From the NCBI GenBank assembly GCA_041891055.1, contig CP169074.1, positions 1,792,001 through 1,856,000 on the forward strand: a stretch of DNA of 64,000 bases, written 5' to 3'. Origin of the DNA: Halorutilales archaeon Cl-col2-1 (GTDB lineage Archaea; Halobacteriota; Halobacteria; Halobacteriales; Afararchaeaceae). A program made the translations under genes and the position numbers. Shown piece by piece: positions 1 through 64,000 of this stretch (position 1 is the stretch's first letter; each line of letters starts with the position of its first letter). The notes under the pieces were generated by a model that was given only the letters and a program-made list of their open reading frames with translations, ran no database searches and was not told the DNA's origin.

Positions 1-1
1 T

Positions 2-646
2 ATGCATATAGGGAGCGGAGTCACCCAGCGCGAGCCCTTCGAGAAGGCGGCGGAGAAGATGGGCGAGATAGTCGGAAGGATAGAGGACGCGGGATATAAG
101 ATGGAGTACATAGACGTCGGCGGCGGAATAGGTGTGCCGTACAGACCCGGCGACGACAGACCCGACCTGAGCGGCATAGCCGACGGGATACGTGAAGGAC
201 TCGGAACCGAGTCACGTGACACCGAACTGATAGTCGAGCCGGGACGTTTCTTAGTCGCCGAGTCGACAGTCCTTCTTACGCGGGTCAACACGGTAAAGGA
301 TGGCTTCGTGGGGGTCGATGCGGGCTTCAACACTCTACTCCGTCCCGCGATGTACGACGCCTACCACCATATCACTAACCTGTCACGCGACGCGCCCGAG
401 AGAAAGGTCGATGTCGTAGGTCCGATCTGTGAGACGGGAGACGTCTTAGGGGAGGACAGACGGATCGCCGATCCGAGAGAGGGAGACGTCTTAGCGATCC
501 ACACCGCGGGAGCCTACGGCTTCTCTATGTCTTCACGTTACAACTCACGACGTCTCCCAGCCGAAGTGATGGTCTCGAACGGCGGTCTTGAGCTTATACG
601 TCAACGCGAGACATTCGACGACGTATTCGGGAAGGTCGTCGAGTGA
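2..646 (+). CDS. lysA: Diaminopimelate decarboxylase, 5'-partial
   Basis: Motifs HIGS, DVGGG, EPGR, GPICETGD, GAYGFSMSSRYN. Confidence 0.93.
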   Translation: MHIGSGVTQREPFEKAAEKMGEIVGRIEDAGYKMEYIDVGGGIGVPYRPGDDRPDLSGIADGIREGLGTESRDTELIVEPGRFLVAESTVLLTRVNTVKDGFVGVDAGFNTLLRPAMYDAYHHITNLSRDAPERKVDVVGPICETGDVLGEDRRIADPREGDVLAIHTAGAYGFSMSSRYNSRRLPAEVMVSNGGLELIRQRETFDDVFGKVVE

Positions 647-653
647 AGGACAG

Positions 654-1046
654 TCAACCATGTGCACTGACTGCGTTCTTCCGTGAGATACTGACGTTAA
701 TATCTATGTCGTCGTAGGGCACGACGGGCTTCTTAGCACGTCCTTCCTCACGTAGCTCAACTACACCGTACTCTTCGAGAGTATGTACGTCGTCATGTAC
801 CTCGCTGGGATTACGACCGAGTACCTCGGCTAACTCACGTATGCTTCCGACATCCACAGTCATCAACGTCTGTATGAGCTCTAACCGCTTCGGCGTTAGT
901 AGACGCTGTACGTCAGAAGGTTCTACAAAGATTATACTTGTCTCTGTAACTTCCTCTCCATCGTCGAACTTCCTCGCCTTTTCGAGTGCTTTCTCCTTTG
1001 CGTCTTCCCAAGTCTGTGTTTGTATTTTTAGCGTCTTCTCAGTCAT
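654..1046 (-). CDS. HTH DNA-binding protein, putative antitoxin
   Basis: LLTPKRLELI...SIRELAEVLGRN..VHDDV..LEEYG winged HTH; start reassigned to ATG at 1046, just after the partner gene. Confidence 0.75.
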   Translation of the reverse strand: MTEKTLKIQTQTWEDAKEKALEKARKFDDGEEVTETSIIFVEPSDVQRLLTPKRLELIQTLMTVDVGSIRELAEVLGRNPSEVHDDVHTLEEYGVVELREEGRAKKPVVPYDDIDINVSISRKNAVSAHG

Positions 1047-1048
1047 GG

Positions 1049-1351
1049 TTACACCTCCGTGTCGTCTCGGCTCCTGATCTCTTCGACCTCCTCGAAGAAC
1101 CTCTCCAGATGTTCCTCCACCGATCCCGACCACTCTATGATTTCGGGATCGTTGAGGTCGGCGTAGTGTCGCTCGTGGACTCCGTGACTGTTGTCGTATC
1201 TCAGTATCCTCGTACCGTCGTGTACGTACTGAAAGCCGTACTTCACCCCTCTCGGAAATCTGTCGCTTTTGGGCACCGAGGTGAACCGGTACTCGACAAA
1301 TCCGTCGGGGAATTCGATACGGTTAGGAGTTTCTTCTTCATCTATCTCCAT
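1049..1351 (-). CDS. DUF6516/TumE-like putative toxin
   Basis: FPRGVKY...ILRYDNSHG.HERH motif. Confidence 0.7.
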   Translation of the reverse strand: MEIDEEETPNRIEFPDGFVEYRFTSVPKSDRFPRGVKYGFQYVHDGTRILRYDNSHGVHERHYADLNDPEIIEWSGSVEEHLERFFEEVEEIRSRDDTEV

Positions 1352-1363
1352 CTGACGACACCA

Positions 1364-1428
1364 TTAGGGTCACAGGCTAACAAAGAACCCGTGTCTGGAT
1401 AAGTGTTAGGGTGGGAACCTAACAAAGA
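1364..1428. promoter_or_regulatory. Duplicated operator-like box TTAG-N9-CTAACAAAGA
   Basis: ttagggtcacaggctaacaaaga (1364-1386) and ttagggtgggaacctaacaaaga (1406-1428), upstream of the TA pair. Confidence 0.5.
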
Positions 1429-1499
1429 CGACGCCCGGTCTGGTAAGAGTCTGAAACCTCCCCATACTTTTATATGGGATTCCTCCGTATGGCACAGAT

Positions 1500-1919
1500 A
1501 TGGCACAAAAGAACAGGAACGGGGCGGACGACGCCGTCTCGCCGGTTATCGGTGTGATACTGATGGTAGCTATCACCGTGATACTCGCGGCGGTCATCGG
1601 AACGTTCGTCCTCGGACTCGGTGGACAGGTACAGCAGAACGCTCAGGCAGGAGTGACGTTTGAGCAAGGTGAGGACTCTGTAGATATAACTCTATCATCA
1701 CTACAAAGGGCAGATAATATATATATAATATCACCAAAGGATGGAGAGGGATCTCAGACTTGTGATACGGGATGGGATAGCCAAAGCAATGTGGGCAGCA
1801 CTTACACTGTGCCTGATGATTGTGAAACCACATTCACATTAGCATCAAGTGGGCAAATTAGAGTTGTTGGGGAATATCAGGGATCAAGAAATACTATCCA
1901 GACATATGAGATAAGCTAA
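1500..1919 (+). CDS. pilA: Archaeal type IV pilin
   Basis: [25 protein letters not shown] class III signal and H-domain. Confidence 0.92.
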
Positions 1920-1921
1920 TT

Positions 1922-2353
1922 ATGATACATGAAAAACACACCGAAGAAGATGCTGTATCGCCTGTAATAGGTGTTATATTAATGGTAGCTATCACCGTGA
2001 TACTCGCGGCGGTCATCGGAACGTTCGTCCTCGGACTCGGTGGACAGGTGCAGCAGAACGCGCAGGCGGGAGTGTCGTTTGAGCAAACAGATGATACAAC
2101 AGTGTCAACAGACTGTACTGCTGCTACTTGTGTCAAAATAACCTTAAACTCTTTACAAAGAGCAGATAGTATTCGCATAGAAGGAGACGGAACTGTTCAA
2201 AATAACCCATGGAGTGAAAGTAATGATGGTGTTACTCAGAGTGAAGTAGGAACAACGGCATGGGTAGATGGGCTTTCATCAGATAATCAAATAACTATAG
2301 TCGGTGAGTACCAAGGCAGTTCCAACACTATACAGACGTACACAGTCAAGTAA
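1922..2353 (+). CDS. pilA: Archaeal type IV pilin, tandem paralog
   Basis: Identical H-domain; divergent C-terminal region. Confidence 0.92.
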
Positions 2354-2583
2354 ACTACTCGATAAAATTTTTGTTTTGAAGCGCATCCAACATAAAAACT
2401 GACTATGTTTGAAATTAGAATAGGGGAGTGGAGATGAACAACTCTGGATGACGGGGCTCAACTTAGCATTCTAACACTGATACGTCCACTAAACCATTCT
2501 TCCCAACAAAGGAACGTATCAGAAGGTCGTCGTAGAAAAATTTCTTCTCGACGAGACGTAAGATCCCGAGAGCTTCGAGTCAG

Positions 2584-2619
2584 TAACATATAATAACACA
2601 AGATAACATACTATAACAC
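2584..2619 (+). promoter_or_regulatory. Direct-repeat operator candidate
   Basis: taacatataataacac-aaga-taacatactataacac directly upstream of the HTH gene. Confidence 0.45.
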
Positions 2620-2624
2620 GGATA

Positions 2625-2987
2625 ATGCCGATAGGGATAGACGAGTTCGAACACGCGCCCGAGAAGGCACTCGGCATCGACAGAGACACCAACCAGTGGC
2701 AGGTTGTCGAGTTTCTTCTGGAGAACCGTGACAAGGCTTTCACTCCGAAGGAGATCGAGAGCGAAGTCGGTATACCCCAAGGTAGCGCGGGTGTGATACT
2801 CTCGCGCCTCGAAGAGAAGGGGATAGTTAGACACAAGGGTAAGTACTGGGCTGTAGAACGCGACGACAGGCTCGCGGGTATCACGTCGATGGTTGCGAGC
2901 ACCCGGTCGGCTAACGAAACTTTAGGAGAGGAGGAGATAGACGAATGGACAGAACACGCAGAAGAGGACGTAAAGGATGGTCTTTAG
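2625..2987 (+). CDS. MarR-like winged-helix protein, putative antitoxin
   Basis: AFTPKEI...GSAGVILSRLEEKGIVRHKGKYW. Confidence 0.75.
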   Translation: MPIGIDEFEHAPEKALGIDRDTNQWQVVEFLLENRDKAFTPKEIESEVGIPQGSAGVILSRLEEKGIVRHKGKYWAVERDDRLAGITSMVASTRSANETLGEEEIDEWTEHAEEDVKDGL

Positions 2988-3018
2988 TCGAGGCGACGTC
3001 GTCTGGGCTCCCGACTTC
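2977..3018 (+). pseudogene. N-terminal stub of a PemK/MazF-like toxin
   Basis: MVFSRGDVVWAPDF overlaps the HTH gene end, then runs into the convergent vapC. Confidence 0.55.
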
Positions 3019-3435
3019 TTAATAGCTCGGCTCTAGTCTCTCGACTATCCCGTCGAAGTCGGTGTCGAAGCTCAGAACCCTGTCAATACTTCTCTCGCGC
3101 ATCACGGCGACAGTGACAGCGTCGGTGAAAGACAGATCTTGATCCGAGTACTTCTCGAAGATCTCGACGCCTTGCTCGAAGTCGTTCTTCGAAACGTGTT
3201 CCAGACTTATCCAGTCTCGGTTGAGAATCCTGTCCGAGATCTCCATCGACTCCGAGAACTCTCCGGTTCGTCTGAGTGCGAGAGTAACGGCTTCGTCATA
3301 GACGTAATCAGTCGTGTAGGGCTCTCCGTACTTTCCTTTCAGGACTGTCGTAAGAGATTCCTTGGCTGGTCTGTGACGACTCGAAGACCGGTTCTGGTGA
3401 GCGTAGAACACACCCGTGTCTATCAGAACCGACAT
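3019..3435 (-). CDS. vapC: VapC/PIN-domain toxin
   Basis: VLIDTG...YVYDE...LSFTDA...SFDTDF; start reassigned. Confidence 0.9.
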   Translation of the reverse strand: MSVLIDTGVFYAHQNRSSSRHRPAKESLTTVLKGKYGEPYTTDYVYDEAVTLALRRTGEFSESMEISDRILNRDWISLEHVSKNDFEQGVEIFEKYSDQDLSFTDAVTVAVMRERSIDRVLSFDTDFDGIVERLEPSY

Positions 3436-3436
3436 A

Positions 3437-3718
3437 CTATCCGTAGAGTACTTCGTCGATCTCGTCCTCGCCGAGATCCTCATCCCAGTCGGAGATTCCC
3501 TCGTGGAAGTCGTCTATCTCGTCGTCGCTGAGAGGCACGGATAACTCCTTGAATGACTCTATTATCTCGTCTTCGGTCGACATAGCGTGGCTGACTACCT
3601 TCTCAAGTACCTCTTCCTGTGTGACTTTCTTGCCAGTCTCTATCTTTATTCTAGCTTGTAACTCCTCTATCCTTGATTTTGTTCCCTCGTCTATCTTCAC
3701 CGATGTGCTCATGTTCAT
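3437..3718 (-). CDS. Antitoxin, VapB-like
   Basis: TSVKIDEGTKSRIEEL; acidic tail DEIDEVLYG; directly upstream of vapC. Confidence 0.75.
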   Translation of the reverse strand: MNMSTSVKIDEGTKSRIEELQARIKIETGKKVTQEEVLEKVVSHAMSTEDEIIESFKELSVPLSDDEIDDFHEGISDWDEDLGEDEIDEVLYG

Positions 3719-3818
3719 CGTAGAGGATTCTTCTGTATAAACTCTTCCACGCTTGAATACGACAAAGTCACCGGAATAGTCTCCCACTCACCTCGCCGAC
3801 GAAGAAATAACACGACGA

Positions 3819-4670
3819 CTAAACCAACTTCTCGTAGACGGACACGGCGTCTGAGACCTCGTATCCCGCTGACTCAAGCGAGTTGACGTAGTCGGGGTCG
3901 TCGGGAACGAACGCGAGGACGTCGTCGGCGTCCTCGACACGTGCCTCCGTCCTCATCTGTAGACCGAGGTCGGTTATGTACCGTGTCTTCGCCCACGCAA
4001 ACCCCATCACGAGTTCGTCGCGGTCGTCCTCCTCTGTCGTGTTGACACGGACTCCCGTCGGAAGACACGCTCCGACCGTCTCGCCGTCCTCGTCGCGGAG
4101 GTAGAGAGGGTCGAAGTCGACGTCTTCGAGGCTTCCGTTTCCGAGACTCGCCGCCCGCCAGTCACATACGTAGAGACCACCCATCTCCTCGTGGGCTTCG
4201 GTTCCCTCGACGACGTCGGCGAACTCCTCGTTCTCGTCTCTCTCCAGCCTCGTCGAGTAAGGGAATCCGAAGGCTCTCGCGTGTCTCAGAGACGCGACGT
4301 GTCCGAAGCCGAGATCGTCGAAGAGATCCTGTCCGACGCCGTTCGACCTGAAGACCATACACCGGATGACCTGTCTTCCTCCTTCGCGTGCCCTCTCCTC
4401 GGCTGCCTCAATGAGACGTGTCGCCACACCCTCGCGCCTGTAGTCGGGATCGACCCGTAGCCCCTCTATCCAAGCCTCGTCCTCCGAGACCCCGACGAGA
4501 TGTATCACACCGACGACTGTGCCCTCGACGTCTCCTACGAGTAGGTCGCCTTCTTCGATCCAGTCTTCCCAGACCTCGGGTATGTAGTCCCAGCCGTCCC
4601 AGGTCTCCGAGGCGAATCCGAGTACGTCTTCGCGATCCTCGGGACGAGCGTCTCTGATCCCTATCTCCAT
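3819..4670 (-). CDS. GNAT N-acetyltransferase
   Basis: IEGLRVDPDYRREGVA motif A. Confidence 0.85.
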   Translation of the reverse strand: MEIGIRDARPEDREDVLGFASETWDGWDYIPEVWEDWIEEGDLLVGDVEGTVVGVIHLVGVSEDEAWIEGLRVDPDYRREGVATRLIEAAEERAREGGRQVIRCMVFRSNGVGQDLFDDLGFGHVASLRHARAFGFPYSTRLERDENEEFADVVEGTEAHEEMGGLYVCDWRAASLGNGSLEDVDFDPLYLRDEDGETVGACLPTGVRVNTTEEDDRDELVMGFAWAKTRYITDLGLQMRTEARVEDADDVLAFVPDDPDYVNSLESAGYEVSDAVSVYEKLV

Positions 4671-5926
4671 GGACGTGATGTCTCGGTGATCTCTCCCGCG
4701 AGGCTCTCCTCCATCGCAGACTCGGGGTCGTCTGTGTTAGCCAGAACCCACATCAGCTTGACGTATGCCGTCTCGGGGAGACTGTCGCCCGCCTCGACGA
4801 CTCCCGCGTCCAAGAGGTCGCGTCCCGTGTCGTAGACCCTGTCACAGACACGTCCCTCGATACACTGTGACGTCATAACGAAGACGGGGTCGAGTCCGTC
4901 GATCTTCTCCGCCCAGTCCGACTTGACGTGTCCGAGTCCTGTTCCCTCAAGAACCACACCGTCCTTCTCGGAGTAGAAGTCGAGTATCTCGCCGTCGCTT
5001 CCTGGCGTGTACTTCACGAGTTCGACGTCGGTGTTGAGGTCGTCCTCAAGCCGGAGTTCGTTCTCACCTCTCTCGTCGTACTCCCTCCTCGTGGTTATCT
5101 CACGCGTCTCGTACTCTATTTCGCCGAGCGGCTTTCTCCCGACTGTCTCGAAGGCGTCACGTCGGCTCGTGTGGTTCTTCCTGACCCTCGTCGCCCTGTG
5201 GAGAGCGCATCTGTGGTCGCTCTCGTCGGCGTGCATACAGACGAGAACCTCCGCTATGTCCGACTTCGCCGCCTCGACTGCACAGACTGCGTTGACGACG
5301 TTGTCACTCGAAGGACGGTCAGCCGACCTCTGTGACCCCACGAAGACGACCGGAACCGGGGTGTCGAGCATGAACGCGAGCGCGCTTGCGGTGTGCTGCA
5401 TCGTGTCTGTGCCGTGCATAACCACGACGCCGTCGGCACCCGACTCTATCTCGTCCCTGACAGCACGCGCTAGCTCCTGCCAGTGTTCGGGAGTCATGTT
5501 CTCGCTGAGTATGTTCGAGACGACACTTCCCCTGTAGTTGGCGAGTCCCGCGAGGTCAGGGACGGCTCTCAGGACGTCCTCAGCGTCGAACTGTGCCGTG
5601 ACGGCTCCGGTGCGGTAGTCGACGGTCGAGGCTATCGTACCTCCCGTAGATATTAATGAGACTGTGGGCAGGTCGTCCTCGAATACGACCTCCGTCTCTT
5701 CTTCGTCCTCCGACTTCGACTTCTCTGTCTCTGACTTCTGGCTGACCTCCTCACCCTCGTCTATGACCTCGATCTCCGCATTCTCGCGGTCTATTCCGAC
5801 GTTGTAGCCTCCTTCGATCTTAACCACGAGATGTTCGTCGTCCGACGACGGCAGGAGTATACCCTCGAACTCCTCGCCCTCGCTCTCTACTCTGACCGTG
5901 TCTCCTTCCTTAGCCTTAGCTGTCAT
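4661..5926 (-). CDS. gatD: Glu-tRNA(Gln) amidotransferase subunit D
   Basis: STGGTIAS, HGTDT, GSQRSADRPSSD, KNHTSRRDAF. Confidence 0.96.
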   Translation of the reverse strand: MTAKAKEGDTVRVESEGEEFEGILLPSSDDEHLVVKIEGGYNVGIDRENAEIEVIDEGEEVSQKSETEKSKSEDEEETEVVFEDDLPTVSLISTGGTIASTVDYRTGAVTAQFDAEDVLRAVPDLAGLANYRGSVVSNILSENMTPEHWQELARAVRDEIESGADGVVVMHGTDTMQHTASALAFMLDTPVPVVFVGSQRSADRPSSDNVVNAVCAVEAAKSDIAEVLVCMHADESDHRCALHRATRVRKNHTSRRDAFETVGRKPLGEIEYETREITTRREYDERGENELRLEDDLNTDVELVKYTPGSDGEILDFYSEKDGVVLEGTGLGHVKSDWAEKIDGLDPVFVMTSQCIEGRVCDRVYDTGRDLLDAGVVEAGDSLPETAYVKLMWVLANTDDPESAMEESLAGEITETSRPWR

Positions 5927-7382
5927 TTTTTATCTCCTCGGCTGCGTCTGAGAGGTTTTCTCTGGATGTCTGGAGGTCTTCCTCTGTCTTATTCAATCTG
6001 TCCAAGTCGGAGTCTACAGACCCGCGGAACTCCTCTACCGCGGTCTCTATCTCGCCCGGACCGCCGTACGAGTCACGTGTCTCGACGTTCTTACGCGGGT
6101 CGAGTGCCTCACGTATCTTCTCGTCGTCTACACCGAGTCTCTCTCCCGTAATCTCACGTCCGACCTCCTCGACATCCTCTCCACTCACGTCACCGTCACC
6201 GTACTCCGCGGCTACCTCTCCGACTATGTGGTGTGCGGTACGGAAAGCCATCCCCGTCTCACGAACCAGAAGATCGGCGAGCTCAGTCGCTCCCGTGAAT
6301 CCCTCTCGTGTACTCTCCTCGGCGCGGTCGCGGTCGAACTCGGCGGTCTCTACGGCTCCCGCGATCACCTCTACGCTCTCACGTGTCGTCTCGAACGCCT
6401 CCCAGAGATGCTTGGTCGCCTCCTGGAGGTCACGGTTGTACGCCATCGGGAGTCCCTTGGTTATAGACAGAAGCGAGTCGAGCGCGCCGTGTACCGTTCC
6501 CGTCTTGCCCCTCGCTAGCTCCGCAGTGTCGGGGTTCTTCTTCTGTGGCATTATACTCGAACTACTCGCGTACCTGTCGTCCAACTCGACGAATCCGAAC
6601 TCCGACGAGCTCCAGAGGAAGATATCCTCACAGAGACGTGACAGGTTCGTAGCCGCGTTCGAGGCTGCGCTCGCCGACTCGACCGCGAAGTCACGTGATG
6701 CGACCCCGTCCATCGAGTTACGTGTCGGCGAGTCGAATCCGAGAAGCTCTGTCGTTCTGTGTCTGTCTATCCCGAATCCCGTCCCCGCGAAGGCGGCACT
6801 TCCGAGAGGATTCCGGTTGACCCTTCGGTATACGTCGAGGAGGCGGTCGACGTCCCTCTCGAAAGCCGCGGCGTGGGCGAGGAGATGGTGTCCGACCGTC
6901 GTGGGCTGTGCACGCTGGAGATGTGTGTAACCCGAGACGAGCCAGTCTGAGGTCTCCTCGGCGCGGTCGACGAGAGACTCACGGAGACCGATGAGCGAAG
7001 ACGCAAGACGGAGTATCTCTTCTCTCAGGCGGAGACGGATACACGTCGCGACCTCGTCGTTGCGCGAACGTGCGGTATGGAGACGTCCACCGACGTCCTC
7101 TCCGACTCTGTCTATCACGGCTTCCTCTATCGCGGGATGTACGTCCTCGTGTCCCTCGGGGAGAGCGTCGAACCCCTCTTTTTCGACCTCGTCGAGTGCA
7201 CCGAGTATCGAAGCCGCGTCGTCCTCGTCGAGTATTCCCTGTTCGGCGAGCATCACCACGTGGGCGCGTCCTACGTCTATGTCTGCCTCGAATATCCAGT
7301 CGTCGGAGTCGAAAGACGACAGGAACCGTGTCACGTCCTCGTCAGTCGCAGACAGACGTCCTCGTCTGACTAGATCGGTCAT
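5916..7382 (-). CDS. argH: Argininosuccinate lyase
   Basis: HTARSRND, YTHLQRAQP, SSIMPQKKNPD; start reassigned to MTDLV. Confidence 0.96.
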   Translation of the reverse strand: MTDLVRRGRLSATDEDVTRFLSSFDSDDWIFEADIDVGRAHVVMLAEQGILDEDDAASILGALDEVEKEGFDALPEGHEDVHPAIEEAVIDRVGEDVGGRLHTARSRNDEVATCIRLRLREEILRLASSLIGLRESLVDRAEETSDWLVSGYTHLQRAQPTTVGHHLLAHAAAFERDVDRLLDVYRRVNRNPLGSAAFAGTGFGIDRHRTTELLGFDSPTRNSMDGVASRDFAVESASAASNAATNLSRLCEDIFLWSSSEFGFVELDDRYASSSSIMPQKKNPDTAELARGKTGTVHGALDSLLSITKGLPMAYNRDLQEATKHLWEAFETTRESVEVIAGAVETAEFDRDRAEESTREGFTGATELADLLVRETGMAFRTAHHIVGEVAAEYGDGDVSGEDVEEVGREITGERLGVDDEKIREALDPRKNVETRDSYGGPGEIETAVEEFRGSVDSDLDRLNKTEEDLQTSRENLSDAAEEIKNDS

Positions 7383-7510
7383 ATCCTGAGTACTTCGTCC
7401 AACCACTTGACTTTCGCCTTTCCATAAACCTCCGATCTGTGTTACAGTCAACCGAAGACTGACGTATTTCCGAAGGAGATAAGCAGCACAACTGGTTAGG
7501 TAATGCCGTA

Positions 7511-7583
7511 AGTCCCGTGGTGTAGCGGCCAATCATATGGGCCTTTGGAGCCCATGACGGCGGTTCGAATCCGCCCGGGACTA
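7511..7583 (+). tRNA. tRNA-Gln(TTG)
   Basis: Cloverleaf: acceptor agtcccg/cgggact, anticodon loop CTTTGGA, T arm GGTTCGAATCC. Confidence 0.96.
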
Positions 7584-7831
7584 TCCCCTCTTGCGATTAA
7601 CATCTGGTAAAATCTCTGAAATTAAAGATGTCTTTATCGTCCCTATAATCCCATAGACCCGGTTCCGAGAGGGATTGATAAGGGAATATATCGTCGCTGT
7701 CTGCTAGTATTCTCTTTCTACAGAGTGAAATCAAAGACATCTAACAACCCATTTACTCGGTTAGACTATAGTTTTTCCTAAATATATAAGCGGTCACAAA
7801 ACATATCTTACCGTAGCTGATATACTCAGAC

Positions 7832-8338
7832 ATGCCAGAGGAATCTCTGACGGAAGAATGGCAGAAGTCGTTGGAGGAGCGTTCTGCACGTGAGAGGGTC
7901 TATGACGTAGCTCTACAGCTACACGAGCCTACTAAGGTGTCAGACGTAGCCGAACGGGCAGAAGTCTCGAAAGAGACAGCCAGAAACTACCTTACTTGGT
8001 TCACAGAGATAGGAATACTAACTCAGGACAGCCGAAGTCCAGACACATTCAGCCGTAACGACTCTTATTTCGAGTGGAAACGCATCAACGAGCTTCGGAG
8101 CCTCCCGAAAGACGAACTCACTTCTCGTCTAGAAGAGCTCACTCAGAAAGAGACTGAATACAGAAACAAATACGAGGAAGAGAGTCCTAGCGAAGTCGAA
8201 GCACTCGACTATGCGGATTACGACGAAGTCGAGGAAGTCTGGCTCGAACTCGACGAGTGGGAGACCGTCAGACGTAGAATCAGAGAGTTAGAGAAGGCGA
8301 GAAACAGAAGCGAACCACGGGACGGAGTCAGTGCGTAG
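7832..8338 (+). CDS. HTH protein, antitoxin-like
   Basis: TKVSDVAERAEVSKETARNYL HTH. Confidence 0.75.
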   Translation: MPEESLTEEWQKSLEERSARERVYDVALQLHEPTKVSDVAERAEVSKETARNYLTWFTEIGILTQDSRSPDTFSRNDSYFEWKRINELRSLPKDELTSRLEELTQKETEYRNKYEEESPSEVEALDYADYDEVEEVWLELDEWETVRRRIRELEKARNRSEPRDGVSA

Positions 8339-8750
8339 GAAAGAAAAGATGTCGAAGACAGTCAACGAGTCACTCCTTCGAAGTACTGCGAACAGACTTG
8401 AGAAGGTAGACAGATTCGAGAAAGTAGTACTCTTTCCGGTCGATTACCCCGAGTCTGTGATTGTCGAGACTGACCTCGTGTACTACCCAGAGGATGTCGA
8501 CCGTGCTTTTCTGGACATCCGGACGTACCTAAACGGAGACTTCCACATCTCGTATATTGAGGAGCGGGAGTTAGACAGATGGAGATGTCGTTGGGATCGA
8601 CATGAGAATAACCATAACTCCAGAGACCACTTCCATCCTCCGCCCGACGCTCCTACTCAGGGGGAAGACAGAGAATACCCCGACGACTTCTTCGACGTTT
8701 TAGGAATAGTCCTCGAATACGTCGAGTCTAGGCTGGGCGAGGTATGGTAG
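8331..8750 (+). CDS. Putative toxin partner with RWDRH..HNSRDHFHPP motif
   Basis: His-rich motif; overlaps the upstream HTH gene. Confidence 0.6.
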   Translation: MRRKEKMSKTVNESLLRSTANRLEKVDRFEKVVLFPVDYPESVIVETDLVYYPEDVDRAFLDIRTYLNGDFHISYIEERELDRWRCRWDRHENNHNSRDHFHPPPDAPTQGEDREYPDDFFDVLGIVLEYVESRLGEVW

Positions 8751-8802
8751 ACTCGAGTATGTGGGCTAGCTCAAGGACACACTCTTAGATATTAGCAGTT
8801 GC

Positions 8803-8896
8803 TAAGCCCTCGCCCTCAAGGGGTGTTCAAAAATTTGAGTCCTCAAGTCATAGAGTTTGGGACGAAGGAAGTGTGCAGGTGTGTGGCGTAGTTCAC
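8803..8896 (+). mobile_element. Degenerate IS200/IS605 right-end remnant
   Basis: aagccctcgccctcaagggg...gtagttcac resembles the right end at 33203; contains a decayed hairpin unit at 8824-8862. Confidence 0.5.
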
Positions 8897-9963
8897 GGGC
8901 TTTCTCTCAGATGTAACACAATATCGTTTCCTCTTTCTTCACCCTTCTTTTTGAATTCAACAACTCCTTCACATGACTCTGTTATCCATTTAACGAGCCA
9001 GAGCCCTAGCCCACTTCCGTGCCTGAGTTCATCTGTGTATGAGTCCCCTGTAATCGTCTCTTTTTCCTGTTCGGGGATAATGGGCGCGTTATCGATTACA
9101 TGCAGTTCTATCCAGTTACTACCTTTTGAGCAACAGTCTGTCTTCAACATAACTTCCGGATCGGCTAAATCATTATGCTCAATTGAGTTTTCAACTAGAC
9201 TTTTGATTGCCATATTCACGGCGGGATCGGCTTTAACGCAGACGGGTTCGTCAACAGAGATTTCTATACTCGCTTTCGGATAGAGTTCCGTATACTCGTC
9301 ACGTATGTCCTTAACTATCTCAGCTATATCAACCGGTCTGTTCTCAAAATCTTTCTCTAAAGCACGTTTGATACGGTCTGATTCACGACTGATATGAGAG
9401 AGATATTCAGTCCTTTCGTTGATACTTTGTATGCTTTCAAGGATTTCTTCGTCATCTGAAACGGATTCTATCTTATCGGCGAAACCGGATATTACAGTAA
9501 TGCTGTTTCTAAGGTTATGCCGCAGAATCCTGTGAAGAACCATTAGACGGCTCTCTTTCTGCTTATATGAGTGTATATCTAGATATACTGCAAATCCTCT
9601 TTTATCCTCGCCATCTCCATAAGGTATACCCATATAAACAAACTTCCGTATACCATTAGCAGTCTCACGCTCAACTATTGCGTTATTAACCTTCCCTTCC
9701 TCTGTTCTCTTGTCAAATTTATTTGCCTCCTCTGATAGAAAGTTAGGAACTATTATGTCGTTGATGGACTTATTGAGGACTTCGTCTTTCTCATATCCAA
9801 ATGTTTCAGTAAAAGCAGTATTTACGTCTCTAATCACCGGACGAGAGTTTACTATCTTAAAATCAATAACTGGAGACTGAAACCTATTAAAAAGAGGTCT
9901 GTATTTACCTCTGGAGCTCCAATCAGAGGACTGACCATCTTTTTCAGATCTACCTTTTTCCAT
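8893..9963 (-). CDS. PAS-domain sensor histidine kinase
   Basis: LRHNLRN H-box, ENSIEH N-box, HGSGLGLWLV. Confidence 0.9.
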   Translation of the reverse strand: MEKGRSEKDGQSSDWSSRGKYRPLFNRFQSPVIDFKIVNSRPVIRDVNTAFTETFGYEKDEVLNKSINDIIVPNFLSEEANKFDKRTEEGKVNNAIVERETANGIRKFVYMGIPYGDGEDKRGFAVYLDIHSYKQKESRLMVLHRILRHNLRNSITVISGFADKIESVSDDEEILESIQSINERTEYLSHISRESDRIKRALEKDFENRPVDIAEIVKDIRDEYTELYPKASIEISVDEPVCVKADPAVNMAIKSLVENSIEHNDLADPEVMLKTDCCSKGSNWIELHVIDNAPIIPEQEKETITGDSYTDELRHGSGLGLWLVKWITESCEGVVEFKKKGEERGNDIVLHLRESP

Positions 9964-9965
9964 GT

Positions 9966-11546
9966 TTAGAGATCAACGGAATATTTCTTATCCGTACTGG
10001 ACTTCGCAAAAGGTGTTCTCTCAACGTATAGACTGTGTCCTCTTTCGGCTTCTTCGTTCAGTAAGCTAAAGGCTTGATCTGCGGATCCAAAATAAAATGC
10101 TCCGAGGTCATCTCCAACTTTTTCTCTGTCTATGATGTTCATCACAGTATCATCATCCTCAAAGACACCTTCGTCGTTCTCATAACGTACTTTTCTAGCC
10201 TCTTCCTCTCCTAGAACATTTACTTCTCCCGCTATGTTTCCTATAATCAGAAGAGGGTTCTGACTACGTTGGTATGTGATCCGATTTACTTCTTCGAGAC
10301 TTCTTTTCTTGAGATCGAAGATATTCCTGTTGGAGTCCGAGTTCCAGCCACCAAACGCACTAAGGATAAAAAGACGGTCGTTATTCAGATACTTCTCAAG
10401 CGGCTTACTGAAAGAATTCAACAGAGAGTTTCGAGACAAGCTAGAGGGAGGTGTTAGAGAAATGTCATACCCGTTCTCAAATGCCTCCGAGCACGTCGAG
10501 GATATAAACTGTCCTATATCTGCGTCTTCTCGGTGGCGTACAGCTATTTGACCGCCCTTGACAAGTCCTCCAAGAGCCGAATCAATCTTCTCTATTCCCA
10601 CAGGTATTTGTTCGTTATCTGAGAGTTTGCTGCGGCGTCGGGAACGAGCAGAGGAAAGGGCAGTCTCTACCTCTTCAAGCATCTGTGTTTGTTCATCTCT
10701 CATTTCATTGACGTCTTTTATTGAGTCAGAGACCTGAGATGCTTTGTCTGCTGTCTTCTCACACATAGAGGTTACCTCCTCAACGCTAGAAGCTTGATCA
10801 TCGGTGGCATCAGCTATCTCACTTATTCCATCTGATGTCTCTGAGGCTGAATCAGATATCTTCTCAAGTCGTTTTGTTAGGTTCATTACCATATTAGAGT
10901 TCGATTCTATCCTTTGATTCATATTATCTAGGCTTTTGACAGCTCCATGGGTATTTTCTCTCACTTCTCGAACGATCTCCTCTATCTCAGAAGCTCGTTC
11001 TTGAGACTGCTCAGCGAGATCTTTGACTTCGTTGGCTACAACAGCGAATCCATCTCCCGCTTCACCTGCCCTAGCCGCTTCTATGCTAGCGTTAAGAGCG
11101 AGAAGATTAGTCTGATCAGCTATATCATTTATAACATCGACTATCTCGCCAATTTTGTCAACACTATCCTGCAGACTGTGGATATCCTCAGATACCTTTT
11201 CTGCGGCTTCGACAACCTGTGACATAGATTCAGCAGTTTCTTCGGCAGATTCCCTCCCTTTCTCAGCCATTTCCCTGGTTTTTTGACTTTTCTGACTTAT
11301 TTTATCAGTACTTGCAGCTATCTCTTCTATCGTCGCACTTAAATCCGACATCTCGGTGACCACTGACTCCAGTTCTTGAACCTGGGACTGAGATGATTTA
11401 TTTACTGATCTAAGCTCTGAATCAACTTTTGATGAAACAGCATGAACAACCTCCGCAGCTCCTTGTGCGTTTGCTATTGTTCTACCTGTGTCGTGTATAT
11501 TCTCTTGCCGTGTTTGAGTATCCTTGGACAGAGACGAGTCAGACAT
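9966..11546 (-). CDS. Soluble methyl-accepting transducer fused to a degenerate KaiC/RecA-like domain
   Basis: [30 protein letters not shown]; C-terminal [19 protein letters not shown]. Confidence 0.85.
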
Positions 11547-12464
11547 ATCTAGTTATGCTAATGAATAACTTCGTATAAAAACCTCAGAGAATAAAATACA
11601 TTAAATATATTATATTTTCTTTATTTGGATATGGTGCTTGATGGATCTCACCCATCAAATCCTCAACTAAATGAAGGGAGGTGACCTCAGATTAATCCCT
11701 CTTAGCCATCTACAATCTTCTTCATAAGAGCGTACAGTATATCTGGTAAATGGCTGGGAAGTGTCAGTATTAGATGTGATCAGGTAGGAATTCCTGAGAT
11801 AAACCAATCCAAAACCAGCGTATCTTGGCTGATAACACTGCTTTTGGATAAATAGTTGTGACGACCTATAAAAAACAGAGTGGAAAGGTGGATAGGACGT
11901 TGGCTCGATTCCTTGGGCTTTCTCAACGTGCGGGTGGGATGGGATAGCAAGTAGTGATCCGGTGGGGGGATTATATGTATGACACAGATCCAGTCATGGA
12001 GTATTTACACTTACACATCACTCCTCATTAGTTGGATATTCTCCCATGTATTAAAACTTTATCAAAACGTTCGTGGTATAGATTGAAATAAATATTGAAA
12101 GATAAATAGAATACAACCCTTACATGGTCTAATTACTGTGAATCCCATATGTAAATGGAAGAGACTGTCCCGAGAAGAAGTCTTCAAGATGGTGCCTTGA
12201 GTCTATTGACCCAAACAGTCACAGCAAACTATCGATAAGCATCTCTTCTCTGTCTGCCAAATAGTTACATCCAATCCAGTTAGGCACAGATGCCCACGAA
12301 GCTGGTCTTTATATATCAAGTTACACAATACTTAGTCAGCAGGAGACCAACTCCAAGAATAGAGCTACAGTAATCCGACGCAGTCATGTGGATAGCTGTT
12401 TAGACTGTATTGGGCGAGAAAGAGGCTAGTCGTCCCGTTTCGATGGAGGATGTAAGATGAGTGA

Positions 12465-12508
12465 GCCTTTGGAGCCCATGACGGCGGTTCGAATCCGCCC
12501 GGGACTAT
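12465..12508 (+). repeat. att-like copy of the tRNA-Gln 3' half
   Basis: Identical to 7541-7584. Confidence 0.92.
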
Positions 12509-12766
12509 TTTGCGTCGAATGAACTGTGAGACGCAAATGCCCCCGGCGTTCGAACCAGGGAGTAGTAGCGACCGAGGTTAGGATTACTTGTGCCAATGAT
12601 ATTCCACGACAAGAGAAAGTGCAGTGAATCAGTCGAGAGAAGATACAAAAATGGAGCTATGAAACGGGAGGTTATGTGAAGTCGTCGCCTGTCGTAGTAG
12701 ATGGTATGGTCTATGGAACAGGTTAGCTCAGTAGCACGAAGTTTTCGAGAGCGCATTCTTCCCGCG

Positions 12767-12868
12767 TTCGTCGATCTAAGATTTACGAGTCTTCAGAAAT
12801 CGGAGATTTCTGTGATGCAGAAAACTCCCAGAGTTTTCCAGCACAAGCAAATCGAAGATTTGCCTACG
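12767..12868 (+). repeat. Four-hairpin micro-insertion, 102 bp
   Basis: Near-identical to the reverse complement of 34958-35059; ends TACG. Confidence 0.88.
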
Positions 12869-12878
12869 CCTAAAGGCG

Positions 12879-12935
12879 TCCCCAGAACGCGGAGCGTTCT
12901 GCTGTGCGAACGAATCGCTACGCGATTCGTCAACG
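12879..12935 (+). repeat. Double-hairpin micro-insertion, 57 bp
   Basis: TC...AACG; homolog of 35062-35118. Confidence 0.88.
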
Positions 12936-13043
12936 CGTGTATCCTGCTGTGGAACCTATGATTGAATAGACTGGAGTAATTATCCGAACCCGACTCTACG
13001 TCATCTCAGACTCCTTGCTCCTAAAAAAACTAACGAGGAAATA

Positions 13044-15602
13044 ATGGATAACTCACTGTACAGATCGATCGTTGAAGAGAGTAACGACGGTGTCTTAGTC
13101 GCACGGGACGGCGAGGTGGTCTACGCCAACCGACGTCTACGAGAGATGACCGGGTACTCCGAGGACGAGATAGTTGGATCGTCAAAGACTATGATAGTCG
13201 CCCCTGGGTATATCGACGAAGTCGAGGGATACCACCGAGCACGTATCGAAGGAAAGTCGGCTCCTAACCTGTATGAGGTAGAGATTCAAACACGCGACGG
13301 CGACCCAGTCCCCGTCGAACTTTCGGTCAGCCGAGTTAAACACGAGGGGGAACCGGTGTCAGTCTCTTTCTGGCGTGAAATCACCGAGAGGAAGGAGAAG
13401 AAACGCGAGCTACAAGATCTCAAGCACGAGTACGAGTCAGTATTCGAGAACGTTCAGGACGCCCTCTTCCTACTTGATGTTGACGAGGGCGGTACGGTTC
13501 GGTTCCAGCGGTTTAACGAGCAGGAGGAGGAGTACACGGGGAAGTCGACAGAGGAAGTCCGCGGAAAGACACCTGTCGAGGCTTTCGGAGAGGATATCGG
13601 ATCAGAGCTACGGTCGAACTACCGACAATGTATCGAACGCTGTGAGACGGTAGTCTACGAGGAGGAGCTGACTCTCGGCGGCAAAACCCGTGTCTGGCAG
13701 ACGAAGCTAACACCCGTCGTCGTCGACGGAGAGGTCGAGAAGATTGTCGGTGCGGGACGTGACATCACCGAACTCAAGGAGTACGAGGAAGAGCTCGAAA
13801 GTGCCCGGAAGAGGTTACGTGTACTATTCGATGAGGCACCCGACGCGATGGCTATCCACGACTCCGAGGGTGAGATTCTCGACGTCAACCAGGCAGCCGT
13901 CGAGTATCTCGGCTACTCTAGAGACGGTCTCCTTTCTATGAATATCTCCGATTTCGAGGTGGAAGAGACGAAGGAAGACCTGCGTGAGATGTGGTCGGAT
14001 ATGGAGACCGGAGAAACCGCAAAGCTCAAAACCAAACATGAGCGCAAAGACGGATCAACTTATCCCGTCGAGGTCTGGATATCGAGGATAGAAGTCCATG
14101 GCAAGCCACGGTATTTCGCACTCGCGCGTGACATCACTGAGCGCAGGGAGTACGAGAAGGAGATGGAGGAGAAGAATGCCTTACTCTCGACACTCTTCGA
14201 GGCGTTACCCATCGGGGTGCTGGCTGAGGACGAATCACGCAACGTCCTGGAGATCAACCAACAGCTGTTCAGTATCTTTGGTATTCAGGAGGACTCAGAC
14301 GAAGCCGTCGGAAGGGACTGTGAGAAAATGGCAGAGGAACTCAAAGACATCTTCGTCGACTCTGACGGCTTCGTCGAACGTATCAACAGTATAGTTGAGA
14401 ACCAGAAACCTGTTGACAACGACGAACTCGAACTCGAAGACGGACGTATCCTCGAACGTACCTACCGACCTATCGAGATGCTCGGTGACGACGGACATCT
14501 CTGGATCTACCGTGACATCACTGAGCGAAGGGAGTACGAGAGCGATCTTCGACACGCACGCGAGGAGCTTCGCCAGATCATAGACCTCGTCCCGGACATG
14601 ATATTCGCCAAGGACAGAGAAGGTAAGTATCTCCTCGCCAACAAGAAGACTGCCGAGGTCTACGGACTTACTCCTGAGGAGGTCGAGGGATCGTTCGAGA
14701 AGGATGTGATACCCGATCCCGAGGACTCCGAGGAGTACAGACAGGACGACATAGAAGTCATCGAGTCGGGTGAGCCGAAGGATATTCCCGAGGAGGAGAT
14801 AACCACCGCGGACGGCGAGACACGTCTACTCCAGACTACGAAGATACCCTACAAGGTGCCCGGCACCGGCGAGGACGCTGTTCTCGGATACGCGCGTGAC
14901 GTCACCGAACTCAAGGAGTACGAGACTGAACTCGAAGAGCAGCGTGACAACCTCGAACTCCTCAACCAGGTCGTCCGTCACGACATACGTAACGATCTTC
15001 AGCTCGTCTTAGCTTATGCCGACGCATTAGATATGTACGTCGAAGAAGGAGGACAGGGTTACATAGAGAAGGTTCTAGATGCGGCACGTGACGCCGTCGA
15101 CATCACCACGACTGCACGTGACGTCACCGAGGTGATGCTCAAGTCGGAGTCTGACAGACGTCCGGTGAGTCTGAGATCCACTCTTGAGGACAAGGTTGAC
15201 GACGCGAGGTCGAACCACGAGGACGCCCTTATAACCATAGACGGTTCTGTCCCCGATATCGATGTCCTCGCAGACGACATGCTGGAGTCGGTCTTCAGGA
15301 ACCTCCTAAATAATGCCATACAGCACAACGACAAGGAGGTCGCCGAGGTCAGCGTCTCAGTGGCTGTCGAGGACGGAGACGCCGTGGTAAGGATCGCCGA
15401 CAACGGACCCGGAGTTCCTGACAAACTCAAACAAGAGATATTCGAGGAGGGTGAGATGGGTATCGAAAGCAGAGGAACGGGTCTCGGACTCTATCTTGTC
15501 GACACTCTCGTAGACGGCTACGGTGGCGAGGTCTGGGTCGAGGACAATCCCGACGAGCCTGAGGGATCAGTATTTAAAGTCAGGTTTCAGAAAGCCGAGT
15601 GA
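13044..15602 (+). CDS. Multi-PAS sensor histidine kinase
   Basis: About five PAS/PAC repeats ending RDITE; VRHDIRND; DNGPG; GTGLGLYLV. Confidence 0.93.
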   Translation: MDNSLYRSIVEESNDGVLVARDGEVVYANRRLREMTGYSEDEIVGSSKTMIVAPGYIDEVEGYHRARIEGKSAPNLYEVEIQTRDGDPVPVELSVSRVKHEGEPVSVSFWREITERKEKKRELQDLKHEYESVFENVQDALFLLDVDEGGTVRFQRFNEQEEEYTGKSTEEVRGKTPVEAFGEDIGSELRSNYRQCIERCETVVYEEELTLGGKTRVWQTKLTPVVVDGEVEKIVGAGRDITELKEYEEELESARKRLRVLFDEAPDAMAIHDSEGEILDVNQAAVEYLGYSRDGLLSMNISDFEVEETKEDLREMWSDMETGETAKLKTKHERKDGSTYPVEVWISRIEVHGKPRYFALARDITERREYEKEMEEKNALLSTLFEALPIGVLAEDESRNVLEINQQLFSIFGIQEDSDEAVGRDCEKMAEELKDIFVDSDGFVERINSIVENQKPVDNDELELEDGRILERTYRPIEMLGDDGHLWIYRDITERREYESDLRHAREELRQIIDLVPDMIFAKDREGKYLLANKKTAEVYGLTPEEVEGSFEKDVIPDPEDSEEYRQDDIEVIESGEPKDIPEEEITTADGETRLLQTTKIPYKVPGTGEDAVLGYARDVTELKEYETELEEQRDNLELLNQVVRHDIRNDLQLVLAYADALDMYVEEGGQGYIEKVLDAARDAVDITTTARDVTEVMLKSESDRRPVSLRSTLEDKVDDARSNHEDALITIDGSVPDIDVLADDMLESVFRNLLNNAIQHNDKEVAEVSVSVAVEDGDAVVRIADNGPGVPDKLKQEIFEEGEMGIESRGTGLGLYLVDTLVDGYGGEVWVEDNPDEPEGSVFKVRFQKAE

Positions 15603-15690
15603 ACCCCCTTTGGAGATGACGGAGTTGGATCTCGGTTTACTACATATTTCCGGGACAAGAAATATACGTTAATACTCAGATATTCATCCA

Positions 15691-17175
15691 ATGACTCAGA
15701 GAATATCCACAGGAATTGAAGGTCTCGACGAAGTCATGGGATCGGGGCTTATATCCAACAGAAGCTACATGGTGCGAGGTGTACCTGGAACCGGAAAGAC
15801 CCTCCTCTGCATGGAGTTTCTGACAGCGAACCCCGACTCCTCCTCTCTCTTTGTCAACCTGAGCCAGTCCGAGGAGTCTCTGCGCGAGGACGCCGAGAGC
15901 TTCGGCTTCGATCTCTCTAATGTCGAAATACTTGATCTGAGTCCGTCACGCGACGAGTTCGGGGACGAACAGTACAGCATATTCAGTCCTGGGGAGGTCG
16001 AGACCGACGAGTACACACAGAAGATAATAGATGAGCTCGACGAGAGGTCTCCCGACAGGGTAGTGATAGACCCGCTGACACAGTTCCGTTACCTCTCACA
16101 GGACACCTACCAGTTCAACAAGCTCGTACTCTCGTTCTTCGGCTACCTCAAGGGAATAGACTCGACAGTTCTCTTTACGTCACAGAAGACGGAACAGAGA
16201 CCCGACGACGACCTCCAGTATCTCAGTGACGCCATAATAAGCCTCGACTACTCCGACGAGGGCAGAACAGTTGAGGTGACCAAGTACAGGGGCTCCGACT
16301 TCCGGAGTGGTCGACACTCGATGAAGATAGACGACGAAGGAATGACCGTCTTCCCGCGTCTCGACCTCGGCTTCGAGACACGTGACAGCCTCACAGGAGA
16401 GAAAGTATCGTCGGGAGTGCCCGAGGTCGACACACTTCTCGGCGGCGGAATCGAGAGAGGAACCGTCACGATAATATCGGGTCCTAGCGGCGTAGGTAAG
16501 ACGACTTCGGGTGCACAGTTCATGAAGGAGGCGGCTGGAAGAGGAGAGAAAGCCGTGATATACATGTTCGAGGAGAGGAAAGCATCGTTCCTACACAGGG
16601 CGGAGTCGATAAACATGCCCCTGCGTGAGATGGTCGAGAACGGTAGCCTCGAACTCAAGGAAGTCGAGGCTATGGAGACTACACCTGACGAGTTCGCTAA
16701 CCAGGTCAGAACCGATGTCGAGGAAGGTGCCGAGTTCGTGATGATCGACGGCGTAACGGGTTACAAGAGGATGATGACGAGAAGTAACAAATCGACAGAC
16801 TTGATCGACGAGATGCATAAACTCGGGAGGTTCCTCTCTAACAGGGACGTCACGACCTTCCTGATAAGTGAGATCAAGGATGTTACGGGCGATTTCAGTG
16901 CTACTGCCGAACACGTGAGTTACATAGCTGACAACATAATCTTCTTGAGATATCTGGAGATGAGTGGCGAGATGAGGAAGGCGATAGGAGTCCTCAAGAA
17001 ACGAGCCGGCAGCTTCGAGAGGATGCTCCGTGAGTTCATGATAACCGAGTACGGGGTAAAGGTCGGTGAGCCTCTCACGGGTCTCAGAGGAATCCTCACC
17101 GGCACGCCCGAGTTCGTGTCTCAGGAAGATCTAAACCTTCTTACCAACCCAGATGGAGGTGACGGCGGTAGATAG
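15691..17175 (+). CDS. KaiC-like double-domain ATPase
   Basis: Two Walker A motifs, GVPGTGKT and GPSGVGKT. Confidence 0.9.
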   Translation: MTQRISTGIEGLDEVMGSGLISNRSYMVRGVPGTGKTLLCMEFLTANPDSSSLFVNLSQSEESLREDAESFGFDLSNVEILDLSPSRDEFGDEQYSIFSPGEVETDEYTQKIIDELDERSPDRVVIDPLTQFRYLSQDTYQFNKLVLSFFGYLKGIDSTVLFTSQKTEQRPDDDLQYLSDAIISLDYSDEGRTVEVTKYRGSDFRSGRHSMKIDDEGMTVFPRLDLGFETRDSLTGEKVSSGVPEVDTLLGGGIERGTVTIISGPSGVGKTTSGAQFMKEAAGRGEKAVIYMFEERKASFLHRAESINMPLREMVENGSLELKEVEAMETTPDEFANQVRTDVEEGAEFVMIDGVTGYKRMMTRSNKSTDLIDEMHKLGRFLSNRDVTTFLISEIKDVTGDFSATAEHVSYIADNIIFLRYLEMSGEMRKAIGVLKKRAGSFERMLREFMITEYGVKVGEPLTGLRGILTGTPEFVSQEDLNLLTNPDGGDGGR

Positions 17176-17407
17176 TATGCTAAATGTTACTCGTGAATAC
17201 ATCGGTTATCAGGAAAAGATTCCCGACAACGCCATATACTAGGCATCTGGCGGATTCGAGTCAGAAGAGGCAGCCCAAACCGGATGGGAGAACCGCAAGG
17301 GCTATCGACATACACGGGAAAAACCTGACACTCCGTCGAGTAACACCTCCGGCAAGCCCCGGGATGTAGCCTCTCGCGGTGAATAGTAGTAGATAACCCG
17401 CTTAGTC

Positions 17408-17914
17408 TCAGGCGACGTCTCTCTCCTCTGTGAATACCACTGTTTTCTCGTCGGACTCTATCTTAGTCTCGATAGTTATCAGACCGTCGTTCGATCTTAT
17501 CTTCATTCCTCCTCCAAAACCTACGTCGACCTCCTGCGTCTGTGTATAGCTCTCTCCGGCTTCCAGGTCGCCTATTCTCTTGCTCCCCTCCCAGATAAGA
17601 TCACCGCCAGAGTAGATCTTCGTGCTGACCTCTACGTTGTGGGCGTCGGCGTCGCCCGTGTTATACAGTGTCGAGGTCACGTCTCTGCACGTAGTTCCAC
17701 AGCTCTCTATACTGACTGTCTCGATTCTGAAACCGACGCTCGACGACTCGGAGTCCGCTTCTACATCGCCGTTCCCTGTCTGAGTCTCCGTGGTTCCCTC
17801 GGGACTTAACTGCGTGTCTTCCCTAGGAGACTCGGACGGTATCATCAGAAGACCCCCCACGACTACTACGACTCCCACAACCGTTATCAGTGCTCGTTTT
17901 GTGTTTTGGTTCAT
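17408..17914 (-). CDS. Membrane-anchored exported hypothetical protein
   Basis: N-terminal hydrophobic helix; CGTTC motif; beta-rich domain. Confidence 0.7.
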   Translation of the reverse strand: MNQNTKRALITVVGVVVVVGGLLMIPSESPREDTQLSPEGTTETQTGNGDVEADSESSSVGFRIETVSIESCGTTCRDVTSTLYNTGDADAHNVEVSTKIYSGGDLIWEGSKRIGDLEAGESYTQTQEVDVGFGGGMKIRSNDGLITIETKIESDEKTVVFTEERDVA

Positions 17915-18131
17915 GTTTGATCTCCCGCGACGAATCCAACCATACCTGCTGTTAGAGTTCCCATATCTCTAATTAAGCTCGGGGCACTTCAACCCTCCAA
18001 GTAGTTGTACCCAGTTCGAGTCCTTTTCGGAGTTTTTCGGACGACTATGACTGGCAACAGAGTTTAGAGATGTCGATCCGTAGTCGAAGACTGATCCGTA
18101 CCATACCCAAACCAATACCCGAAACTGAGAC

Positions 18132-19076
18132 ATGTCACTTAGAAATATAGCCCTCCTCGGATCTCTATGTCTGATCGTGGTATCTGCAGCACTGCTTACC
18201 TTGTACGTTGACCCGAAAACCGGTTCGAAACCCGTGTCAGGCTCCTCTGTCGAGGACTCGGACGGGATCGATTACATAGTAGACCAGCCACGTGATCCAA
18301 CCCTCCGAGGTCTCGTCGTCCACCGCGAGGTCAAGAATGGAGAGCCACGTCTCTATGTCTATCTGAGGGGAAGAGGTGCTAAGGTTACGGGGAGCCTGAA
18401 TCTGAGAGACGCACGTATAACCAGACTGGAGAACGCCGACGGTAACATGGGACTCGAAAACCCACACAACTCGAAGCCGAACCTCGAAACATCGACACCA
18501 GCTGAGACTCAGTCCGTCTACGAAGATGAGATACATCTGTCACGTGACTCCGAGGGTCTGAGATACGTGATGAATACGGGAAGGTTAGTCGACGCTTTCT
18601 GGGTCTACTACGAGCCCACGGGATCCCATCCATCGTTCTCAGTCGATCTCCGATCCTCCGAAAATATATCCTCGTGGATCTACATAGGCGGATCTAACCC
18701 GGCGCGTGTTCCTCAGTCGACCCGCGTTCCTCTCGGATTCACTCACGAGGACGACACCGACGGCGATGGGATACCTGACTCCGACGAGGAAGACGGAATA
18801 ATAACTGCTGGTGGAGACGTGTACGTGACCAACCCCAGCCGACGTGACACCGATGGGGATGGACTCGGTGACGGGGATGAGATCGGAAAACGTGCGGGCG
18901 GTGTCTACTACGGAACTGTCTCCGACCCCACACGTAAAGACACCGACGGCGACGGTCTGATCGACCCCGAGGAGCTTAATACCGGGACTGACCCCTTCGA
19001 GATAGATACCGACGGTGACGGGGTTTCCGACAGCTTAGACGCGCGACCCACTGTCGAGAACCCTGACCCGGCTTAG
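18132..19076 (+). CDS. Exported protein with DTDGDG calcium-binding repeats
   Basis: N-terminal TM helix; four DTDGDG motifs. Confidence 0.7.
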   Translation: MSLRNIALLGSLCLIVVSAALLTLYVDPKTGSKPVSGSSVEDSDGIDYIVDQPRDPTLRGLVVHREVKNGEPRLYVYLRGRGAKVTGSLNLRDARITRLENADGNMGLENPHNSKPNLETSTPAETQSVYEDEIHLSRDSEGLRYVMNTGRLVDAFWVYYEPTGSHPSFSVDLRSSENISSWIYIGGSNPARVPQSTRVPLGFTHEDDTDGDGIPDSDEEDGIITAGGDVYVTNPSRRDTDGDGLGDGDEIGKRAGGVYYGTVSDPTRKDTDGDGLIDPEELNTGTDPFEIDTDGDGVSDSLDARPTVENPDPA

Positions 19077-19257
19077 CCTCACGTACGTAGATGTCGCCTC
19101 CATCCATTGGCTCGACTTTCGGGGCAAGAAATATATGTTGGTACTGTGATACGTTATCAAACTCCATCCCTCCCTCGACAGGGGGTCACGCTCCGAGCAC
19201 TCGAGTATTCAGGCACTATTCCATCACGATGTGGTGTAGAAAACTCAAAGGACGAAG

Positions 19258-19800
19258 ATGAACGAATCCTACTCGGTACTCACGTTACTCTCGAACGAGA
19301 GAGACAGACAGTTACTCGAAGACTGGATAGAGACAGAGACGACCCACGAGGTCTGTTCGGCTGAGGTAGATCAGGTCAGGAGCCGAGACGCCGAGTTCGA
19401 CCTGTGTGTACTCGACGTCGATTCGTTCGAGAGACACAGCGACTGGCTAATAGACCTAAAGGAGAAGACAGAGCCCGTAATACTCCCGTACCTTCTCCTA
19501 GTCGAGGAGGAAAACAGGGATGTTCTCGAAGGTGAACGGCTTGAGTACGCCGACGGATCTCTTTGGGGGAGCGTAGACGACATTATAAATGTCCCCCTGC
19601 GTAAACACGAGTTCCGAATCCGTCTCGACAGCCTACTCAGACTCAGGAGTCAGTCTCTCGAAATAAAGGAGGCTCGGGACGAGTACAGAAATCTGAGTCA
19701 GAGGCTTGAGAGGGAGAAGACGAAGCTTCAGAAGTACCTCGATGTCTCAGAGGCTATCGTGGTAGGACTCAACTCAGACCACACAGTAAGAGAGATAAGC
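19258..19800 (+). pseudogene. Truncated receiver-like/PAS signalling gene
   Basis: REC-like region and coiled coil, then a PAS start (YLDVSEAIVVGLN) that runs into non-acidic out-of-character sequence to 20007. Confidence 0.55.
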
Positions 19801-19834
19801 CTCTCGGTTCTGTTCTGGGGCTGTGAGACAGCTA

Positions 19835-20005
19835 CTCCTCACTGCCAGAGCCCGAAACCGCGTCCACAGACATCTCGACGTACATCGTGTGCCAGTTCCG
19901 TAGATGGTATCTCACGAGACCGACCGCACGTTTCAGCGCTCCAGACACCGAGCGCGAGCCTCTACGTCCGGACGAACCTTCTCTTCCCTTCTGTCCCAGA
20001 CTCAT
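19835..20005 (-). CDS. Possible small protein, 56 aa
   Basis: Hand-read ORF MSLGQKGRE...SGSEE divergent from the archaeosortase gene. Confidence 0.3.
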
Positions 20006-20105
20006 AACTGTCTACTTTGGCTCGACATCCTATAAGTCTTGGGAAGAGTTAACACGACACCTACCGCGCCAGTAAGCTTTTATCCGTACGTGTTAAGTCT
20101 TCTAT

Positions 20106-20939
20106 ATGGTCGGTCCTCTGATATGGATCTCGATAGGTCTCTTCCTAGCCGGCATGGTACTCGAAGACTGGTCCGACGAGCTAGCCGCCGGAGGATGGAT
20201 CGCCTTCGGAGCCTACTGGATGATGCGGTTTCCCGTCTACTACCAGGAGACACACAGCTTCATAAAGAGCATACTCGTCTTAGTCGCACTCCCAGTCTCG
20301 GTCTATGTCGCCTACGAGATATACACGAACCAACGTGACTCGCTCGTGAAGCTAAGCCACGCAGTCGCCGCTATGGGTCTCATATACCTGCCGTTCGCCT
20401 TCGTCGACCCTCTCAGGGCGGCACTCATAGAACACACTGCGCGACAGTCGTACCGTCTCCTCCAGATACTCGGAGTCGAGACGACACTCACTACACGTGA
20501 CGGAGTTCTCAACACATTCGTGACCACGAACCCCGCGACCGGAGAGACCTACGTCACCTACATAATACTCGCGTGTACCGGAATAGGAAGCATGTCGATC
20601 TTCGGAGGAGTCGTAGCCGCAGTCGACGCTCCGCTCGACAAGAAGATAAAGGCACTCGGTGTCTCGATACCCTCTATATACGTCCTCAACCTCATAAGGA
20701 ACGCCTTCATCACGACCTCGTACGGCTACCAGTGGTTCCCTCTCGCAGAGGAGACTATAAGCGGCATGATGGGCGAGCCCTACGGATACGCGAGCTTCTT
20801 CTGGGCTGACAAGGTCATCTCGCAGTCTCTGAGCGTCGTCGTCCTAGTCATCCTCACGATGGCGGTCGTCCGTCTGATGCCCGAGGTTCACGACCTCCTC
20901 ACTGACGTCTTAGACGTACTCGCGGGGAAGTCGGCGTAA
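20106..20939 (+). CDS. artA: Archaeosortase A
   Basis: IILACTGIGS, LNLIRN; multi-TM. Confidence 0.9.
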   Translation: MVGPLIWISIGLFLAGMVLEDWSDELAAGGWIAFGAYWMMRFPVYYQETHSFIKSILVLVALPVSVYVAYEIYTNQRDSLVKLSHAVAAMGLIYLPFAFVDPLRAALIEHTARQSYRLLQILGVETTLTTRDGVLNTFVTTNPATGETYVTYIILACTGIGSMSIFGGVVAAVDAPLDKKIKALGVSIPSIYVLNLIRNAFITTSYGYQWFPLAEETISGMMGEPYGYASFFWADKVISQSLSVVVLVILTMAVVRLMPEVHDLLTDVLDVLAGKSA

Positions 20940-20993
20940 CGTAACCCTAACGCGGAAGACGGATACGTACACAGATCTTAGAGACGTCCGAGA

Positions 20994-21695
20994 ATGAGAA
21001 TCGGAGACGTCGAAGTCGAGTTCTATAATGACTCCGTCTATCTCCCCGAGACTCAGACTGTCGGAGTCAGCGACCTCCATGTCGGAAGGGAAGCGGAGGC
21101 ACACGACGAAGGGGTCTCTATGCCTCTCTACGAGTCGGAGACACTCGAAGACAAGCTGAGGGACGTACTCGCCGAGTTCGAACCCGAGACTGTCGTATTC
21201 AACGGCGATGTCCTCCACTCTTTCGGGAAGATACGAGACAACGCCGAGACGGTCGAACGTCTCGCGGCTGTCGTAGAGTCATACGACTCCGAGTCAGTCT
21301 TCGTTGAGGGGAACCACGACAGCATGCTCGACTCCGTAGTAGAGACACGCAGGTTCTACGAGGCAGACTCCGGGGTCGTATTCACCCACGGTGACACGAT
21401 TCCTGCCGACCTCCCCCCAGCAGACCTCTATGTCGTGGGGCACGACCATCCGACAGTCGAGATAGAGATGGAGAAGACCAACTGCTACATCTACGGCGAC
21501 TTCGAGTCGTCGAAGGTGCTGATGCTCCCCGCTTTCAGCCCTCTCTTCTCGGGGGTCGCCATAAACGAGATGTCTTCTGCCGACTTAATGAGTCCCTTCG
21601 TGCGCAACCTCGATGAGTTCCAGGTCGCAGTAGAGAAGGAGAAGGGCGAAGTCTTGGAGTTCCCTCGTCTGAGGGAGTTCCGGCGTATGCTGTAG
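20994..21695 (+). CDS. Metallophosphoesterase
   Basis: SDLH, NGD, GNHD, GHDHP. Confidence 0.88.
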   Translation: MRIGDVEVEFYNDSVYLPETQTVGVSDLHVGREAEAHDEGVSMPLYESETLEDKLRDVLAEFEPETVVFNGDVLHSFGKIRDNAETVERLAAVVESYDSESVFVEGNHDSMLDSVVETRRFYEADSGVVFTHGDTIPADLPPADLYVVGHDHPTVEIEMEKTNCYIYGDFESSKVLMLPAFSPLFSGVAINEMSSADLMSPFVRNLDEFQVAVEKEKGEVLEFPRLREFRRML

Positions 21696-21741
21696 AAATT
21701 AGAACCCTTATGTGACTGGGACGGGAAGTTGTGGTTAATAG

Positions 21742-22332
21742 GTGACTAACTCGATGGGCTCCTCAGATACTGACACTGATGCTGATACTGAAACTGAACC
21801 CGGTACTACTGACACAGACATCGACTTAGAAGAGGCTGACGCCGACGAACTCAGGCAGGAACTCCAGAAGAAGGAGGAGACCGTAGAGGATCTTTCGTCG
21901 AAGCTCGACGAGAGGCAGAAGGAGATCGAGGATCTCGAAAGCCGTCTCAAGAGGGTACAGGCGGACTTCCAGAACTACAAGAAGAGGGCGGAGAAGAAGA
22001 AGGAGGAGTTCTCTAAGTACGCCACAGTCGACCTCGTCTCGGAGCTTCTGACTGTGAAGTCGAACCTCGAAAGGGCTCTCGACGAGGAGGGCGACATACG
22101 TGAGGGCGTCGAGATGGTCAACAACGAACTCGACCGTATACTCGAATCCGAGGGCGTCGAGAGGATAGACACAGAGGAGTTCGACCCCGAGGTACACGAG
22201 GCGATGATGCGTGTCGACTCCGACGAACACGAGGAGGGCGAGATAGTCGACGTCTACGAGGACGGCTACGTTATGGAGGACAGGGTAGTCCGTCCCGCGA
22301 AGGTTACAGTCGCGAAGGGCGACGACGAGTAG
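21742..22332 (+). CDS. grpE: Nucleotide exchange factor GrpE
   Basis: ADFQNYKKR, FDPEVHEA, RPAKV. Confidence 0.95.
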   Translation: MTNSMGSSDTDTDADTETEPGTTDTDIDLEEADADELRQELQKKEETVEDLSSKLDERQKEIEDLESRLKRVQADFQNYKKRAEKKKEEFSKYATVDLVSELLTVKSNLERALDEEGDIREGVEMVNNELDRILESEGVERIDTEEFDPEVHEAMMRVDSDEHEEGEIVDVYEDGYVMEDRVVRPAKVTVAKGDDE

Positions 22333-22387
22333 AAGAAACTGCCAAAGTTTTTAAATAACGGGAGTAATAACTTGAGGTAAGTACAAC

Positions 22388-24313
22388 ATGACAACCGAGA
22401 AGATCGTAGGAATTGATTTAGGTACGACGAACAGTGCGATGGCTATCATGGAGGGTGGCGACCCCGAGATAATCGAGAACGCCGAGGGCGAACGTACTAC
22501 TCCTTCAGTCGTGGCTTTCTCCGACGACGGCGAACGTCTCATAGGGAAGCCCGCGAAGAACCAGGCGGTTCAGAACCCCGACAAGACCGTACAGAGTATC
22601 AAACGTCACATGGGTGAGGACTACGAGGTCGAGATAGACGACGACACCTACACCCCCGAACAGATCTCGGCGATGACTCTCCAGAAGCTCAAACGCGATA
22701 CCGAGGACTACCTCGGAGAGGAAGTCGAGAAGGCTGTCATCACCGTCCCCGCTTACTTCTCAGACGCACAGAGACAGGCTACTAAGGACGCGGGCAAGAT
22801 CGCTGGCTTAGAGGTCGAGAGGATCGTCAACGAGCCGACTGCGGCGGCGATGGCTTACGGACTCGACGACGAGAGCGACCAGACCGTCCTCGTATACGAC
22901 CTCGGAGGAGGAACCTTCGACGTCTCGATACTCGACCTCGGAGGAGGAGTCTATGAGGTCGTCTCGACGAGCGGTGACAACGAACTCGGAGGAGACGACT
23001 TCGACCAGGCTATCATAGACTGGCTAGCTGACGACTTCGAGGAAGAGCACGGAATCGACCTACGTGACGACAAGATGGCTCTCCAGCGTCTCAAGGACGC
23101 CGCCGAGGAGGCGAAGATAGAGCTTTCGAGCCGTAAGGAGACGACGATCAACCTCCCGTTCGTCGCCTCGGACGACTCGGGTCCCCTACACATAGAGAAG
23201 GATCTCTCACGTGCGAAGTTCGAGTCGATGACAGAGGATCTCGTCGAGAGGACGATGGGACCTGTCGACCAGGCGATAGAGGACGCCGGCGTTGGAGTCG
23301 ACGGAATAGACGAGATAATACTCGTCGGAGGATCGACACGTATCCCGGCTGTGAGGGAAGCCGTAAAGGACAAGATAGGAATGGAGCCGCGTAAGGACGT
23401 CAACCCCGACGAGGCAGTCGCACTCGGTGCCGCGATACAGGGTGGAGTCCTCTCGGGAGAGGTCGACGACCTCGTTCTCCTCGATGTTACTCCACTCTCG
23501 CTCGGCATAGAGACGAAGGGTGGAGTCTTCACACGTCTCATAGACAGGAACACTACGATTCCGACCGAGGAGTCGAAGGTCTTCACGACCGCTGTCGACA
23601 ACCAGACGAGCGTCAACGTCCGTGTCTTTCAGGGAGAACGTGAGATGGCAGAGGACAACGAGCTACTCGATGAGTTCGTTCTTTCGGGTATCCCGCCCGC
23701 ACCCGCCGGAACCCCCCAGATTGAGGTCTCTTTCTCGATAGACGAGAACGGAATCGTCAACGTCGAGGCTGAGGACAAGGGAAGCGGAGAGTCGAAGTCG
23801 GTCACGATAGAGGGCGGCACCGGACTCACAGACGAGGAGATAGAGGATATGGTCAACGAGGCGGAGAAACACGCCGAGGAGGACAAGAAGCGCAGGGAGC
23901 GTATAGAGGCGCGCAACGCCGCCGAGAGCGCTGTCAACAACGCCGAGAGCATGCTCGAGGACAACGAGGAGGATGTCAGCGATGAGACAGTCGAGAAGGT
24001 CGAAAGTGCCGTAGACGACGTCGAGGAAGTCCTCGAAGACGAAGACGCCGACAAGGACGAGATCGAGTCCGTCACCGAGGATCTCCAGGAGGCTATACAG
24101 GAGATAGGAAAGGAGATCTACGGCGGGCAGGAGGCTCAGGCAGGCGCAGGTCCTGGTGCGGGTGCCGCTGGTGCTGGCGCGGGTGCAGGACCTAACCCCG
24201 GCGCTGGCGCAGGACCCGGTGCGAGCGCAGGCGGTGCCGGAGCCGGAGACGCCGACTTCAACGACGTCGACTTCGAGGACGTAGACTCAGACGCCGACGA
24301 AGAAGACGAGTAA
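22388..24313 (+). CDS. dnaK: Chaperone DnaK
   Basis: [27 protein letters not shown]. Confidence 0.98.
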
Positions 24314-24319
24314 AACTAG

Positions 24320-25519
24320 GTGAGACAGGTGACCCAGAGCTACTACGACGTACTCGGCGTCTCGAAGGACGCCTCGGACGACGAGATCAAGGAGGCGTAC
24401 CGTGAGAAGGCGCGTGAGTACCACCCCGACATAAGCGACCACGACGACGCCGAGGAGAGGTTCAAGAAGGTACAGGAAGCATACGACGTACTCGGTGACG
24501 ACGACGCCCGTCAGGCTTACGACCAGATGGGTCACCAGAGGTTCGAACAGGCGAAGAAACAGGGCTTCGATCCCTCCGAGGACGGCTTCCAGGGTGCAGG
24601 TGCGGGTGCGGGTGCAGGAGCCGGTGGATTCGGCGGCGGTGCTGGAGCCTCCGGAATGGGAGGCTTCGAGGATCTCTTCAACGACCTCTTCGGATTCGGC
24701 GGAGGTCGTGGACGTGGCAGAGGCTCCGACAGGGGCTCCGACGTCGAGACGACGGTGACGATAAGCCTCGAAGACGCATTCGAGGGGATCGAACGCGAGG
24801 TGACCTACTCCCACGACGTGACGTGTCAGACTTGTGGAGGAACCGGAGCGAAGGATGACTCAAGCGTCCACACGTGTGAGACGTGTGGCGGACGCGGAGA
24901 GGTACGTCAGCAGCAGCAGACTCCGTTCGGCACGACGACCTCAGTACGTCCGTGTCCCGACTGTGGCGGATCGGGGCAGATAATCGAGGAAGAATGCCCC
25001 GACTGTAACGGACGCGGGAAGAAGACCAAGACTGAGACGACGAGGGTACGTATACCCTCGGGAGTCGAGGACGGCACCACTCTGAGAGTCTCGGGCGGAG
25101 GAAACGCCGGAGAAGCCGGGTCACGTGACGGCGACCTCTACATACAGGTCGAGGTCGAGGATCACGACAGGTTCGACCGTGAGGGCGACGACATCTACTA
25201 CACACATCCCGTGAGCTTCCCGAGGGCGGTCTTCGGGGGCGAAGTCAGAGTCCCGACACTCGACGGCGAGGTCGAGATGGAGGTACCGTCGGGTACACAG
25301 AGCGGAGAGAGATTCCGACTGCGCGACAAGGGTATGCCTCGTATGAGGGGACGCGGACGTGGAGACGAGTACGTCGACATACAGGTCGTGACCCCCGATC
25401 CGTCCGACCTCAACGACGAGGAGACCGAAGCCCTGAGACAGTTCGCCGAGGCTGGCGGCGACGAAATCGAGGTCGACGAGGGCTTCTTCGACAAGATCAA
25501 GAAGATGAGCGGGCTTTAG
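24320..25519 (+). CDS. dnaJ: Chaperone DnaJ
   Basis: HPD J-domain, G/F region, four CxxCxGxG. Confidence 0.97.
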   Translation: MRQVTQSYYDVLGVSKDASDDEIKEAYREKAREYHPDISDHDDAEERFKKVQEAYDVLGDDDARQAYDQMGHQRFEQAKKQGFDPSEDGFQGAGAGAGAGAGGFGGGAGASGMGGFEDLFNDLFGFGGGRGRGRGSDRGSDVETTVTISLEDAFEGIEREVTYSHDVTCQTCGGTGAKDDSSVHTCETCGGRGEVRQQQQTPFGTTTSVRPCPDCGGSGQIIEEECPDCNGRGKKTKTETTRVRIPSGVEDGTTLRVSGGGNAGEAGSRDGDLYIQVEVEDHDRFDREGDDIYYTHPVSFPRAVFGGEVRVPTLDGEVEMEVPSGTQSGERFRLRDKGMPRMRGRGRGDEYVDIQVVTPDPSDLNDEETEALRQFAEAGGDEIEVDEGFFDKIKKMSGL

Positions 25520-25530
25520 CTTAGACGTAT

Positions 25531-25951
25531 CTATCCATCTCCCGACACGACTTCCTCTAAGAACTCGTCGGGCGTGACTATCTCTATCCCATCGAACTTG
25601 TGTAGACTCAGAAGATGTGAGTCGCCTGATATGATATAATCCGCGTCGGCACTGACTGCGGCTTCGATAAAGATGTTGTCTGAGGGATCGTCTTCTATCT
25701 CGTTAATCTCAACGTCCGGGAGTACGAAATCCGCGAAGTACTCGATGGTCTCCTTCTCAGAGGTCACTTCGTCAGACTCCATTCCAAACTTGTCCTCGTA
25801 TTTCAGAAGGGTCTCCTCGAACTCCTCTGACCGTCTCGGGTGAGACTATCAACGTGTACTCTCCTTTAAACCCCGCTACCACGACATCGTGGCTCGTACC
25901 TGTGGATATGACAGCCGATATAAGTACATTAGTGTCGACGACAGCCTTCAT
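25531..25951 (-). pseudogene. Frameshifted PIN-domain toxin
   Basis: MKAVVDTNVLISA starts at 25951; one extra base near 25828 separates it from EEFEETL...DDPSDN...ISGDSHLL. Confidence 0.8.
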
Positions 25952-26208
25952 ACTCCTCTCTTTTCGTGCACGAGATCCTCTATCTCGCTGAGAGGTATCT
26001 CGGTTTCTTTCTCACGTTCTTCGACCCGCCTCTCGAACTCCTCTATAGAGGGTAGGTCTATCTTCTTGAGTACTATTCCGTGCTGTGTTGGAACTGCGAG
26101 AAGCCTGTCACCCTCATCTATTTCGTACCTCTCGCGTAACGAACTCGGTATAGTTATCTGACCCTTTGAACTGACTGTGGCTATCTCCGTCTCGTTATCG
26201 GCGCTCAT
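25948..26208 (-). CDS. AbrB/MazE-family antitoxin
   Basis: VSSKGQITIPSSLRERYEI; ATGA overlap with the PIN gene. Confidence 0.88.
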   Translation of the reverse strand: MSADNETEIATVSSKGQITIPSSLRERYEIDEGDRLLAVPTQHGIVLKKIDLPSIEEFERRVEEREKETEIPLSEIEDLVHEKRGV

Positions 26209-26249
26209 GGGTAAGAATTCCTTACTTGTCTGGATAACTCTTGCGGCGG

Positions 26250-27083
26250 TCAGACCCCCATACGTCCCAACACGAACGCCCCCATCGCCGCGAACATTCC
26301 CACTTTGAGTAGCTTCTGACCCTTCGACGGGTTCTTCCAAGAGATGAGGCTTCCGGCTAAGAGAATCAGGTCGCCGGGCACTACACCCACGAGGTAAGCG
26401 AAGCCGAAGATACCCTCTATGTACGGAAGAGGGCTAAGACCCACTGCGACTAAGACTGAGAACGACGCGAGTATTAGTGACTTCTTTTCCCCCCAGATTA
26501 TCGGAAGAGTCCTCGCACCCTCCTCGCGGTCGCCCTCTATGTCCTCAACGTCCTTGACTATCTCTCTGCCGAGAGTCGCGAGAAGACCCAGTACGAAGAG
26601 GACTGCTGTGTACTCGACTCCTCCGACGGCTGCGCCACCGAAGAGAAACGCACTTCCCGTGAGGTAGGCTACGACGAGGTTTCCGACGAGGGGGACGCGT
26701 TTGAGATGTGACGAGTAGGTCACGAGCGCGGTCAGGTTGAGAACACCTATCCCTATCGCGAGGGGCGGAAGAGACAGTACGACGAAGAACGCGAGTAAGA
26801 ACAGAGACGACGCAGCCCCGAGAGCCTCCCTCTCCGAGAGACGTCCGCTGGGTATCGGACGGTCGGGACGGTTCACGGCGTCTATCTCGGCGTCGAAGTA
26901 GTCGTTGACTGCGTTTCCCGCCCCGGTTGCGAAGACTGTCACCGTCGCCGCGGCTACTGCGGGCACTAACGAGAAGCCGCCTATAAAGCTTCCTATCACA
27001 GCGGCGAAGCCCGCGAAGACCGAGTTGGCGGGACGTGTTATCTCGATGGCAGCCTTCGCCTTCTCTTTCGGTATGGATCTCAC
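26250..27083 (-). CDS. Digeranylgeranylglyceryl phosphate synthase (UbiA family)
   Basis: NDYFDAEIDAVNRPDRPIPSG, REIVKDVEDIEGD; GTG start inferred. Confidence 0.9.
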   Translation of the reverse strand: MRSIPKEKAKAAIEITRPANSVFAGFAAVIGSFIGGFSLVPAVAAATVTVFATGAGNAVNDYFDAEIDAVNRPDRPIPSGRLSEREALGAASSLFLLAFFVVLSLPPLAIGIGVLNLTALVTYSSHLKRVPLVGNLVVAYLTGSAFLFGGAAVGGVEYTAVLFVLGLLATLGREIVKDVEDIEGDREEGARTLPIIWGEKKSLILASFSVLVAVGLSPLPYIEGIFGFAYLVGVVPGDLILLAGSLISWKNPSKGQKLLKVGMFAAMGAFVLGRMGV

Positions 27084-27176
27084 TGGTGTTGGGACTTCGT
27101 CGAGACGTCCCTTTTTAGCTTCGTTTCCACTACGTTGTACCGTAAGTAGTAATAAGTCTGTTTGCAAGTATGTAAC

Positions 27177-28103
27177 ATGGCATTCGGAGATGTCGACAAG
27201 ATATGGATGGACGGAGATCTCAAGGACTGGGAAGACGCTCAGATACACGTCCTTTCACACGTAGTCCACTACGGAAGCGGCGTCTTCGAGGGAATCCGGT
27301 GTTACGACACAGTCCGAGGACCCGCTGTCTTCCGACACCGTGACCATTATGAGAGGTTCCATAACAGTGCCGACGCACTCGGTATAGACCTCGACTACTC
27401 GGTCGAGGAACTCGTCGATGCGACCCACGAGGTCATAGAAGAAAATGGCTTAGAGTCGTGTTACATACGTCCCGTCGCATTCTACGGCTATAACTCTCTC
27501 GGAGTCGATCCCTCCGACTGTCCCGTTCGGACAGCGATCGCTGCCTGGCCCTGGGGAGCCTACCTCGGTGAGGACGCCATAAAGAACGGCGTCGAGGTTC
27601 AGGTCTCATCGTGGAGGCGGTACCACTCGTCACAGATGCCCACCACAGCGAAGATCAACGGCGGCTACGTCAACTCGCTCCTCTCGAAGACAGAGGCTCT
27701 CGAACGTGGATACGAGGAGTCGATAATGCTCAACAAGGAGGGTGACGTCGCAGAGGGAAGCGGGGAGAACCTCTTCATGGTCGACGACGGAACTATCTAC
27801 ACTCCGGGTCTCGGATCGAGCGTCCTCAACGGCATAACACGCAGGAGCGTCGTCCAGATAGCGAACGACCTAGGATACGAGGTCGTCGAGAAGAGTATCT
27901 CACGTGGAGAGCTCTACAACGCCGACGAGCTTTTCTTCACGGGAACCGCGGCGGAGGTCACTCCTATACGTAAGGTCGACGACGTCGTCGTAGGCGAGGG
28001 TACACGTGGTTCTATCACCGAGGAGATACAGAGTACCTTCTTCGACGTCGTCGAGGGAGAACGTCCCGAGTACGACGCCTGGCTAGACTTCGTCGACGAG
28101 TAA
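27177..28103 (+). CDS. ilvE: Branched-chain amino acid aminotransferase
   Basis: HYGSGVFEG, EGSGENLF, GITR, GTAAEVTP. Confidence 0.95.
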   Translation: MAFGDVDKIWMDGDLKDWEDAQIHVLSHVVHYGSGVFEGIRCYDTVRGPAVFRHRDHYERFHNSADALGIDLDYSVEELVDATHEVIEENGLESCYIRPVAFYGYNSLGVDPSDCPVRTAIAAWPWGAYLGEDAIKNGVEVQVSSWRRYHSSQMPTTAKINGGYVNSLLSKTEALERGYEESIMLNKEGDVAEGSGENLFMVDDGTIYTPGLGSSVLNGITRRSVVQIANDLGYEVVEKSISRGELYNADELFFTGTAAEVTPIRKVDDVVVGEGTRGSITEEIQSTFFDVVEGERPEYDAWLDFVDE

Positions 28104-28217
28104 AGATCCATCTATTCTGTCTTCTGTCTCGTCTTAGTAGCTGCTCCGCTACTCTCTTTCAGCTAAAAAATAAAAACAAAACGAAAAACGGAAAGCTGTC
28201 TGTTCTACTGTTCTACT

Positions 28218-29681
28218 CTACGACGCTGAGCCGTTCTGAGCCTGCTCGATTGCAGCCTGTGTACCTTCTTCCTGTATCGTCTCTAGACTTATGCCCATCT
28301 CTTCCCACCACGTCTGGTCGGGTCTGGGCGGATTGTGGTCTATCCAGGCTGAGACGTTCGAGTCAGGTACCTGACTCTCGTTGAGCCAGTCGGGGTACTC
28401 GTCAGAGACGTCTTCGTCTCTGAGAGGCTGGTCGTACCTCGACACGTTGAGGTCTTCGAGCATGCTCTCATTGATCGGCTGATCCGACCCGACCGGTATT
28501 CCGGCGACGAGTAGCTTCTTCGTCATCGGGTTGATGTCGTAGCCGAGCTTGTGCTGGAGACGGTCGTAGTAGAGCGCCTCGTTCCTTATTCCAGAGGAGT
28601 CGTTCATGGGCGTCGATGTGGGCCAGTCCGCAGGGTGACGGTCTAGGTGCGGACGGTTGTGAGCATTCACGAAGCCAGCGACGTCCTGGGCGTCGCTCCA
28701 GTTGGTGAGGTCATGCGGCGAGTCGTACGGCATAGCCTCACGTATGAATGCTGTCGACGTGTAGAGACGGCTCATACCCGCTCCGTCGCTGTAAGATCCA
28801 CTTCCCCATATGGGTGGGTACTGTGATCCACCGAGTAGTCCCTGTCCGTCGTTGCCGTGACATCTCGAACAGTGTTCGAGGTAGAGCTTCGCACCTCTGA
28901 CAGGGTTTGTGTTCTGAACGGGCTTGCGCTCCTCTGCTTCCTGCTTCTTGAGATGTCTCCAGTAGGGCTCTGTCTCAGCAGGTGTTCCCTTGCCGAGCCA
29001 GATCATGTAGCTCTCCATCGCCTGTATCTCCTTGCTCTTCAGTGCAGGAAGTTCGCCAGCAGGCGAGTTGGGTCCTCCATCCATGCTACGGAGGAAACAT
29101 CCCGTGATACGGAGACGCATGTTACGCATTCTGTAAGTACGTCCCGTCCACTCGGGGTAGCCCGCCGAGGTTCCGACGAACGGAATCAGGTTGATGTCCT
29201 GTCCCACCATTCCGGTGGTAGTCGGAAGGTCACCTCCACCGTGGCAGTTAGCACACGAGAGGTTGTTTCCGACGTACTGAGGCATCTCCTCCGAAGTGTT
29301 TGCCATGAGGCTACGTCCGTACCTGATGAGCTCTCCACGTCTGCCGCCAGGCATCGTGGAGTCGTTCATCTCCTTGGGAACGAACTTGTACTCTGCCCCT
29401 TCTACGCTCGCGTTTCTGTGCTTGAGCCCGCCGGCGTTCCTGATGTCCTCATCTAACCACTTGTATCCCGTCCACGTTCCGGGAAGTGACGTCGGCTCAG
29501 CCTCCATGCCGCCGTTCATGTCCTGCCCGTCATCAGGGGTGTCGTCAGGTGCGCCGTCCCCTCCGGTATCACCGTCGGGCGCGCCACCGTTTCCTCCGCC
29601 CCCCATACATCCTGCTAATACCAACACTGCAGCCAGACCGGCTATAATAGCTATCTGTTTGCGTCTTGACGATCTACTCAT
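28218..29681 (-). CDS. Diheme c-type cytochrome lipoprotein, TsdA-like
   Basis: LAGC lipobox; CANCH and CSRCH; RITGCFLRSMDG; YPPIWG..SY.DGAGM. Confidence 0.8.
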   Translation of the reverse strand: MSRSSRRKQIAIIAGLAAVLVLAGCMGGGGNGGAPDGDTGGDGAPDDTPDDGQDMNGGMEAEPTSLPGTWTGYKWLDEDIRNAGGLKHRNASVEGAEYKFVPKEMNDSTMPGGRRGELIRYGRSLMANTSEEMPQYVGNNLSCANCHGGGDLPTTTGMVGQDINLIPFVGTSAGYPEWTGRTYRMRNMRLRITGCFLRSMDGGPNSPAGELPALKSKEIQAMESYMIWLGKGTPAETEPYWRHLKKQEAEERKPVQNTNPVRGAKLYLEHCSRCHGNDGQGLLGGSQYPPIWGSGSYSDGAGMSRLYTSTAFIREAMPYDSPHDLTNWSDAQDVAGFVNAHNRPHLDRHPADWPTSTPMNDSSGIRNEALYYDRLQHKLGYDINPMTKKLLVAGIPVGSDQPINESMLEDLNVSRYDQPLRDEDVSDEYPDWLNESQVPDSNVSAWIDHNPPRPDQTWWEEMGISLETIQEEGTQAAIEQAQNGSAS

Positions 29682-29871
29682 CTGTTATACCACTACGGTG
29701 TGGCTTCTTCTTCCTTTAACATAAATACTTTGACTAATACCCGTACAACCACGTGGTATTTATGTGCAATTTGCATATAAGTCGGGTGGGTTACGGGCTG
29801 AAACCGGCGCGTAAATACAATACGTTAGTTATAACCCTGTCGAAGACCCCGTCTACATAAGTGACAGAAGA

Positions 29872-31137
29872 ATGAGGAAATTACGAGTTCTAGTTCTCGT
29901 AGTACTCGGTCTAGCTCTGACGGCTTCTGCGGCTTCTGCGGCGGAGCTCAGGGGTGAGGTGAGTATAGAGAACGACGTGAATTCGGGGTATAACGTGACT
30001 GTGACTCCTCTCGACGAGAACTTCCAGAGCGTAGCCAACTCGTCGACGACACAGGTTGAGAACGGAAGCTACGTCTTTGAGGACATAGCCGACGCTGAGA
30101 GCTACTTCCTGCGTCTCAGCTATCTGAGGATGTCACATTACAAGCTGATAAACTCGACCGACCAGGGTGACTTCGTTCTCAACGAGACGGTTAGCGGTGA
30201 GGTAGTGAGACCCAACGGCTCGAACGTCACTGGACGTGCTATTAACATCATGAATAGCCAGGGTCTGATGGTAGGAGCGAGCCTGACACGTCTCGACGGC
30301 AGCTTCTCCTTCGAGCCTCTCCAGCCCGACAAGACCTACACTGTCGAGGTCATAGCTGACCAGGTTCCGTATAGGAAGAAGGTGACTACGGGGGTCAACT
30401 CGACGAATATCTCGATAGAGGTGACACCACCTACCGACGACATAGGCGTTATAGAGTCGAGTGGTGGACAGCTCGCTGATCACGTCATACAGGTCTCGAA
30501 TACACCGCCTGCGAATATGACCGACGCTTCCGATGACGCGTCTCTGTATGTAATAGAGACGATGAACGTCATCAACACGGCTGACAGACCCTTCCAGGGA
30601 CGTCTTGAGATAGGTGTTCCTGAGGATTCGCAGCCCAGTGCCGCGATGCTCAATAACCAGAGGGTTCCCTACGAGCGTGAGGGCGACACAGCTTACATAA
30701 ATACGACTATCGCCGCGGGACAGACTGCACAGATAGGTATCGCTTACAGCATACCGAGTTACAGCCTGTCGAAGGCGATAAAGTACGACACGGGAACCGT
30801 CGCAGTCGTACCGAGAGGAGGATACACGACCGATAACCTCGACTACTCCGCAAATCTCGTCGTCGGAAACGCTCCGATTCCGATGCTCACGAGTTCGCGT
30901 GAGATCAGTAGCGGCGAGGAAATCTCGGTGACATTCCCCGAGACACCCAACGGCACCGCCTCAGGTGACACCGGAGATACTGGAACCGGTGGAGACACAG
31001 GTGCAGGCGCAGGCACAGGAGGAGACGGATCGGGACAGAACGGCGGAGACGGGGGATCGAGCCTTCCCCTAACCACGATAGGTATAGCAGTCGTGGCTCT
31101 GATCGTCGCAGGAGTAGTCGTCTACAAGGTTCTTTAG
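29872..31137 (+). CDS. Exported surface glycoprotein with C-terminal TM anchor
   Basis: Signal peptide, many N-x-S/T sites, Gly/Thr linker, terminal TM. Confidence 0.75.
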   Translation: MRKLRVLVLVVLGLALTASAASAAELRGEVSIENDVNSGYNVTVTPLDENFQSVANSSTTQVENGSYVFEDIADAESYFLRLSYLRMSHYKLINSTDQGDFVLNETVSGEVVRPNGSNVTGRAINIMNSQGLMVGASLTRLDGSFSFEPLQPDKTYTVEVIADQVPYRKKVTTGVNSTNISIEVTPPTDDIGVIESSGGQLADHVIQVSNTPPANMTDASDDASLYVIETMNVINTADRPFQGRLEIGVPEDSQPSAAMLNNQRVPYEREGDTAYINTTIAAGQTAQIGIAYSIPSYSLSKAIKYDTGTVAVVPRGGYTTDNLDYSANLVVGNAPIPMLTSSREISSGEEISVTFPETPNGTASGDTGDTGTGGDTGAGAGTGGDGSGQNGGDGGSSLPLTTIGIAVVALIVAGVVVYKVL

Positions 31138-31165
31138 ACGGGGATAGGCTACTTTTTTCTATGGT

Positions 31166-31669
31166 ATGACAGACACCGTACGTGAGACTGTCGAGGAGAT
31201 ACGTAAGAGTCTCAGCCGGAGAGACGAGACCCTCGCAGTCGCCGAGTCGTGTACGGGAGGTCTCGTCTCGTCAAGACTGACTGACTACCCCGGCTCATCG
31301 TCTTTCTTCGAGAGAGGATACGTCGTCTACTCGTACGGTTCACAGCTTGAACTCGGTGTGAGAAGGGAGACACTCGACGAGTACGGTGCTGTGAGTAAAG
31401 AGACAGCGCGCGAACTCGCACAGTCAGTGCGTGACTCGTCAGGGTCGACGTGGGGAATCGCAGTCACGGGAATCACAGGTCCTTCGGGCGGTACCCACGA
31501 CAAGCCCGTCGGGACTGTCTATACCGCCGTCGCCTACTCGGGCGACTGGGGAACCTGCGACTCCTTCACGTCGGTCAGAAGAGACGAGTACGACGGCGAC
31601 AGGAGACAGATCAAGAAGAAGATGGCGGAGGGCTGTCTCAGACATCTCCTCGACGAGATTGAGATCTGA
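31166..31669 (+). CDS. CinA/PncC-family protein
   Basis: AESCTGG, GSS.FF, TGITGP.GG..KPVGTV. Confidence 0.9.
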   Translation: MTDTVRETVEEIRKSLSRRDETLAVAESCTGGLVSSRLTDYPGSSSFFERGYVVYSYGSQLELGVRRETLDEYGAVSKETARELAQSVRDSSGSTWGIAVTGITGPSGGTHDKPVGTVYTAVAYSGDWGTCDSFTSVRRDEYDGDRRQIKKKMAEGCLRHLLDEIEI

Positions 31670-32069
31670 GGACTTTCCTGACCCCGGCACCCAAGCCGTA
31701 GCTCAGACTTCCAACTCCTACTCCGATAACCACACCCCAGACGACGCCTCTCGTGACGAAGAATACGCGACTCGGGTCACGTCTCACCATTCCCTCCGAG
31801 AAGACTGCCGTCCAGTACGAGAGAAGCGGAGACATAGTAAACAGCCACGAAGACACCAGACCCGCTCGGAGAAACCCCGCCGTAGCTCCGCCAACGACGA
31901 GAACTACCGCGACTACGTTGACCAAGACGAGACTACTGTCGGGTATCAGATTCGCTTCGGTTTTGAGTTCGAGGAGTAGAACCGACGTAACCCCGAGAAA
32001 CCAGACTAAAGAGACGAGGAGGTACTTCCTGCGTAGACTGTCTCGGGTGCCGAGTAGAACATCTCTCAT
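31638..32069 (-). CDS. Membrane hypothetical protein
   Basis: Several hydrophobic segments; start uncertain. Confidence 0.5.
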   Translation of the reverse strand: MRDVLLGTRDSLRRKYLLVSLVWFLGVTSVLLLELKTEANLIPDSSLVLVNVVAVVLVVGGATAGFLRAGLVSSWLFTMSPLLSYWTAVFSEGMVRRDPSRVFFVTRGVVWGVVIGVGVGSLSYGLGAGVRKVLRSQSRRGDV

Positions 32070-32112
32070 GCTGTCATACTCCGAGGGGGTGAAGCGAGGC
32101 AGTTCTGTGAGT

Positions 32113-33093
32113 CTACTCCTTAAACGCGCTAGCAACGAGAAGCGGGAATACGAGTGTCGCCTCTGCTTCGACCTGTGTGTAGTTGGTCTGTTCCTCCTTT
32201 ATCTTGCCCCAAGAGACAGCCTCGTTGGGTGGTGCTCCCGACAGTGACCCGTCGCCCTCCATTCCCGTGGATATGTAGACGACGTAGTCGGCTCCGCCTC
32301 TGAAGAGGTTGGTCATTATGGCGTGGTGTTTCGGGACTCCGCCGCCGACCGCGATCAGACCCGTCTTTTCAGCGAGTAAGCCGTCCTCGATTAGCGAGTC
32401 GTAGTCGTCGAGTATCTCGATTCCGACCTCTGAGTCGTAGCTCTGCCGGTAGAAGTAGAGGAAGTTGCCGACCTCGGCGTCGGTCAGAGCGGGACAGTAG
32501 ACGGGGACGTCGTTGTCGGCGGCTTGTTTGAGAACCGAGTCCTCGTCGTCGAGAGTCTCGCCGAGTTCACGTGCGAACTCGGTGGGTGTCCTGATCTTCT
32601 CCTCGGCGAAGAAGTCGTCGAAGAAGTCGTAGAGGTACTCCTCCAGCCAGACGTACCGATCCGACGGGACGAAGATGTTTCCCAGACGGTTGATGCCCTT
32701 TTCACGTAGCTCCTCCTCGTCTGTCTCCCACTCTCCCATCTTGAACGGCATCTCGGTCTTGATGACGTCCTCGGTCAGCGATCCCGAAGTCGTGATAACG
32801 ACGTCGACGTATCCCTCTCGGACGAGATAAGCGACTGTCTCACGTAGCCCCGACGAGATGATGTTCGAGGTAAACGTGAGATAGACCGTCGCGTCCTCTT
32901 CCTGCATACGTTCGACGATATCGATTGCTTCTGCTAGCTGGGTTGCCTGGAACCCCGTCGTAGCGTAAGCATCGAGCATCTCACGGAAGTCGAACTCGCC
33001 ACGGAAGTCGTATCCACGTACGTCGGGGGTACCGATCTCCTCGTCAGTCCCGGGAAGGACGTGTTCGCGGGAATCAGAGTCGTCTTTATCCAT
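32113..33093 (-). CDS. dhs: Deoxyhypusine synthase
   Basis: TGFQAT, TSNIISSGLRE, GGGVPKHH, DGSLSGA..EAVSWGK. Confidence 0.95.
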   Translation of the reverse strand: MDKDDSDSREHVLPGTDEEIGTPDVRGYDFRGEFDFREMLDAYATTGFQATQLAEAIDIVERMQEEDATVYLTFTSNIISSGLRETVAYLVREGYVDVVITTSGSLTEDVIKTEMPFKMGEWETDEEELREKGINRLGNIFVPSDRYVWLEEYLYDFFDDFFAEEKIRTPTEFARELGETLDDEDSVLKQAADNDVPVYCPALTDAEVGNFLYFYRQSYDSEVGIEILDDYDSLIEDGLLAEKTGLIAVGGGVPKHHAIMTNLFRGGADYVVYISTGMEGDGSLSGAPPNEAVSWGKIKEEQTNYTQVEAEATLVFPLLVASAFKE

Positions 33094-33145
33094 GTAGGCG
33101 GTACGTCGCCGAGCGGTTTGAATATCTCGAAATGGATGGAGTAAG

Positions 33146-33193
33146 TCTCCAGAACTTGTTCTGGATGGCACGTCAATCGAAGATTGACATACG
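33146..33193 (+). repeat. Double-hairpin micro-insertion, 48 bp
   Basis: TC-tccagaac/gttctgga-tggca-cgtcaatc gaa gattgaca-TACG. Confidence 0.75.
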
Positions 33194-33244
33194 TCTCAGA
33201 TAGTGAACTACCCCACCCTACTCGCTCACGGCTAACGCCGTTCG

Positions 33245-33464
33245 TCTCAAAATCTACGAGTTTGAGGGCTCGCTAATCGGAGATTGGCGAACGCTCCTTG
33301 AGGGTGTCGTCAGAAGTGGAGCTTCTGACTGCTCACAAATCGTAGATTTGTGATGTCTCTGAGGAGACCTCAGAGGCTCGTGAACTTTCGTTCACGATGG
33401 GGCTTCCTGTTTCAACGACGTTGTCAGACTACGTCTGACAGCCTGTCGAGGTTACCTCGACAAA
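33245..33464. repeat. Four double-hairpin micro-insertions in the IS right end
   Basis: 33245-33293 (+, 49 bp), 33307-33355 (+, 49), 33356-33399 (+, 44), 33419-33464 (-, 46). Confidence 0.88.
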
Positions 33465-34665
33465 CGCACTTTGCATCCACGACGGTGGACGACCCACCAG
33501 TCGCGGACGTAGGGAGTGCAGTCTCCGCAGGCGTGACTTCGGCGTGTCCCACGCCTAACTCTGAAAGACCGCGTTGTAGCACGTTGTAGGCGGCGTTCTC
33601 GTCGCGGTCGGTCTCGAACCCACAGGTCGGGCAGGAATGTTCGCGCACCCACAGTTCTTTCTCAACCTCAACCCCGCACTCGGCACACTCTTGGGTCGTG
33701 CCCTCGGGTTCGACTTTCACGAAGTGCGTGTCCTCGCGGTCGCACTTGTATTCGAGGAAGTCGATGAACGTCCGCCACGACGCCGACGCTCTGTTGCGAC
33801 TATTCGACGGCAGTTGCATCATCTCGTGAACGTCAAGGTCTTCCACGGCTACGAGGTCGTACTCACGAGCGTAGTACGCTGAGAGTTTGTGCAGGAAGTC
33901 GCGACGCTTCCGTACAATACGAGCGTGGATGCGGGTCACGCGGCGGCGTTGCTCGTGCCAGTTCTTCGACCCCTTCACCTTGCGACTCAGCGCTCGTTGC
34001 TCGCGTTCGAGCCGTTCGTACTCGTCTTCGAGGTTGAGACTTCCGACCATCGTGCTGTCGGTGTCGTGAGCGTACTTGATGATGCCCACGTCGATACCAA
34101 CCATATCCTCGCGGTCAACCTCATCCAGAGCGGGTTTCTCGGACGCGCCGTCTTCGGTTTCGATGCCGAAGGTGGCGTACCACTCACCCGTTTTCTCTTG
34201 TTTGACCGTGACCTGTTTCACGCGGGCGTCGTCGGGGATGTCGCGGTGGAGGTGTATCGGCATCTCACCAATCTTGGAAAGGGAAAGCACGGTCTGGTCA
34301 CTCGTGTTCTTGAGTTCGAAACCAGACTGGTTGTAGGTGAGGCTCCGATACTCTCGCGGACTCTTCCACTTGAGCATCCCAACCTTGTGCCCATTCTCCT
34401 TCTTTTCTTTGAGGCGGTCGAGGTTGTCGCTGACGCGGCGGGCAACCATTTGCAACACTTTCGAGTACACGTCGGTGAGGTCGTCCCACCAATCTTTCAG
34501 GTCGGGAAGCATATTCTGCATCGCGGTGTACGATAGGTACTCGTCCGTGTTGCGGAGTTCGTACAAGTAGTGGTTGTAGAGTTGCCTACAGGCATCTATA
34601 TGCCGTTCTAGTTCAGATTGAACGGCTTCGTCGGGGTCGATGCGATATCTGTAGTTGTAGTTCAT
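33424..34665 (-). CDS. tnpB: RNA-guided endonuclease TnpB
   Basis: RuvC GIDVG / VEDL / DRDENAA; CxxC...CxxC zinc finger. Confidence 0.95.
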   Translation of the reverse strand: MNYNYRYRIDPDEAVQSELERHIDACRQLYNHYLYELRNTDEYLSYTAMQNMLPDLKDWWDDLTDVYSKVLQMVARRVSDNLDRLKEKKENGHKVGMLKWKSPREYRSLTYNQSGFELKNTSDQTVLSLSKIGEMPIHLHRDIPDDARVKQVTVKQEKTGEWYATFGIETEDGASEKPALDEVDREDMVGIDVGIIKYAHDTDSTMVGSLNLEDEYERLEREQRALSRKVKGSKNWHEQRRRVTRIHARIVRKRRDFLHKLSAYYAREYDLVAVEDLDVHEMMQLPSNSRNRASASWRTFIDFLEYKCDREDTHFVKVEPEGTTQECAECGVEVEKELWVREHSCPTCGFETDRDENAAYNVLQRGLSELGVGHAEVTPAETALPTSATGGSSTVVDAKCVCRGNLDRLSDVV

Positions 34666-34669
34666 CGTG

Positions 34670-34828
34670 TTACTCGTCTTGGTCGTCGGTTTCGTCGGGG
34701 TCGCTGACGCGGATGACTTTCACGTCTGCGCCGCGCCAGTCTTTGGGAACTGTAACGTGGGCACTCCCGCCGAACTCCTTCGCTTCACGGTCAATGATTT
34801 CTTCGCCTTCTAGTTCGAATGTGCCCAT
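34670..34828 (-). CDS. DUF2080-like transposon-associated small protein, 52 aa
   Basis: Hand-read MGTFELEGEEIIDREAKEFGGSAHVTVPKDWRGADVKVIR. Confidence 0.8.
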   Translation of the reverse strand: MGTFELEGEEIIDREAKEFGGSAHVTVPKDWRGADVKVIRVSDPDETDDQDE

Positions 34829-34888
34829 ACACAAATATATATTGGGCATATATTATATGTTTCGGTGGAGAATGACGATAGCTTACGG

Positions 34889-35251
34889 CTGTTGCAAGAT
34901 CTACGATCTTGCTATCCACAAATTCGGAGAATTTGTGACTGTATCCCCGACCTACTGCGTATGAAAATCGAAGATTTACTTGTGCTAGAAAACTCTACGA
35001 GTTTTCTGCATCACAGAAATCTCTGATTTCTGAAGACCCGTGAATCTTAGATTCACGGACGTCCTCAGAACGCGAAGCGTTCTGATGTGCGAACGAGACG
35101 CGAAGCGTCTCGTCAACGCTACTCACTCGCTTCGCTCGTTGTGTTGCCGTCCGAAAATCTTCGATTTTCGTGATCTCGGAAATCTACGATTTCCGACGGT
35201 ACGCGAATCCTTGATTCGCTCGATCACGAGAGAGCGAAGCTCTCTCGAACG
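34889..35251. repeat. Four hairpin micro-insertions in the IS left end
   Basis: 34889-34938 (-, 50 bp), 34958-35059 (-, 102), 35062-35118 (+, 57), 35150-35251 (+, 102). Confidence 0.88.
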
Positions 35252-35297
35252 ACTCCTTAAGGACGGGGACTTAGCCTGTAAGAGTGAAAATCAGAAG

Positions 35298-36359
35298 CTA
35301 CGCCAGGTTCCCCACGACGTTCTCTATCACGTCGACTGCGTTCCTGAACTCGGAGATCTCTATGTGTTCGTCGGGGGTGTGGTCAAGGTTCGAGTCGCCG
35401 GGTCCGTAGGTCACCATCGGACAGTCCCACGACTCGGCGAAGACGTTCATGTCACTCGTCCCCGTCTTGACCGAGAGACCCATGTCGCCGTCCTCGTCAC
35501 GTATCGACCGCGTAAAGGCACGCACGACGGGGTTCGATCTGTCAGCCATAACGGGCTCCGTCGACTCTCCGAAGTAGAGGTCGCCGTCTCCGACGTGTTC
35601 CCTGACTTCGCTCTTGAGCTCGTCGACAGAGTGGCTCGGGGGTATACGTATGTTGCCACGGAGCTCCGACCTGAGTTCGAAGCCGTCGGAGTCGGACTCT
35701 ATGTTGGTGGGCTTAGCCTGTAAACTCCGGAAGCCGTCCTCGTCGTCGGCGACTGTCTTGACGGCGTTCCAGAAGTCTATGACGTCCTCTATCGCATTAA
35801 CACCCGGACGTGCTGTATGTATAACCTCCCCGGTGACACGGTAACGCAGACGGAGTATGCCACGGTATCCGAGTGTGACCGTGTCCCAGCCCGACGGCTC
35901 GCCGTTTATGAGGAACTCGGGCTCTTCGCGGTTCTGTGACAGGTACCGCGCTCCGCGTCCCGACTTCTCCTCCTCGACGACCGCCGCGACGGTGATACGT
36001 CTGTCCGTATCAGTCTCGGCGTGGCGCGCCGCTCCGAGTATCATCGAGGAGAGTGGACCCTTGGCATCGACAGTCCCGCGTCCGTACATCTTACCACCCT
36101 CTATGCTCACGGGAATCTCTCCCGGAACTGTGTCCATGTGGCTCGTGAGGAGTATCTCGTCGGAACTCTCGTCTTCTGTGTTTCCGACACTCGCTATTAC
36201 GTTTCCTACCGAGTCAGTCTCGACCTCGAACCCCATCTCGGGAAGCTCTTCGAGTAGGTAGTCACGTGCCTCGCCCTCGTTCTCTGACGGGCTGTACCTC
36301 TCTACGAATCCCTTGAAGAACTCAATCTCCTCGTCGGAAGATAATGAGACGGATGTCAT
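35298..36359 (-). CDS. argE: [ArgW/LysW]-ornithine/lysine hydrolase (ArgE/LysK)
   Basis: [27 protein letters not shown]; operon context. Confidence 0.88.
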
Positions 36360-36374
36360 CTTCTTGTATTTATA

Positions 36375-37544
36375 TTACAGAACTTCGTCGATCGTCTCGA
36401 CTACCCTGTCGACGTGTTCTTCCTCGACTGTAAGGGGCGGAAGGAACCGTATCACGTTGACACCCGCCGAGAGTGCGAGTATGCCGTTCTTCGCAAGCTG
36501 AGACAGGTACCGTCCGCTTCTTCCTCTGACCTGGACGCCGACCATCAGACCCTTCCCACGTACATCGACTATCCTGTCTGAGTCGAGTCCTTCTATCCCC
36601 GAGGTGAGACGTTCCCCCATCTTCTTCGCGTTCTCGGCGAGGTCGTTCTCGACTATGTAGTCGAGAGACGCACGTGCCGCCGCCGATGTCACGGGGTTTC
36701 CACAGTAGGTTCCGCCGTGGCTTCCCTTCGGTATCTCTGCCATCTCTTCTGTGTAGACGACCGCGCTTATCGGAGTGCCTCCCCCAAGAGACTTCGCCGT
36801 CGTGAGAGCGTCGGGGGTGACGTCGTAATGCTCGTGGCTCCAGATCTCACCCGTCCTTCCGAGACCCGCCTGTATCTCGTCGAAGACGAGGTAAGCGCCG
36901 TGGTCATCACACAGGTCACGCGCCGCTTCTAAGTAGTCCTCGTTGGCGGGGTATATTCCCCCCTCGCCCTGTATGGGTTCGAGGAGTACCATCGCAGTCT
37001 CGTCGTCGACAGTCTCCTTGAGGTCGTCTACGTCGTTGTAAGACGAGAACTCGAACTCGGGGACGACGGGCTCGAAGGGCTCCCTGTACTTCGACTTCCA
37101 CGTCGCCGATATAGAGCCGTAAGTACGTCCGTGGAAACCTCTCTTTGCGGCGACTACCTTCCGGCTGTCGTCGTCAGTCGACCCCCTCGCGAACTTGATA
37201 GCAGTCTCGTTCGCCTCGGTTCCTGCGTTCGTGAGGAAGACCTTGTCGAGAGCCTCGGGTGTGATCTCGACGAGACGTTCCATCAGCTTTCCTCTCTCGG
37301 GGGTGGCGTACGACGCCTGTGCGTAGGTGAATTTCTCAGCCTGTTCTTTTATCGCATCGACTACCTCGGGGTTCGAGTGTCCGACCGCCATCACTCCGTA
37401 CGACGCTCCGAAGTCGAGGTACTCGTTCCCGTCGTGGTCGTAGACGTAGACGCCGTCACCCGACTCCACGGTTATGGGCTTCTTCGAGAAGACTTCCTCG
37501 TACCTCTTTTCCCTCTGAATTATGTCCTGGCTGTCCTCAGTCAT
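36375..37544 (-). CDS. argD: Class III aminotransferase (ArgD/LysJ)
   Basis: FHGRT, EPIQGEGG, DEIQAGLGRTG, AKSLGGG. Confidence 0.9.
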   Translation of the reverse strand: MTEDSQDIIQREKRYEEVFSKKPITVESGDGVYVYDHDGNEYLDFGASYGVMAVGHSNPEVVDAIKEQAEKFTYAQASYATPERGKLMERLVEITPEALDKVFLTNAGTEANETAIKFARGSTDDDSRKVVAAKRGFHGRTYGSISATWKSKYREPFEPVVPEFEFSSYNDVDDLKETVDDETAMVLLEPIQGEGGIYPANEDYLEAARDLCDDHGAYLVFDEIQAGLGRTGEIWSHEHYDVTPDALTTAKSLGGGTPISAVVYTEEMAEIPKGSHGGTYCGNPVTSAAARASLDYIVENDLAENAKKMGERLTSGIEGLDSDRIVDVRGKGLMVGVQVRGRSGRYLSQLAKNGILALSAGVNVIRFLPPLTVEEEHVDRVVETIDEVL

Positions 37545-38349
37545 TCTTATTAGTGAATACAGTTCCGTTTCCTTCGAGTGCTTGAGTCACGGGTGACTTT
37601 ACGTTCGCCGACGCGAATACGACTTCGGTCGCTCCCTTGTCGAGAGCCTCACGCGCCGCCATGACCTTCTTCTTCATCTTGCCCTCGGCGTACTTCTCTA
37701 TGACGTCGTCTATCTCGTCGTAGCCGACCTTCTCGATTAAGCTGTCTTCGTCGTCGGGGTCACGCAGAAGACCCGGGACGTCGGAAAGTATGGCGAGACG
37801 GCTTCCGAGTGCTCCCGCGACTGCCGCTGCCGACCGGTCGGCGTCTGTGTTGACAGCCGTACCCTCGTACGAGATCATGGGCACCGAGACTACTGGGGTG
37901 TAGCCGGCGTCGAGATGCATAGAGAGGAGTTCGTCGTTGACCTTCTCTATCTTGCCCGAGTGATCCCCTCTCATGACCTTCTTCCTGCCGTCTTCCTTGA
38001 CTATCACGGTGTCCTTTCTCTCTCCCTCTAGGAGACGTCCGTCGACTCCCGAGAGACCGACTGCGTCGACACCGCGTGACTGGAGCCCCTCGACGAGGTC
38101 GGTGTTTACGAGACCGGGCATAGCCATCTTGAAGATCTCCATCGAGTCCTCGTCTGTGAAACGTCCCTTGACTCCCGACGCGCTCGTGACATACGTCGGC
38201 TCGGTTCCGAGCCTCTCGTGGAGCCCGTCGACTACACCGCTTCCACCGTGGACGACTACGAAGCTGTCTTCTTCTATACCGGCTAAGTCGTCGAGGACGT
38301 TCTCGGGATCTACTCCGCTCGTGCCGCCTATCTTGACTACGAATGTCAT
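37537..38349 (-). CDS. argB: [ArgW]-glutamate kinase (ArgB/LysZ)
   Basis: VVKIGG, VHGG, NTDAD. Confidence 0.9.
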   Translation of the reverse strand: MTFVVKIGGTSGVDPENVLDDLAGIEEDSFVVVHGGSGVVDGLHERLGTEPTYVTSASGVKGRFTDEDSMEIFKMAMPGLVNTDLVEGLQSRGVDAVGLSGVDGRLLEGERKDTVIVKEDGRKKVMRGDHSGKIEKVNDELLSMHLDAGYTPVVSVPMISYEGTAVNTDADRSAAAVAGALGSRLAILSDVPGLLRDPDDEDSLIEKVGYDEIDDVIEKYAEGKMKKKVMAAREALDKGATEVVFASANVKSPVTQALEGNGTVFTNKND

Positions 38350-39368
38350 ACTGGATGTAGTCCCGTGTGTTCTAACCCGGCTGTCTCGTCGAATCCGAAC
38401 GCAATGTTCATGTCCTGCACAGCGGTTCCCGCGCTTCCCTTCATCATGTTGTCTATCGCGGAGAACGCCACCACGCGACCGTCTCCGATCTCGAATCCGA
38501 CGTCACAGTAGTTGGTTCCCTCGACTATCTTCGGCTCGGGGTATCTGTAGACCCCCCGGCGCGAGTTGGCTATACGTACGAAGGGCTCGTCGGAGTAGGT
38601 CGACTTGTAGGCTCTCTTGAGGTCAGCCTTCGATACGTCTTCCTCGGGGAAGACGTGTGCCGTCGACGCTATTCCACGCACTAGCTCTATGGCGTGGACG
38701 GTCATGCTCACGTCGAGCCCTGTCTCCTGGGTGATCTCCGCCTGGTGTCTGTGGCTCGTCGGAGCGTACGGACGCACTGTCCTCGACCTCTCGGCGTGGT
38801 GCGACGCCTTGTTCGCGCTCGCTCCTCCCGCGCTCGAACTCGTCTTGACGTCTAGTACGACGTTGTCGTTTTCGTCCACGATATCCTCCTCGACGAGAGG
38901 ATAGAGACCGAGTATCGCCGCGGTCGCGTTACAGCCTGGAGCGGCGATGAGGTCGGCGTCCCGGATGTCTTCCCTGTAGAGCTCGGGCACCCCGTATACG
39001 GCGTCGTCGAGAAGATCCGTGTTGGGATGCGGGTCGTACCATCTGTCGTAGTCGGCGGGGTCGTCGAGACGGTAGTCGCCGCTGAGGTCTATTATCTTCT
39101 CGCCGTATTCGAGAAGGTCGGGAAGCTCCTCCATCGTGTAGCCGTGGGGAGTTGCCGTAAAGAGGACATCTACCTCTTCGAGGTCGTCCGGACTCGTGAA
39201 CCTCAGGTTAGTCTTCCCCCTGAGGTTGGGATGTAGAGTCTCGACTGTCGCCCTCTCGTAAGACCGTGACGTGACCTGGCTGACCTCTACCTCGGGATGC
39301 TCTACGAGAAGGCGGAGAAGCTCTCCGCCCGTGTATCCGCTTCCGCCTATGATGCTAGCTTGAATCAT
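38346..39368 (-). CDS. argC: [ArgW]-glutamyl-phosphate reductase (ArgC/LysY)
   Basis: GGSGYTGGE, PGCNAT, IDNMMKGSAG. Confidence 0.92.
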   Translation of the reverse strand: MIQASIIGGSGYTGGELLRLLVEHPEVEVSQVTSRSYERATVETLHPNLRGKTNLRFTSPDDLEEVDVLFTATPHGYTMEELPDLLEYGEKIIDLSGDYRLDDPADYDRWYDPHPNTDLLDDAVYGVPELYREDIRDADLIAAPGCNATAAILGLYPLVEEDIVDENDNVVLDVKTSSSAGGASANKASHHAERSRTVRPYAPTSHRHQAEITQETGLDVSMTVHAIELVRGIASTAHVFPEEDVSKADLKRAYKSTYSDEPFVRIANSRRGVYRYPEPKIVEGTNYCDVGFEIGDGRVVAFSAIDNMMKGSAGTAVQDMNIAFGFDETAGLEHTGLHPV

Positions 39369-40224
39369 AATTCTCCTCTATGTAGTCGACGTACTCCGAC
39401 GCGACGTCTATTCCGGTCGCCTCGGTGAGTGCCTTGAACTCTAAGCTGTGGTTGACCTCGTGTACGGTGTATCCGTCGTCGGTCTCCATTACGTCGACCC
39501 CTAAGACGCCTCCACCGACTGCTTCGGCTGCGTCGAGGGCGACTTCTTCGAGTTCGTCGGTAACATCGCAGTTCGACGCCTCGCCCCCTCTCGCGGCGTT
39601 CGTGATCCATTCGTCGCTCGAACGGTAGATCGCTCCTACGATATCGTCTCCGGCTACAATCACACGTATGTCACGTCCGGGCTTGTCGACGTAGTTCTGT
39701 ATGTAGAAGACAGAGTGCTCGTAATGACCAAGGACGTCCTTATGTTCGAGGACTGCCTCCGCCGACTCGGGGTCGTTTATCTTCGCCAAGAGACGTGCCC
39801 ACGAGCCTATAACGGGCTTGACTACGACGGGGTATCCCATCTCGTCTATAGTATCGAGTGCCGAGTCGATGGTGAACGCCACTCTTGTCTTGGGGGTCGG
39901 CACGCCGTTCTCAGTCAGAGCGAGCGAAGTCTCTACCTTGTTCCCACAGACGCGTGAGACCTCATATCCGTTGAGGGTCGGCACTCCGTACGACTCGAAG
40001 AACCTCACCGAGTAGAGCCCGCGCGAGTAACTTATCGCACGGTTGACGACGACATCGAGGTCTTCTACGTCTACGTCAGCTCCCTCGATCCCCGATGCTC
40101 CACTCAGTCCCAGAGAGACGTCGCGTGTGTCTATCTTGACGACGTCGTGTCCTCTGTCCCTCAGCTCGTTGAGGAGTAGCTTCTCGTCCTTACGTATACG
40201 GGAATAAAGGAAGCCGACCTTCAT
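39355..40224 (-). CDS. argX: ATP-grasp ligase ArgX/LysX
   Basis: KPVIGSWARL, KPGRDIR, WITNAARG. Confidence 0.9.
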   Translation of the reverse strand: MKVGFLYSRIRKDEKLLLNELRDRGHDVVKIDTRDVSLGLSGASGIEGADVDVEDLDVVVNRAISYSRGLYSVRFFESYGVPTLNGYEVSRVCGNKVETSLALTENGVPTPKTRVAFTIDSALDTIDEMGYPVVVKPVIGSWARLLAKINDPESAEAVLEHKDVLGHYEHSVFYIQNYVDKPGRDIRVIVAGDDIVGAIYRSSDEWITNAARGGEASNCDVTDELEEVALDAAEAVGGGVLGVDVMETDDGYTVHEVNHSLEFKALTEATGIDVASEYVDYIEENYDSS

Positions 40225-40228
40225 CTAA

Positions 40229-40411
40229 CTACTCTCCCCAGTCCTCTTCGAGTTCGGGTGCCTCTATGAGGTCGAGAGGATCTGTGTCTGCGACCTCAAG
40301 CTCAGCACCGCACTCGGTACAGTCTATTATCTCTCCGCGCTCTACTTCCCATTCTGGCTCTACCTCTGCTCCACATACGGGGCATTCTGCTTTCTGTGTC
40401 ATTCTTGTCAC
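40229..40411 (-). CDS. argW: Amino-group carrier protein ArgW/LysW
   Basis: Two CxxC motifs and C-terminal EEDWGE. Confidence 0.95.
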   Translation of the reverse strand: MTRMTQKAECPVCGAEVEPEWEVERGEIIDCTECGAELEVADTDPLDLIEAPELEEDWGE

Positions 40412-40419
40412 CTGTATAT

Positions 40420-40830
40420 CTATATTTTCTCGTCTAGTATAAGACGTGTTCGTGTCGAGACGGTCTCGTCGAGCTTACGCAGACGCGTCACGAGGTCGTT
40501 GACCTCCGAGGTATCTGAGACGTCGACTACGACTATGAGATCCTCGTTTCCGCTGATCTCCCAGACGAAGTCTACGCCCTCCCAGTCAACTATCTCGTCC
40601 GAGACCTTCGAAGTCTCGACGTCTATGTCGACCTCGACCTCTATCATAGCGCGTACGTTTCCGACACTCGTCGAGACCGTGAAACGGCGTATCACGTCTT
40701 CTTCTCTGAGGCTCCGGACGCGGTTGCGCACTGTACCCTCCGAGGTTCCGACCTCCTCGGCTACCTCTGTGAAGGGCTTGCGTGCGTCGTGTTTGAGTAC
40801 TTCGAGTATCTTACGGTCAGTCGCGTCCAT
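40420..40830 (-). CDS. Lrp/AsnC regulator (LysM-like)
   Basis: DARKPFTEVA...SEGTVRNRV. Confidence 0.9.
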   Translation of the reverse strand: MDATDRKILEVLKHDARKPFTEVAEEVGTSEGTVRNRVRSLREEDVIRRFTVSTSVGNVRAMIEVEVDIDVETSKVSDEIVDWEGVDFVWEISGNEDLIVVVDVSDTSEVNDLVTRLRKLDETVSTRTRLILDEKI

Positions 40831-40869
40831 CGTCTCTTACAGACGAGACGTCGGCTTAGAACATGAAGC

Positions 40870-40884
40870 TTACGAACTTCGTAA
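40870..40884. promoter_or_regulatory. Palindrome TTACGAA-C-TTCGTAA, candidate operator
   Basis: Perfect inverted repeat about 40 bp upstream of the lrp-arg operon. Confidence 0.45.
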
Positions 40885-40999
40885 AGTCTTCTACGAAGAC
40901 GAAAACGCGGTACGTAGACCAAACTCTTCTGACTTACCCACTCTTAACTGAAACAGTGACAACATACTGAACTATATATTTCACTCAGTTTCATAGACA

Positions 41000-41935
41000 T
41001 CAGTCAGTCTCAGACTCCTTTTCGATGTTCGAAGGCGACACACTAGTCCCTACTTTTCCGCCTTCGATAGCCGCCGAGAGACCCTCCGGGGTTGTTATCA
41101 CACCTTTCTCTCCGCCCTTCTCTACGAAGTCGGCACACGCTTCTACCTTGGGCATCATGCTTCCTTCTCCGAACTCCCTTTCTCGTATATGTCGTCTGGC
41201 TTCCTCGGGAGTCATCTCCTCTATACGTCTCTCGTCGTCGGTTCCGTATCCGAGATAGGCGTACTCGACGTCTGTGACCGACACGAATACCTCGGCGTCG
41301 AGACACGTAGCCATAAGACTCGACGTCTTGTCCTTGTCGACCACAGCCTCGACGCCTCTCAGACCTCCGTCCCTCACGACTGGTACTCCACCACCTCCAC
41401 AGCAGATGACGTGCGTGCCGGCTTCGACGGCTCTCGCAATCTCGTCTGACTCGACTATCTTGACCGGGTCGGGGGACGGAACCACCCTTCTGTAGGTTTC
41501 TCCCGTCTTCACGGTATCGAACTCCTTCTCACGTGCTTCTTCCTCGGTGTAATCTGGTCCCACGGGCTTCGTGGGGCTGTCGAAGGCGGTGTCGTCGGGA
41601 TCTACGACAGTCTGTGTGAGAAACGTCACGAACTCCGAGTCGGTCTCAACTGCGTTGTCGAGCTCCTGCTGAAGGAGGTAGCCTATCTGTGCCTGTGTCT
41701 CTGCCACCAACACGTCGAGGGGTATCCTGGGACTCTCAGACCCCTCCTGCTGGAGCATCAGTCTCCCCACCTGTGGACCGTTTCCGTGTGTCACTACGGC
41801 TCTGTGCCCTTCTTCTATCAGACTCGCTATCTCGGACGCAGTCTTCCTAATCTCCTCCCTCTGTTCCTCGACAGTCCCCTCCGCTCCTTTTCTGAGAACT
41901 GCGTTTCCACCTAGTCCTACTACGACTGTTTTCAT
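41000..41935 (-). CDS. arcC: Carbamate kinase
   Basis: LGGNA, THGNGPQVG, PTKPVGP, VVPSP, GSMMPKV. Confidence 0.94.
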   Translation of the reverse strand: MKTVVVGLGGNAVLRKGAEGTVEEQREEIRKTASEIASLIEEGHRAVVTHGNGPQVGRLMLQQEGSESPRIPLDVLVAETQAQIGYLLQQELDNAVETDSEFVTFLTQTVVDPDDTAFDSPTKPVGPDYTEEEAREKEFDTVKTGETYRRVVPSPDPVKIVESDEIARAVEAGTHVICCGGGGVPVVRDGGLRGVEAVVDKDKTSSLMATCLDAEVFVSVTDVEYAYLGYGTDDERRIEEMTPEEARRHIREREFGEGSMMPKVEACADFVEKGGEKGVITTPEGLSAAIEGGKVGTSVSPSNIEKESETD

Positions 41936-41950
41936 ATAGCGTTATTTAAT

Positions 41951-42343
41951 TTAAACGACGGCTTTTACTGATGTCGACGAGACTTCTGCGGCTTTCTCGC
42001 CCTTCTCGGGGAACTCGACCCTGAACTCCCACGTCTCTCCCGCTTCGAGCGTAGACCTCGATGTCTCGGACTCCCCGAGCACAGTACCTCTGCTGTTGGT
42101 GAACTCGACTACGATACTCACGTCGTTGAGTCTACCCCCGCTCACGTTCTCGGCGACACCCGTGACTGCCATAGTCTCGTTGGGTGTTCCCTCGTTCTCG
42201 TGTACGTACTCTATGTCTCCGATGTCTATCCTCTTCTGACCTCCACCGCCCGAACTGCACCCCGCAACCGAGACTGTGGCTGATGTGGCTACTACTCCGA
42301 CGAAACGTCTTCTCGTTATATGTCGTGTCACTGTGTAACGCAC
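41951..42343 (-). CDS. Tat lipoprotein with FxLYD-like domain
   Basis: TRRRFV twin-arginine, VAGC lipobox. Confidence 0.75.
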   Translation of the reverse strand: MRYTVTRHITRRRFVGVVATSATVSVAGCSSGGGGQKRIDIGDIEYVHENEGTPNETMAVTGVAENVSGGRLNDVSIVVEFTNSRGTVLGESETSRSTLEAGETWEFRVEFPEKGEKAAEVSSTSVKAVV

Positions 42344-42502
42344 CGGTTTCCACCGCGGACTCTGAGGTTATATATCTAAGTCAGACGCGTGTCGTATCTC
42401 TGTGTTACCGAAGCCCGTTTCTATATAGCGACATAGGATTTAAACGAGCCACAGCCGTCGTCTTTCCGAACTCTCTATACGGTTCGACGAATAAATTCGG
42501 CT

Positions 42503-43372
42503 GTGGCTCGTAACATAGCACCCGTATTCACTCAGCTTGAGGACAAGGACATACGCGTTCTCAACGCAGTCGAGAGAGGCATGAAGTCCTCGGAGTGGGT
42601 TCCTGAGTCCGAGATCGCGGGTCTCGCGCGTCTTCCACCCGAGGAGACCGAGTACCGTATCAGCAGACTTGAGGACAGAGAGTTAATAACGGGTGAGACG
42701 GTTCAGTACAGGGGATACCAGCTTCTCTTCGCGGGATACGACGTACTCGCTCTCAACAGCTTCGTAAAAGCCGATCAGCTTACTGCGATGGGTGCGAAGG
42801 TCGGCGAGGGGAAGGAGAGCGTCGTCTACGAGTGCAAGAACGACGACACTAACCTCGTGGTCAAGCTCCACCGTGAGGGCTACTCGAGTTTCCGTGAGGT
42901 CGACCGTCACAGGGAGTACACAGCCGACAAACACCACGTAAGCTGGATGTACACCGCGAGGAAGGCAGCCGAGAAGGAGTACGACGCACTCGTCGACCTC
43001 CACCCCGATGTCTCTGTTCCTAAGCCAGTCGACCACAGCAGACACGCCGTTCTCCTCGAACGTATGGATGGCATCGAACTCAGGAGAGCCGACCTCGACA
43101 AGCCACGTGTCGTCTTCGACACCGTCGTAACAGAGCTGTCCAAGGCTTGGGAGAGAGGCTACGTACACGCAGACATAAGCGAGTACAATATCTTTGTCTC
43201 GGGGAGTCAGATATGGATCTTCGACTGGCCTCAGAGTGTCGAGACACAGCATCCACACGCCGAAGAGCTTCTGAGACGAGACCTCAACAACCTCGTAAGC
43301 TACTTCTCACGTACCTACCCGAAGACGGAGTTCCCTGCCGTCGAAGACGTTATAGAGACTGTACGTGGCTGA
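42503..43372 (+). CDS. rio2: RIO2 kinase
   Basis: wHTH N-terminus, GEGKES, HADISEYN, FDWPQ. Confidence 0.93.
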   Translation: MARNIAPVFTQLEDKDIRVLNAVERGMKSSEWVPESEIAGLARLPPEETEYRISRLEDRELITGETVQYRGYQLLFAGYDVLALNSFVKADQLTAMGAKVGEGKESVVYECKNDDTNLVVKLHREGYSSFREVDRHREYTADKHHVSWMYTARKAAEKEYDALVDLHPDVSVPKPVDHSRHAVLLERMDGIELRRADLDKPRVVFDTVVTELSKAWERGYVHADISEYNIFVSGSQIWIFDWPQSVETQHPHAEELLRRDLNNLVSYFSRTYPKTEFPAVEDVIETVRG

Positions 43373-43914
43373 TACAGTTCGCGTTCCCCTCTAACTCCTT
43401 TCTGACCTCTAACCTTCTGACTCTGAACCTCTTTCTCCACCCATGTCTAAAACGTACTTTGTGCTGTTTAACTGTGATATCTAATATTAGGGGATTATCT
43501 TAGGACACTAAGTACTGGTTTAATCTAATTTCTAATATTAGACTGGGATTTGTGTCGGAGAACTTCTGAGATCCGCGACTCCTGGGGTCTCGTGAACCGA
43601 GGATTCACGACCAGGTACGTAGATCTTTGATTTGCTTTACCGTGAAGCCTCGGAAACACCCAACTTCGAGGTACTAATCCTCTGAATCTGCCCGGTCTCG
43701 GAAAACCCGTTTCCGACCCCTCTAATGTAGGGGGTTCGACGGTATTAGAGTAATAATCCGTATCTGTAGACTACTGTATCTCTGTCTCAAACTCTCTGAT
43801 ATACCCCTATACACGGCAGATAGACACTACATAAATCTTATTCCGCTATACAGTCACCCGGTATTTCCCAACTACTTACTGTATAGAGAAGATACGTGTA
43901 TACGGTGAAAACAG

Positions 43915-44082
43915 ATGGGATTTGGATCTTATGACGAGAGTGAACAGGAGAACCAGCAGGAAGATATTGAGACCGACGAGGATGAGATAATCACCACGGA
44001 GTCGTACGACGGCGAAGAGACCGTAGAGGCGGAGAGTGCCGACGAGCTCCTCGAAACCTACAAGCAGAACAAGGACGACTGA
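43915..44082 (+). CDS. Small acidic haloarchaeal protein (DUF5786-like), 55 aa
   Basis: Hand-read MGFGSYDESEQENQ...KQNKDD. Confidence 0.75.
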   Translation: MGFGSYDESEQENQQEDIETDEDEIITTESYDGEETVEAESADELLETYKQNKDD

Positions 44083-44154
44083 GACTCTTTTTCTTCTGTC
44101 TTCTACCTAACGTCTGACAAAGATATATTAACTGCCTAATGTTAGATATGTCTG

Positions 44155-44616
44155 ATGTCAGACTCCTCGAAGTCGAACGAAAAGGACTGGGAGAACGGTC
44201 TCAAGAGTGAGCCCGTGACGACGTATGTGAGTTACGAGACGAAGGAGATCTGGAAACAACACGCCGAAAACCTCGATACCACACTCAGCCGGTTCGTCGA
44301 GATGATGGTAAACGCGGGAAGATCGATGTACGACGACACCGCTCCTGAGGGATACGAGGACTCGGATCTCGTCTCGGCGAACCGTGAGATTCAGGCTCTC
44401 AGAGACCGGATCGAGGAGATAGAGTCACATCCTGAGTCGGCTGATCCCATAGATGTCTATACGTCTCTCGGCGAGGGCTATGTCACCGTAGACGAGATAT
44501 CCGAGTCGATGGAGTACTCCGAGTCGGAGGTCTACGAGGCACTTCAAACTCTTCTCGACGAGGAGGTCGTCGAGTACGACCCCATGAGGAACGCATACAG
44601 GAGGACGGATGCGTAG
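44155..44616 (+). CDS. RHH plus wHTH protein (DUF5805-like) coupled to the recombinase
   Basis: VTTYVS...W..HA..L.TTLSRFV; overlaps the next gene. Confidence 0.7.
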   Translation: MSDSSKSNEKDWENGLKSEPVTTYVSYETKEIWKQHAENLDTTLSRFVEMMVNAGRSMYDDTAPEGYEDSDLVSANREIQALRDRIEEIESHPESADPIDVYTSLGEGYVTVDEISESMEYSESEVYEALQTLLDEEVVEYDPMRNAYRRTDA

Positions 44617-45721
44617 GATAGGTGCTCAAGACCCACTCGACGAGGTCGAGGATCTCGAAGATCACGACTTCATCTCTTACTTCATCGAGGACATGGAAGC
44701 GTATGGCAAATCTTCCTCAACGCTCTACGAGTACGAACGTGTTCTGCGTGACTTCGACGACTTCACTGACACCCACCACGCGCGCGCCTCGAGACGTGAC
44801 TGCATGGGCTATATCTCCGACCTCCGTAGTCGGGGACTCTCAGCGTCGACGGTCTCGACCTATGCCTCCTATCTCCACAGATTCTACTCGTACCTCGTCA
44901 AGGCGGACGAGTTCCCCCACTCTAACAACCCGATGGCTCTCGTCACTGAGGAGATGAGCGAGGGAATAGACAAGAATCCCCAGAGACGTGAACTCTCGGT
45001 CACCGACGTCACTGAGTTCCTCAAGACTGTGAATCACCCGAGGGACAGATGTATACTCGTCACCCTCTTCAAGACGGGGATGCGCGCGGGTGAGCTTTCG
45101 AACCTCAAACTCGAAGACATCTCACTGACTACTGACCTCGACGATGAGTTCGGTCTCGGTGGAAACGCGCGTCTGAGTCGGAACTCACTCCTCGTCGTTA
45201 GCGACAGAGACGGAAACAAACGTCTGCGTGACACTCTGATCCCCATCGACGACGAGCTCAGGAAAGAGCTCGTGAGATGGCTGCGTGTGCGTCCCGAGAA
45301 TGGTAGTTCTCGTGGGCGCGTGAATCAGAAGATTCACGAACGTCTCGAAGCGGAAGCTTCGATGGCTCGGAAATCAGAGATTTCCGAACGTCCCGAGACT
45401 GACTCGGACGCCGTCTTCGTCTCTCTCAGCAGAGCGTCCGAGACGGGAAGTCTCAGCCCTGAGGCGGTCTCTTCCCTGATGAGGAAGTACACTCAGCCTT
45501 ACGGCTGGTGGGAGGAGGGAAGAGGTCTTGAGGAAAACGTCACCCCGCATTACTGCCGCCATTTCTTCACGACCCATCTCAGAGAGGCTTCGGGAGACGA
45601 CGCCCTCGTCAAGTACCTAAGAGGCGATGTCGGCGGAGACGTGATCGAGACCTACACCCATCAGTGGGGTGACAACGTCCGTGAGAGCTATGAGAAGTAC
45701 ATATACCGTCTCGTTTCCTGA
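44609..45721 (+). CDS. XerA-like tyrosine recombinase with a 33-aa insertion
   Basis: TGMRAGEL, TPHYCRHFFTT, terminal catalytic Tyr (ETYTH). Confidence 0.9.
   Translation: MRRIGAQDPLDEVEDLEDHDFISYFIEDMEAYGKSSSTLYEYERVLRDFDDFTDTHHARASRRDCMGYISDLRSRGLSASTVSTYASYLHRFYSYLVKADEFPHSNNPMALVTEEMSEGIDKNPQRRELSVTDVTEFLKTVNHPRDRCILVTLFKTGMRAGELSNLKLEDISLTTDLDDEFGLGGNARLSRNSLLVVSDRDGNKRLRDTLIPIDDELRKELVRWLRVRPENGSSRGRVNQKIHERLEAEASMARKSEISERPETDSDAVFVSLSRASETGSLSPEAVSSLMRKYTQPYGWWEEGRGLEENVTPHYCRHFFTTHLREASGDDALVKYLRGDVGGDVIETYTHQWGDNVRESYEKYIYRLVS
45292..45390 (+). repeat. Two tandem double-hairpin micro-insertions (51 + 48 bp), in frame
   Basis: Each unit TC...AACG; removal restores WLRVRPETDSD. Confidence 0.9.
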
Positions 45722-45742
45722 GGTATATGTCCCTCATAAACT

Positions 45743-46075
45743 CTATTTCGCTATACTGAACACGGTGACTGTGACGAGACAGACGACGTATCCCACGACG
45801 AAGCCGACGGCAGCCGGTACCAGAGACCCCGAGAGACTGAGAGAGAGTCCTGAGAAGAGACGTCTCAGACCCACGAGAATCCAGACGACCTCGAAGACGA
45901 CACCGATTCCGACGAGGGCTACGACTCCGTAGACGGCGTATCTCACGAGACGGAGGACTTTCTTTATGTCTTGGTACTCCTCCGAGACTTCCTCCAGAGA
46001 TCCGAGTAAGTGTTCTGTGATGATGAGGGCGAGCCTGTACACAGTCGACCGCGAGCCTGAGCCGTCTTGGGTCAT
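45743..46075 (-). CDS. Small membrane protein
   Basis: Two hydrophobic helices. Confidence 0.55.
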   Translation of the reverse strand: MTQDGSGSRSTVYRLALIITEHLLGSLEEVSEEYQDIKKVLRLVRYAVYGVVALVGIGVVFEVVWILVGLRRLFSGLSLSLSGSLVPAAVGFVVGYVVCLVTVTVFSIAK

Positions 46076-46153
46076 GGTTCCGGTGTATAAAGACTCGGGT
46101 GACTTCTACCTTTCGTCCGTATATTTATGTTCTGCCGACACGAGTTACAGCCG

Positions 46154-48319
46154 ATGGGTAATCTCTCGAAGCTCTTCTCGCCTTCACGTGTCGCAGTAAT
46201 TGGAGCGACCGATAGGGAGGGGTCTGTCGGACGTGTGGTGACACAGAACCTCGTCTCGGGGTTCGAGGGAGAGGTGATCGCTGTCAATCCCAACAGGGAC
46301 GAGGTTCTCGGACTTCCGACTTACACCGACGTCGGCTCCGTTCCGGGTGAGATAGACCTGGGCGTCGTAATAGTGCCGGCTCCCGTGGTTCTGGAGGTTC
46401 TCGAAGAGATGGGGAAAGCTGGCGTCACGAACGCCGTCGTCATAACCGCGGGGTTCTCGGAGGCGGGCGACGAGGGGAAGGCGAGAGAGGAGAGGCTGAA
46501 GGAGATCGCCGACGAGTACGGAATCAGCCTCGTAGGTCCCAACTGTATAGGAATAGTAAGTAGTGATTCGGGTCTCAACACGACCTTCACGACCGTGAAA
46601 TACTCGAAGGGAGCCACGTCTTTCATGAGCCAGTCGGGGGCTCTCATAGGTGCAGTCCTCGAATGGGCACCCTCTCACAACATGGGTTTCAACCAAGTCG
46701 TCTCTCTCGGCAACAAGGCTGTACTCGACGAGACCGACTTCATCGAGGACTGGAGTGACGACCCCGACACCGACGTAGTGATGGCATATCTCGAAAGCAT
46801 TGAGGACGGGAGACGTTTCATCAAGAAGACACGTGAGGCTGTGACTGAGACTCCCGTAGTCGCTCTCAAGGCGGGTAGGTCCGAGAAAGGATCGAGGGCG
46901 GCGTCTTCACACACGGGGGCTCTCGCTGGGAGCGACGAGGCGTACGACTCCGCCTTCAGACAGTCAGGCGTCATAAGAGCTGAGACACTTCTCGAACTCT
47001 TCGACTACAGTGACACGCTCGCTGATCAGCCGGTTCCCGAGAAGGACGGCTTAGCAGTGGTCACCAACGGTGGAGGACCCGGGGTCATAGCTACCGACGC
47101 GGTCAGTGACTCGATCGTCTCGTTCGCGGATCTGAGCCACGAGACCGTCGACTACCTCGAAGACCGTCTCCCCGAATCGGCTGTCGTTGAGAATCCTCTC
47201 GACATAATAGGAGACGCAGACGTCGACAGGCTGTCTGACTCACTCGATGCAGTTCTTGGAGATCCTGACGTCGGCGGTGCTCTCGTCATAGTCACTCCGA
47301 ACGGAGTCCTCGACTACAGAGAAGCCGTCGATCCGATAGAGGAAATCCAGAGACGTCACTCGAAGCCCGTAGTGACTTGTATGATGGGCTCCAACGACGA
47401 GACGAGCCAGAGGCTGAGTCAAGCAAACCTACCCGACTTCTTCGATCCTGAGAGGGCGGTCGGGAGCTACGAGGCTCTTGAGAGGTACAGACGTATAAGA
47501 CAGAGATCCCGGGAAGAGAGACACGTCACGGAGTTCGACGTCGACGAGGGGAGGGCACGCGGGATAATCCGAGAAGCCGTCGAAGAGGGTCGTAACCGTC
47601 TCGGCGTCGAGTCGATGGAGATACTCGATGCCTACGGGATACCCACTCCCGACGGCACTGTCGTCGAGACAGCCGACGAAGCCGACGAGGCGGCACGCAG
47701 TATCGACTCCGAAACCGGTACTGTCGTCCTCAAGATAGTCAGCCCCGACATAAGCCACAAGACAGACGTCGGCGGTGTCAGAACGCGTGTCTCCCCAGAC
47801 GACGTCAGAGACGTCTTCTCGGAGATGGTCGAGGAGGTTCGAGACAGACGTCCCGAAGCCGAGATAGAAGGTATTCTCGTACAGGAATCTGTCGACGTCT
47901 CGAAGGGCGAGGAGGTCATAGTCGGTGCGAGAAGCGATCCTCAGTTCGGTCATCTCCTCGTGTTCGGTCTCGGAGGTGTATTCGTCGAGGTCTTCAAGGA
48001 CGTCTCTTTCCGTGTCCCACCTGTCACTCAGCGAGAGGCGGAGGAGATGACCCGCGAGATAGAGTCGGCACCTCTCCTCCGAGGTGCGAGAGGACGTGAC
48101 CCCCTCGATACCGACGGTGTCACTGAAGTCATACAGAGGCTGTCGCAGATGGTGACCGAGATAGATGCGATCGAAGAAGTCGAGGCTAATCCTGTCTTCG
48201 TGGGAACTGGCGGCGTTCAGAAATCTTCTATTTCTGATTCTGAGGACGTCAACCGAAGATTGACGGATGTCGTTGCGCTTGACTTCCGTATGACGGTCGA
48301 CGAGAGCCGGGTCGGTTAA
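46154..48319 (+). CDS. Acetate-CoA ligase (ADP-forming), fused subunits
   Basis: VGPNCIG, SQSGA, SHTGALAG, HKTDVGGV. Confidence 0.92.
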   Translation: MGNLSKLFSPSRVAVIGATDREGSVGRVVTQNLVSGFEGEVIAVNPNRDEVLGLPTYTDVGSVPGEIDLGVVIVPAPVVLEVLEEMGKAGVTNAVVITAGFSEAGDEGKAREERLKEIADEYGISLVGPNCIGIVSSDSGLNTTFTTVKYSKGATSFMSQSGALIGAVLEWAPSHNMGFNQVVSLGNKAVLDETDFIEDWSDDPDTDVVMAYLESIEDGRRFIKKTREAVTETPVVALKAGRSEKGSRAASSHTGALAGSDEAYDSAFRQSGVIRAETLLELFDYSDTLADQPVPEKDGLAVVTNGGGPGVIATDAVSDSIVSFADLSHETVDYLEDRLPESAVVENPLDIIGDADVDRLSDSLDAVLGDPDVGGALVIVTPNGVLDYREAVDPIEEIQRRHSKPVVTCMMGSNDETSQRLSQANLPDFFDPERAVGSYEALERYRRIRQRSREERHVTEFDVDEGRARGIIREAVEEGRNRLGVESMEILDAYGIPTPDGTVVETADEADEAARSIDSETGTVVLKIVSPDISHKTDVGGVRTRVSPDDVRDVFSEMVEEVRDRRPEAEIEGILVQESVDVSKGEEVIVGARSDPQFGHLLVFGLGGVFVEVFKDVSFRVPPVTQREAEEMTREIESAPLLRGARGRDPLDTDGVTEVIQRLSQMVTEIDAIEEVEANPVFVGTGGVQKSSISDSEDVNRRLTDVVALDFRMTVDESRVG
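48214..48267 (-). repeat. Double-hairpin micro-insertion, 54 bp, in frame
   Basis: Minus strand TC-cgtcaatc/ggttgacg...cagaaat/atttctg-AACG. Confidence 0.8.
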
Positions 48320-48324
48320 GATAT

Positions 48325-50061
48325 TTAGTCCTTAGACGACGGTACTGGTGTCAGAGGTTTGTTTTTCCCGTCCCTGAGGCGCACCGTGACAACGGTTCCT
48401 CGCGGCTCCCTGTCTTCGAACTCCAGGTCTCCACCTGATCTCTTGACTATCCAGTGGACGAGCCAGAGTCCGAGACCGCTTCCGTGGTATAAGGGCTCTA
48501 TCTCCCGTTCGTCGCCGAGAACCCCGATGTCCGAATCGGGTATCCTTGATCCGTTGTCCGAGACTCTTATCTCGACCGAGGTGTCGGATTTCTCGACCTC
48601 GACAGACACACGTGGCGTCTCCGTGTCGTTGTGCTCGACAGCGTTGTTGACTAACTCGTCTACTGCACGCGGTATCTGAGGGACTACGTAGGCTGTCGTC
48701 TCTGAGTCTGGGGTGTGAACCTCTATCTCAGCTTCGGGGTATCTCTCCTCATACTCCGAGAGTCTCCTCTCGACTGTCTCGGCGATGTCGACCTCCTCGG
48801 GCGGCGACCTGTCGGAGATTATCTCGACTAACTCGCGTTCCTTGTCAGTGGTGTCGAGCAGACGGTTGCCGACCTCACGTATCTTCTCGGCATATCTTCT
48901 CTCGTCGTCTGTCAGGGACTCCGACTCAGAAAGTTCCTCCGAGTAGCCGAGTATTATGTTCATCTTGTTATGCATGTTGTGGCGGAGGACACGGTCGAAG
49001 ACCTCGAGGTGCTTCTGTCTCTCCTTGAGTTCGCTGTTGAGGACTCGAAGCTCCTTCTCTCTCTTAATACGGTCGAGTGTCGCCTTTGCGTTTCTCGCGA
49101 GTGTCTCGACGAAACGCACGTCTGAGTCGTCGAAAGCTGCCTTGTGTGTCTCACCGACGCTCACGGTTCCGTACCCCTCTATCGGGACGTACATCACCGA
49201 TCTAACGTCTTTCCTGTCGTACTCCGTCTCGACTTCACGTATGTCGTCGAAGACGTATGTCTCCGACTCCCTGTACGCTTTCCCAGCAAGGCTGTCGTGT
49301 ACAGGATACGTCGGCGTTCCGCCTCTGACTTCCTCCGTCTCTGACGTTGACGACACAATAACGAGCTCTTCACTGTCGTCGTCTGTGAAACGCACTCCGT
49401 TTGCGGGGAACCCGAGTACATTCTTCGTCGCCTTGACGATTCTCTGAGCCACCTCGTCGGCGTCGTCGGCGTCTATTAGCTCACGTGTCGTCTCGTGTAG
49501 GCTAGTGAGTATCTCTTCGCTCCTCTGTAGTCTCTCGACGTTCTTCCTCTGGTCTATGGCAAGCTTGAGAAGAGACGCGACTGTCTTTCCTGCGTTTACG
49601 GCGTGGTCGTCGTACTCAGTCTCCTCGCTCGACTCGGGTGCTCCTGTTCCTATGAGTCCGTGCTCACCCACGGGAATCATTATCCCAGACCCCACCGGGA
49701 GTTCGGGATGAACTTCGCTGACATCGTAGATGCTTATGCCGTCACTCTCGAACTGATCCCATTCCAGGTCGTGTCTTCTAATCTCCGTAGGAGCGAACTC
49801 GTCTGCCGACTCGGTTGCTTTTACGAGATTCAGACGTTCTTCCTCCTCATCACGTATCCAGCAAGCCCCGAACGGCAGATCGACTATGTCTGTGAGAGAA
49901 TCCACGGCGATCTCACACAGCCTGTCGATATCTTTCACCCTGTCGTCCTGGAGCCTCCGCGCTGCCTCGTAGACAGACCTGACGGTCTTACCCGGGTCTG
50001 CGTCGAAGTCTGTGCCGGAGTCAGAGCCTGAGGACTGTCCCTCCGAGCCTTTATCCCTCAT
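48325..50061 (-). CDS. GAF-domain sensor histidine kinase
   Basis: Two GAF-like domains, LRHNMHN, HGSGLGLWLV. Confidence 0.9.
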   Translation of the reverse strand: MRDKGSEGQSSGSDSGTDFDADPGKTVRSVYEAARRLQDDRVKDIDRLCEIAVDSLTDIVDLPFGACWIRDEEEERLNLVKATESADEFAPTEIRRHDLEWDQFESDGISIYDVSEVHPELPVGSGIMIPVGEHGLIGTGAPESSEETEYDDHAVNAGKTVASLLKLAIDQRKNVERLQRSEEILTSLHETTRELIDADDADEVAQRIVKATKNVLGFPANGVRFTDDDSEELVIVSSTSETEEVRGGTPTYPVHDSLAGKAYRESETYVFDDIREVETEYDRKDVRSVMYVPIEGYGTVSVGETHKAAFDDSDVRFVETLARNAKATLDRIKREKELRVLNSELKERQKHLEVFDRVLRHNMHNKMNIILGYSEELSESESLTDDERRYAEKIREVGNRLLDTTDKERELVEIISDRSPPEEVDIAETVERRLSEYEERYPEAEIEVHTPDSETTAYVVPQIPRAVDELVNNAVEHNDTETPRVSVEVEKSDTSVEIRVSDNGSRIPDSDIGVLGDEREIEPLYHGSGLGLWLVHWIVKRSGGDLEFEDREPRGTVVTVRLRDGKNKPLTPVPSSKD

Positions 50062-50127
50062 ATGACACCGTTCCTACAACCCTACACGACTGAGGATAAT
50101 AGATTTTTGGGAGGTTTATAAGGAGCC

Positions 50128-50310
50128 TCAGGCAATCTCGCCGAAGGAGCCGAAGTACCTGTCGAGTGCTGCCTCAACTGCTTCGTCTTCGTCGTCGAAC
50201 TCGTCGAGTGCCTCACTCAGAAGCTCCAGGAAGTAGGAGTCGTTGACGAGACGGCTCGCGTTACGTCTCGTGAGTCTGCGTCCGTCGTCGGAATCTGTGT
50301 TCTTCCTCAT
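50128..50310 (-). CDS. Small hypothetical protein
   Basis: Acidic 60-aa ORF in frame with host codon style. Confidence 0.5.
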   Translation of the reverse strand: MRKNTDSDDGRRLTRRNASRLVNDSYFLELLSEALDEFDDEDEAVEAALDRYFGSFGEIA

Positions 50311-50354
50311 CCTCTGCGCCCTAAGTCTTCCTCGTTGAAGAAACTGTCTGTGGT

Positions 50355-50711
50355 TTACACGAGATCGGCTTCTGGGTCGCCTTTAGTTTTGTAGAGATCG
50401 TCCCAGGCGGTTATGCCGCCTTGAAGGTTGTAGATCTCGTCGAAGTCGTCGAGGTTGGAGAGGAAGTCGCAGGCGTCCTGACTTCTCGATCCGCTGTGGC
50501 AGTAGACGAGGAGTTTGTCGCCTTCTATCTCGTCGACCCTGTCCGGGAGTATTTCGACCGGTATCAGATGGTCGACGCCGGGTACTCTCTTCCACTCGTA
50601 CTCGTCGGGATTCCTCACATCGAGGAGAGTATAATCGCCGCCCTCTACCATCTCCTTTGCTTCGTCAGGTGTTACGTCGTTGAAGTTCTGATTCTGTGTT
50701 ATCTCTTTCAT
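50355..50711 (-). CDS. Rhodanese-domain protein
   Basis: LDVRNPDEY, YCHSGSRS, NLQGGITAW. Confidence 0.9.
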   Translation of the reverse strand: MKEITQNQNFNDVTPDEAKEMVEGGDYTLLDVRNPDEYEWKRVPGVDHLIPVEILPDRVDEIEGDKLLVYCHSGSRSQDACDFLSNLDDFDEIYNLQGGITAWDDLYKTKGDPEADLV

Positions 50712-50768
50712 ATTACAACTGTAGTACCACAGCCATATAAGTCTTACCACCACTGAAGAATGGTGGTG

Positions 50769-51371
50769 TTATTTCAGCGCAAGGATCGACTCGCCTGCTC
50801 TAACTGTGTCACCCTCATCGACTTCGAGGTCGTCACGTGAGTATCCGCTAGGAAAGACGATGTCGACGCGTGAACTGAACGCAATCATTCCTATGCGTTC
50901 GCCCCTTTCTACGGAGTCACCTTCATCGAGGTAGGACGTCACTCGTCTCGCGACTGTGCCCGCTATCTGTACCGTCTCTAACTCTCCGTCCGGGGTCTCG
51001 AACCGTGTTACCACGCGCTCGTTTCTCTCGCTTGACTTCGAGAAGGCAGGGAGATGACTTCCGTCTATATGTGTCTGTGATACGACCTTTCCGTCGAGAG
51101 GAGCTCTGTTGACGTGGACGTTGTGGAGGTTCATGAAGACGCCGACGCGGAGCCCTCCCTCCTCCTGCCTTACGACTGAGACACGTCCGTCGGCGGGAGA
51201 GACGACGCCCTCGTCAGGCACGTCACGGTCGGGGTCTCTGAAGAAGGCGGCGATGAGTACGGGAACGCCTAGAAGAGACAGGCTTAGGGGGGAGTCCCAG
51301 AACGGCACTGCGACGAGTGGGAGACAGCCCAGTAGAATCCATCCCAGGGAGCCTTCTGCTAGTCTCGGCAT
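50769..51371 (-). CDS. psd: Archaetidylserine/phosphatidylserine decarboxylase
   Basis: FFRDPDR, SPADG, HVNRAP, FSSRVD. Confidence 0.9.
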   Translation of the reverse strand: MPRLAEGSLGWILLGCLPLVAVPFWDSPLSLSLLGVPVLIAAFFRDPDRDVPDEGVVSPADGRVSVVRQEEGGLRVGVFMNLHNVHVNRAPLDGKVVSQTHIDGSHLPAFSKSSERNERVVTRFETPDGELETVQIAGTVARRVTSYLDEGDSVERGERIGMIAFSSRVDIVFPSGYSRDDLEVDEGDTVRAGESILALK

Positions 51372-51460
51372 TTAACGTTGAGACGCCGACTTGACGGTTA
51401 AGGATTTCCGTCCACTAGTGTCAACTACCCCACCCTACTTCGCTCGGTCTGACGACCTCA

Positions 51461-51557
51461 TCTGTAAATCTTTGATTTACAGGCACGCGAATCGAAGATT
51501 CGCGAACGTCTCAAACTCTACGAGTTTGAGGGCTCGGAAATCAGAGATTTCCGAACG
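51461..51557 (+). repeat. Two tandem double-hairpin micro-insertions (48 + 49 bp)
   Basis: 51461-51508 and 51509-51557, each TC...AACG. Confidence 0.9.
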
Positions 51558-52899
51558 CTCGTTGAGAATGGGGCTTGTCCATGTACTCAACCTCTAACCT
51601 CTCGGTGGAGGAACTACCCTCACTCGGTTTCAGTGTACCGGACTTAAGGGCAAGTTGACACGTTGCCCGTCCGTCCTGTGACTTTTGCACACGACGGACG
51701 TGTTGCGAATCGTTAGATTCGCATACGTCTGCAAAGCTTTGCTTTGTAACATAACGAAGACCGACATTCTTAGAAGCGTTGTAGTCTGCGTCTACCGAAT
51801 ACCCACACTCTCGACACTCAAAGTCGTGTTTCGTCCTGCGGTTACTTCGGTCGGTGTGTCCACAGCGAGAACAAGTCTGACTCGTGTACTCTGGATTCAC
51901 CGACTCGACAGAAACGCCGTACTCTTCGGCTTTGTACTCCACGAACGCGACGAACTGATTGAACGCCCACTGCTGAAACTCTTTGTTGTTCGAGATACGC
52001 TCACGGATGCCGTCAAGCTCCTCGAACACAATAGTAGAACAGTCGTAGCGTACAGCCTCTTCTACGATTTCGTTAGCCCACTTGTGGTACTTCTGATTAC
52101 TCCACTGGCTGAAACGGTCGCCCATACGTTCTATGACCTCGTGAGCGCGACGCGAGCCGTTTCGTTGGAGTGACGCACGCCTACTCTCGTATTCGTCACG
52201 TTCGTGGTTGATATGGTCGCTTGAACCTACGAACCGCCCCGTAGAGGTGACGGCGAAGCTACCTGTGCTGTTCAGGTCTACACCGAGAACCGTTCGCAAA
52301 TCTTCAATCTGCGAGCCATCGAAGCTCCCGCTTCGAGACGTTCCGCTCTCGGTTTCTCCTACGTCCTCTTCTTTCACGACTGAGATATGCAGGTAGTAGT
52401 CGCCGCCCCTGTGGTGTAGCGTCGCCTCTTTCCGTCCCCACTCTTCGGAAAGGTACTCTGTCTGGGGGTTGTCGCCCGTTTCGTCAATCACGAAGTCGGC
52501 TTGTACACGCCCGTCCACGGTTGCGAGAGTACAGCCTTCGTCGGTATACGTGACGGTTCGGTAGTCGTAGGCGACGAACCAACTCTGGAACGTGGGTTTG
52601 GTGGCTTGTTCGCCTTCTTTCCACCGGTTGATTACCTGTTGTAGGCTGTCTACGGCGTAGTCACGCGCCTTCTGTATCAGTCCGGTGTTGAGTCCGGTCT
52701 GTTCCTTGATGTCATCGTAGGTCTGTTCGTGTAGCCACGTCTTGCGCGTGTCTATGTGACCGCCGTCAGTTCGGTTGTTCCATGCGTAGTCTACGGTGTA
52801 CTGACATGCTTCTCGGAACGCCCTGAACGTCTCTCGTAGGCGTTCCTCGTCGGAGCCGTCAACGTCAAGCTTGACCTGTACAGTACGCCGTAGCTCCAT
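51541..52899 (-). CDS. tnpB: RNA-guided endonuclease TnpB with two in-frame insertions
   Basis: LGVDLN / VFEEL / DADYNAS; zinc finger; insertions at 51701-51751 and 52291-52338. Confidence 0.93.
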   Translation of the reverse strand: MELRRTVQVKLDVDGSDEERLRETFRAFREACQYTVDYAWNNRTDGGHIDTRKTWLHEQTYDDIKEQTGLNTGLIQKARDYAVDSLQQVINRWKEGEQATKPTFQSWFVAYDYRTVTYTDEGCTLATVDGRVQADFVIDETGDNPQTEYLSEEWGRKEATLHHRGGDYYLHISVVKEEDVGETESGTSRSGSFDGSQIEDLRTVLGVDLNSTGSFAVTSTGRFVGSSDHINHERDEYESRRASLQRNGSRRAHEVIERMGDRFSQWSNQKYHKWANEIVEEAVRYDCSTIVFEELDGIRERISNNKEFQQWAFNQFVAFVEYKAEEYGVSVESVNPEYTSQTCSRCGHTDRSNRRTKHDFECRECGYSVDADYNASKNVGLRYVTKQSFADVCESNDSQHVRRVQKSQDGRATCQLALKSGTLKPSEGSSSTERLEVEYMDKPHSQRAFGNL

Positions 52900-52994
52900 G
52901 CTTATATATTATATCTATACTTACTTAGTTCTTGTGGGGTAATTTACCCACTCAAAGCACTAAGGCTTAAGTAGTGGTGGTCTATATCACCACC

Positions 52995-53138
52995 ATGGCA
53001 GAAGTCAGAGTACAAAATCCAGACATACACGAAGAGAAGACAGCAGATGGAAAGGGACGTGTATATTTGGGCAAAGATTATGAGAACAGGAAGGTCAGAA
53101 TAGTGGTGGAAGTAGTTGACGACGAACCGGAAGAGTAG
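52995..53138 (+). CDS. Small transposon-associated AbrB-like protein, 47 aa
   Basis: Hand-read MAEVRVQNPDIHEEKTADGKGRVYLGKDYENRKVRIVVEVV. Confidence 0.6.
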   Translation: MAEVRVQNPDIHEEKTADGKGRVYLGKDYENRKVRIVVEVVDDEPEE

Positions 53139-53152
53139 GAGTTGACGGGCTG

Positions 53153-53224
53153 TCACAAAATCTCCGATCTTGTTGGCTCGCTAATCTATGATTAGCGGGC
53201 ACGTAAATCTTAGATTTACGAACG
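53153..53224 (+). repeat. Triple-hairpin micro-insertion, 72 bp
   Basis: TC-hairpin-tggct-hairpin-ggca-hairpin-AACG. Confidence 0.85.
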
Positions 53225-53290
53225 GTTCGTAGAGGGTGGAGTCTTAGCCCTGCCAAAAGATAAAATACTCTTACCGAGTATATGGAATAG

Positions 53291-54160
53291 ATGATCGAGG
53301 CAGACGGGCTCCGGAAGGAGTACGGCGGGTTCGTAGCTGTCGACGGTATCTCGTTCTCGGTCGACGACGGCGAGATATTTGGGATAATAGGTCCCAACGG
53401 CGCGGGGAAGACTACGACCTTAAAGATGGTCTCGGGTCTCGTCGAGCCTACGGCTGGGAGTGCGAGGGTCGCTGGATACGACTCCGAGTCGCTCGACATG
53501 AGGTACCATCTCGGCTACCTCCCCGAAGAGTCGCCGCTCTACGAGGACATGACAGCGGTCTCGTACCTCAAGTTCTTCGCCGACCTCTACGACGTTCCGA
53601 GCCACGTCGCCGAGGAGAGGATACACGAGACACTCGACCGTCTCGACCTCGAACACCGCGACAGGAAGATAGGCGACATGTCTAAGGGTATGAAGAGGAA
53701 GGTCGCCATAACACGGTCACTTGTCAACGACCCCGACGTTCTGATATACGACGAGCCGGCGAGCGGTCTCGATCCCCTCACGACTAACTACATAATCGAG
53801 TTCATGCGTGACCTCCGCGACGAGGGAATGACCATGATCTTCAGCGCGCACAACCTCTTCCATGTCGAGGAGATCTGTGACCGAGTCGTAATACTCAACG
53901 AAGGTGATGTAGTCGCACGTGGCACACTCGACGAGATACGTGACGACTACGGCGGAACCGAGTACCACGTCTACTCGACCGTCGACGTCGAGGGACGCGA
54001 GACGGAGAGGGAGGACGGCAGGTACAGGATAGTCCTCGACTCGATGGACGGCGTCGAGGCACTCCGCGACGAGATCCACGCCGAGGGCGGCGAGATAGAC
54101 GACATACGTACACACGAGCCGAGCCTCGAAGAGATATTCCTCAACGTAGCGAGGAGGTAA
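53291..54160 (+). CDS. ABC exporter ATP-binding protein
   Basis: GPNGAGKTT, MSKGMKRK, YDEP. Confidence 0.93.
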   Translation: MIEADGLRKEYGGFVAVDGISFSVDDGEIFGIIGPNGAGKTTTLKMVSGLVEPTAGSARVAGYDSESLDMRYHLGYLPEESPLYEDMTAVSYLKFFADLYDVPSHVAEERIHETLDRLDLEHRDRKIGDMSKGMKRKVAITRSLVNDPDVLIYDEPASGLDPLTTNYIIEFMRDLRDEGMTMIFSAHNLFHVEEICDRVVILNEGDVVARGTLDEIRDDYGGTEYHVYSTVDVEGRETEREDGRYRIVLDSMDGVEALRDEIHAEGGEIDDIRTHEPSLEEIFLNVARR

Positions 54161-54161
54161 T

Positions 54162-55955
54162 GTGAGGCTCTCGAAGATACTCCGTATATCCAAGTGGGAG
54201 GTCACGAAGTCGACTGGCGACATCGACAGACGCACCGGTGTTCTCGTTCTAGTCGGTGTCTTAGCCGTCGGGGCTCTCGTCCTCGGATACGTCCAGGCGG
54301 GAGCCGTTCTCGATCAGGGAATATACCGTGTCGGAGTCTCGGAGGAGTCGGAGTACTACGACGCCGTCGAAGTCTCCGATCGTCTTGTCGCACGCGAGCC
54401 GAGTATCGAGGACGTCAGGAACGGTGACCTCGACGTCTCTATAGACGACGACATCATACGTTACCACGACTCGAAGAAGGGGAAGGCTGCGGTGTCGGAG
54501 CTCAGGAGCGCGGTACAGGACTACAACGGCTTACTCATGTCGAGGGAGGCAGACGAGGGGAGAGGAGTAGCCGCTTTTCCCGTGAGGGTGAACCTCCTCT
54601 ATGTCAACCAGAATATCACAGTCGGCGGAGGTGACACAGGAGACGGAGCCAGTGGCGGTGGCGGGGGAGCCGGCGGAGGAACGGGTGGTGGAACAGGTGG
54701 TACGGGCAGTGACACGGGTCAGACACCTGTGCCACCCGTCTCGGGCGGCGGCGGTTCGAATATATTTGACTCGAACGAAGGAGCCACGACGCCCTCGGGA
54801 ATATCGCCTCCGTTCCCGTTCGAGTCACTCATACTCGCGTTCGCCTTCATAGTCCCGATGAACTTCATCGTACAGGCTTACGCGAGTAGCATGATCGACG
54901 AGAGGATAAACAGACGCGGTGAGCTACTCCTGATCTCTCCCGTCACGAGGTTCGACGTGATAGCGGGGAAGACTCTTCCCTACTTCGTCGGCATGCTCGG
55001 AGTTGCCTCGCTCACTGCGGGAGGTATAGGCTACGTGTCGGGCGAACTATCGGCTCGGTCGGTGGCTGTGATGGTCTCAGCCGTCGTCCCGGTTATGCTT
55101 GCCTTCCTCTCGACTTCGTTCGTAGGAGCGATGTTCTCCCGGTCGTTCAAGGAGCTCACATTCGTGACAGTCTCTATAAGTGTCTTCCTCACCGCATACG
55201 TCTTCATACCCGCTATATTCACCGACGTCCATCCCATCGCCGTGATATCGCCCATAACACTCGTCGTGCAGGTCTTAGAAGGGAGTCGGGTCGCTGTCTC
55301 CGACTACGTCTTCTCGACACTTCCGCTCTACCTCACCTCGGGAGTCCTCTTCGCACTCGGAGGTGGGGTCTACCGCGAGGAGGACATGTTCACTCAGCGT
55401 CCCGTGCCTCTCAAGGCACTCGACTCGGTGGCGAGCCTCATCTACCGACGTCTCAGCGTCTTCAAGCTGAGTATACTCCTCATACCCTTCGTCTTCGGAG
55501 CCGAGCTACTCGGAATTGCTACACTCTTCGCGCTCCCCGTCGGTGTCTCCGTTCCCGCACTCATGGTTATGATAGCCGTGATCGAGGAGGTCGCAAAGAG
55601 CGTCCATATCTACGCGGGCTTCGAGAAGTCCTACTTCGAGAGAACGCGGCGCGAGGCGGTCGTACTCGGAAGTCTGAGCGGCTTCGGCTTCTTCGTCGGC
55701 GAGAAGATAACTCTCGTGTCCCAGTTAGTTGGACTCCCACAGCTCGAACTCGGACGTGCAGCCTTCGGAGGACATCCCGGACTTCCGACTGCACTCGGTC
55801 TACTCCTCGCGCCGCTCGTCCTCCACGTCGTAACTGCGTCAGTCTCGTCGCTCGGTGCGTCGCGGGGAAGACGTGGATACGCGATAGGTCTCGCGGGAGC
55901 CGTCGTGATACACGCAGTCTACAACATAACGGTGGTGACTACACTTGGGATTTAA
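54162..55955 (+). CDS. ABC-2 permease fused to a PrsW-like intramembrane protease domain
   Basis: ABC-2 TMs; IEEVAK, GFFVGEK, LH..., IHAVYN. Confidence 0.8.
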   Translation: MRLSKILRISKWEVTKSTGDIDRRTGVLVLVGVLAVGALVLGYVQAGAVLDQGIYRVGVSEESEYYDAVEVSDRLVAREPSIEDVRNGDLDVSIDDDIIRYHDSKKGKAAVSELRSAVQDYNGLLMSREADEGRGVAAFPVRVNLLYVNQNITVGGGDTGDGASGGGGGAGGGTGGGTGGTGSDTGQTPVPPVSGGGGSNIFDSNEGATTPSGISPPFPFESLILAFAFIVPMNFIVQAYASSMIDERINRRGELLLISPVTRFDVIAGKTLPYFVGMLGVASLTAGGIGYVSGELSARSVAVMVSAVVPVMLAFLSTSFVGAMFSRSFKELTFVTVSISVFLTAYVFIPAIFTDVHPIAVISPITLVVQVLEGSRVAVSDYVFSTLPLYLTSGVLFALGGGVYREEDMFTQRPVPLKALDSVASLIYRRLSVFKLSILLIPFVFGAELLGIATLFALPVGVSVPALMVMIAVIEEVAKSVHIYAGFEKSYFERTRREAVVLGSLSGFGFFVGEKITLVSQLVGLPQLELGRAAFGGHPGLPTALGLLLAPLVLHVVTASVSSLGASRGRRGYAIGLAGAVVIHAVYNITVVTTLGI

Positions 55956-57015
55956 ACAGGTACTCACGGTCACTCGACGCGAACTCTCGTCGCTGAGGAG
56001 CGAGAAGACAGTCGTCCTCGCCCTCATGATACAGCTCTTCATAGCCGCTTTCTCGTCTTTCCTCGTCGTGGGTCTCGTCTCGATGTACAGCCCCGACGCC
56101 GTCGGGGACAGCGGCTTCACGGTCGACTACGGGGTCACAGGGGATGCTGCCGACGACGTAGCGCGTGCGATAGACGACGAGGACGGCTGGAGGGTCTCGG
56201 AGTACGAAAGCTACGAGGCGGCTATGTCGGAGTTCAGTGGGGGTGGTCTCGACGTAGTACTCGACACCTCACGTCTCGAAAACGGACGTATCGAAATAAC
56301 GGCTGTCGTCCCCGACTCGAGTATACGTACGACCCTCATCGTCGTACAGGCGAAACAGGCTCTCCAGACCGTCGAGAGGAGCCAGAGAGCCGAGATGAGT
56401 TCGACCCTCGAACGTCAGCCTGTTCCCCTTCCTGAGAAGGTCGGGTCGAGCCCCTACTTCGGCTTCACCTACACGGTTCTAATACCACTCCTGATGTTTC
56501 TCCCAGTCTTCATAAGCGGGAGCATCTCGTCCGACTCTATCACGGAGGAGTTCGAGAGGGGAACATTCGATCTACTTAGGACGGCTCCGATCTCCGAGAA
56601 CGAGATAATCGACGGCAAGATGGCGGCTATGGCTGTCCTCTCGCCCGTACAGGCGGCGGTCTGGCTCGGACTCCTGCGTTTCAACGGCACTGCGGTAGAA
56701 CGTCCCTTCCTACTCGTCGCCGTCGTCGCCGCCTTCTCCGTGATAACCGTGACCGCGGGCTCGACGGTCGCGCTCCGGTTTAGAGACAGGAAGAAGGCAC
56801 AGTTCATCTACTCCGTGAGCCTCATGCTTATATTCGGCGCGCTCCATCTCGACCTCGGCGTCATACCCGAGTCACCCACCAACACCGTCGCGAAGCTAGC
56901 TATAGGTAGTTCGACCCCCGAGACGTATCTCATGGTCGCCGTCTACGCCGTTCTCGCGGTCGTGGGCTATCTCGCCGTCAGACGCGGGTTCGTCCCCTCG
57001 CTCTCGGATTCGTAA
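55945..57015 (+). CDS. ABC-2 permease
   Basis: EEFERGTFDLLRTAP..IIDGK. Confidence 0.85.
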   Translation: MGFKQVLTVTRRELSSLRSEKTVVLALMIQLFIAAFSSFLVVGLVSMYSPDAVGDSGFTVDYGVTGDAADDVARAIDDEDGWRVSEYESYEAAMSEFSGGGLDVVLDTSRLENGRIEITAVVPDSSIRTTLIVVQAKQALQTVERSQRAEMSSTLERQPVPLPEKVGSSPYFGFTYTVLIPLLMFLPVFISGSISSDSITEEFERGTFDLLRTAPISENEIIDGKMAAMAVLSPVQAAVWLGLLRFNGTAVERPFLLVAVVAAFSVITVTAGSTVALRFRDRKKAQFIYSVSLMLIFGALHLDLGVIPESPTNTVAKLAIGSSTPETYLMVAVYAVLAVVGYLAVRRGFVPSLSDS

Positions 57016-57058
57016 CGTAACAAATAGATACTTATCCGAGGAGGACGACCTACGGAGT

Positions 57059-57238
57059 ATGCAGGAAACCTGGGTAAACGTCGAATGTAACAGCTGTGGA
57101 GAGACTTGGGAGGTAAAGGTCTCGGAGCTCCCGGTCGACAACGGAACGTTCAGGTGTAAGGAGTGTGGCAACGAGTCTCCCGTCAAGGAGTTCCTCAAGA
57201 CTGAGAAGGATCTCGAAGTCTACGACGAACTCAAGTAG
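57059..57238 (+). CDS. Small zinc-finger protein, 59 aa
   Basis: Hand-read CNSCG...CKECG. Confidence 0.75.
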   Translation: MQETWVNVECNSCGETWEVKVSELPVDNGTFRCKECGNESPVKEFLKTEKDLEVYDELK

Positions 57239-57250
57239 TACCGACTCATA

Positions 57251-57883
57251 TCACACCGCGTCGACTGCGGTCTCAAGTAGGTCAAGTGCACGTACGGCGT
57301 CGTCTCTCTCTACGACTATTATCGTCTCGGTGTAACACGAGGTGATGTCGACTATGTTTATCTCCTCCGACGTGAAACGTGATATCATGTACGACAGAAC
57401 ACCCGAGACATCGGTGATCTCCTCGGGCGACTCGACGACGATACCCGTGAGGTCGTGTCTCTCCTCGACTACCTCGCCCTCGCCGTCCTCGATACCCTCC
57501 CTGACCTCGTCGGCGTAGGTGTCGTCTGTGACTACCGTGGTGTAACTCCTCCCACGAACGAGATGGAAGAAGCCCGACTCTATACCTAAGTCTCCCACAC
57601 GTGTCGCCGTGAAAGAGACGACGTTTCCCCTCAGAGAGACCCTCGAACCGCCGAGCACCTCCCTTACCCTCTCGACGTTCTCGACACCGTCTTCGAGCTC
57701 GTCGCCGTACCTTCTCAGTGCCGTCGTCACCGCCTCTATGTTGACGTCTCCGCCGACCTCCTCTTCGACCTCGGGCTTTATCTTCCTCGCTAAAGCGCGG
57801 TAGTTGACGACGCCCTCACGGAGACAGTCGAGCATATACGGATAACGAGATACGACATCGCGGCAGTCCTGTGCGAGTGACAT
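57251..57883 (-). CDS. ACT-domain putative regulator
   Basis: GVVNYRALARKI N-terminus, ACT-like C-terminus; divergent from argG. Confidence 0.7.
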   Translation of the reverse strand: MSLAQDCRDVVSRYPYMLDCLREGVVNYRALARKIKPEVEEEVGGDVNIEAVTTALRRYGDELEDGVENVERVREVLGGSRVSLRGNVVSFTATRVGDLGIESGFFHLVRGRSYTTVVTDDTYADEVREGIEDGEGEVVEERHDLTGIVVESPEEITDVSGVLSYMISRFTSEEINIVDITSCYTETIIVVERDDAVRALDLLETAVDAV

Positions 57884-57989
57884 ACATGTAGTACGTCATA
57901 ACAGACTAAAATACTGTGGTTTTGAACTATATAAGTCATTAACGACCCAAATACAAAGACTTTAGTTCTTTTACGTCTTAGACTGAGGT

Positions 57990-59243
57990 ATGACAGAGAC
58001 AGATACACGTAAAGCAGTCCTCGCCTTCTCGGGAGGTCTCGACACGAGCGTCTGTGTTCCCCTTCTCAAGGAGGAGTACGGATACGACGAGGTCATTCCC
58101 GTAGTCGTCGACGTCGGACAGCCCGAGGAGGACATGGAGGAAGCCTACGAACGCGCTGAGGAGCTTGACCTCGATCTCCGTGTCGTCGAGGCGAGCGAGG
58201 AGTACGCCGAGGAGTACATACTCCCCCTCATAAAGGCAAACGGAAGCTACGAGGGTTACCCGATGGGCACGAGCATAGCGCGTCCCGTCATAGCGCGCCA
58301 CTGTCTCGACATAGCCCTCGAAGAGGACGCCGACGGTCTCGCACACGGCTGTACGGGAAAGGGCAACGACCAGCTCAGATTCGAGGCGGTCTGGCGTGAG
58401 TCCGACCTGGAGATAATTGCTCCGATGCGTGAGAAGAACCTCACTCGTGAGTGGGAAATAGAGTACGCACAGGATCACGGCATGAGCGTCCGAGCGACGA
58501 AGGAGGAGCCGTGGTCGATAGACTCGAACCTCTGGAGCCGTTCGATAGAGGGAGGAGACCTCGAAAACCCGTCGAACGAGCCTCCTGAGGAGATCTTCGA
58601 GTGGACGGCGTCTCCCGTCGATGCCCCCGACGAACCCGAGGTAGTCGAGATAGAGTTCGAGGAGGGCAGACCCGTCGCTCTAAACGTCGTCGAGGGAACC
58701 TCGACTGGCTCTCAGACTCCGTCTGGGAATGGAAACGAGATGGATCTTCTCGAACTCATAAGGGAGCTACACGACGTCGCGGGGAAACACGGCGTCGGAA
58801 GAAACGACATGATGGAGGATCGCGTCTTAGGTCTCAAGGTGCGCGAGGTCTACGAGCACCCTGCGGCGACAGTCCTCCTCAAGGCACACGAGGATCTCGA
58901 GAGCCTCGTCCTCACACGTTCACAGCTCAAGTTCAAGTCGGGGGTCGAGGAAGAATGGAGCGAACTCGCCTACAAGGGACTCGTCAACGAGCCTCTCTAC
59001 GACGACCTCAACGCCTTCATAGAGTCGACACAGGAGAACGTCACCGGAACCGTGAGGGTCAAGCTCCACAAGGGAACCGCACGCGTCGTCGGACGTGAGA
59101 GTCCCTACGGTCTCTACGGCGAGGAGATGGTCTCGTTCGACACGGGAAGCGTGACACAGGACATAGACCAGACCGACGCCGTCGGCTTCTCGAAGTACCA
59201 CGGCATACAGGGACGGTTCAGGAAGAAGTTCAAGGATCAGTAG
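57990..59243 (+). CDS. argG: Argininosuccinate synthase with a 15-aa insertion
   Basis: AFSGGLDTS, HGCTGKGNDQLRFE, SIDSNLW. Confidence 0.97.
   Translation: MTETDTRKAVLAFSGGLDTSVCVPLLKEEYGYDEVIPVVVDVGQPEEDMEEAYERAEELDLDLRVVEASEEYAEEYILPLIKANGSYEGYPMGTSIARPVIARHCLDIALEEDADGLAHGCTGKGNDQLRFEAVWRESDLEIIAPMREKNLTREWEIEYAQDHGMSVRATKEEPWSIDSNLWSRSIEGGDLENPSNEPPEEIFEWTASPVDAPDEPEVVEIEFEEGRPVALNVVEGTSTGSQTPSGNGNEMDLLELIRELHDVAGKHGVGRNDMMEDRVLGLKVREVYEHPAATVLLKAHEDLESLVLTRSQLKFKSGVEEEWSELAYKGLVNEPLYDDLNAFIESTQENVTGTVRVKLHKGTARVVGRESPYGLYGEEMVSFDTGSVTQDIDQTDAVGFSKYHGIQGRFRKKFKDQ
58687..58731 (+). repeat. Double-hairpin micro-insertion, 45 bp, in frame
   Basis: TC-gtcgagg gaa cctcgac-tggct-ctcagac tcc gtctggg-AATG. 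Confidence 0.85.
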
Positions 59244-59344
59244 TCACCGCCCTTCGTAGAGGCGGTCTCGTAGATCCAGTAACGTAACTGCTTTGCGCAA
59301 ACCCACCCAAAGGCACAATATTCTGTGTATACATACTTTTCTGT

Positions 59345-59575
59345 ATGCCCAGCATCACGGTCAACGTAGACGCCGACCTCAAAGAGAGAATGGAAGAGCA
59401 TCCCGAGATCAACTGGAGTGAGGTAACACGCCAAGCCATACAGGAGAAAGTAGAGACACTTGAAGTAATGGACGAACTCACAAGTGAGAGCGAGCTTACC
59501 GAAACTGACGTTCAGGAGATTGCCGAGAAGATCAACGAATCCGGACGTAATCGCGTCGACAAGGATTTAGCCTAG
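59345..59575 (+). CDS. RHH antitoxin
   Basis: MPSITVNVD...HPEINWSEVTRQAI. Confidence 0.85.
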   Translation: MPSITVNVDADLKERMEEHPEINWSEVTRQAIQEKVETLEVMDELTSESELTETDVQEIAEKINESGRNRVDKDLA

Positions 59576-59584
59576 ACTCGAAAG

Positions 59585-60049
59585 ATGAAGCTGGTTATCG
59601 ACGCCAACGTCTTCAGATCTATGATCTGAAGGCTCATCAATCTCCGATTGAGGAACGTTGTTATCTCTGCACTTATCGCCGATTCAAAAACACGTGAACT
59701 CATCGTCACACTCGAACCCGATCTCCTGACACCTGAGTTTGTCCACGACGAAGTCGAGAATTACGAAGACATGATTGCAGTGAAGTCGGGCATGGAACCG
59801 GATCGAGTAGAACAGTTCATGGATCTCCTGTTCCAGTACATCGAGACGGCTCCTGCTGACGAATTCTATCCGTCGATTGAGACAGCGAAAGAAGCAATCG
59901 GATATACCGACCCGGACGATGTGCTCTACTTAGCCTGCGCGATCGAAAGAAATGCTGCTATCTGGAGCGATGACTCTGACTTCGACAGACAGGACTTAGT
60001 CGACACTTACTCGACGAGTGACGTAATCAACTCGTTTGATACAGTCTAA
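59585..60049 (+). pseudogene. PIN toxin interrupted by a 48-bp micro-insertion with an in-frame TGA
   Basis: MKLVIDAN|insert 59610-59657|VVISALIAD; TGA at 59627-59629. Confidence 0.85.
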
Positions 60050-60071
60050 TGCCTCTGTCTTTCAGTATTAC

Positions 60072-60734
60072 TCACCGCCCCTCGTAGAGGCGGTTCCCTA
60101 GCTCCGGCGGCAGACCCACGTCTTCTATCCTCTCGTCGACTTCTTCTATCGGATACTCGACACGTCTCAGATCGACCTCGACCTCCTCGGTGTCGAGTAT
60201 GGCATATGCCGCCCGCGGATCTCCGTCACGCGGCTGTCCCACGCTCCCCGGGTTGACTATGGTACCTTCGTCGAAGGTCTCTGAGTGCTGTACGTGTGTG
60301 TGTCCGAGTACGAGAACGTCCTCGTCCCCTATCAGATTGGGCGAGAACTCGTGGGGTCTCGTGTACCTGTCGGGAGCGTCGGGGGCACCGTGTGCGATAT
60401 GTATATTAACACCGTCGTTCTCGATGTCTTTCTCGACGGGGAGTGACTCGATGTACTCGAGGTCGTCGTCGGAGAGTCTGTCGCGTGTCCAGTCGACTGC
60501 ACGTCCCGCTACTGAGTGAAATCCGAAAGACGACCCACCGGCTACGGCGCGGTCGTGGTTGCCCTTTATCGACTTCACCCCTCTCTCCCTGAAGACGTCG
60601 ATCACCTCAGTCGGGTAGGGGTTGTATCCGACTACGTCTCCTGCGTGTATCACACGGTCGACTTCCATGTCTCGGAGTACCGATTCGAGTGCGGGAGCGT
60701 TACCGTGGACGTCGCTTATGATGCCTACTCTCAT
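60072..60734 (-). CDS. Metallophosphoesterase
   Basis: SDVHGN, GDVVGY, GNHD, GHTH, NPGSVGQPRD. Confidence 0.9.
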   Translation of the reverse strand: MRVGIISDVHGNAPALESVLRDMEVDRVIHAGDVVGYNPYPTEVIDVFRERGVKSIKGNHDRAVAGGSSFGFHSVAGRAVDWTRDRLSDDDLEYIESLPVEKDIENDGVNIHIAHGAPDAPDRYTRPHEFSPNLIGDEDVLVLGHTHVQHSETFDEGTIVNPGSVGQPRDGDPRAAYAILDTEEVEVDLRRVEYPIEEVDERIEDVGLPPELGNRLYEGR

Positions 60735-60812
60735 GTCTTCAAATACGTTCCCGATCCCCAAGTCTCTGTTCAATAGCCGTCTTCAAATACTGCGGGTTCC
60801 TGAATCTATATT

Positions 60813-61412
60813 ATGTTCACGGGAATAATAGAGGAGACGGGCGAGATAGACTCGGTCGACGAGACCGACGACGGCGTACGTATCAGAATACGTGGCGACG
60901 AGGTTCTCGGAGACGTCGAGGAAGGCGCGAGCATAAGCGTGAGCGGCGTCTGTCTCACGGTCGAGGAGTACGCAGACTCGTGGTTCGAGGTCTTCCTCGC
61001 TCAGGAGACAGTCGAGAAGACCTACCTCGGAGACCTCTCCGAGGGCGACGTCGTCAACCTAGAACGTGCACTCCGCGCCGACGACAGACTTGATGGACAT
61101 TTCGTACAGGGACACGTCGACACGACGACCCAGCTAACCGATGTGAGACGCGTAGGTGACGACTGGGAGTACGACTTCGCTCTTCCCGACGACTACTCGG
61201 ATTACATAGTCTCGAAGGGATCGGTCTCATTGGACGGAATAAGCCTCACAGTCGCCGAAGTCGAAGAGGAGACCTTCACCGTCGCTGTGATACCCACGAC
61301 ACACGACCTCACAAATCTCTCGGAGAAAGAAGTCGGGGACAGCGTCAACATCGAGGTCGACGTCATAGCCAAGTACGTCGAGAGTCTCGTATCAGACTTC
61401 GGACAGACGTAG
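60813..61412 (+). CDS. ribE: Riboflavin synthase
   Basis: MFTGII, GVCLTV, GHFVQGHVD. Confidence 0.95.
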   Translation: MFTGIIEETGEIDSVDETDDGVRIRIRGDEVLGDVEEGASISVSGVCLTVEEYADSWFEVFLAQETVEKTYLGDLSEGDVVNLERALRADDRLDGHFVQGHVDTTTQLTDVRRVGDDWEYDFALPDDYSDYIVSKGSVSLDGISLTVAEVEEETFTVAVIPTTHDLTNLSEKEVGDSVNIEVDVIAKYVESLVSDFGQT

Positions 61413-62069
61413 GTAATGTCCGTCGGGGTCACCGAGTACGGTGGAGTCGGATTCCTCGGAGACCCAACAAGCCTTTTCTTCTGTCTCTTCGAGCCCGTCG
61501 AGGCTCTCGACCTCTATACCCATCTCGACGTGTATACCGCCTCTCGCGTCGGCGATTCCGAGATGGGGCTCCCAGAGTTCGAGGTCGAATCCCCCCGCGT
61601 CGAGACGAACCCTCCGTCGCGCGTCACCTCTGTCGTAGACCTCCATGCCGAGCGACTCGTAGAACTCCTCCGACCTTTCGAGGTCTTCGACTTCGAGGAC
61701 GACCTCGAAGATACCGGTTATTCCCTCTCCCTCGCTGTCTTTCGCTCCTATCTCGACACAGTGCCCGTCGGGGTCGTAGAAGTAGGCTGACTTCGCCTCG
61801 CCGAAGGAGTACTCCGAGACCGAGAGTCCGAGGTCTAAGAGACGTGACAGCCACGATCCGTACTCCTCTGTCGGAGTCGAGAGTGCGAAATGCGTGTGTA
61901 CTCCTCCTCTCGGAAGACCCGACGGTCTCCTCAGTACGACTTCGGTACCCCCCGCGTTGAGACTCACGGCTCGGTCGGTCTCGGCGTCGACTTCGAGACC
62001 CAGGTTCGTGTAGAACTCCCTCGCCCTCCTCAGATACTTGACTTCGAGACCCAGCCGACTTAGCTCCAT
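61392..62069 (-). CDS. VOC/glyoxalase-family protein
   Basis: Duplicated VOC motifs, YFYDPDGHCVE. Confidence 0.85.
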   Translation of the reverse strand: MELSRLGLEVKYLRRAREFYTNLGLEVDAETDRAVSLNAGGTEVVLRRPSGLPRGGVHTHFALSTPTEEYGSWLSRLLDLGLSVSEYSFGEAKSAYFYDPDGHCVEIGAKDSEGEGITGIFEVVLEVEDLERSEEFYESLGMEVYDRGDARRRVRLDAGGFDLELWEPHLGIADARGGIHVEMGIEVESLDGLEETEEKACWVSEESDSTVLGDPDGHYLRLSEV

Positions 62070-62131
62070 ACCTGCGTTATGCAGCACTAACACTAAAACT
62101 AAAGGTAACGCGGCTCGTCTGAGAAAGTAGA

Positions 62132-63382
62132 TTGCGACTCGACGACTACATAGAGATAGAGATCGACTCCGACGAGTCCTACGAGAGACGGAGACTCGCG
62201 AAAGAGAAGTCGTACGAGATCCTCGACTACCTCACCGAGTCGAAGAACCGTTTCGAGGAGGTAGAACAGAGCGGCTCGCTCTTCGGAAGTACGTCTCCTT
62301 CGGTCTTCGTCGGCAGGTCGAACTACCCGCGTGTCTCGGCGGGTCTCCTCTCTCCGGTCGCCGAGGAAGAAGACGCCTCGGAGTTCTCCGAGAGCCAGGA
62401 CTGGTACGAACGCGGTCTGGGTATCGATAACGTCCTACAGTACCGCACCGGACTCCTCAACTCCGATACCAGACTCGACGTAGAGGCGAGAGGAGGATTC
62501 GTCGACGTACAGCAGGAGGTCGCACTCGCCGACCGTCCCGTCGATGTCGAGATACAGCTCGACGACACCCCTGACTTCGACGTCTCACTCGACCAGATTG
62601 CGACTCCCACGGGACCCAGAGCGACAGCCGACGAGGCGGAGCTTACCGAGAACCCTCACGTGCCCCGGAGCGTCGAGAAGGTATTCGGAGACGACGACTG
62701 GAAGGCGGAGGACGCGATGACGTATCTCTACGACAAGGGCTTCGACGTCTACGAGATAGACGACATACTCTCGGCGGGTGCTCTCGGACAGTCTGACGAG
62801 AGGAAACTCGTCCCTACGAGATGGTCGATAACCGCGGTCGACGACGCCGTCGGCAGCCACATACGACACGAGATCAAGACCAACCCGTCGGTCGACTCCA
62901 CGTATGTCTGGGAGAACACTTACATGGGAAACCGTTACTGGGTGATACTCTCGCCGGGGCAGTGGGAGTTCGAGCTAGTCGAGATAAAGAGTCCCGGGAG
63001 CATCTGGAACCCGTCCCCCGACGGCGACGTCTATATGGCGAGCGCACACGAGGGATACGACGGAAGGACGACCTACGTCGCCGAGACCGCGGGGGCGTAC
63101 TACGCCTCACGCATCGGGGCTCTCGACTATCTCCGGTCGGTCGGACGACAGGCGAAATGTCTCGTGATACGTGAGGTCACCGACGAATACTGGGCTCCCG
63201 TCGGAGTCTGGCAGATACGAGAAAGCGTCCGGAATGCTTTCGAGGGCGAGAGTGGAGTCGCTGAGACCTTCCCCGAAGCAATAGATAAGGTCGTCTCGCG
63301 TCTCCCCGTCTCGACCGACCGTCTCAGACGTAAGTCGACTATGGTCTCGGGGCTCCAGACGAGCCTGGACGACTTCTTCTAG
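62132..63382 (+). CDS. nreA: DNA repair protein NreA
   Basis: PSVFVGR.NYP, LVPTRWSITAVD, C-terminal PIP box QTSLDDFF. Confidence 0.9.
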   Translation: MRLDDYIEIEIDSDESYERRRLAKEKSYEILDYLTESKNRFEEVEQSGSLFGSTSPSVFVGRSNYPRVSAGLLSPVAEEEDASEFSESQDWYERGLGIDNVLQYRTGLLNSDTRLDVEARGGFVDVQQEVALADRPVDVEIQLDDTPDFDVSLDQIATPTGPRATADEAELTENPHVPRSVEKVFGDDDWKAEDAMTYLYDKGFDVYEIDDILSAGALGQSDERKLVPTRWSITAVDDAVGSHIRHEIKTNPSVDSTYVWENTYMGNRYWVILSPGQWEFELVEIKSPGSIWNPSPDGDVYMASAHEGYDGRTTYVAETAGAYYASRIGALDYLRSVGRQAKCLVIREVTDEYWAPVGVWQIRESVRNAFEGESGVAETFPEAIDKVVSRLPVSTDRLRRKSTMVSGLQTSLDDFF

Positions 63383-63384
63383 TT

Positions 63385-64000
63385 TTAGATGATCGCGTCT
63401 ACTGCGTCGCTCAGGGAGTCGAGCCCTCTCTTGAAGTCCCACTCCCCTTCGTCGCCCGTGTAGTTCGAGACCGCGATCACCGCCGAGACTTCGACGTCTC
63501 TGAGGTAACAGACCTGTGCGACACCGGCGGTCTCCATGTCCTCGACGACAGCGCCCGTCCTCTCACGTATCTCGCGCGCAGTCCCGTCGTTCGCCGAGAC
63601 TGACGAGACGGTGGCTACGCCTCCCGATGCGTCTGTCTCGACGTTGACGGGCGAGAGGTCGTACTCGTTGTATCTCCCCGGTGCTGTCTCGAAACCGAGG
63701 TCTTCCATGCCGTGGAACTCGTCGCTTGTGAGACCCAGGTCGGCGTGTACTGCACGCGTTCCCATAACTACGTCGCCGACCTCGACAGCCGTGTCTCGGA
63801 AGGCACCACCTATACCTGCGTCTACGACCTTCTCGATGTCGTACCTTTCGAGAGCCAACGATACCGACGCCGCGGCGTTACTCCTCCCTATTCCCGTTAC
63901 GACGACCAGGCTGTCGCCACACGAGTAGACCGGACGTCCGAGCACCTCGCCGACGGCTTCGGCTTCGGCTTCTCTTTCTCCTAAGACCGCCTCGGCTTCC
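63385..64000 (-). CDS. Futalosine hydrolase-like nucleosidase (PNP/UDP family), 5'-partial
   Basis: TGIG..NAA, GIGGAF, HADLG, EDME.AG, SNYTG...WD. Confidence 0.7.
   Translation of the reverse strand, partial: EAEAVLGEREAEAEAVGEVLGRPVYSCGDSLVVVTGIGRSNAAASVSLALERYDIEKVVDAGIGGAFRDTAVEVGDVVMGTRAVHADLGLTSDEFHGMEDLGFETAPGRYNEYDLSPVNVETDASGGVATVSSVSANDGTAREIRERTGAVVEDMETAGVAQVCYLRDVEVSAVIAVSNYTGDEGEWDFKRGLDSLSDAVDAII

Follow-up and report, generated by a model that had tools for sequence, protein, structure and literature searches.

The closest described counterparts of the repeats considered here are the Rickettsia palindromic elements (RPEs), which lie in frame within unrelated housekeeping genes and add peptides to the encoded proteins, with other copies situated in intergenic regions. 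In-frame insertion of RPEs in genes is noted in the part of Minnick 2024 (PMC10969869) drawn on here, and the portion of Di Nocera 2013 (PMC3733652) at hand classes RPE-4 and RPE-6 with the CGTC-tagged REPs and reports intragenic REPs. As characterised in that same portion, CGTC-tagged REPs have stems of 8-9 bp with loops of 4-5 nt, a frequent CGTC tag and a CCA-like tail, and they form dimers, mainly head-to-head, and clusters that are mostly intergenic; some are intragenic and encode 20-30 residues, and no dedicated transposase is obvious. The text of that paper names bacteria only, with 'archaea' occurring solely in the reference list.

REPIN-RAYT systems combine high-copy hairpins with a single-copy Y1 (HUH) gene adjoined by hairpins, the REPINs themselves being inverted REP doublets that form one long hairpin. 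The SDRs of filamentous cyanobacteria, which Elhai and colleagues are said to have described in 2008, are reportedly hairpin-like units of 21-27 nt that nest, occur in tandem and sometimes lie in genes. Prokaryotic MITEs are roughly 100-400 bp in size, and the unit described below is well under this. They are small, non-coding, polymorphic and multi-copy, with terminal inverted repeats and a fixed-length target-site duplication, and the part of Minnick 2024 (PMC10969869) consulted includes archaeal examples from Sulfolobus, Halobacterium and Haloquadratum.

A family of mini-hairpins in a haloarchaeal genome

The window, a 64,000-nucleotide stretch of the genome of Halorutilales archaeon Cl-col2-1 (contig CP169074.1, positions 1,792,001 to 1,856,000, forward strand), carries many copies of a small hairpin of about 21 nt, whose stem measures 7-11 bp (mode 8), whose loop has 3 nt and whose core reads CGnnAATC-NNN-GATTnnCG. 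Two different hairpins, together with TGGC-like and ACGTC-like linkers, make up a unit about 49 nt long. Such units stand alone, in pairs or in arrays, the largest of which have nine hairpins. The dimer order is direct, with two unlike hairpins side by side, and the arrays run head-to-tail. Loops are 3 nt long in 160 of 189 array hairpins; TGCCA or TGGCA linkers are present without being universal, and no terminal inverted repeats were found element-wide.

This repeat family of about 300 mini-hairpins is real and far beyond chance. On contig C1, scoring with a position weight matrix returned 298 hairpins as compared with 44 in shuffled sequence, and neighbouring hairpins at 23-28 nt spacing numbered 89 as compared with 5, while the AATC-NNN-GATT core occurs 194 times and its reversed control twice. 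Some 250-300 hairpin copies lie above the shuffle level, and a two-hairpin detector at a score of at least 18 found 103 units, as opposed to a single unit in the shuffle. The letters of the stem differ between copies while complementarity is kept: Watson-Crick pairs, of all four types, are retained at stem position 5 in 172 of 194 copies and at position 6 in 171 of 194. Of the 211 strong hairpins, 67 (32%) have CGT[CT] or its complement no more than a few nucleotides away, versus about 15% for random positions. In well-preserved arrays, the CGTC tag is regular.

Genome-wide, 216 of 334 hairpins are intergenic, in a genome of which intergenic sequence makes up 13%. Hairpins are also enriched 7-fold around tnpB elements, with 69/334 (21%) at most 500 nt from a tnpB hit. 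Beyond this genome, the hairpin-dimer unit is present at low copy across the haloarchaeal order (a core match in 100 of 151 genomes, as compared with 2 for the control), which suggests a long-lived repeat family. No archaeal description of such a hairpin-dimer family was found in the literature searched.

Compared by description, the family is an analogue of the RPEs and not a member: the host is an archaeon rather than Rickettsia, the units are about 49 nt and built of two unlike hairpins whereas RPE-1 type elements are about 100-150 bp, and the present family also stands out by its arrays, its roughly 20 stem types and its association with tnpB. The likeness to Rickettsia elements proposed in the initial annotation was nevertheless apt, given the classing of RPE-4 and RPE-6 with CGTC-tagged REPs and the intragenic REPs in the cited portion of PMC3733652. 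With the REPs described there, the present family shares stem length, the formation of dimers and clusters, a mostly intergenic location with some intragenic copies, and the lack of an obvious dedicated transposase; linkers such as GACGTT and TGCCA recall the CGTC tag and the CCA-like tail. It differs in its 3-nt loops, in a tag that adjoins only 32% of strong hairpins, and in its direct hetero-dimers. Similarly, high copy number and a single Y1 gene adjoined by hairpins recall REPIN-RAYT systems, but the dimers are not inverted doublets, and the Y1 gene, a tnpA of IS200 type, is paired with tnpB and has hairpins on one side only. MITEs share the small size, non-coding nature, polymorphism, copy number and short flanking direct repeats, whereas flanking repeats of variable length (about 3-13 nt) and a modular tandem build distinguish the present units. 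The SDRs belong to another domain of life and have another sequence.

Insertions within host genes

Six inserts of this kind lie within genes in the window: 45 nt in argG, 51 and 48 nt in a XerA-like gene, 54 nt in an acetate-CoA ligase gene, and 48 and 51 nt in tnpB. The initial annotation had described all six as multiples of three, in frame and free of stop codons, and this holds gene by gene. The host genes are genuine, and the inserts are presumably translated, judging from the intact reading frames.

In the case of argG (argininosuccinate synthase, 57990-59243, + strand), all 21 genomes examined yielded an orthologue (E<=0.001), each of these relatives belonging to the haloarchaeal order. 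The 45-nt insert (58686-58730, + strand), encoding VVEGTSTGSQTPSGN at residues 233-247, reads CGTC, hairpin, TGGC, hairpin, and is bounded on either side by AAACG. It is found in this genome (G000) and in the same-genus G001, and is absent from the ten other aligned orthologues, namely that of G011 at 78% identity and nine more. The ADP-forming (ACD-type) acetate-CoA ligase gene (46127-48319, + strand) carries a 54-nt insert (48218-48271, + strand) that encodes the 18 residues QKSSISDSEDVNRRLTDV and corresponds to one decayed hairpin-dimer unit; it too is found in G000 and G001 and is absent from all four outgroups (G015, G018, G005 and G011). Both the argG and the ACD inserts are decayed and give weak repeat scores. 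Hairpins appear to be in the course of loss in these older inserts.

The XerA-like tyrosine recombinase gene (44609-45721, + strand; orthologues in 5/5 genomes searched) bears a 99-nt insert at approximately 45303-45401 (+ strand), a locus at which empty and filled sites were compared. It encodes 33 residues, GSSRGRVNQKIHERLEAEASMARKSEISERPET, and consists of units of 51 and 48 nt with four hairpins. A 13-nt direct repeat with one mismatch (45290-45302 and 45389-45401) bounds the insert, which is absent from the sister species G001 and from 4/4 outgroups. The insert matches the intergenic array C1:259816-259880 at 91% identity over 65 nt and tnpB-internal units at 90-92% over 53 nt, the second XerA unit matching the tnpB insert of about 48 nt.

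The tnpB gene itself (IS200/IS605-type, IS1341-like; 51541-52899, - strand), for which 33 tblastn HSPs are present in the genome, holds two internal units. One is a 51-nt insert (51703-51753, - strand) encoding the 17 residues YVTKQSFADVCESNDSQ from two hairpins, and it is missing from 11 of 11 aligned paralogues. The other, of about 48 nt (52288-52335, - strand, the left edge being approximate), encodes 16 residues (..SGSFDGSQIEDLRT) immediately before the RuvC-I motif GVDL; two of the 11 paralogues share it and nine lack it. The argG, ACD and tnpB inserts have one architecture, CGTC, hairpin, TGGC, hairpin.

Further host genes encode unrelated proteins, with Pfam matches for nine of ten, and the same insert peptides, such as RESEDSRAHE.., ..VNQRLTD, VRKSLISE and SQIEDLRT, recur in unrelated enzymes. 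Inserts in the genes for SAM synthetase and ThiN are absent from 4/4 orthologues each outside the genus and, like those of argG and ACD, are kept in both of its species. The polarity of insertion or deletion was set by outgroups for argG, ACD, XerA, SAM synthetase and ThiN only. The proteins would thus carry additional segments of 15-33 residues, as had been proposed, that outgroup orthologues, or all or most of the tnpB paralogues aligned, lack. Distant orthologues, from other families of the order, are without them in every alignment made (argG 10/10, ACD 4/4, XerA 4/4).

The further proposal that these segments form surface loops is weakly supported by structure prediction. In two AlphaFold models of mediocre quality (pLDDT 69 and 59.5), the inserts mostly occupy non-conserved regions modelled with low confidence, flanked by core secondary-structure elements; in argG, for instance, residues 236-246 have pLDDT below 50 and are framed by a strand that ends at 234 and a short one at about 249-250. 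The XerA insert, though, includes a helix predicted at 238-251.

Polymorphism and the reading-frame filter

The elements have been mobile recently, as the XerA insert is absent both from the sister species and from a metagenome contig that differs by 9 letters over 358. Joints that skip these 99 nt occur in contigs of runs X2, X3 and X4, and metagenome contigs also lack units of 48 and 49 nt. The contigs without units are 97-99% identical to the window.

Indels were collected from an alignment of G000 with G001 that spans 1.01 Mb, with a mean identity of about 91% in the first 0.36 Mb. With the division into coding and intergenic sequence resting on a simple codon-bias gene caller, 22 of 28 hairpin-containing indels in coding sequence are multiples of three, versus 11 of 30 intergenic ones (p=0.0016). 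In a subset picked by eye from these 58 events as gains or losses of family copies, the proportions are 10/10 and 7/16 (Fisher p=0.004), the curation having left out 18 coding events (12 of them multiples of three, six with a remainder of two) and 14 intergenic ones. The curated coding events measure 99, 54, 54, 51, 51, 48, 48, 48, 48 and 45 nt, and the intergenic ones 254, 240, 219, 194, 162, 155, 119, 105, 97, 92, 51, 49, 49, 48, 48 and 46 nt. Wherever an ORF is intact in one of the two species, no out-of-frame copy of the family was found retained in its counterpart.

A frame bias between coding and non-coding copies, predicted in the initial annotation, is thus present genome-wide, and the contrast agrees with its suggestion that selection keeps frame-preserving copies. 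The element has no special property in this respect: indels without hairpins show the same bias (77/95 coding versus 30/67 intergenic), and the bias therefore reflects generic purifying selection. Selection presumably filters the insertions, rather than the element aiming for frame. As for the route by which a 49-nt unit becomes one of 48, 51 or 54 nt, this is often a matter of loops of 4 nt in place of 3, and 4-nt loops are found in 11 of 36 coding hairpins as compared with 4 of 166 intergenic ones (p=1e-6).

Units outside genes and at tnpB elements

Outside intact gene bodies, polymorphic intergenic single units measure 46, 48, 48, 49, 49 and 51 nt. An array of four hairpins (51461-51554) extends over the stop codon of the tnpB gene described above, in the omega-RNA-coding 3' region, and its 48-nt unit at 51458-51506 is extra relative to G001 and is skipped at a 48-nt joint in metagenome runs X1, X2 and X3. 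Intergenic hairpins also lie upstream of this tnpB (53151-53233), where G001 is longer by 162 nt, and a polymorphic single unit with a net length of 48 nt relative to G001 is present at 59609-59657, where contigs of the same three runs have a joint that skips 49 nt with one letter between. A second tnpB (33424-34665, - strand) has a hairpin array on its 3' side, in its omega-RNA region (33148-33462), and arrays totalling at least nine hairpins upstream (34876-35247). A further intergenic array occupies 12794-12930.

Units colonise the ends of tnpB elements, and tnpB paralogues vary in whether they have them. That the hairpins are mere parts of IS200/IS605 ends or of omega-RNA is ruled out by this variability and by the share of hairpins found within 500 nt of tnpB.

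Origin and spread of the inserts

Probably, the inserts are copies of a dispersed and still-active REP-like mini-hairpin family, of which only stop-free variants with a length divisible by three survive in genes. Copies of the unit are gained and lost between sister species, most of them lying between genes or in the ends and omega-RNA regions of tnpB elements, sites at which a self-folding hairpin is presumably tolerated. When a unit lands in a gene, the survivors would be in-frame and stop-free, typically of 45, 48, 51, 54 or 99 nt, and would add a hydrophilic segment of 15-33 residues between secondary-structure elements. As to how the copies are made, we favour, tentatively and at somewhat less than even odds, either template switching guided by microhomology or copying from a donor array in the manner of gene conversion. 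Direct repeats at the junctions are between about 3 and 13 nt long, two of them reaching into the first hairpin arm, and such variable lengths favour microhomology over a transposase with a fixed stagger.

A transposase acting in trans is possible but rather unlikely. Here, the units would be non-autonomous elements that the IS200/IS605 Y1 transposase (TnpA) mobilises in single-stranded form and inserts beside a CGTC-like target, as an archaeal counterpart of REP/REPIN-RAYT systems. A single Y1_Tnp gene is present in the genome (C1:979038-979397; PF01797), in keeping with the typically single-copy RAYTs of the part of PMC5581495 drawn on, and its translation has a HuH-like DHVH motif. An array of six hairpins directly follows this gene, and this 211-nt block recurs at 98% identity at two loci without a tnpA or tnpB match. 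The enrichment of hairpins at tnpB elements and their colonisation of element ends point the same way, as do several junctions with CGTC-like sequence on both sides and the Y1 genes of G001, G011, G093 and G005, all of which have 15-56 core matches. However, no Y1 hit was obtained in G061 (99% completeness), which carries 20 core matches, and the flanking repeats, some of which copy a non-CGTC target (TATC, CGNGA), are unlike the fixed, duplication-free insertion of IS200/IS605. Moreover, TnpA looks like an ordinary IS200-type enzyme; the relevant part of Quentin 2018 (PMC6006769) gives only subclass 1.1 for Archaea and reports RAYT classes only in bacteria. The units are also direct dimers of two unlike hairpins rather than inverted REP doublets.

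A composite reading is equally doubtful. According to it, an order-wide hairpin-dimer element, selected for its structure, would have expanded in this genus by a route linked to single-stranded DNA or to replication at IS200/IS605 elements, with either TnpA acting in trans or stalled hairpins prompting template switching. Its coding-competent sub-families, 48, 51 or 54 nt in length and characterised by 4-nt loops and acidic frames free of stops, would seed peptide loops into essential enzymes and TnpB, and hairpins into the omega-RNA region.

It is improbable that the units are functional modules, such as protein linkers or signals for RNA stability or termination, kept by the host for their benefit. 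The conservation of the architecture across many genera of the order, the compensatory preservation of stem pairing and the inserts retained in both species of the genus would fit this explanation, but presence and absence differ freely between sister species and in metagenome contigs nearly identical to the window, the host proteins are unrelated, the inserted peptides lie mostly in low-confidence, non-conserved stretches, and hairpins are eroding in the older inserts, those of ACD and argG. That the inserts are ordinary lineage-specific loop indels or slippage products with a coincidental likeness to hairpins is most improbable: in-frame indels of 15-60 nt are common, as the 77 hairpin-free coding examples attest, and the argG and ACD inserts score weakly, but the XerA and tnpB inserts are 90-92% identical over 53-65 nt to arrays and units, all six inserts share a two-hairpin architecture with matching linkers, their peptides recur in unrelated enzymes, and two-hairpin units greatly exceed the shuffle.

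Implications

The in-frame colonisation of genes by palindromic repeats, documented in bacteria for Rickettsia RPEs and intragenic REPs, is here caught under way in an archaeon. Sister species differ in the insertions they carry, natural populations vary in them too, and essential enzymes are struck, among them argininosuccinate synthase, SAM synthetase, thymidylate kinase and ThiN. With two sister genomes showing each site precisely in its empty and filled forms, the mechanism of insertion becomes testable, and the contrast in loop length shows the route by which a 49-nt unit reaches compatibility with the reading frame. Hairpins in omega-RNA-coding regions and in tnpB itself bear on how the guide-RNA scaffolds of TnpB tolerate or acquire extra stems. 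If the reading of a structure-selected, coding-competent element were true, the family would represent an archaeal generator of variation in both proteins and guide-RNA scaffolds.

Short in-frame insertions in coding sequences

Six short blocks interrupt four protein-coding genes: one of 45 nt in argG (57990-59243, plus strand), two of 51 and 48 nt (99 nt in total) in a gene for a XerA-like tyrosine recombinase (44609-45721, plus strand), one of 54 nt in the gene for ADP-forming acetate-CoA ligase (46127-48319, plus strand), and two of 48 and 51 nt in a tnpB gene (51541-52899, minus strand). As the initial annotation had stated, all six have lengths divisible by three and are free of stop codons, for which reason intron-like removal at the RNA level is disfavoured. 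That the blocks are insertions is borne out by orthologues from the order, from which those of argG, the ligase and the XerA-like gene are missing. The argG insert adds 15 residues (VVEGTSTGSQTPSGN, residues 233-247) and is found in Halorutilales archaeon Cl-col2-1 and in a sister species of the same genus (98% identity), but is missing from another genome of the order, G011 (78% identity), and from nine more orthologues. Likewise, 18 extra residues of the ligase are shared by the host and the sister species and are lacking in four outgroups, while the 33 extra residues of the XerA-like protein are present in the host only, the sister species and four outgroups being without them. For tnpB, a paralogue alignment places the 16-residue block in two of 11 paralogues and the 17-residue block in the window copy alone.

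Over 65 nt the XerA insert shares 91% identity with an intergenic array, and over 53 nt 90-92% with a unit inside tnpB, showing that the inserts are bona fide members of one repeat family. Those in argG and the ligase gene are more decayed but still follow the order CGTC, hairpin, TGGC, hairpin. A length difference of another kind is seen in a sensor kinase gene (48325-50061, minus strand), where a block at 48576-48788, 195 nt net and in frame in the host, is replaced by 16 other letters in the sister species and in contigs from two metagenome runs (X2 and X3); this block does not belong to the hairpin family.

The proteins had been expected to carry the inserts as surface loops, and AlphaFold2 models built on shallow alignments support this weakly. 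In the ArgG model (12 sequences, mean pLDDT 69) the insert begins in the last residues of a strand at 227-234 and reaches almost to a short strand at about 249-250, with pLDDT below 50 at residues 236-246. In the XerA-like model (6 sequences, mean pLDDT 59.5) the insert at 232-264 lies between a helix at 215-227 and a later strand, and pLDDT falls below 50 at 232-241 and 254-265. The low-pLDDT stretches fit a tolerated loop, although the XerA insert holds a predicted helix (238-251) and such models are weak evidence.

Anatomy and abundance of the hairpin family

A window-wide repeat search recovered a family of repeats of about 33-60 nt with an internal palindrome, with copies within the XerA-like gene, at the tnpB 3' end and elsewhere at several further sites. 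Reading of the DNA and a hairpin scan of the window resolved the micro-insertions into mini-hairpins with a stem of 7-11 bp, a loop usually of 3 nt, and the consensus CGnnAATC-NNN-GATTnnCG. Consecutive hairpins are separated by short linkers and lie 23-27 nt apart, in arrays of up to nine hairpins. In well-preserved arrays GACGTT or AACGTC linkers alternate with TGCCA or TGGC, from which it follows that two unlike hairpins make up each repeating unit, a dimer of about 49 nt. At gathering thresholds, Rfam matched only a tRNA in the window, and the hairpins matched no family.

Counts were made with Python detectors at ad hoc thresholds in the host genome (2.06 Mb, four contigs). On C1, the contig that holds the window (1792001-1856000), an array-trained position weight matrix found 298 hairpins at a score of at least 3 (44 in a shuffled sequence), neighbours at 23-28 nt spacing numbered 89 (5 in a block shuffle), and a two-hairpin detector at a score of at least 18 found 103 units (1 in a shuffle). 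An unbiased search for AATC-NNN-GATT, the core by itself, gave 194 occurrences, whereas a reversed control gave two. Moving outward along the stem, the first two positions beyond this core form Watson-Crick pairs in 172 and 171 of the 194 copies, with all four pair types in use; stem pairing is maintained while stem sequence varies. With gene calls from a purpose-made codon-bias caller (1,922 genes, 87% coding), the 334 hairpins divide into 216 intergenic, 88 within genes and 30 at gene edges. A comparison of unit orientation with replichore and host-gene strand yielded no usable signal: linker-based calling left 65 of the 103 units without orientation, and tag-based calls were discarded because the near-palindromic ACGT tag itself had produced them. 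Between two paralogous arrays (C1:1161072-1161160 and window 33309-33397), one hairpin loop is inverted (tac versus gta) and its stem kept, as if the entire palindrome had flipped.

When genes were scanned for two-hairpin units and for hairpins of high score, more host genes emerged, and nine of ten additional hosts belong to ordinary Pfam families: archaeal SAM synthetase, thymidylate kinase, ThiN, M24 peptidase, class I/II aminotransferase, type I phosphodiesterase, thioredoxin, beta-CASP nuclease and DUF3209. Two of these were compared with outgroups. SAM synthetase has 18 additional residues adjoining a highly conserved block, and ThiN has 16; in each case the residues are present in the host and the sister species and in none of four outgroups. 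Peptides such as RESEDSRAHE.., ..VNQRLTD, VRKSLISE and SQIEDLRT recur in unrelated proteins because the shared DNA is read in a small number of favoured frames.

Insert length and the reading frame

The initial annotation anticipated a genome-wide bias toward multiples of three in coding sequence, and this bias is present. Of 1.13 Mb fetched from the sister species, 1.01 Mb was aligned to the host (over the first 0.36 Mb, mean identity is about 91%), revealing 232 indels with at least 15 extra nt in either genome. Among the 220 whose net length reaches 15 nt or more, hairpin-containing events are multiples of three in 22 of 28 cases within coding sequence and 11 of 30 in intergenic DNA (Fisher p=0.0016). 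Events lacking hairpins give 77 of 95 and 30 of 67, respectively; since these are equally biased, the frame filter is general purifying selection.

The same bias is seen when clear family insertions are chosen by eye from the alignments and the others dropped. All ten curated coding events (99, 54, 54, 51, 51, 48, 48, 48, 48 and 45 nt) are multiples of three, as opposed to seven of 16 intergenic events (254, 240, 219, 194, 162, 155, 119, 105, 97, 92, 51, 49, 49, 48, 48 and 46 nt; Fisher p=0.004). Curation left out 14 intergenic and 18 coding events, the latter (12 of them multiples of three, six with remainder two) comprising simple repeats, regions of poor alignment, a 113-nt element and an artefact from a run of N. 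A check for ORFs spanning the empty site found, among 26 intergenic events, no out-of-frame family copy that breaks an ORF intact in the other species. Strong hairpins have 4-nt loops in 11 of 36 copies within coding sequence versus four of 166 in intergenic DNA (p=1e-6), and these loops are a route from the canonical 49-nt unit to 48, 51 or 54 nt.

The sole spanning-ORF match was the 113-nt element, which is unrelated to the family and lies near an ORF start. It is built of hairpins, has flanking direct repeats of 8-9 nt, and is present or absent between the two species at two loci (C1:100969 in the host, and the sister-species site matching C1:1645741); it looks MITE-like.

Presence and absence in natural populations

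Contigs from four public metagenome runs were compared over window positions 44000-60000. A joint without the 99-nt XerA insert occurs in runs of two studies, and the contig from one run (X4) that lacks the insert differs by just 9 letters over 358. Metagenome contigs also skip a 48-nt unit at 51458-51506 and a unit at 59609-59657. These skipped units are presence/absence polymorphisms.

Junctions and the mechanism of spread

In the sister species the empty XerA site reads ..GTGCGTCCCGAGAATGACTCGG.., and in the host a direct repeat of 13 nt, imperfect at one position, bounds the 99 nt; this repeat resembles CGTC followed by the start of a CGAGAAC-type hairpin. At other junctions the direct repeats are about 3-6 nt, frequently but not always CGTC-like, and at one further junction identity to the target extends into the first hairpin arm. 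Insert sizes are frequently whole multiples of the unit. The variable repeat length and the identity reaching into the element argue against a fixed-stagger transposase and suggest microhomology copying, whereby a donor array would be copied by template switching or a gene-conversion-like event.

Alternatively, the units may be mobilised by the single IS200-type Y1 transposase of the genome, whose gene (C1:979038-979397) is followed by a six-hairpin array lying in a 211-nt block that recurs at two other loci. Consistent with this, hairpins are 7-fold enriched around tnpB, with 69 of 334 lying within 500 nt of tnpB matches that cover 2.8% of the genome; however, in another genome of the order, G061, the core matches 20 times but Y1 gives no match. 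Fold-back synthesis of the first hairpin arm from the target was rejected in view of the limited set of recurring stem types and a G-T mismatch in the XerA hairpin.

Association with tnpB and the omega-RNA region

Among tnpB paralogues, the conserved omega-RNA-coding 3' region carries units nested within its terminal stem-loop, and the left end carries them as well; two paralogues (C1:682575 and C2:112983) differ by exactly one 49-nt unit. Within the window, nested hairpin sites of the omega-RNA region lie at 51380-51560 and 33148-33462. A self-folding hairpin would be tolerated in this region. The genome's sole Y1 transposase gene is arranged head-to-head with a tnpB (C1:979038-979620), and at the copies of the 211-nt six-hairpin block at C1:533432 and C2:51514 (98% identity) no match to the tnpA or tnpB portion of the query was found.

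Distribution across the order

Of 151 genomes from the order, the host among them, 100 have a match to a core pattern and two to a control pattern. The host has 71 matches, the sister species 56 and G093 37, while most other genomes have 0-5. In examples taken from four other genera, the two-hairpin unit is likewise flanked by CGTC and AACG. The family thus is old and order-wide, and has expanded in this genus. At loci in other genera (L088-L097 of G061, and L098-L104), the two-hairpin unit stands beside a further conserved hairpin of the CCGGAAGAC..GTCTTCCG type, which suggests a larger composite repeat in those genera.

Other features of the window

The 3' 47 nt of a tRNA gene (7511-7583) are repeated 4.9 kb downstream (12462-12508, 98% identity), and between the two GC falls to 0.43-0.45 at 8001-12000. 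From these features the interval looks like a small element integrated at the tRNA gene. An ORF at 13044-15602 contains five repeat copies with a period of 369-384 nt (13374-14936), and would thus encode a protein with long tandem repeats.

Relation to known palindromic repeats

The observation of in-frame insertions made in the initial annotation is confirmed, and its interpretation, by analogy to Rickettsia palindromic elements (RPEs), is supported. In Di Nocera et al. 2013 (PMC3733652), GTAG- and CGTC-tagged REPs are described in bacteria, including intragenic copies coding for 20-30 residues, RPE-4 and RPE-6 are placed in the CGTC class, and 'archaea' occurs in the reference list only. Minnick 2024 (PMC10969869) catalogues archaeal MITEs and singles out RPEs as the prime example of insertion in frame, and Quentin et al. 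2018 (PMC6006769) report only IS200-type TnpA for Archaea. Within an open-access library of papers, no description came up of haloarchaeal elements that are REP-like or palindromic and in frame.

The haloarchaeal hairpin family works in the same manner as RPEs and intragenic REPs, but is not a member of these families, agreement in loop length, dimer geometry and RAYT class being lacking or unproven. This combination of like working and differing features marks it as an archaeal variant of the RPE/intragenic-REP phenomenon. While in-frame insertion of hairpin repeats is already known in bacteria, what is new here is the host domain, the modular build from hairpins, the length variants adapted to coding sequence, and the nesting in the omega-RNA region of tnpB.
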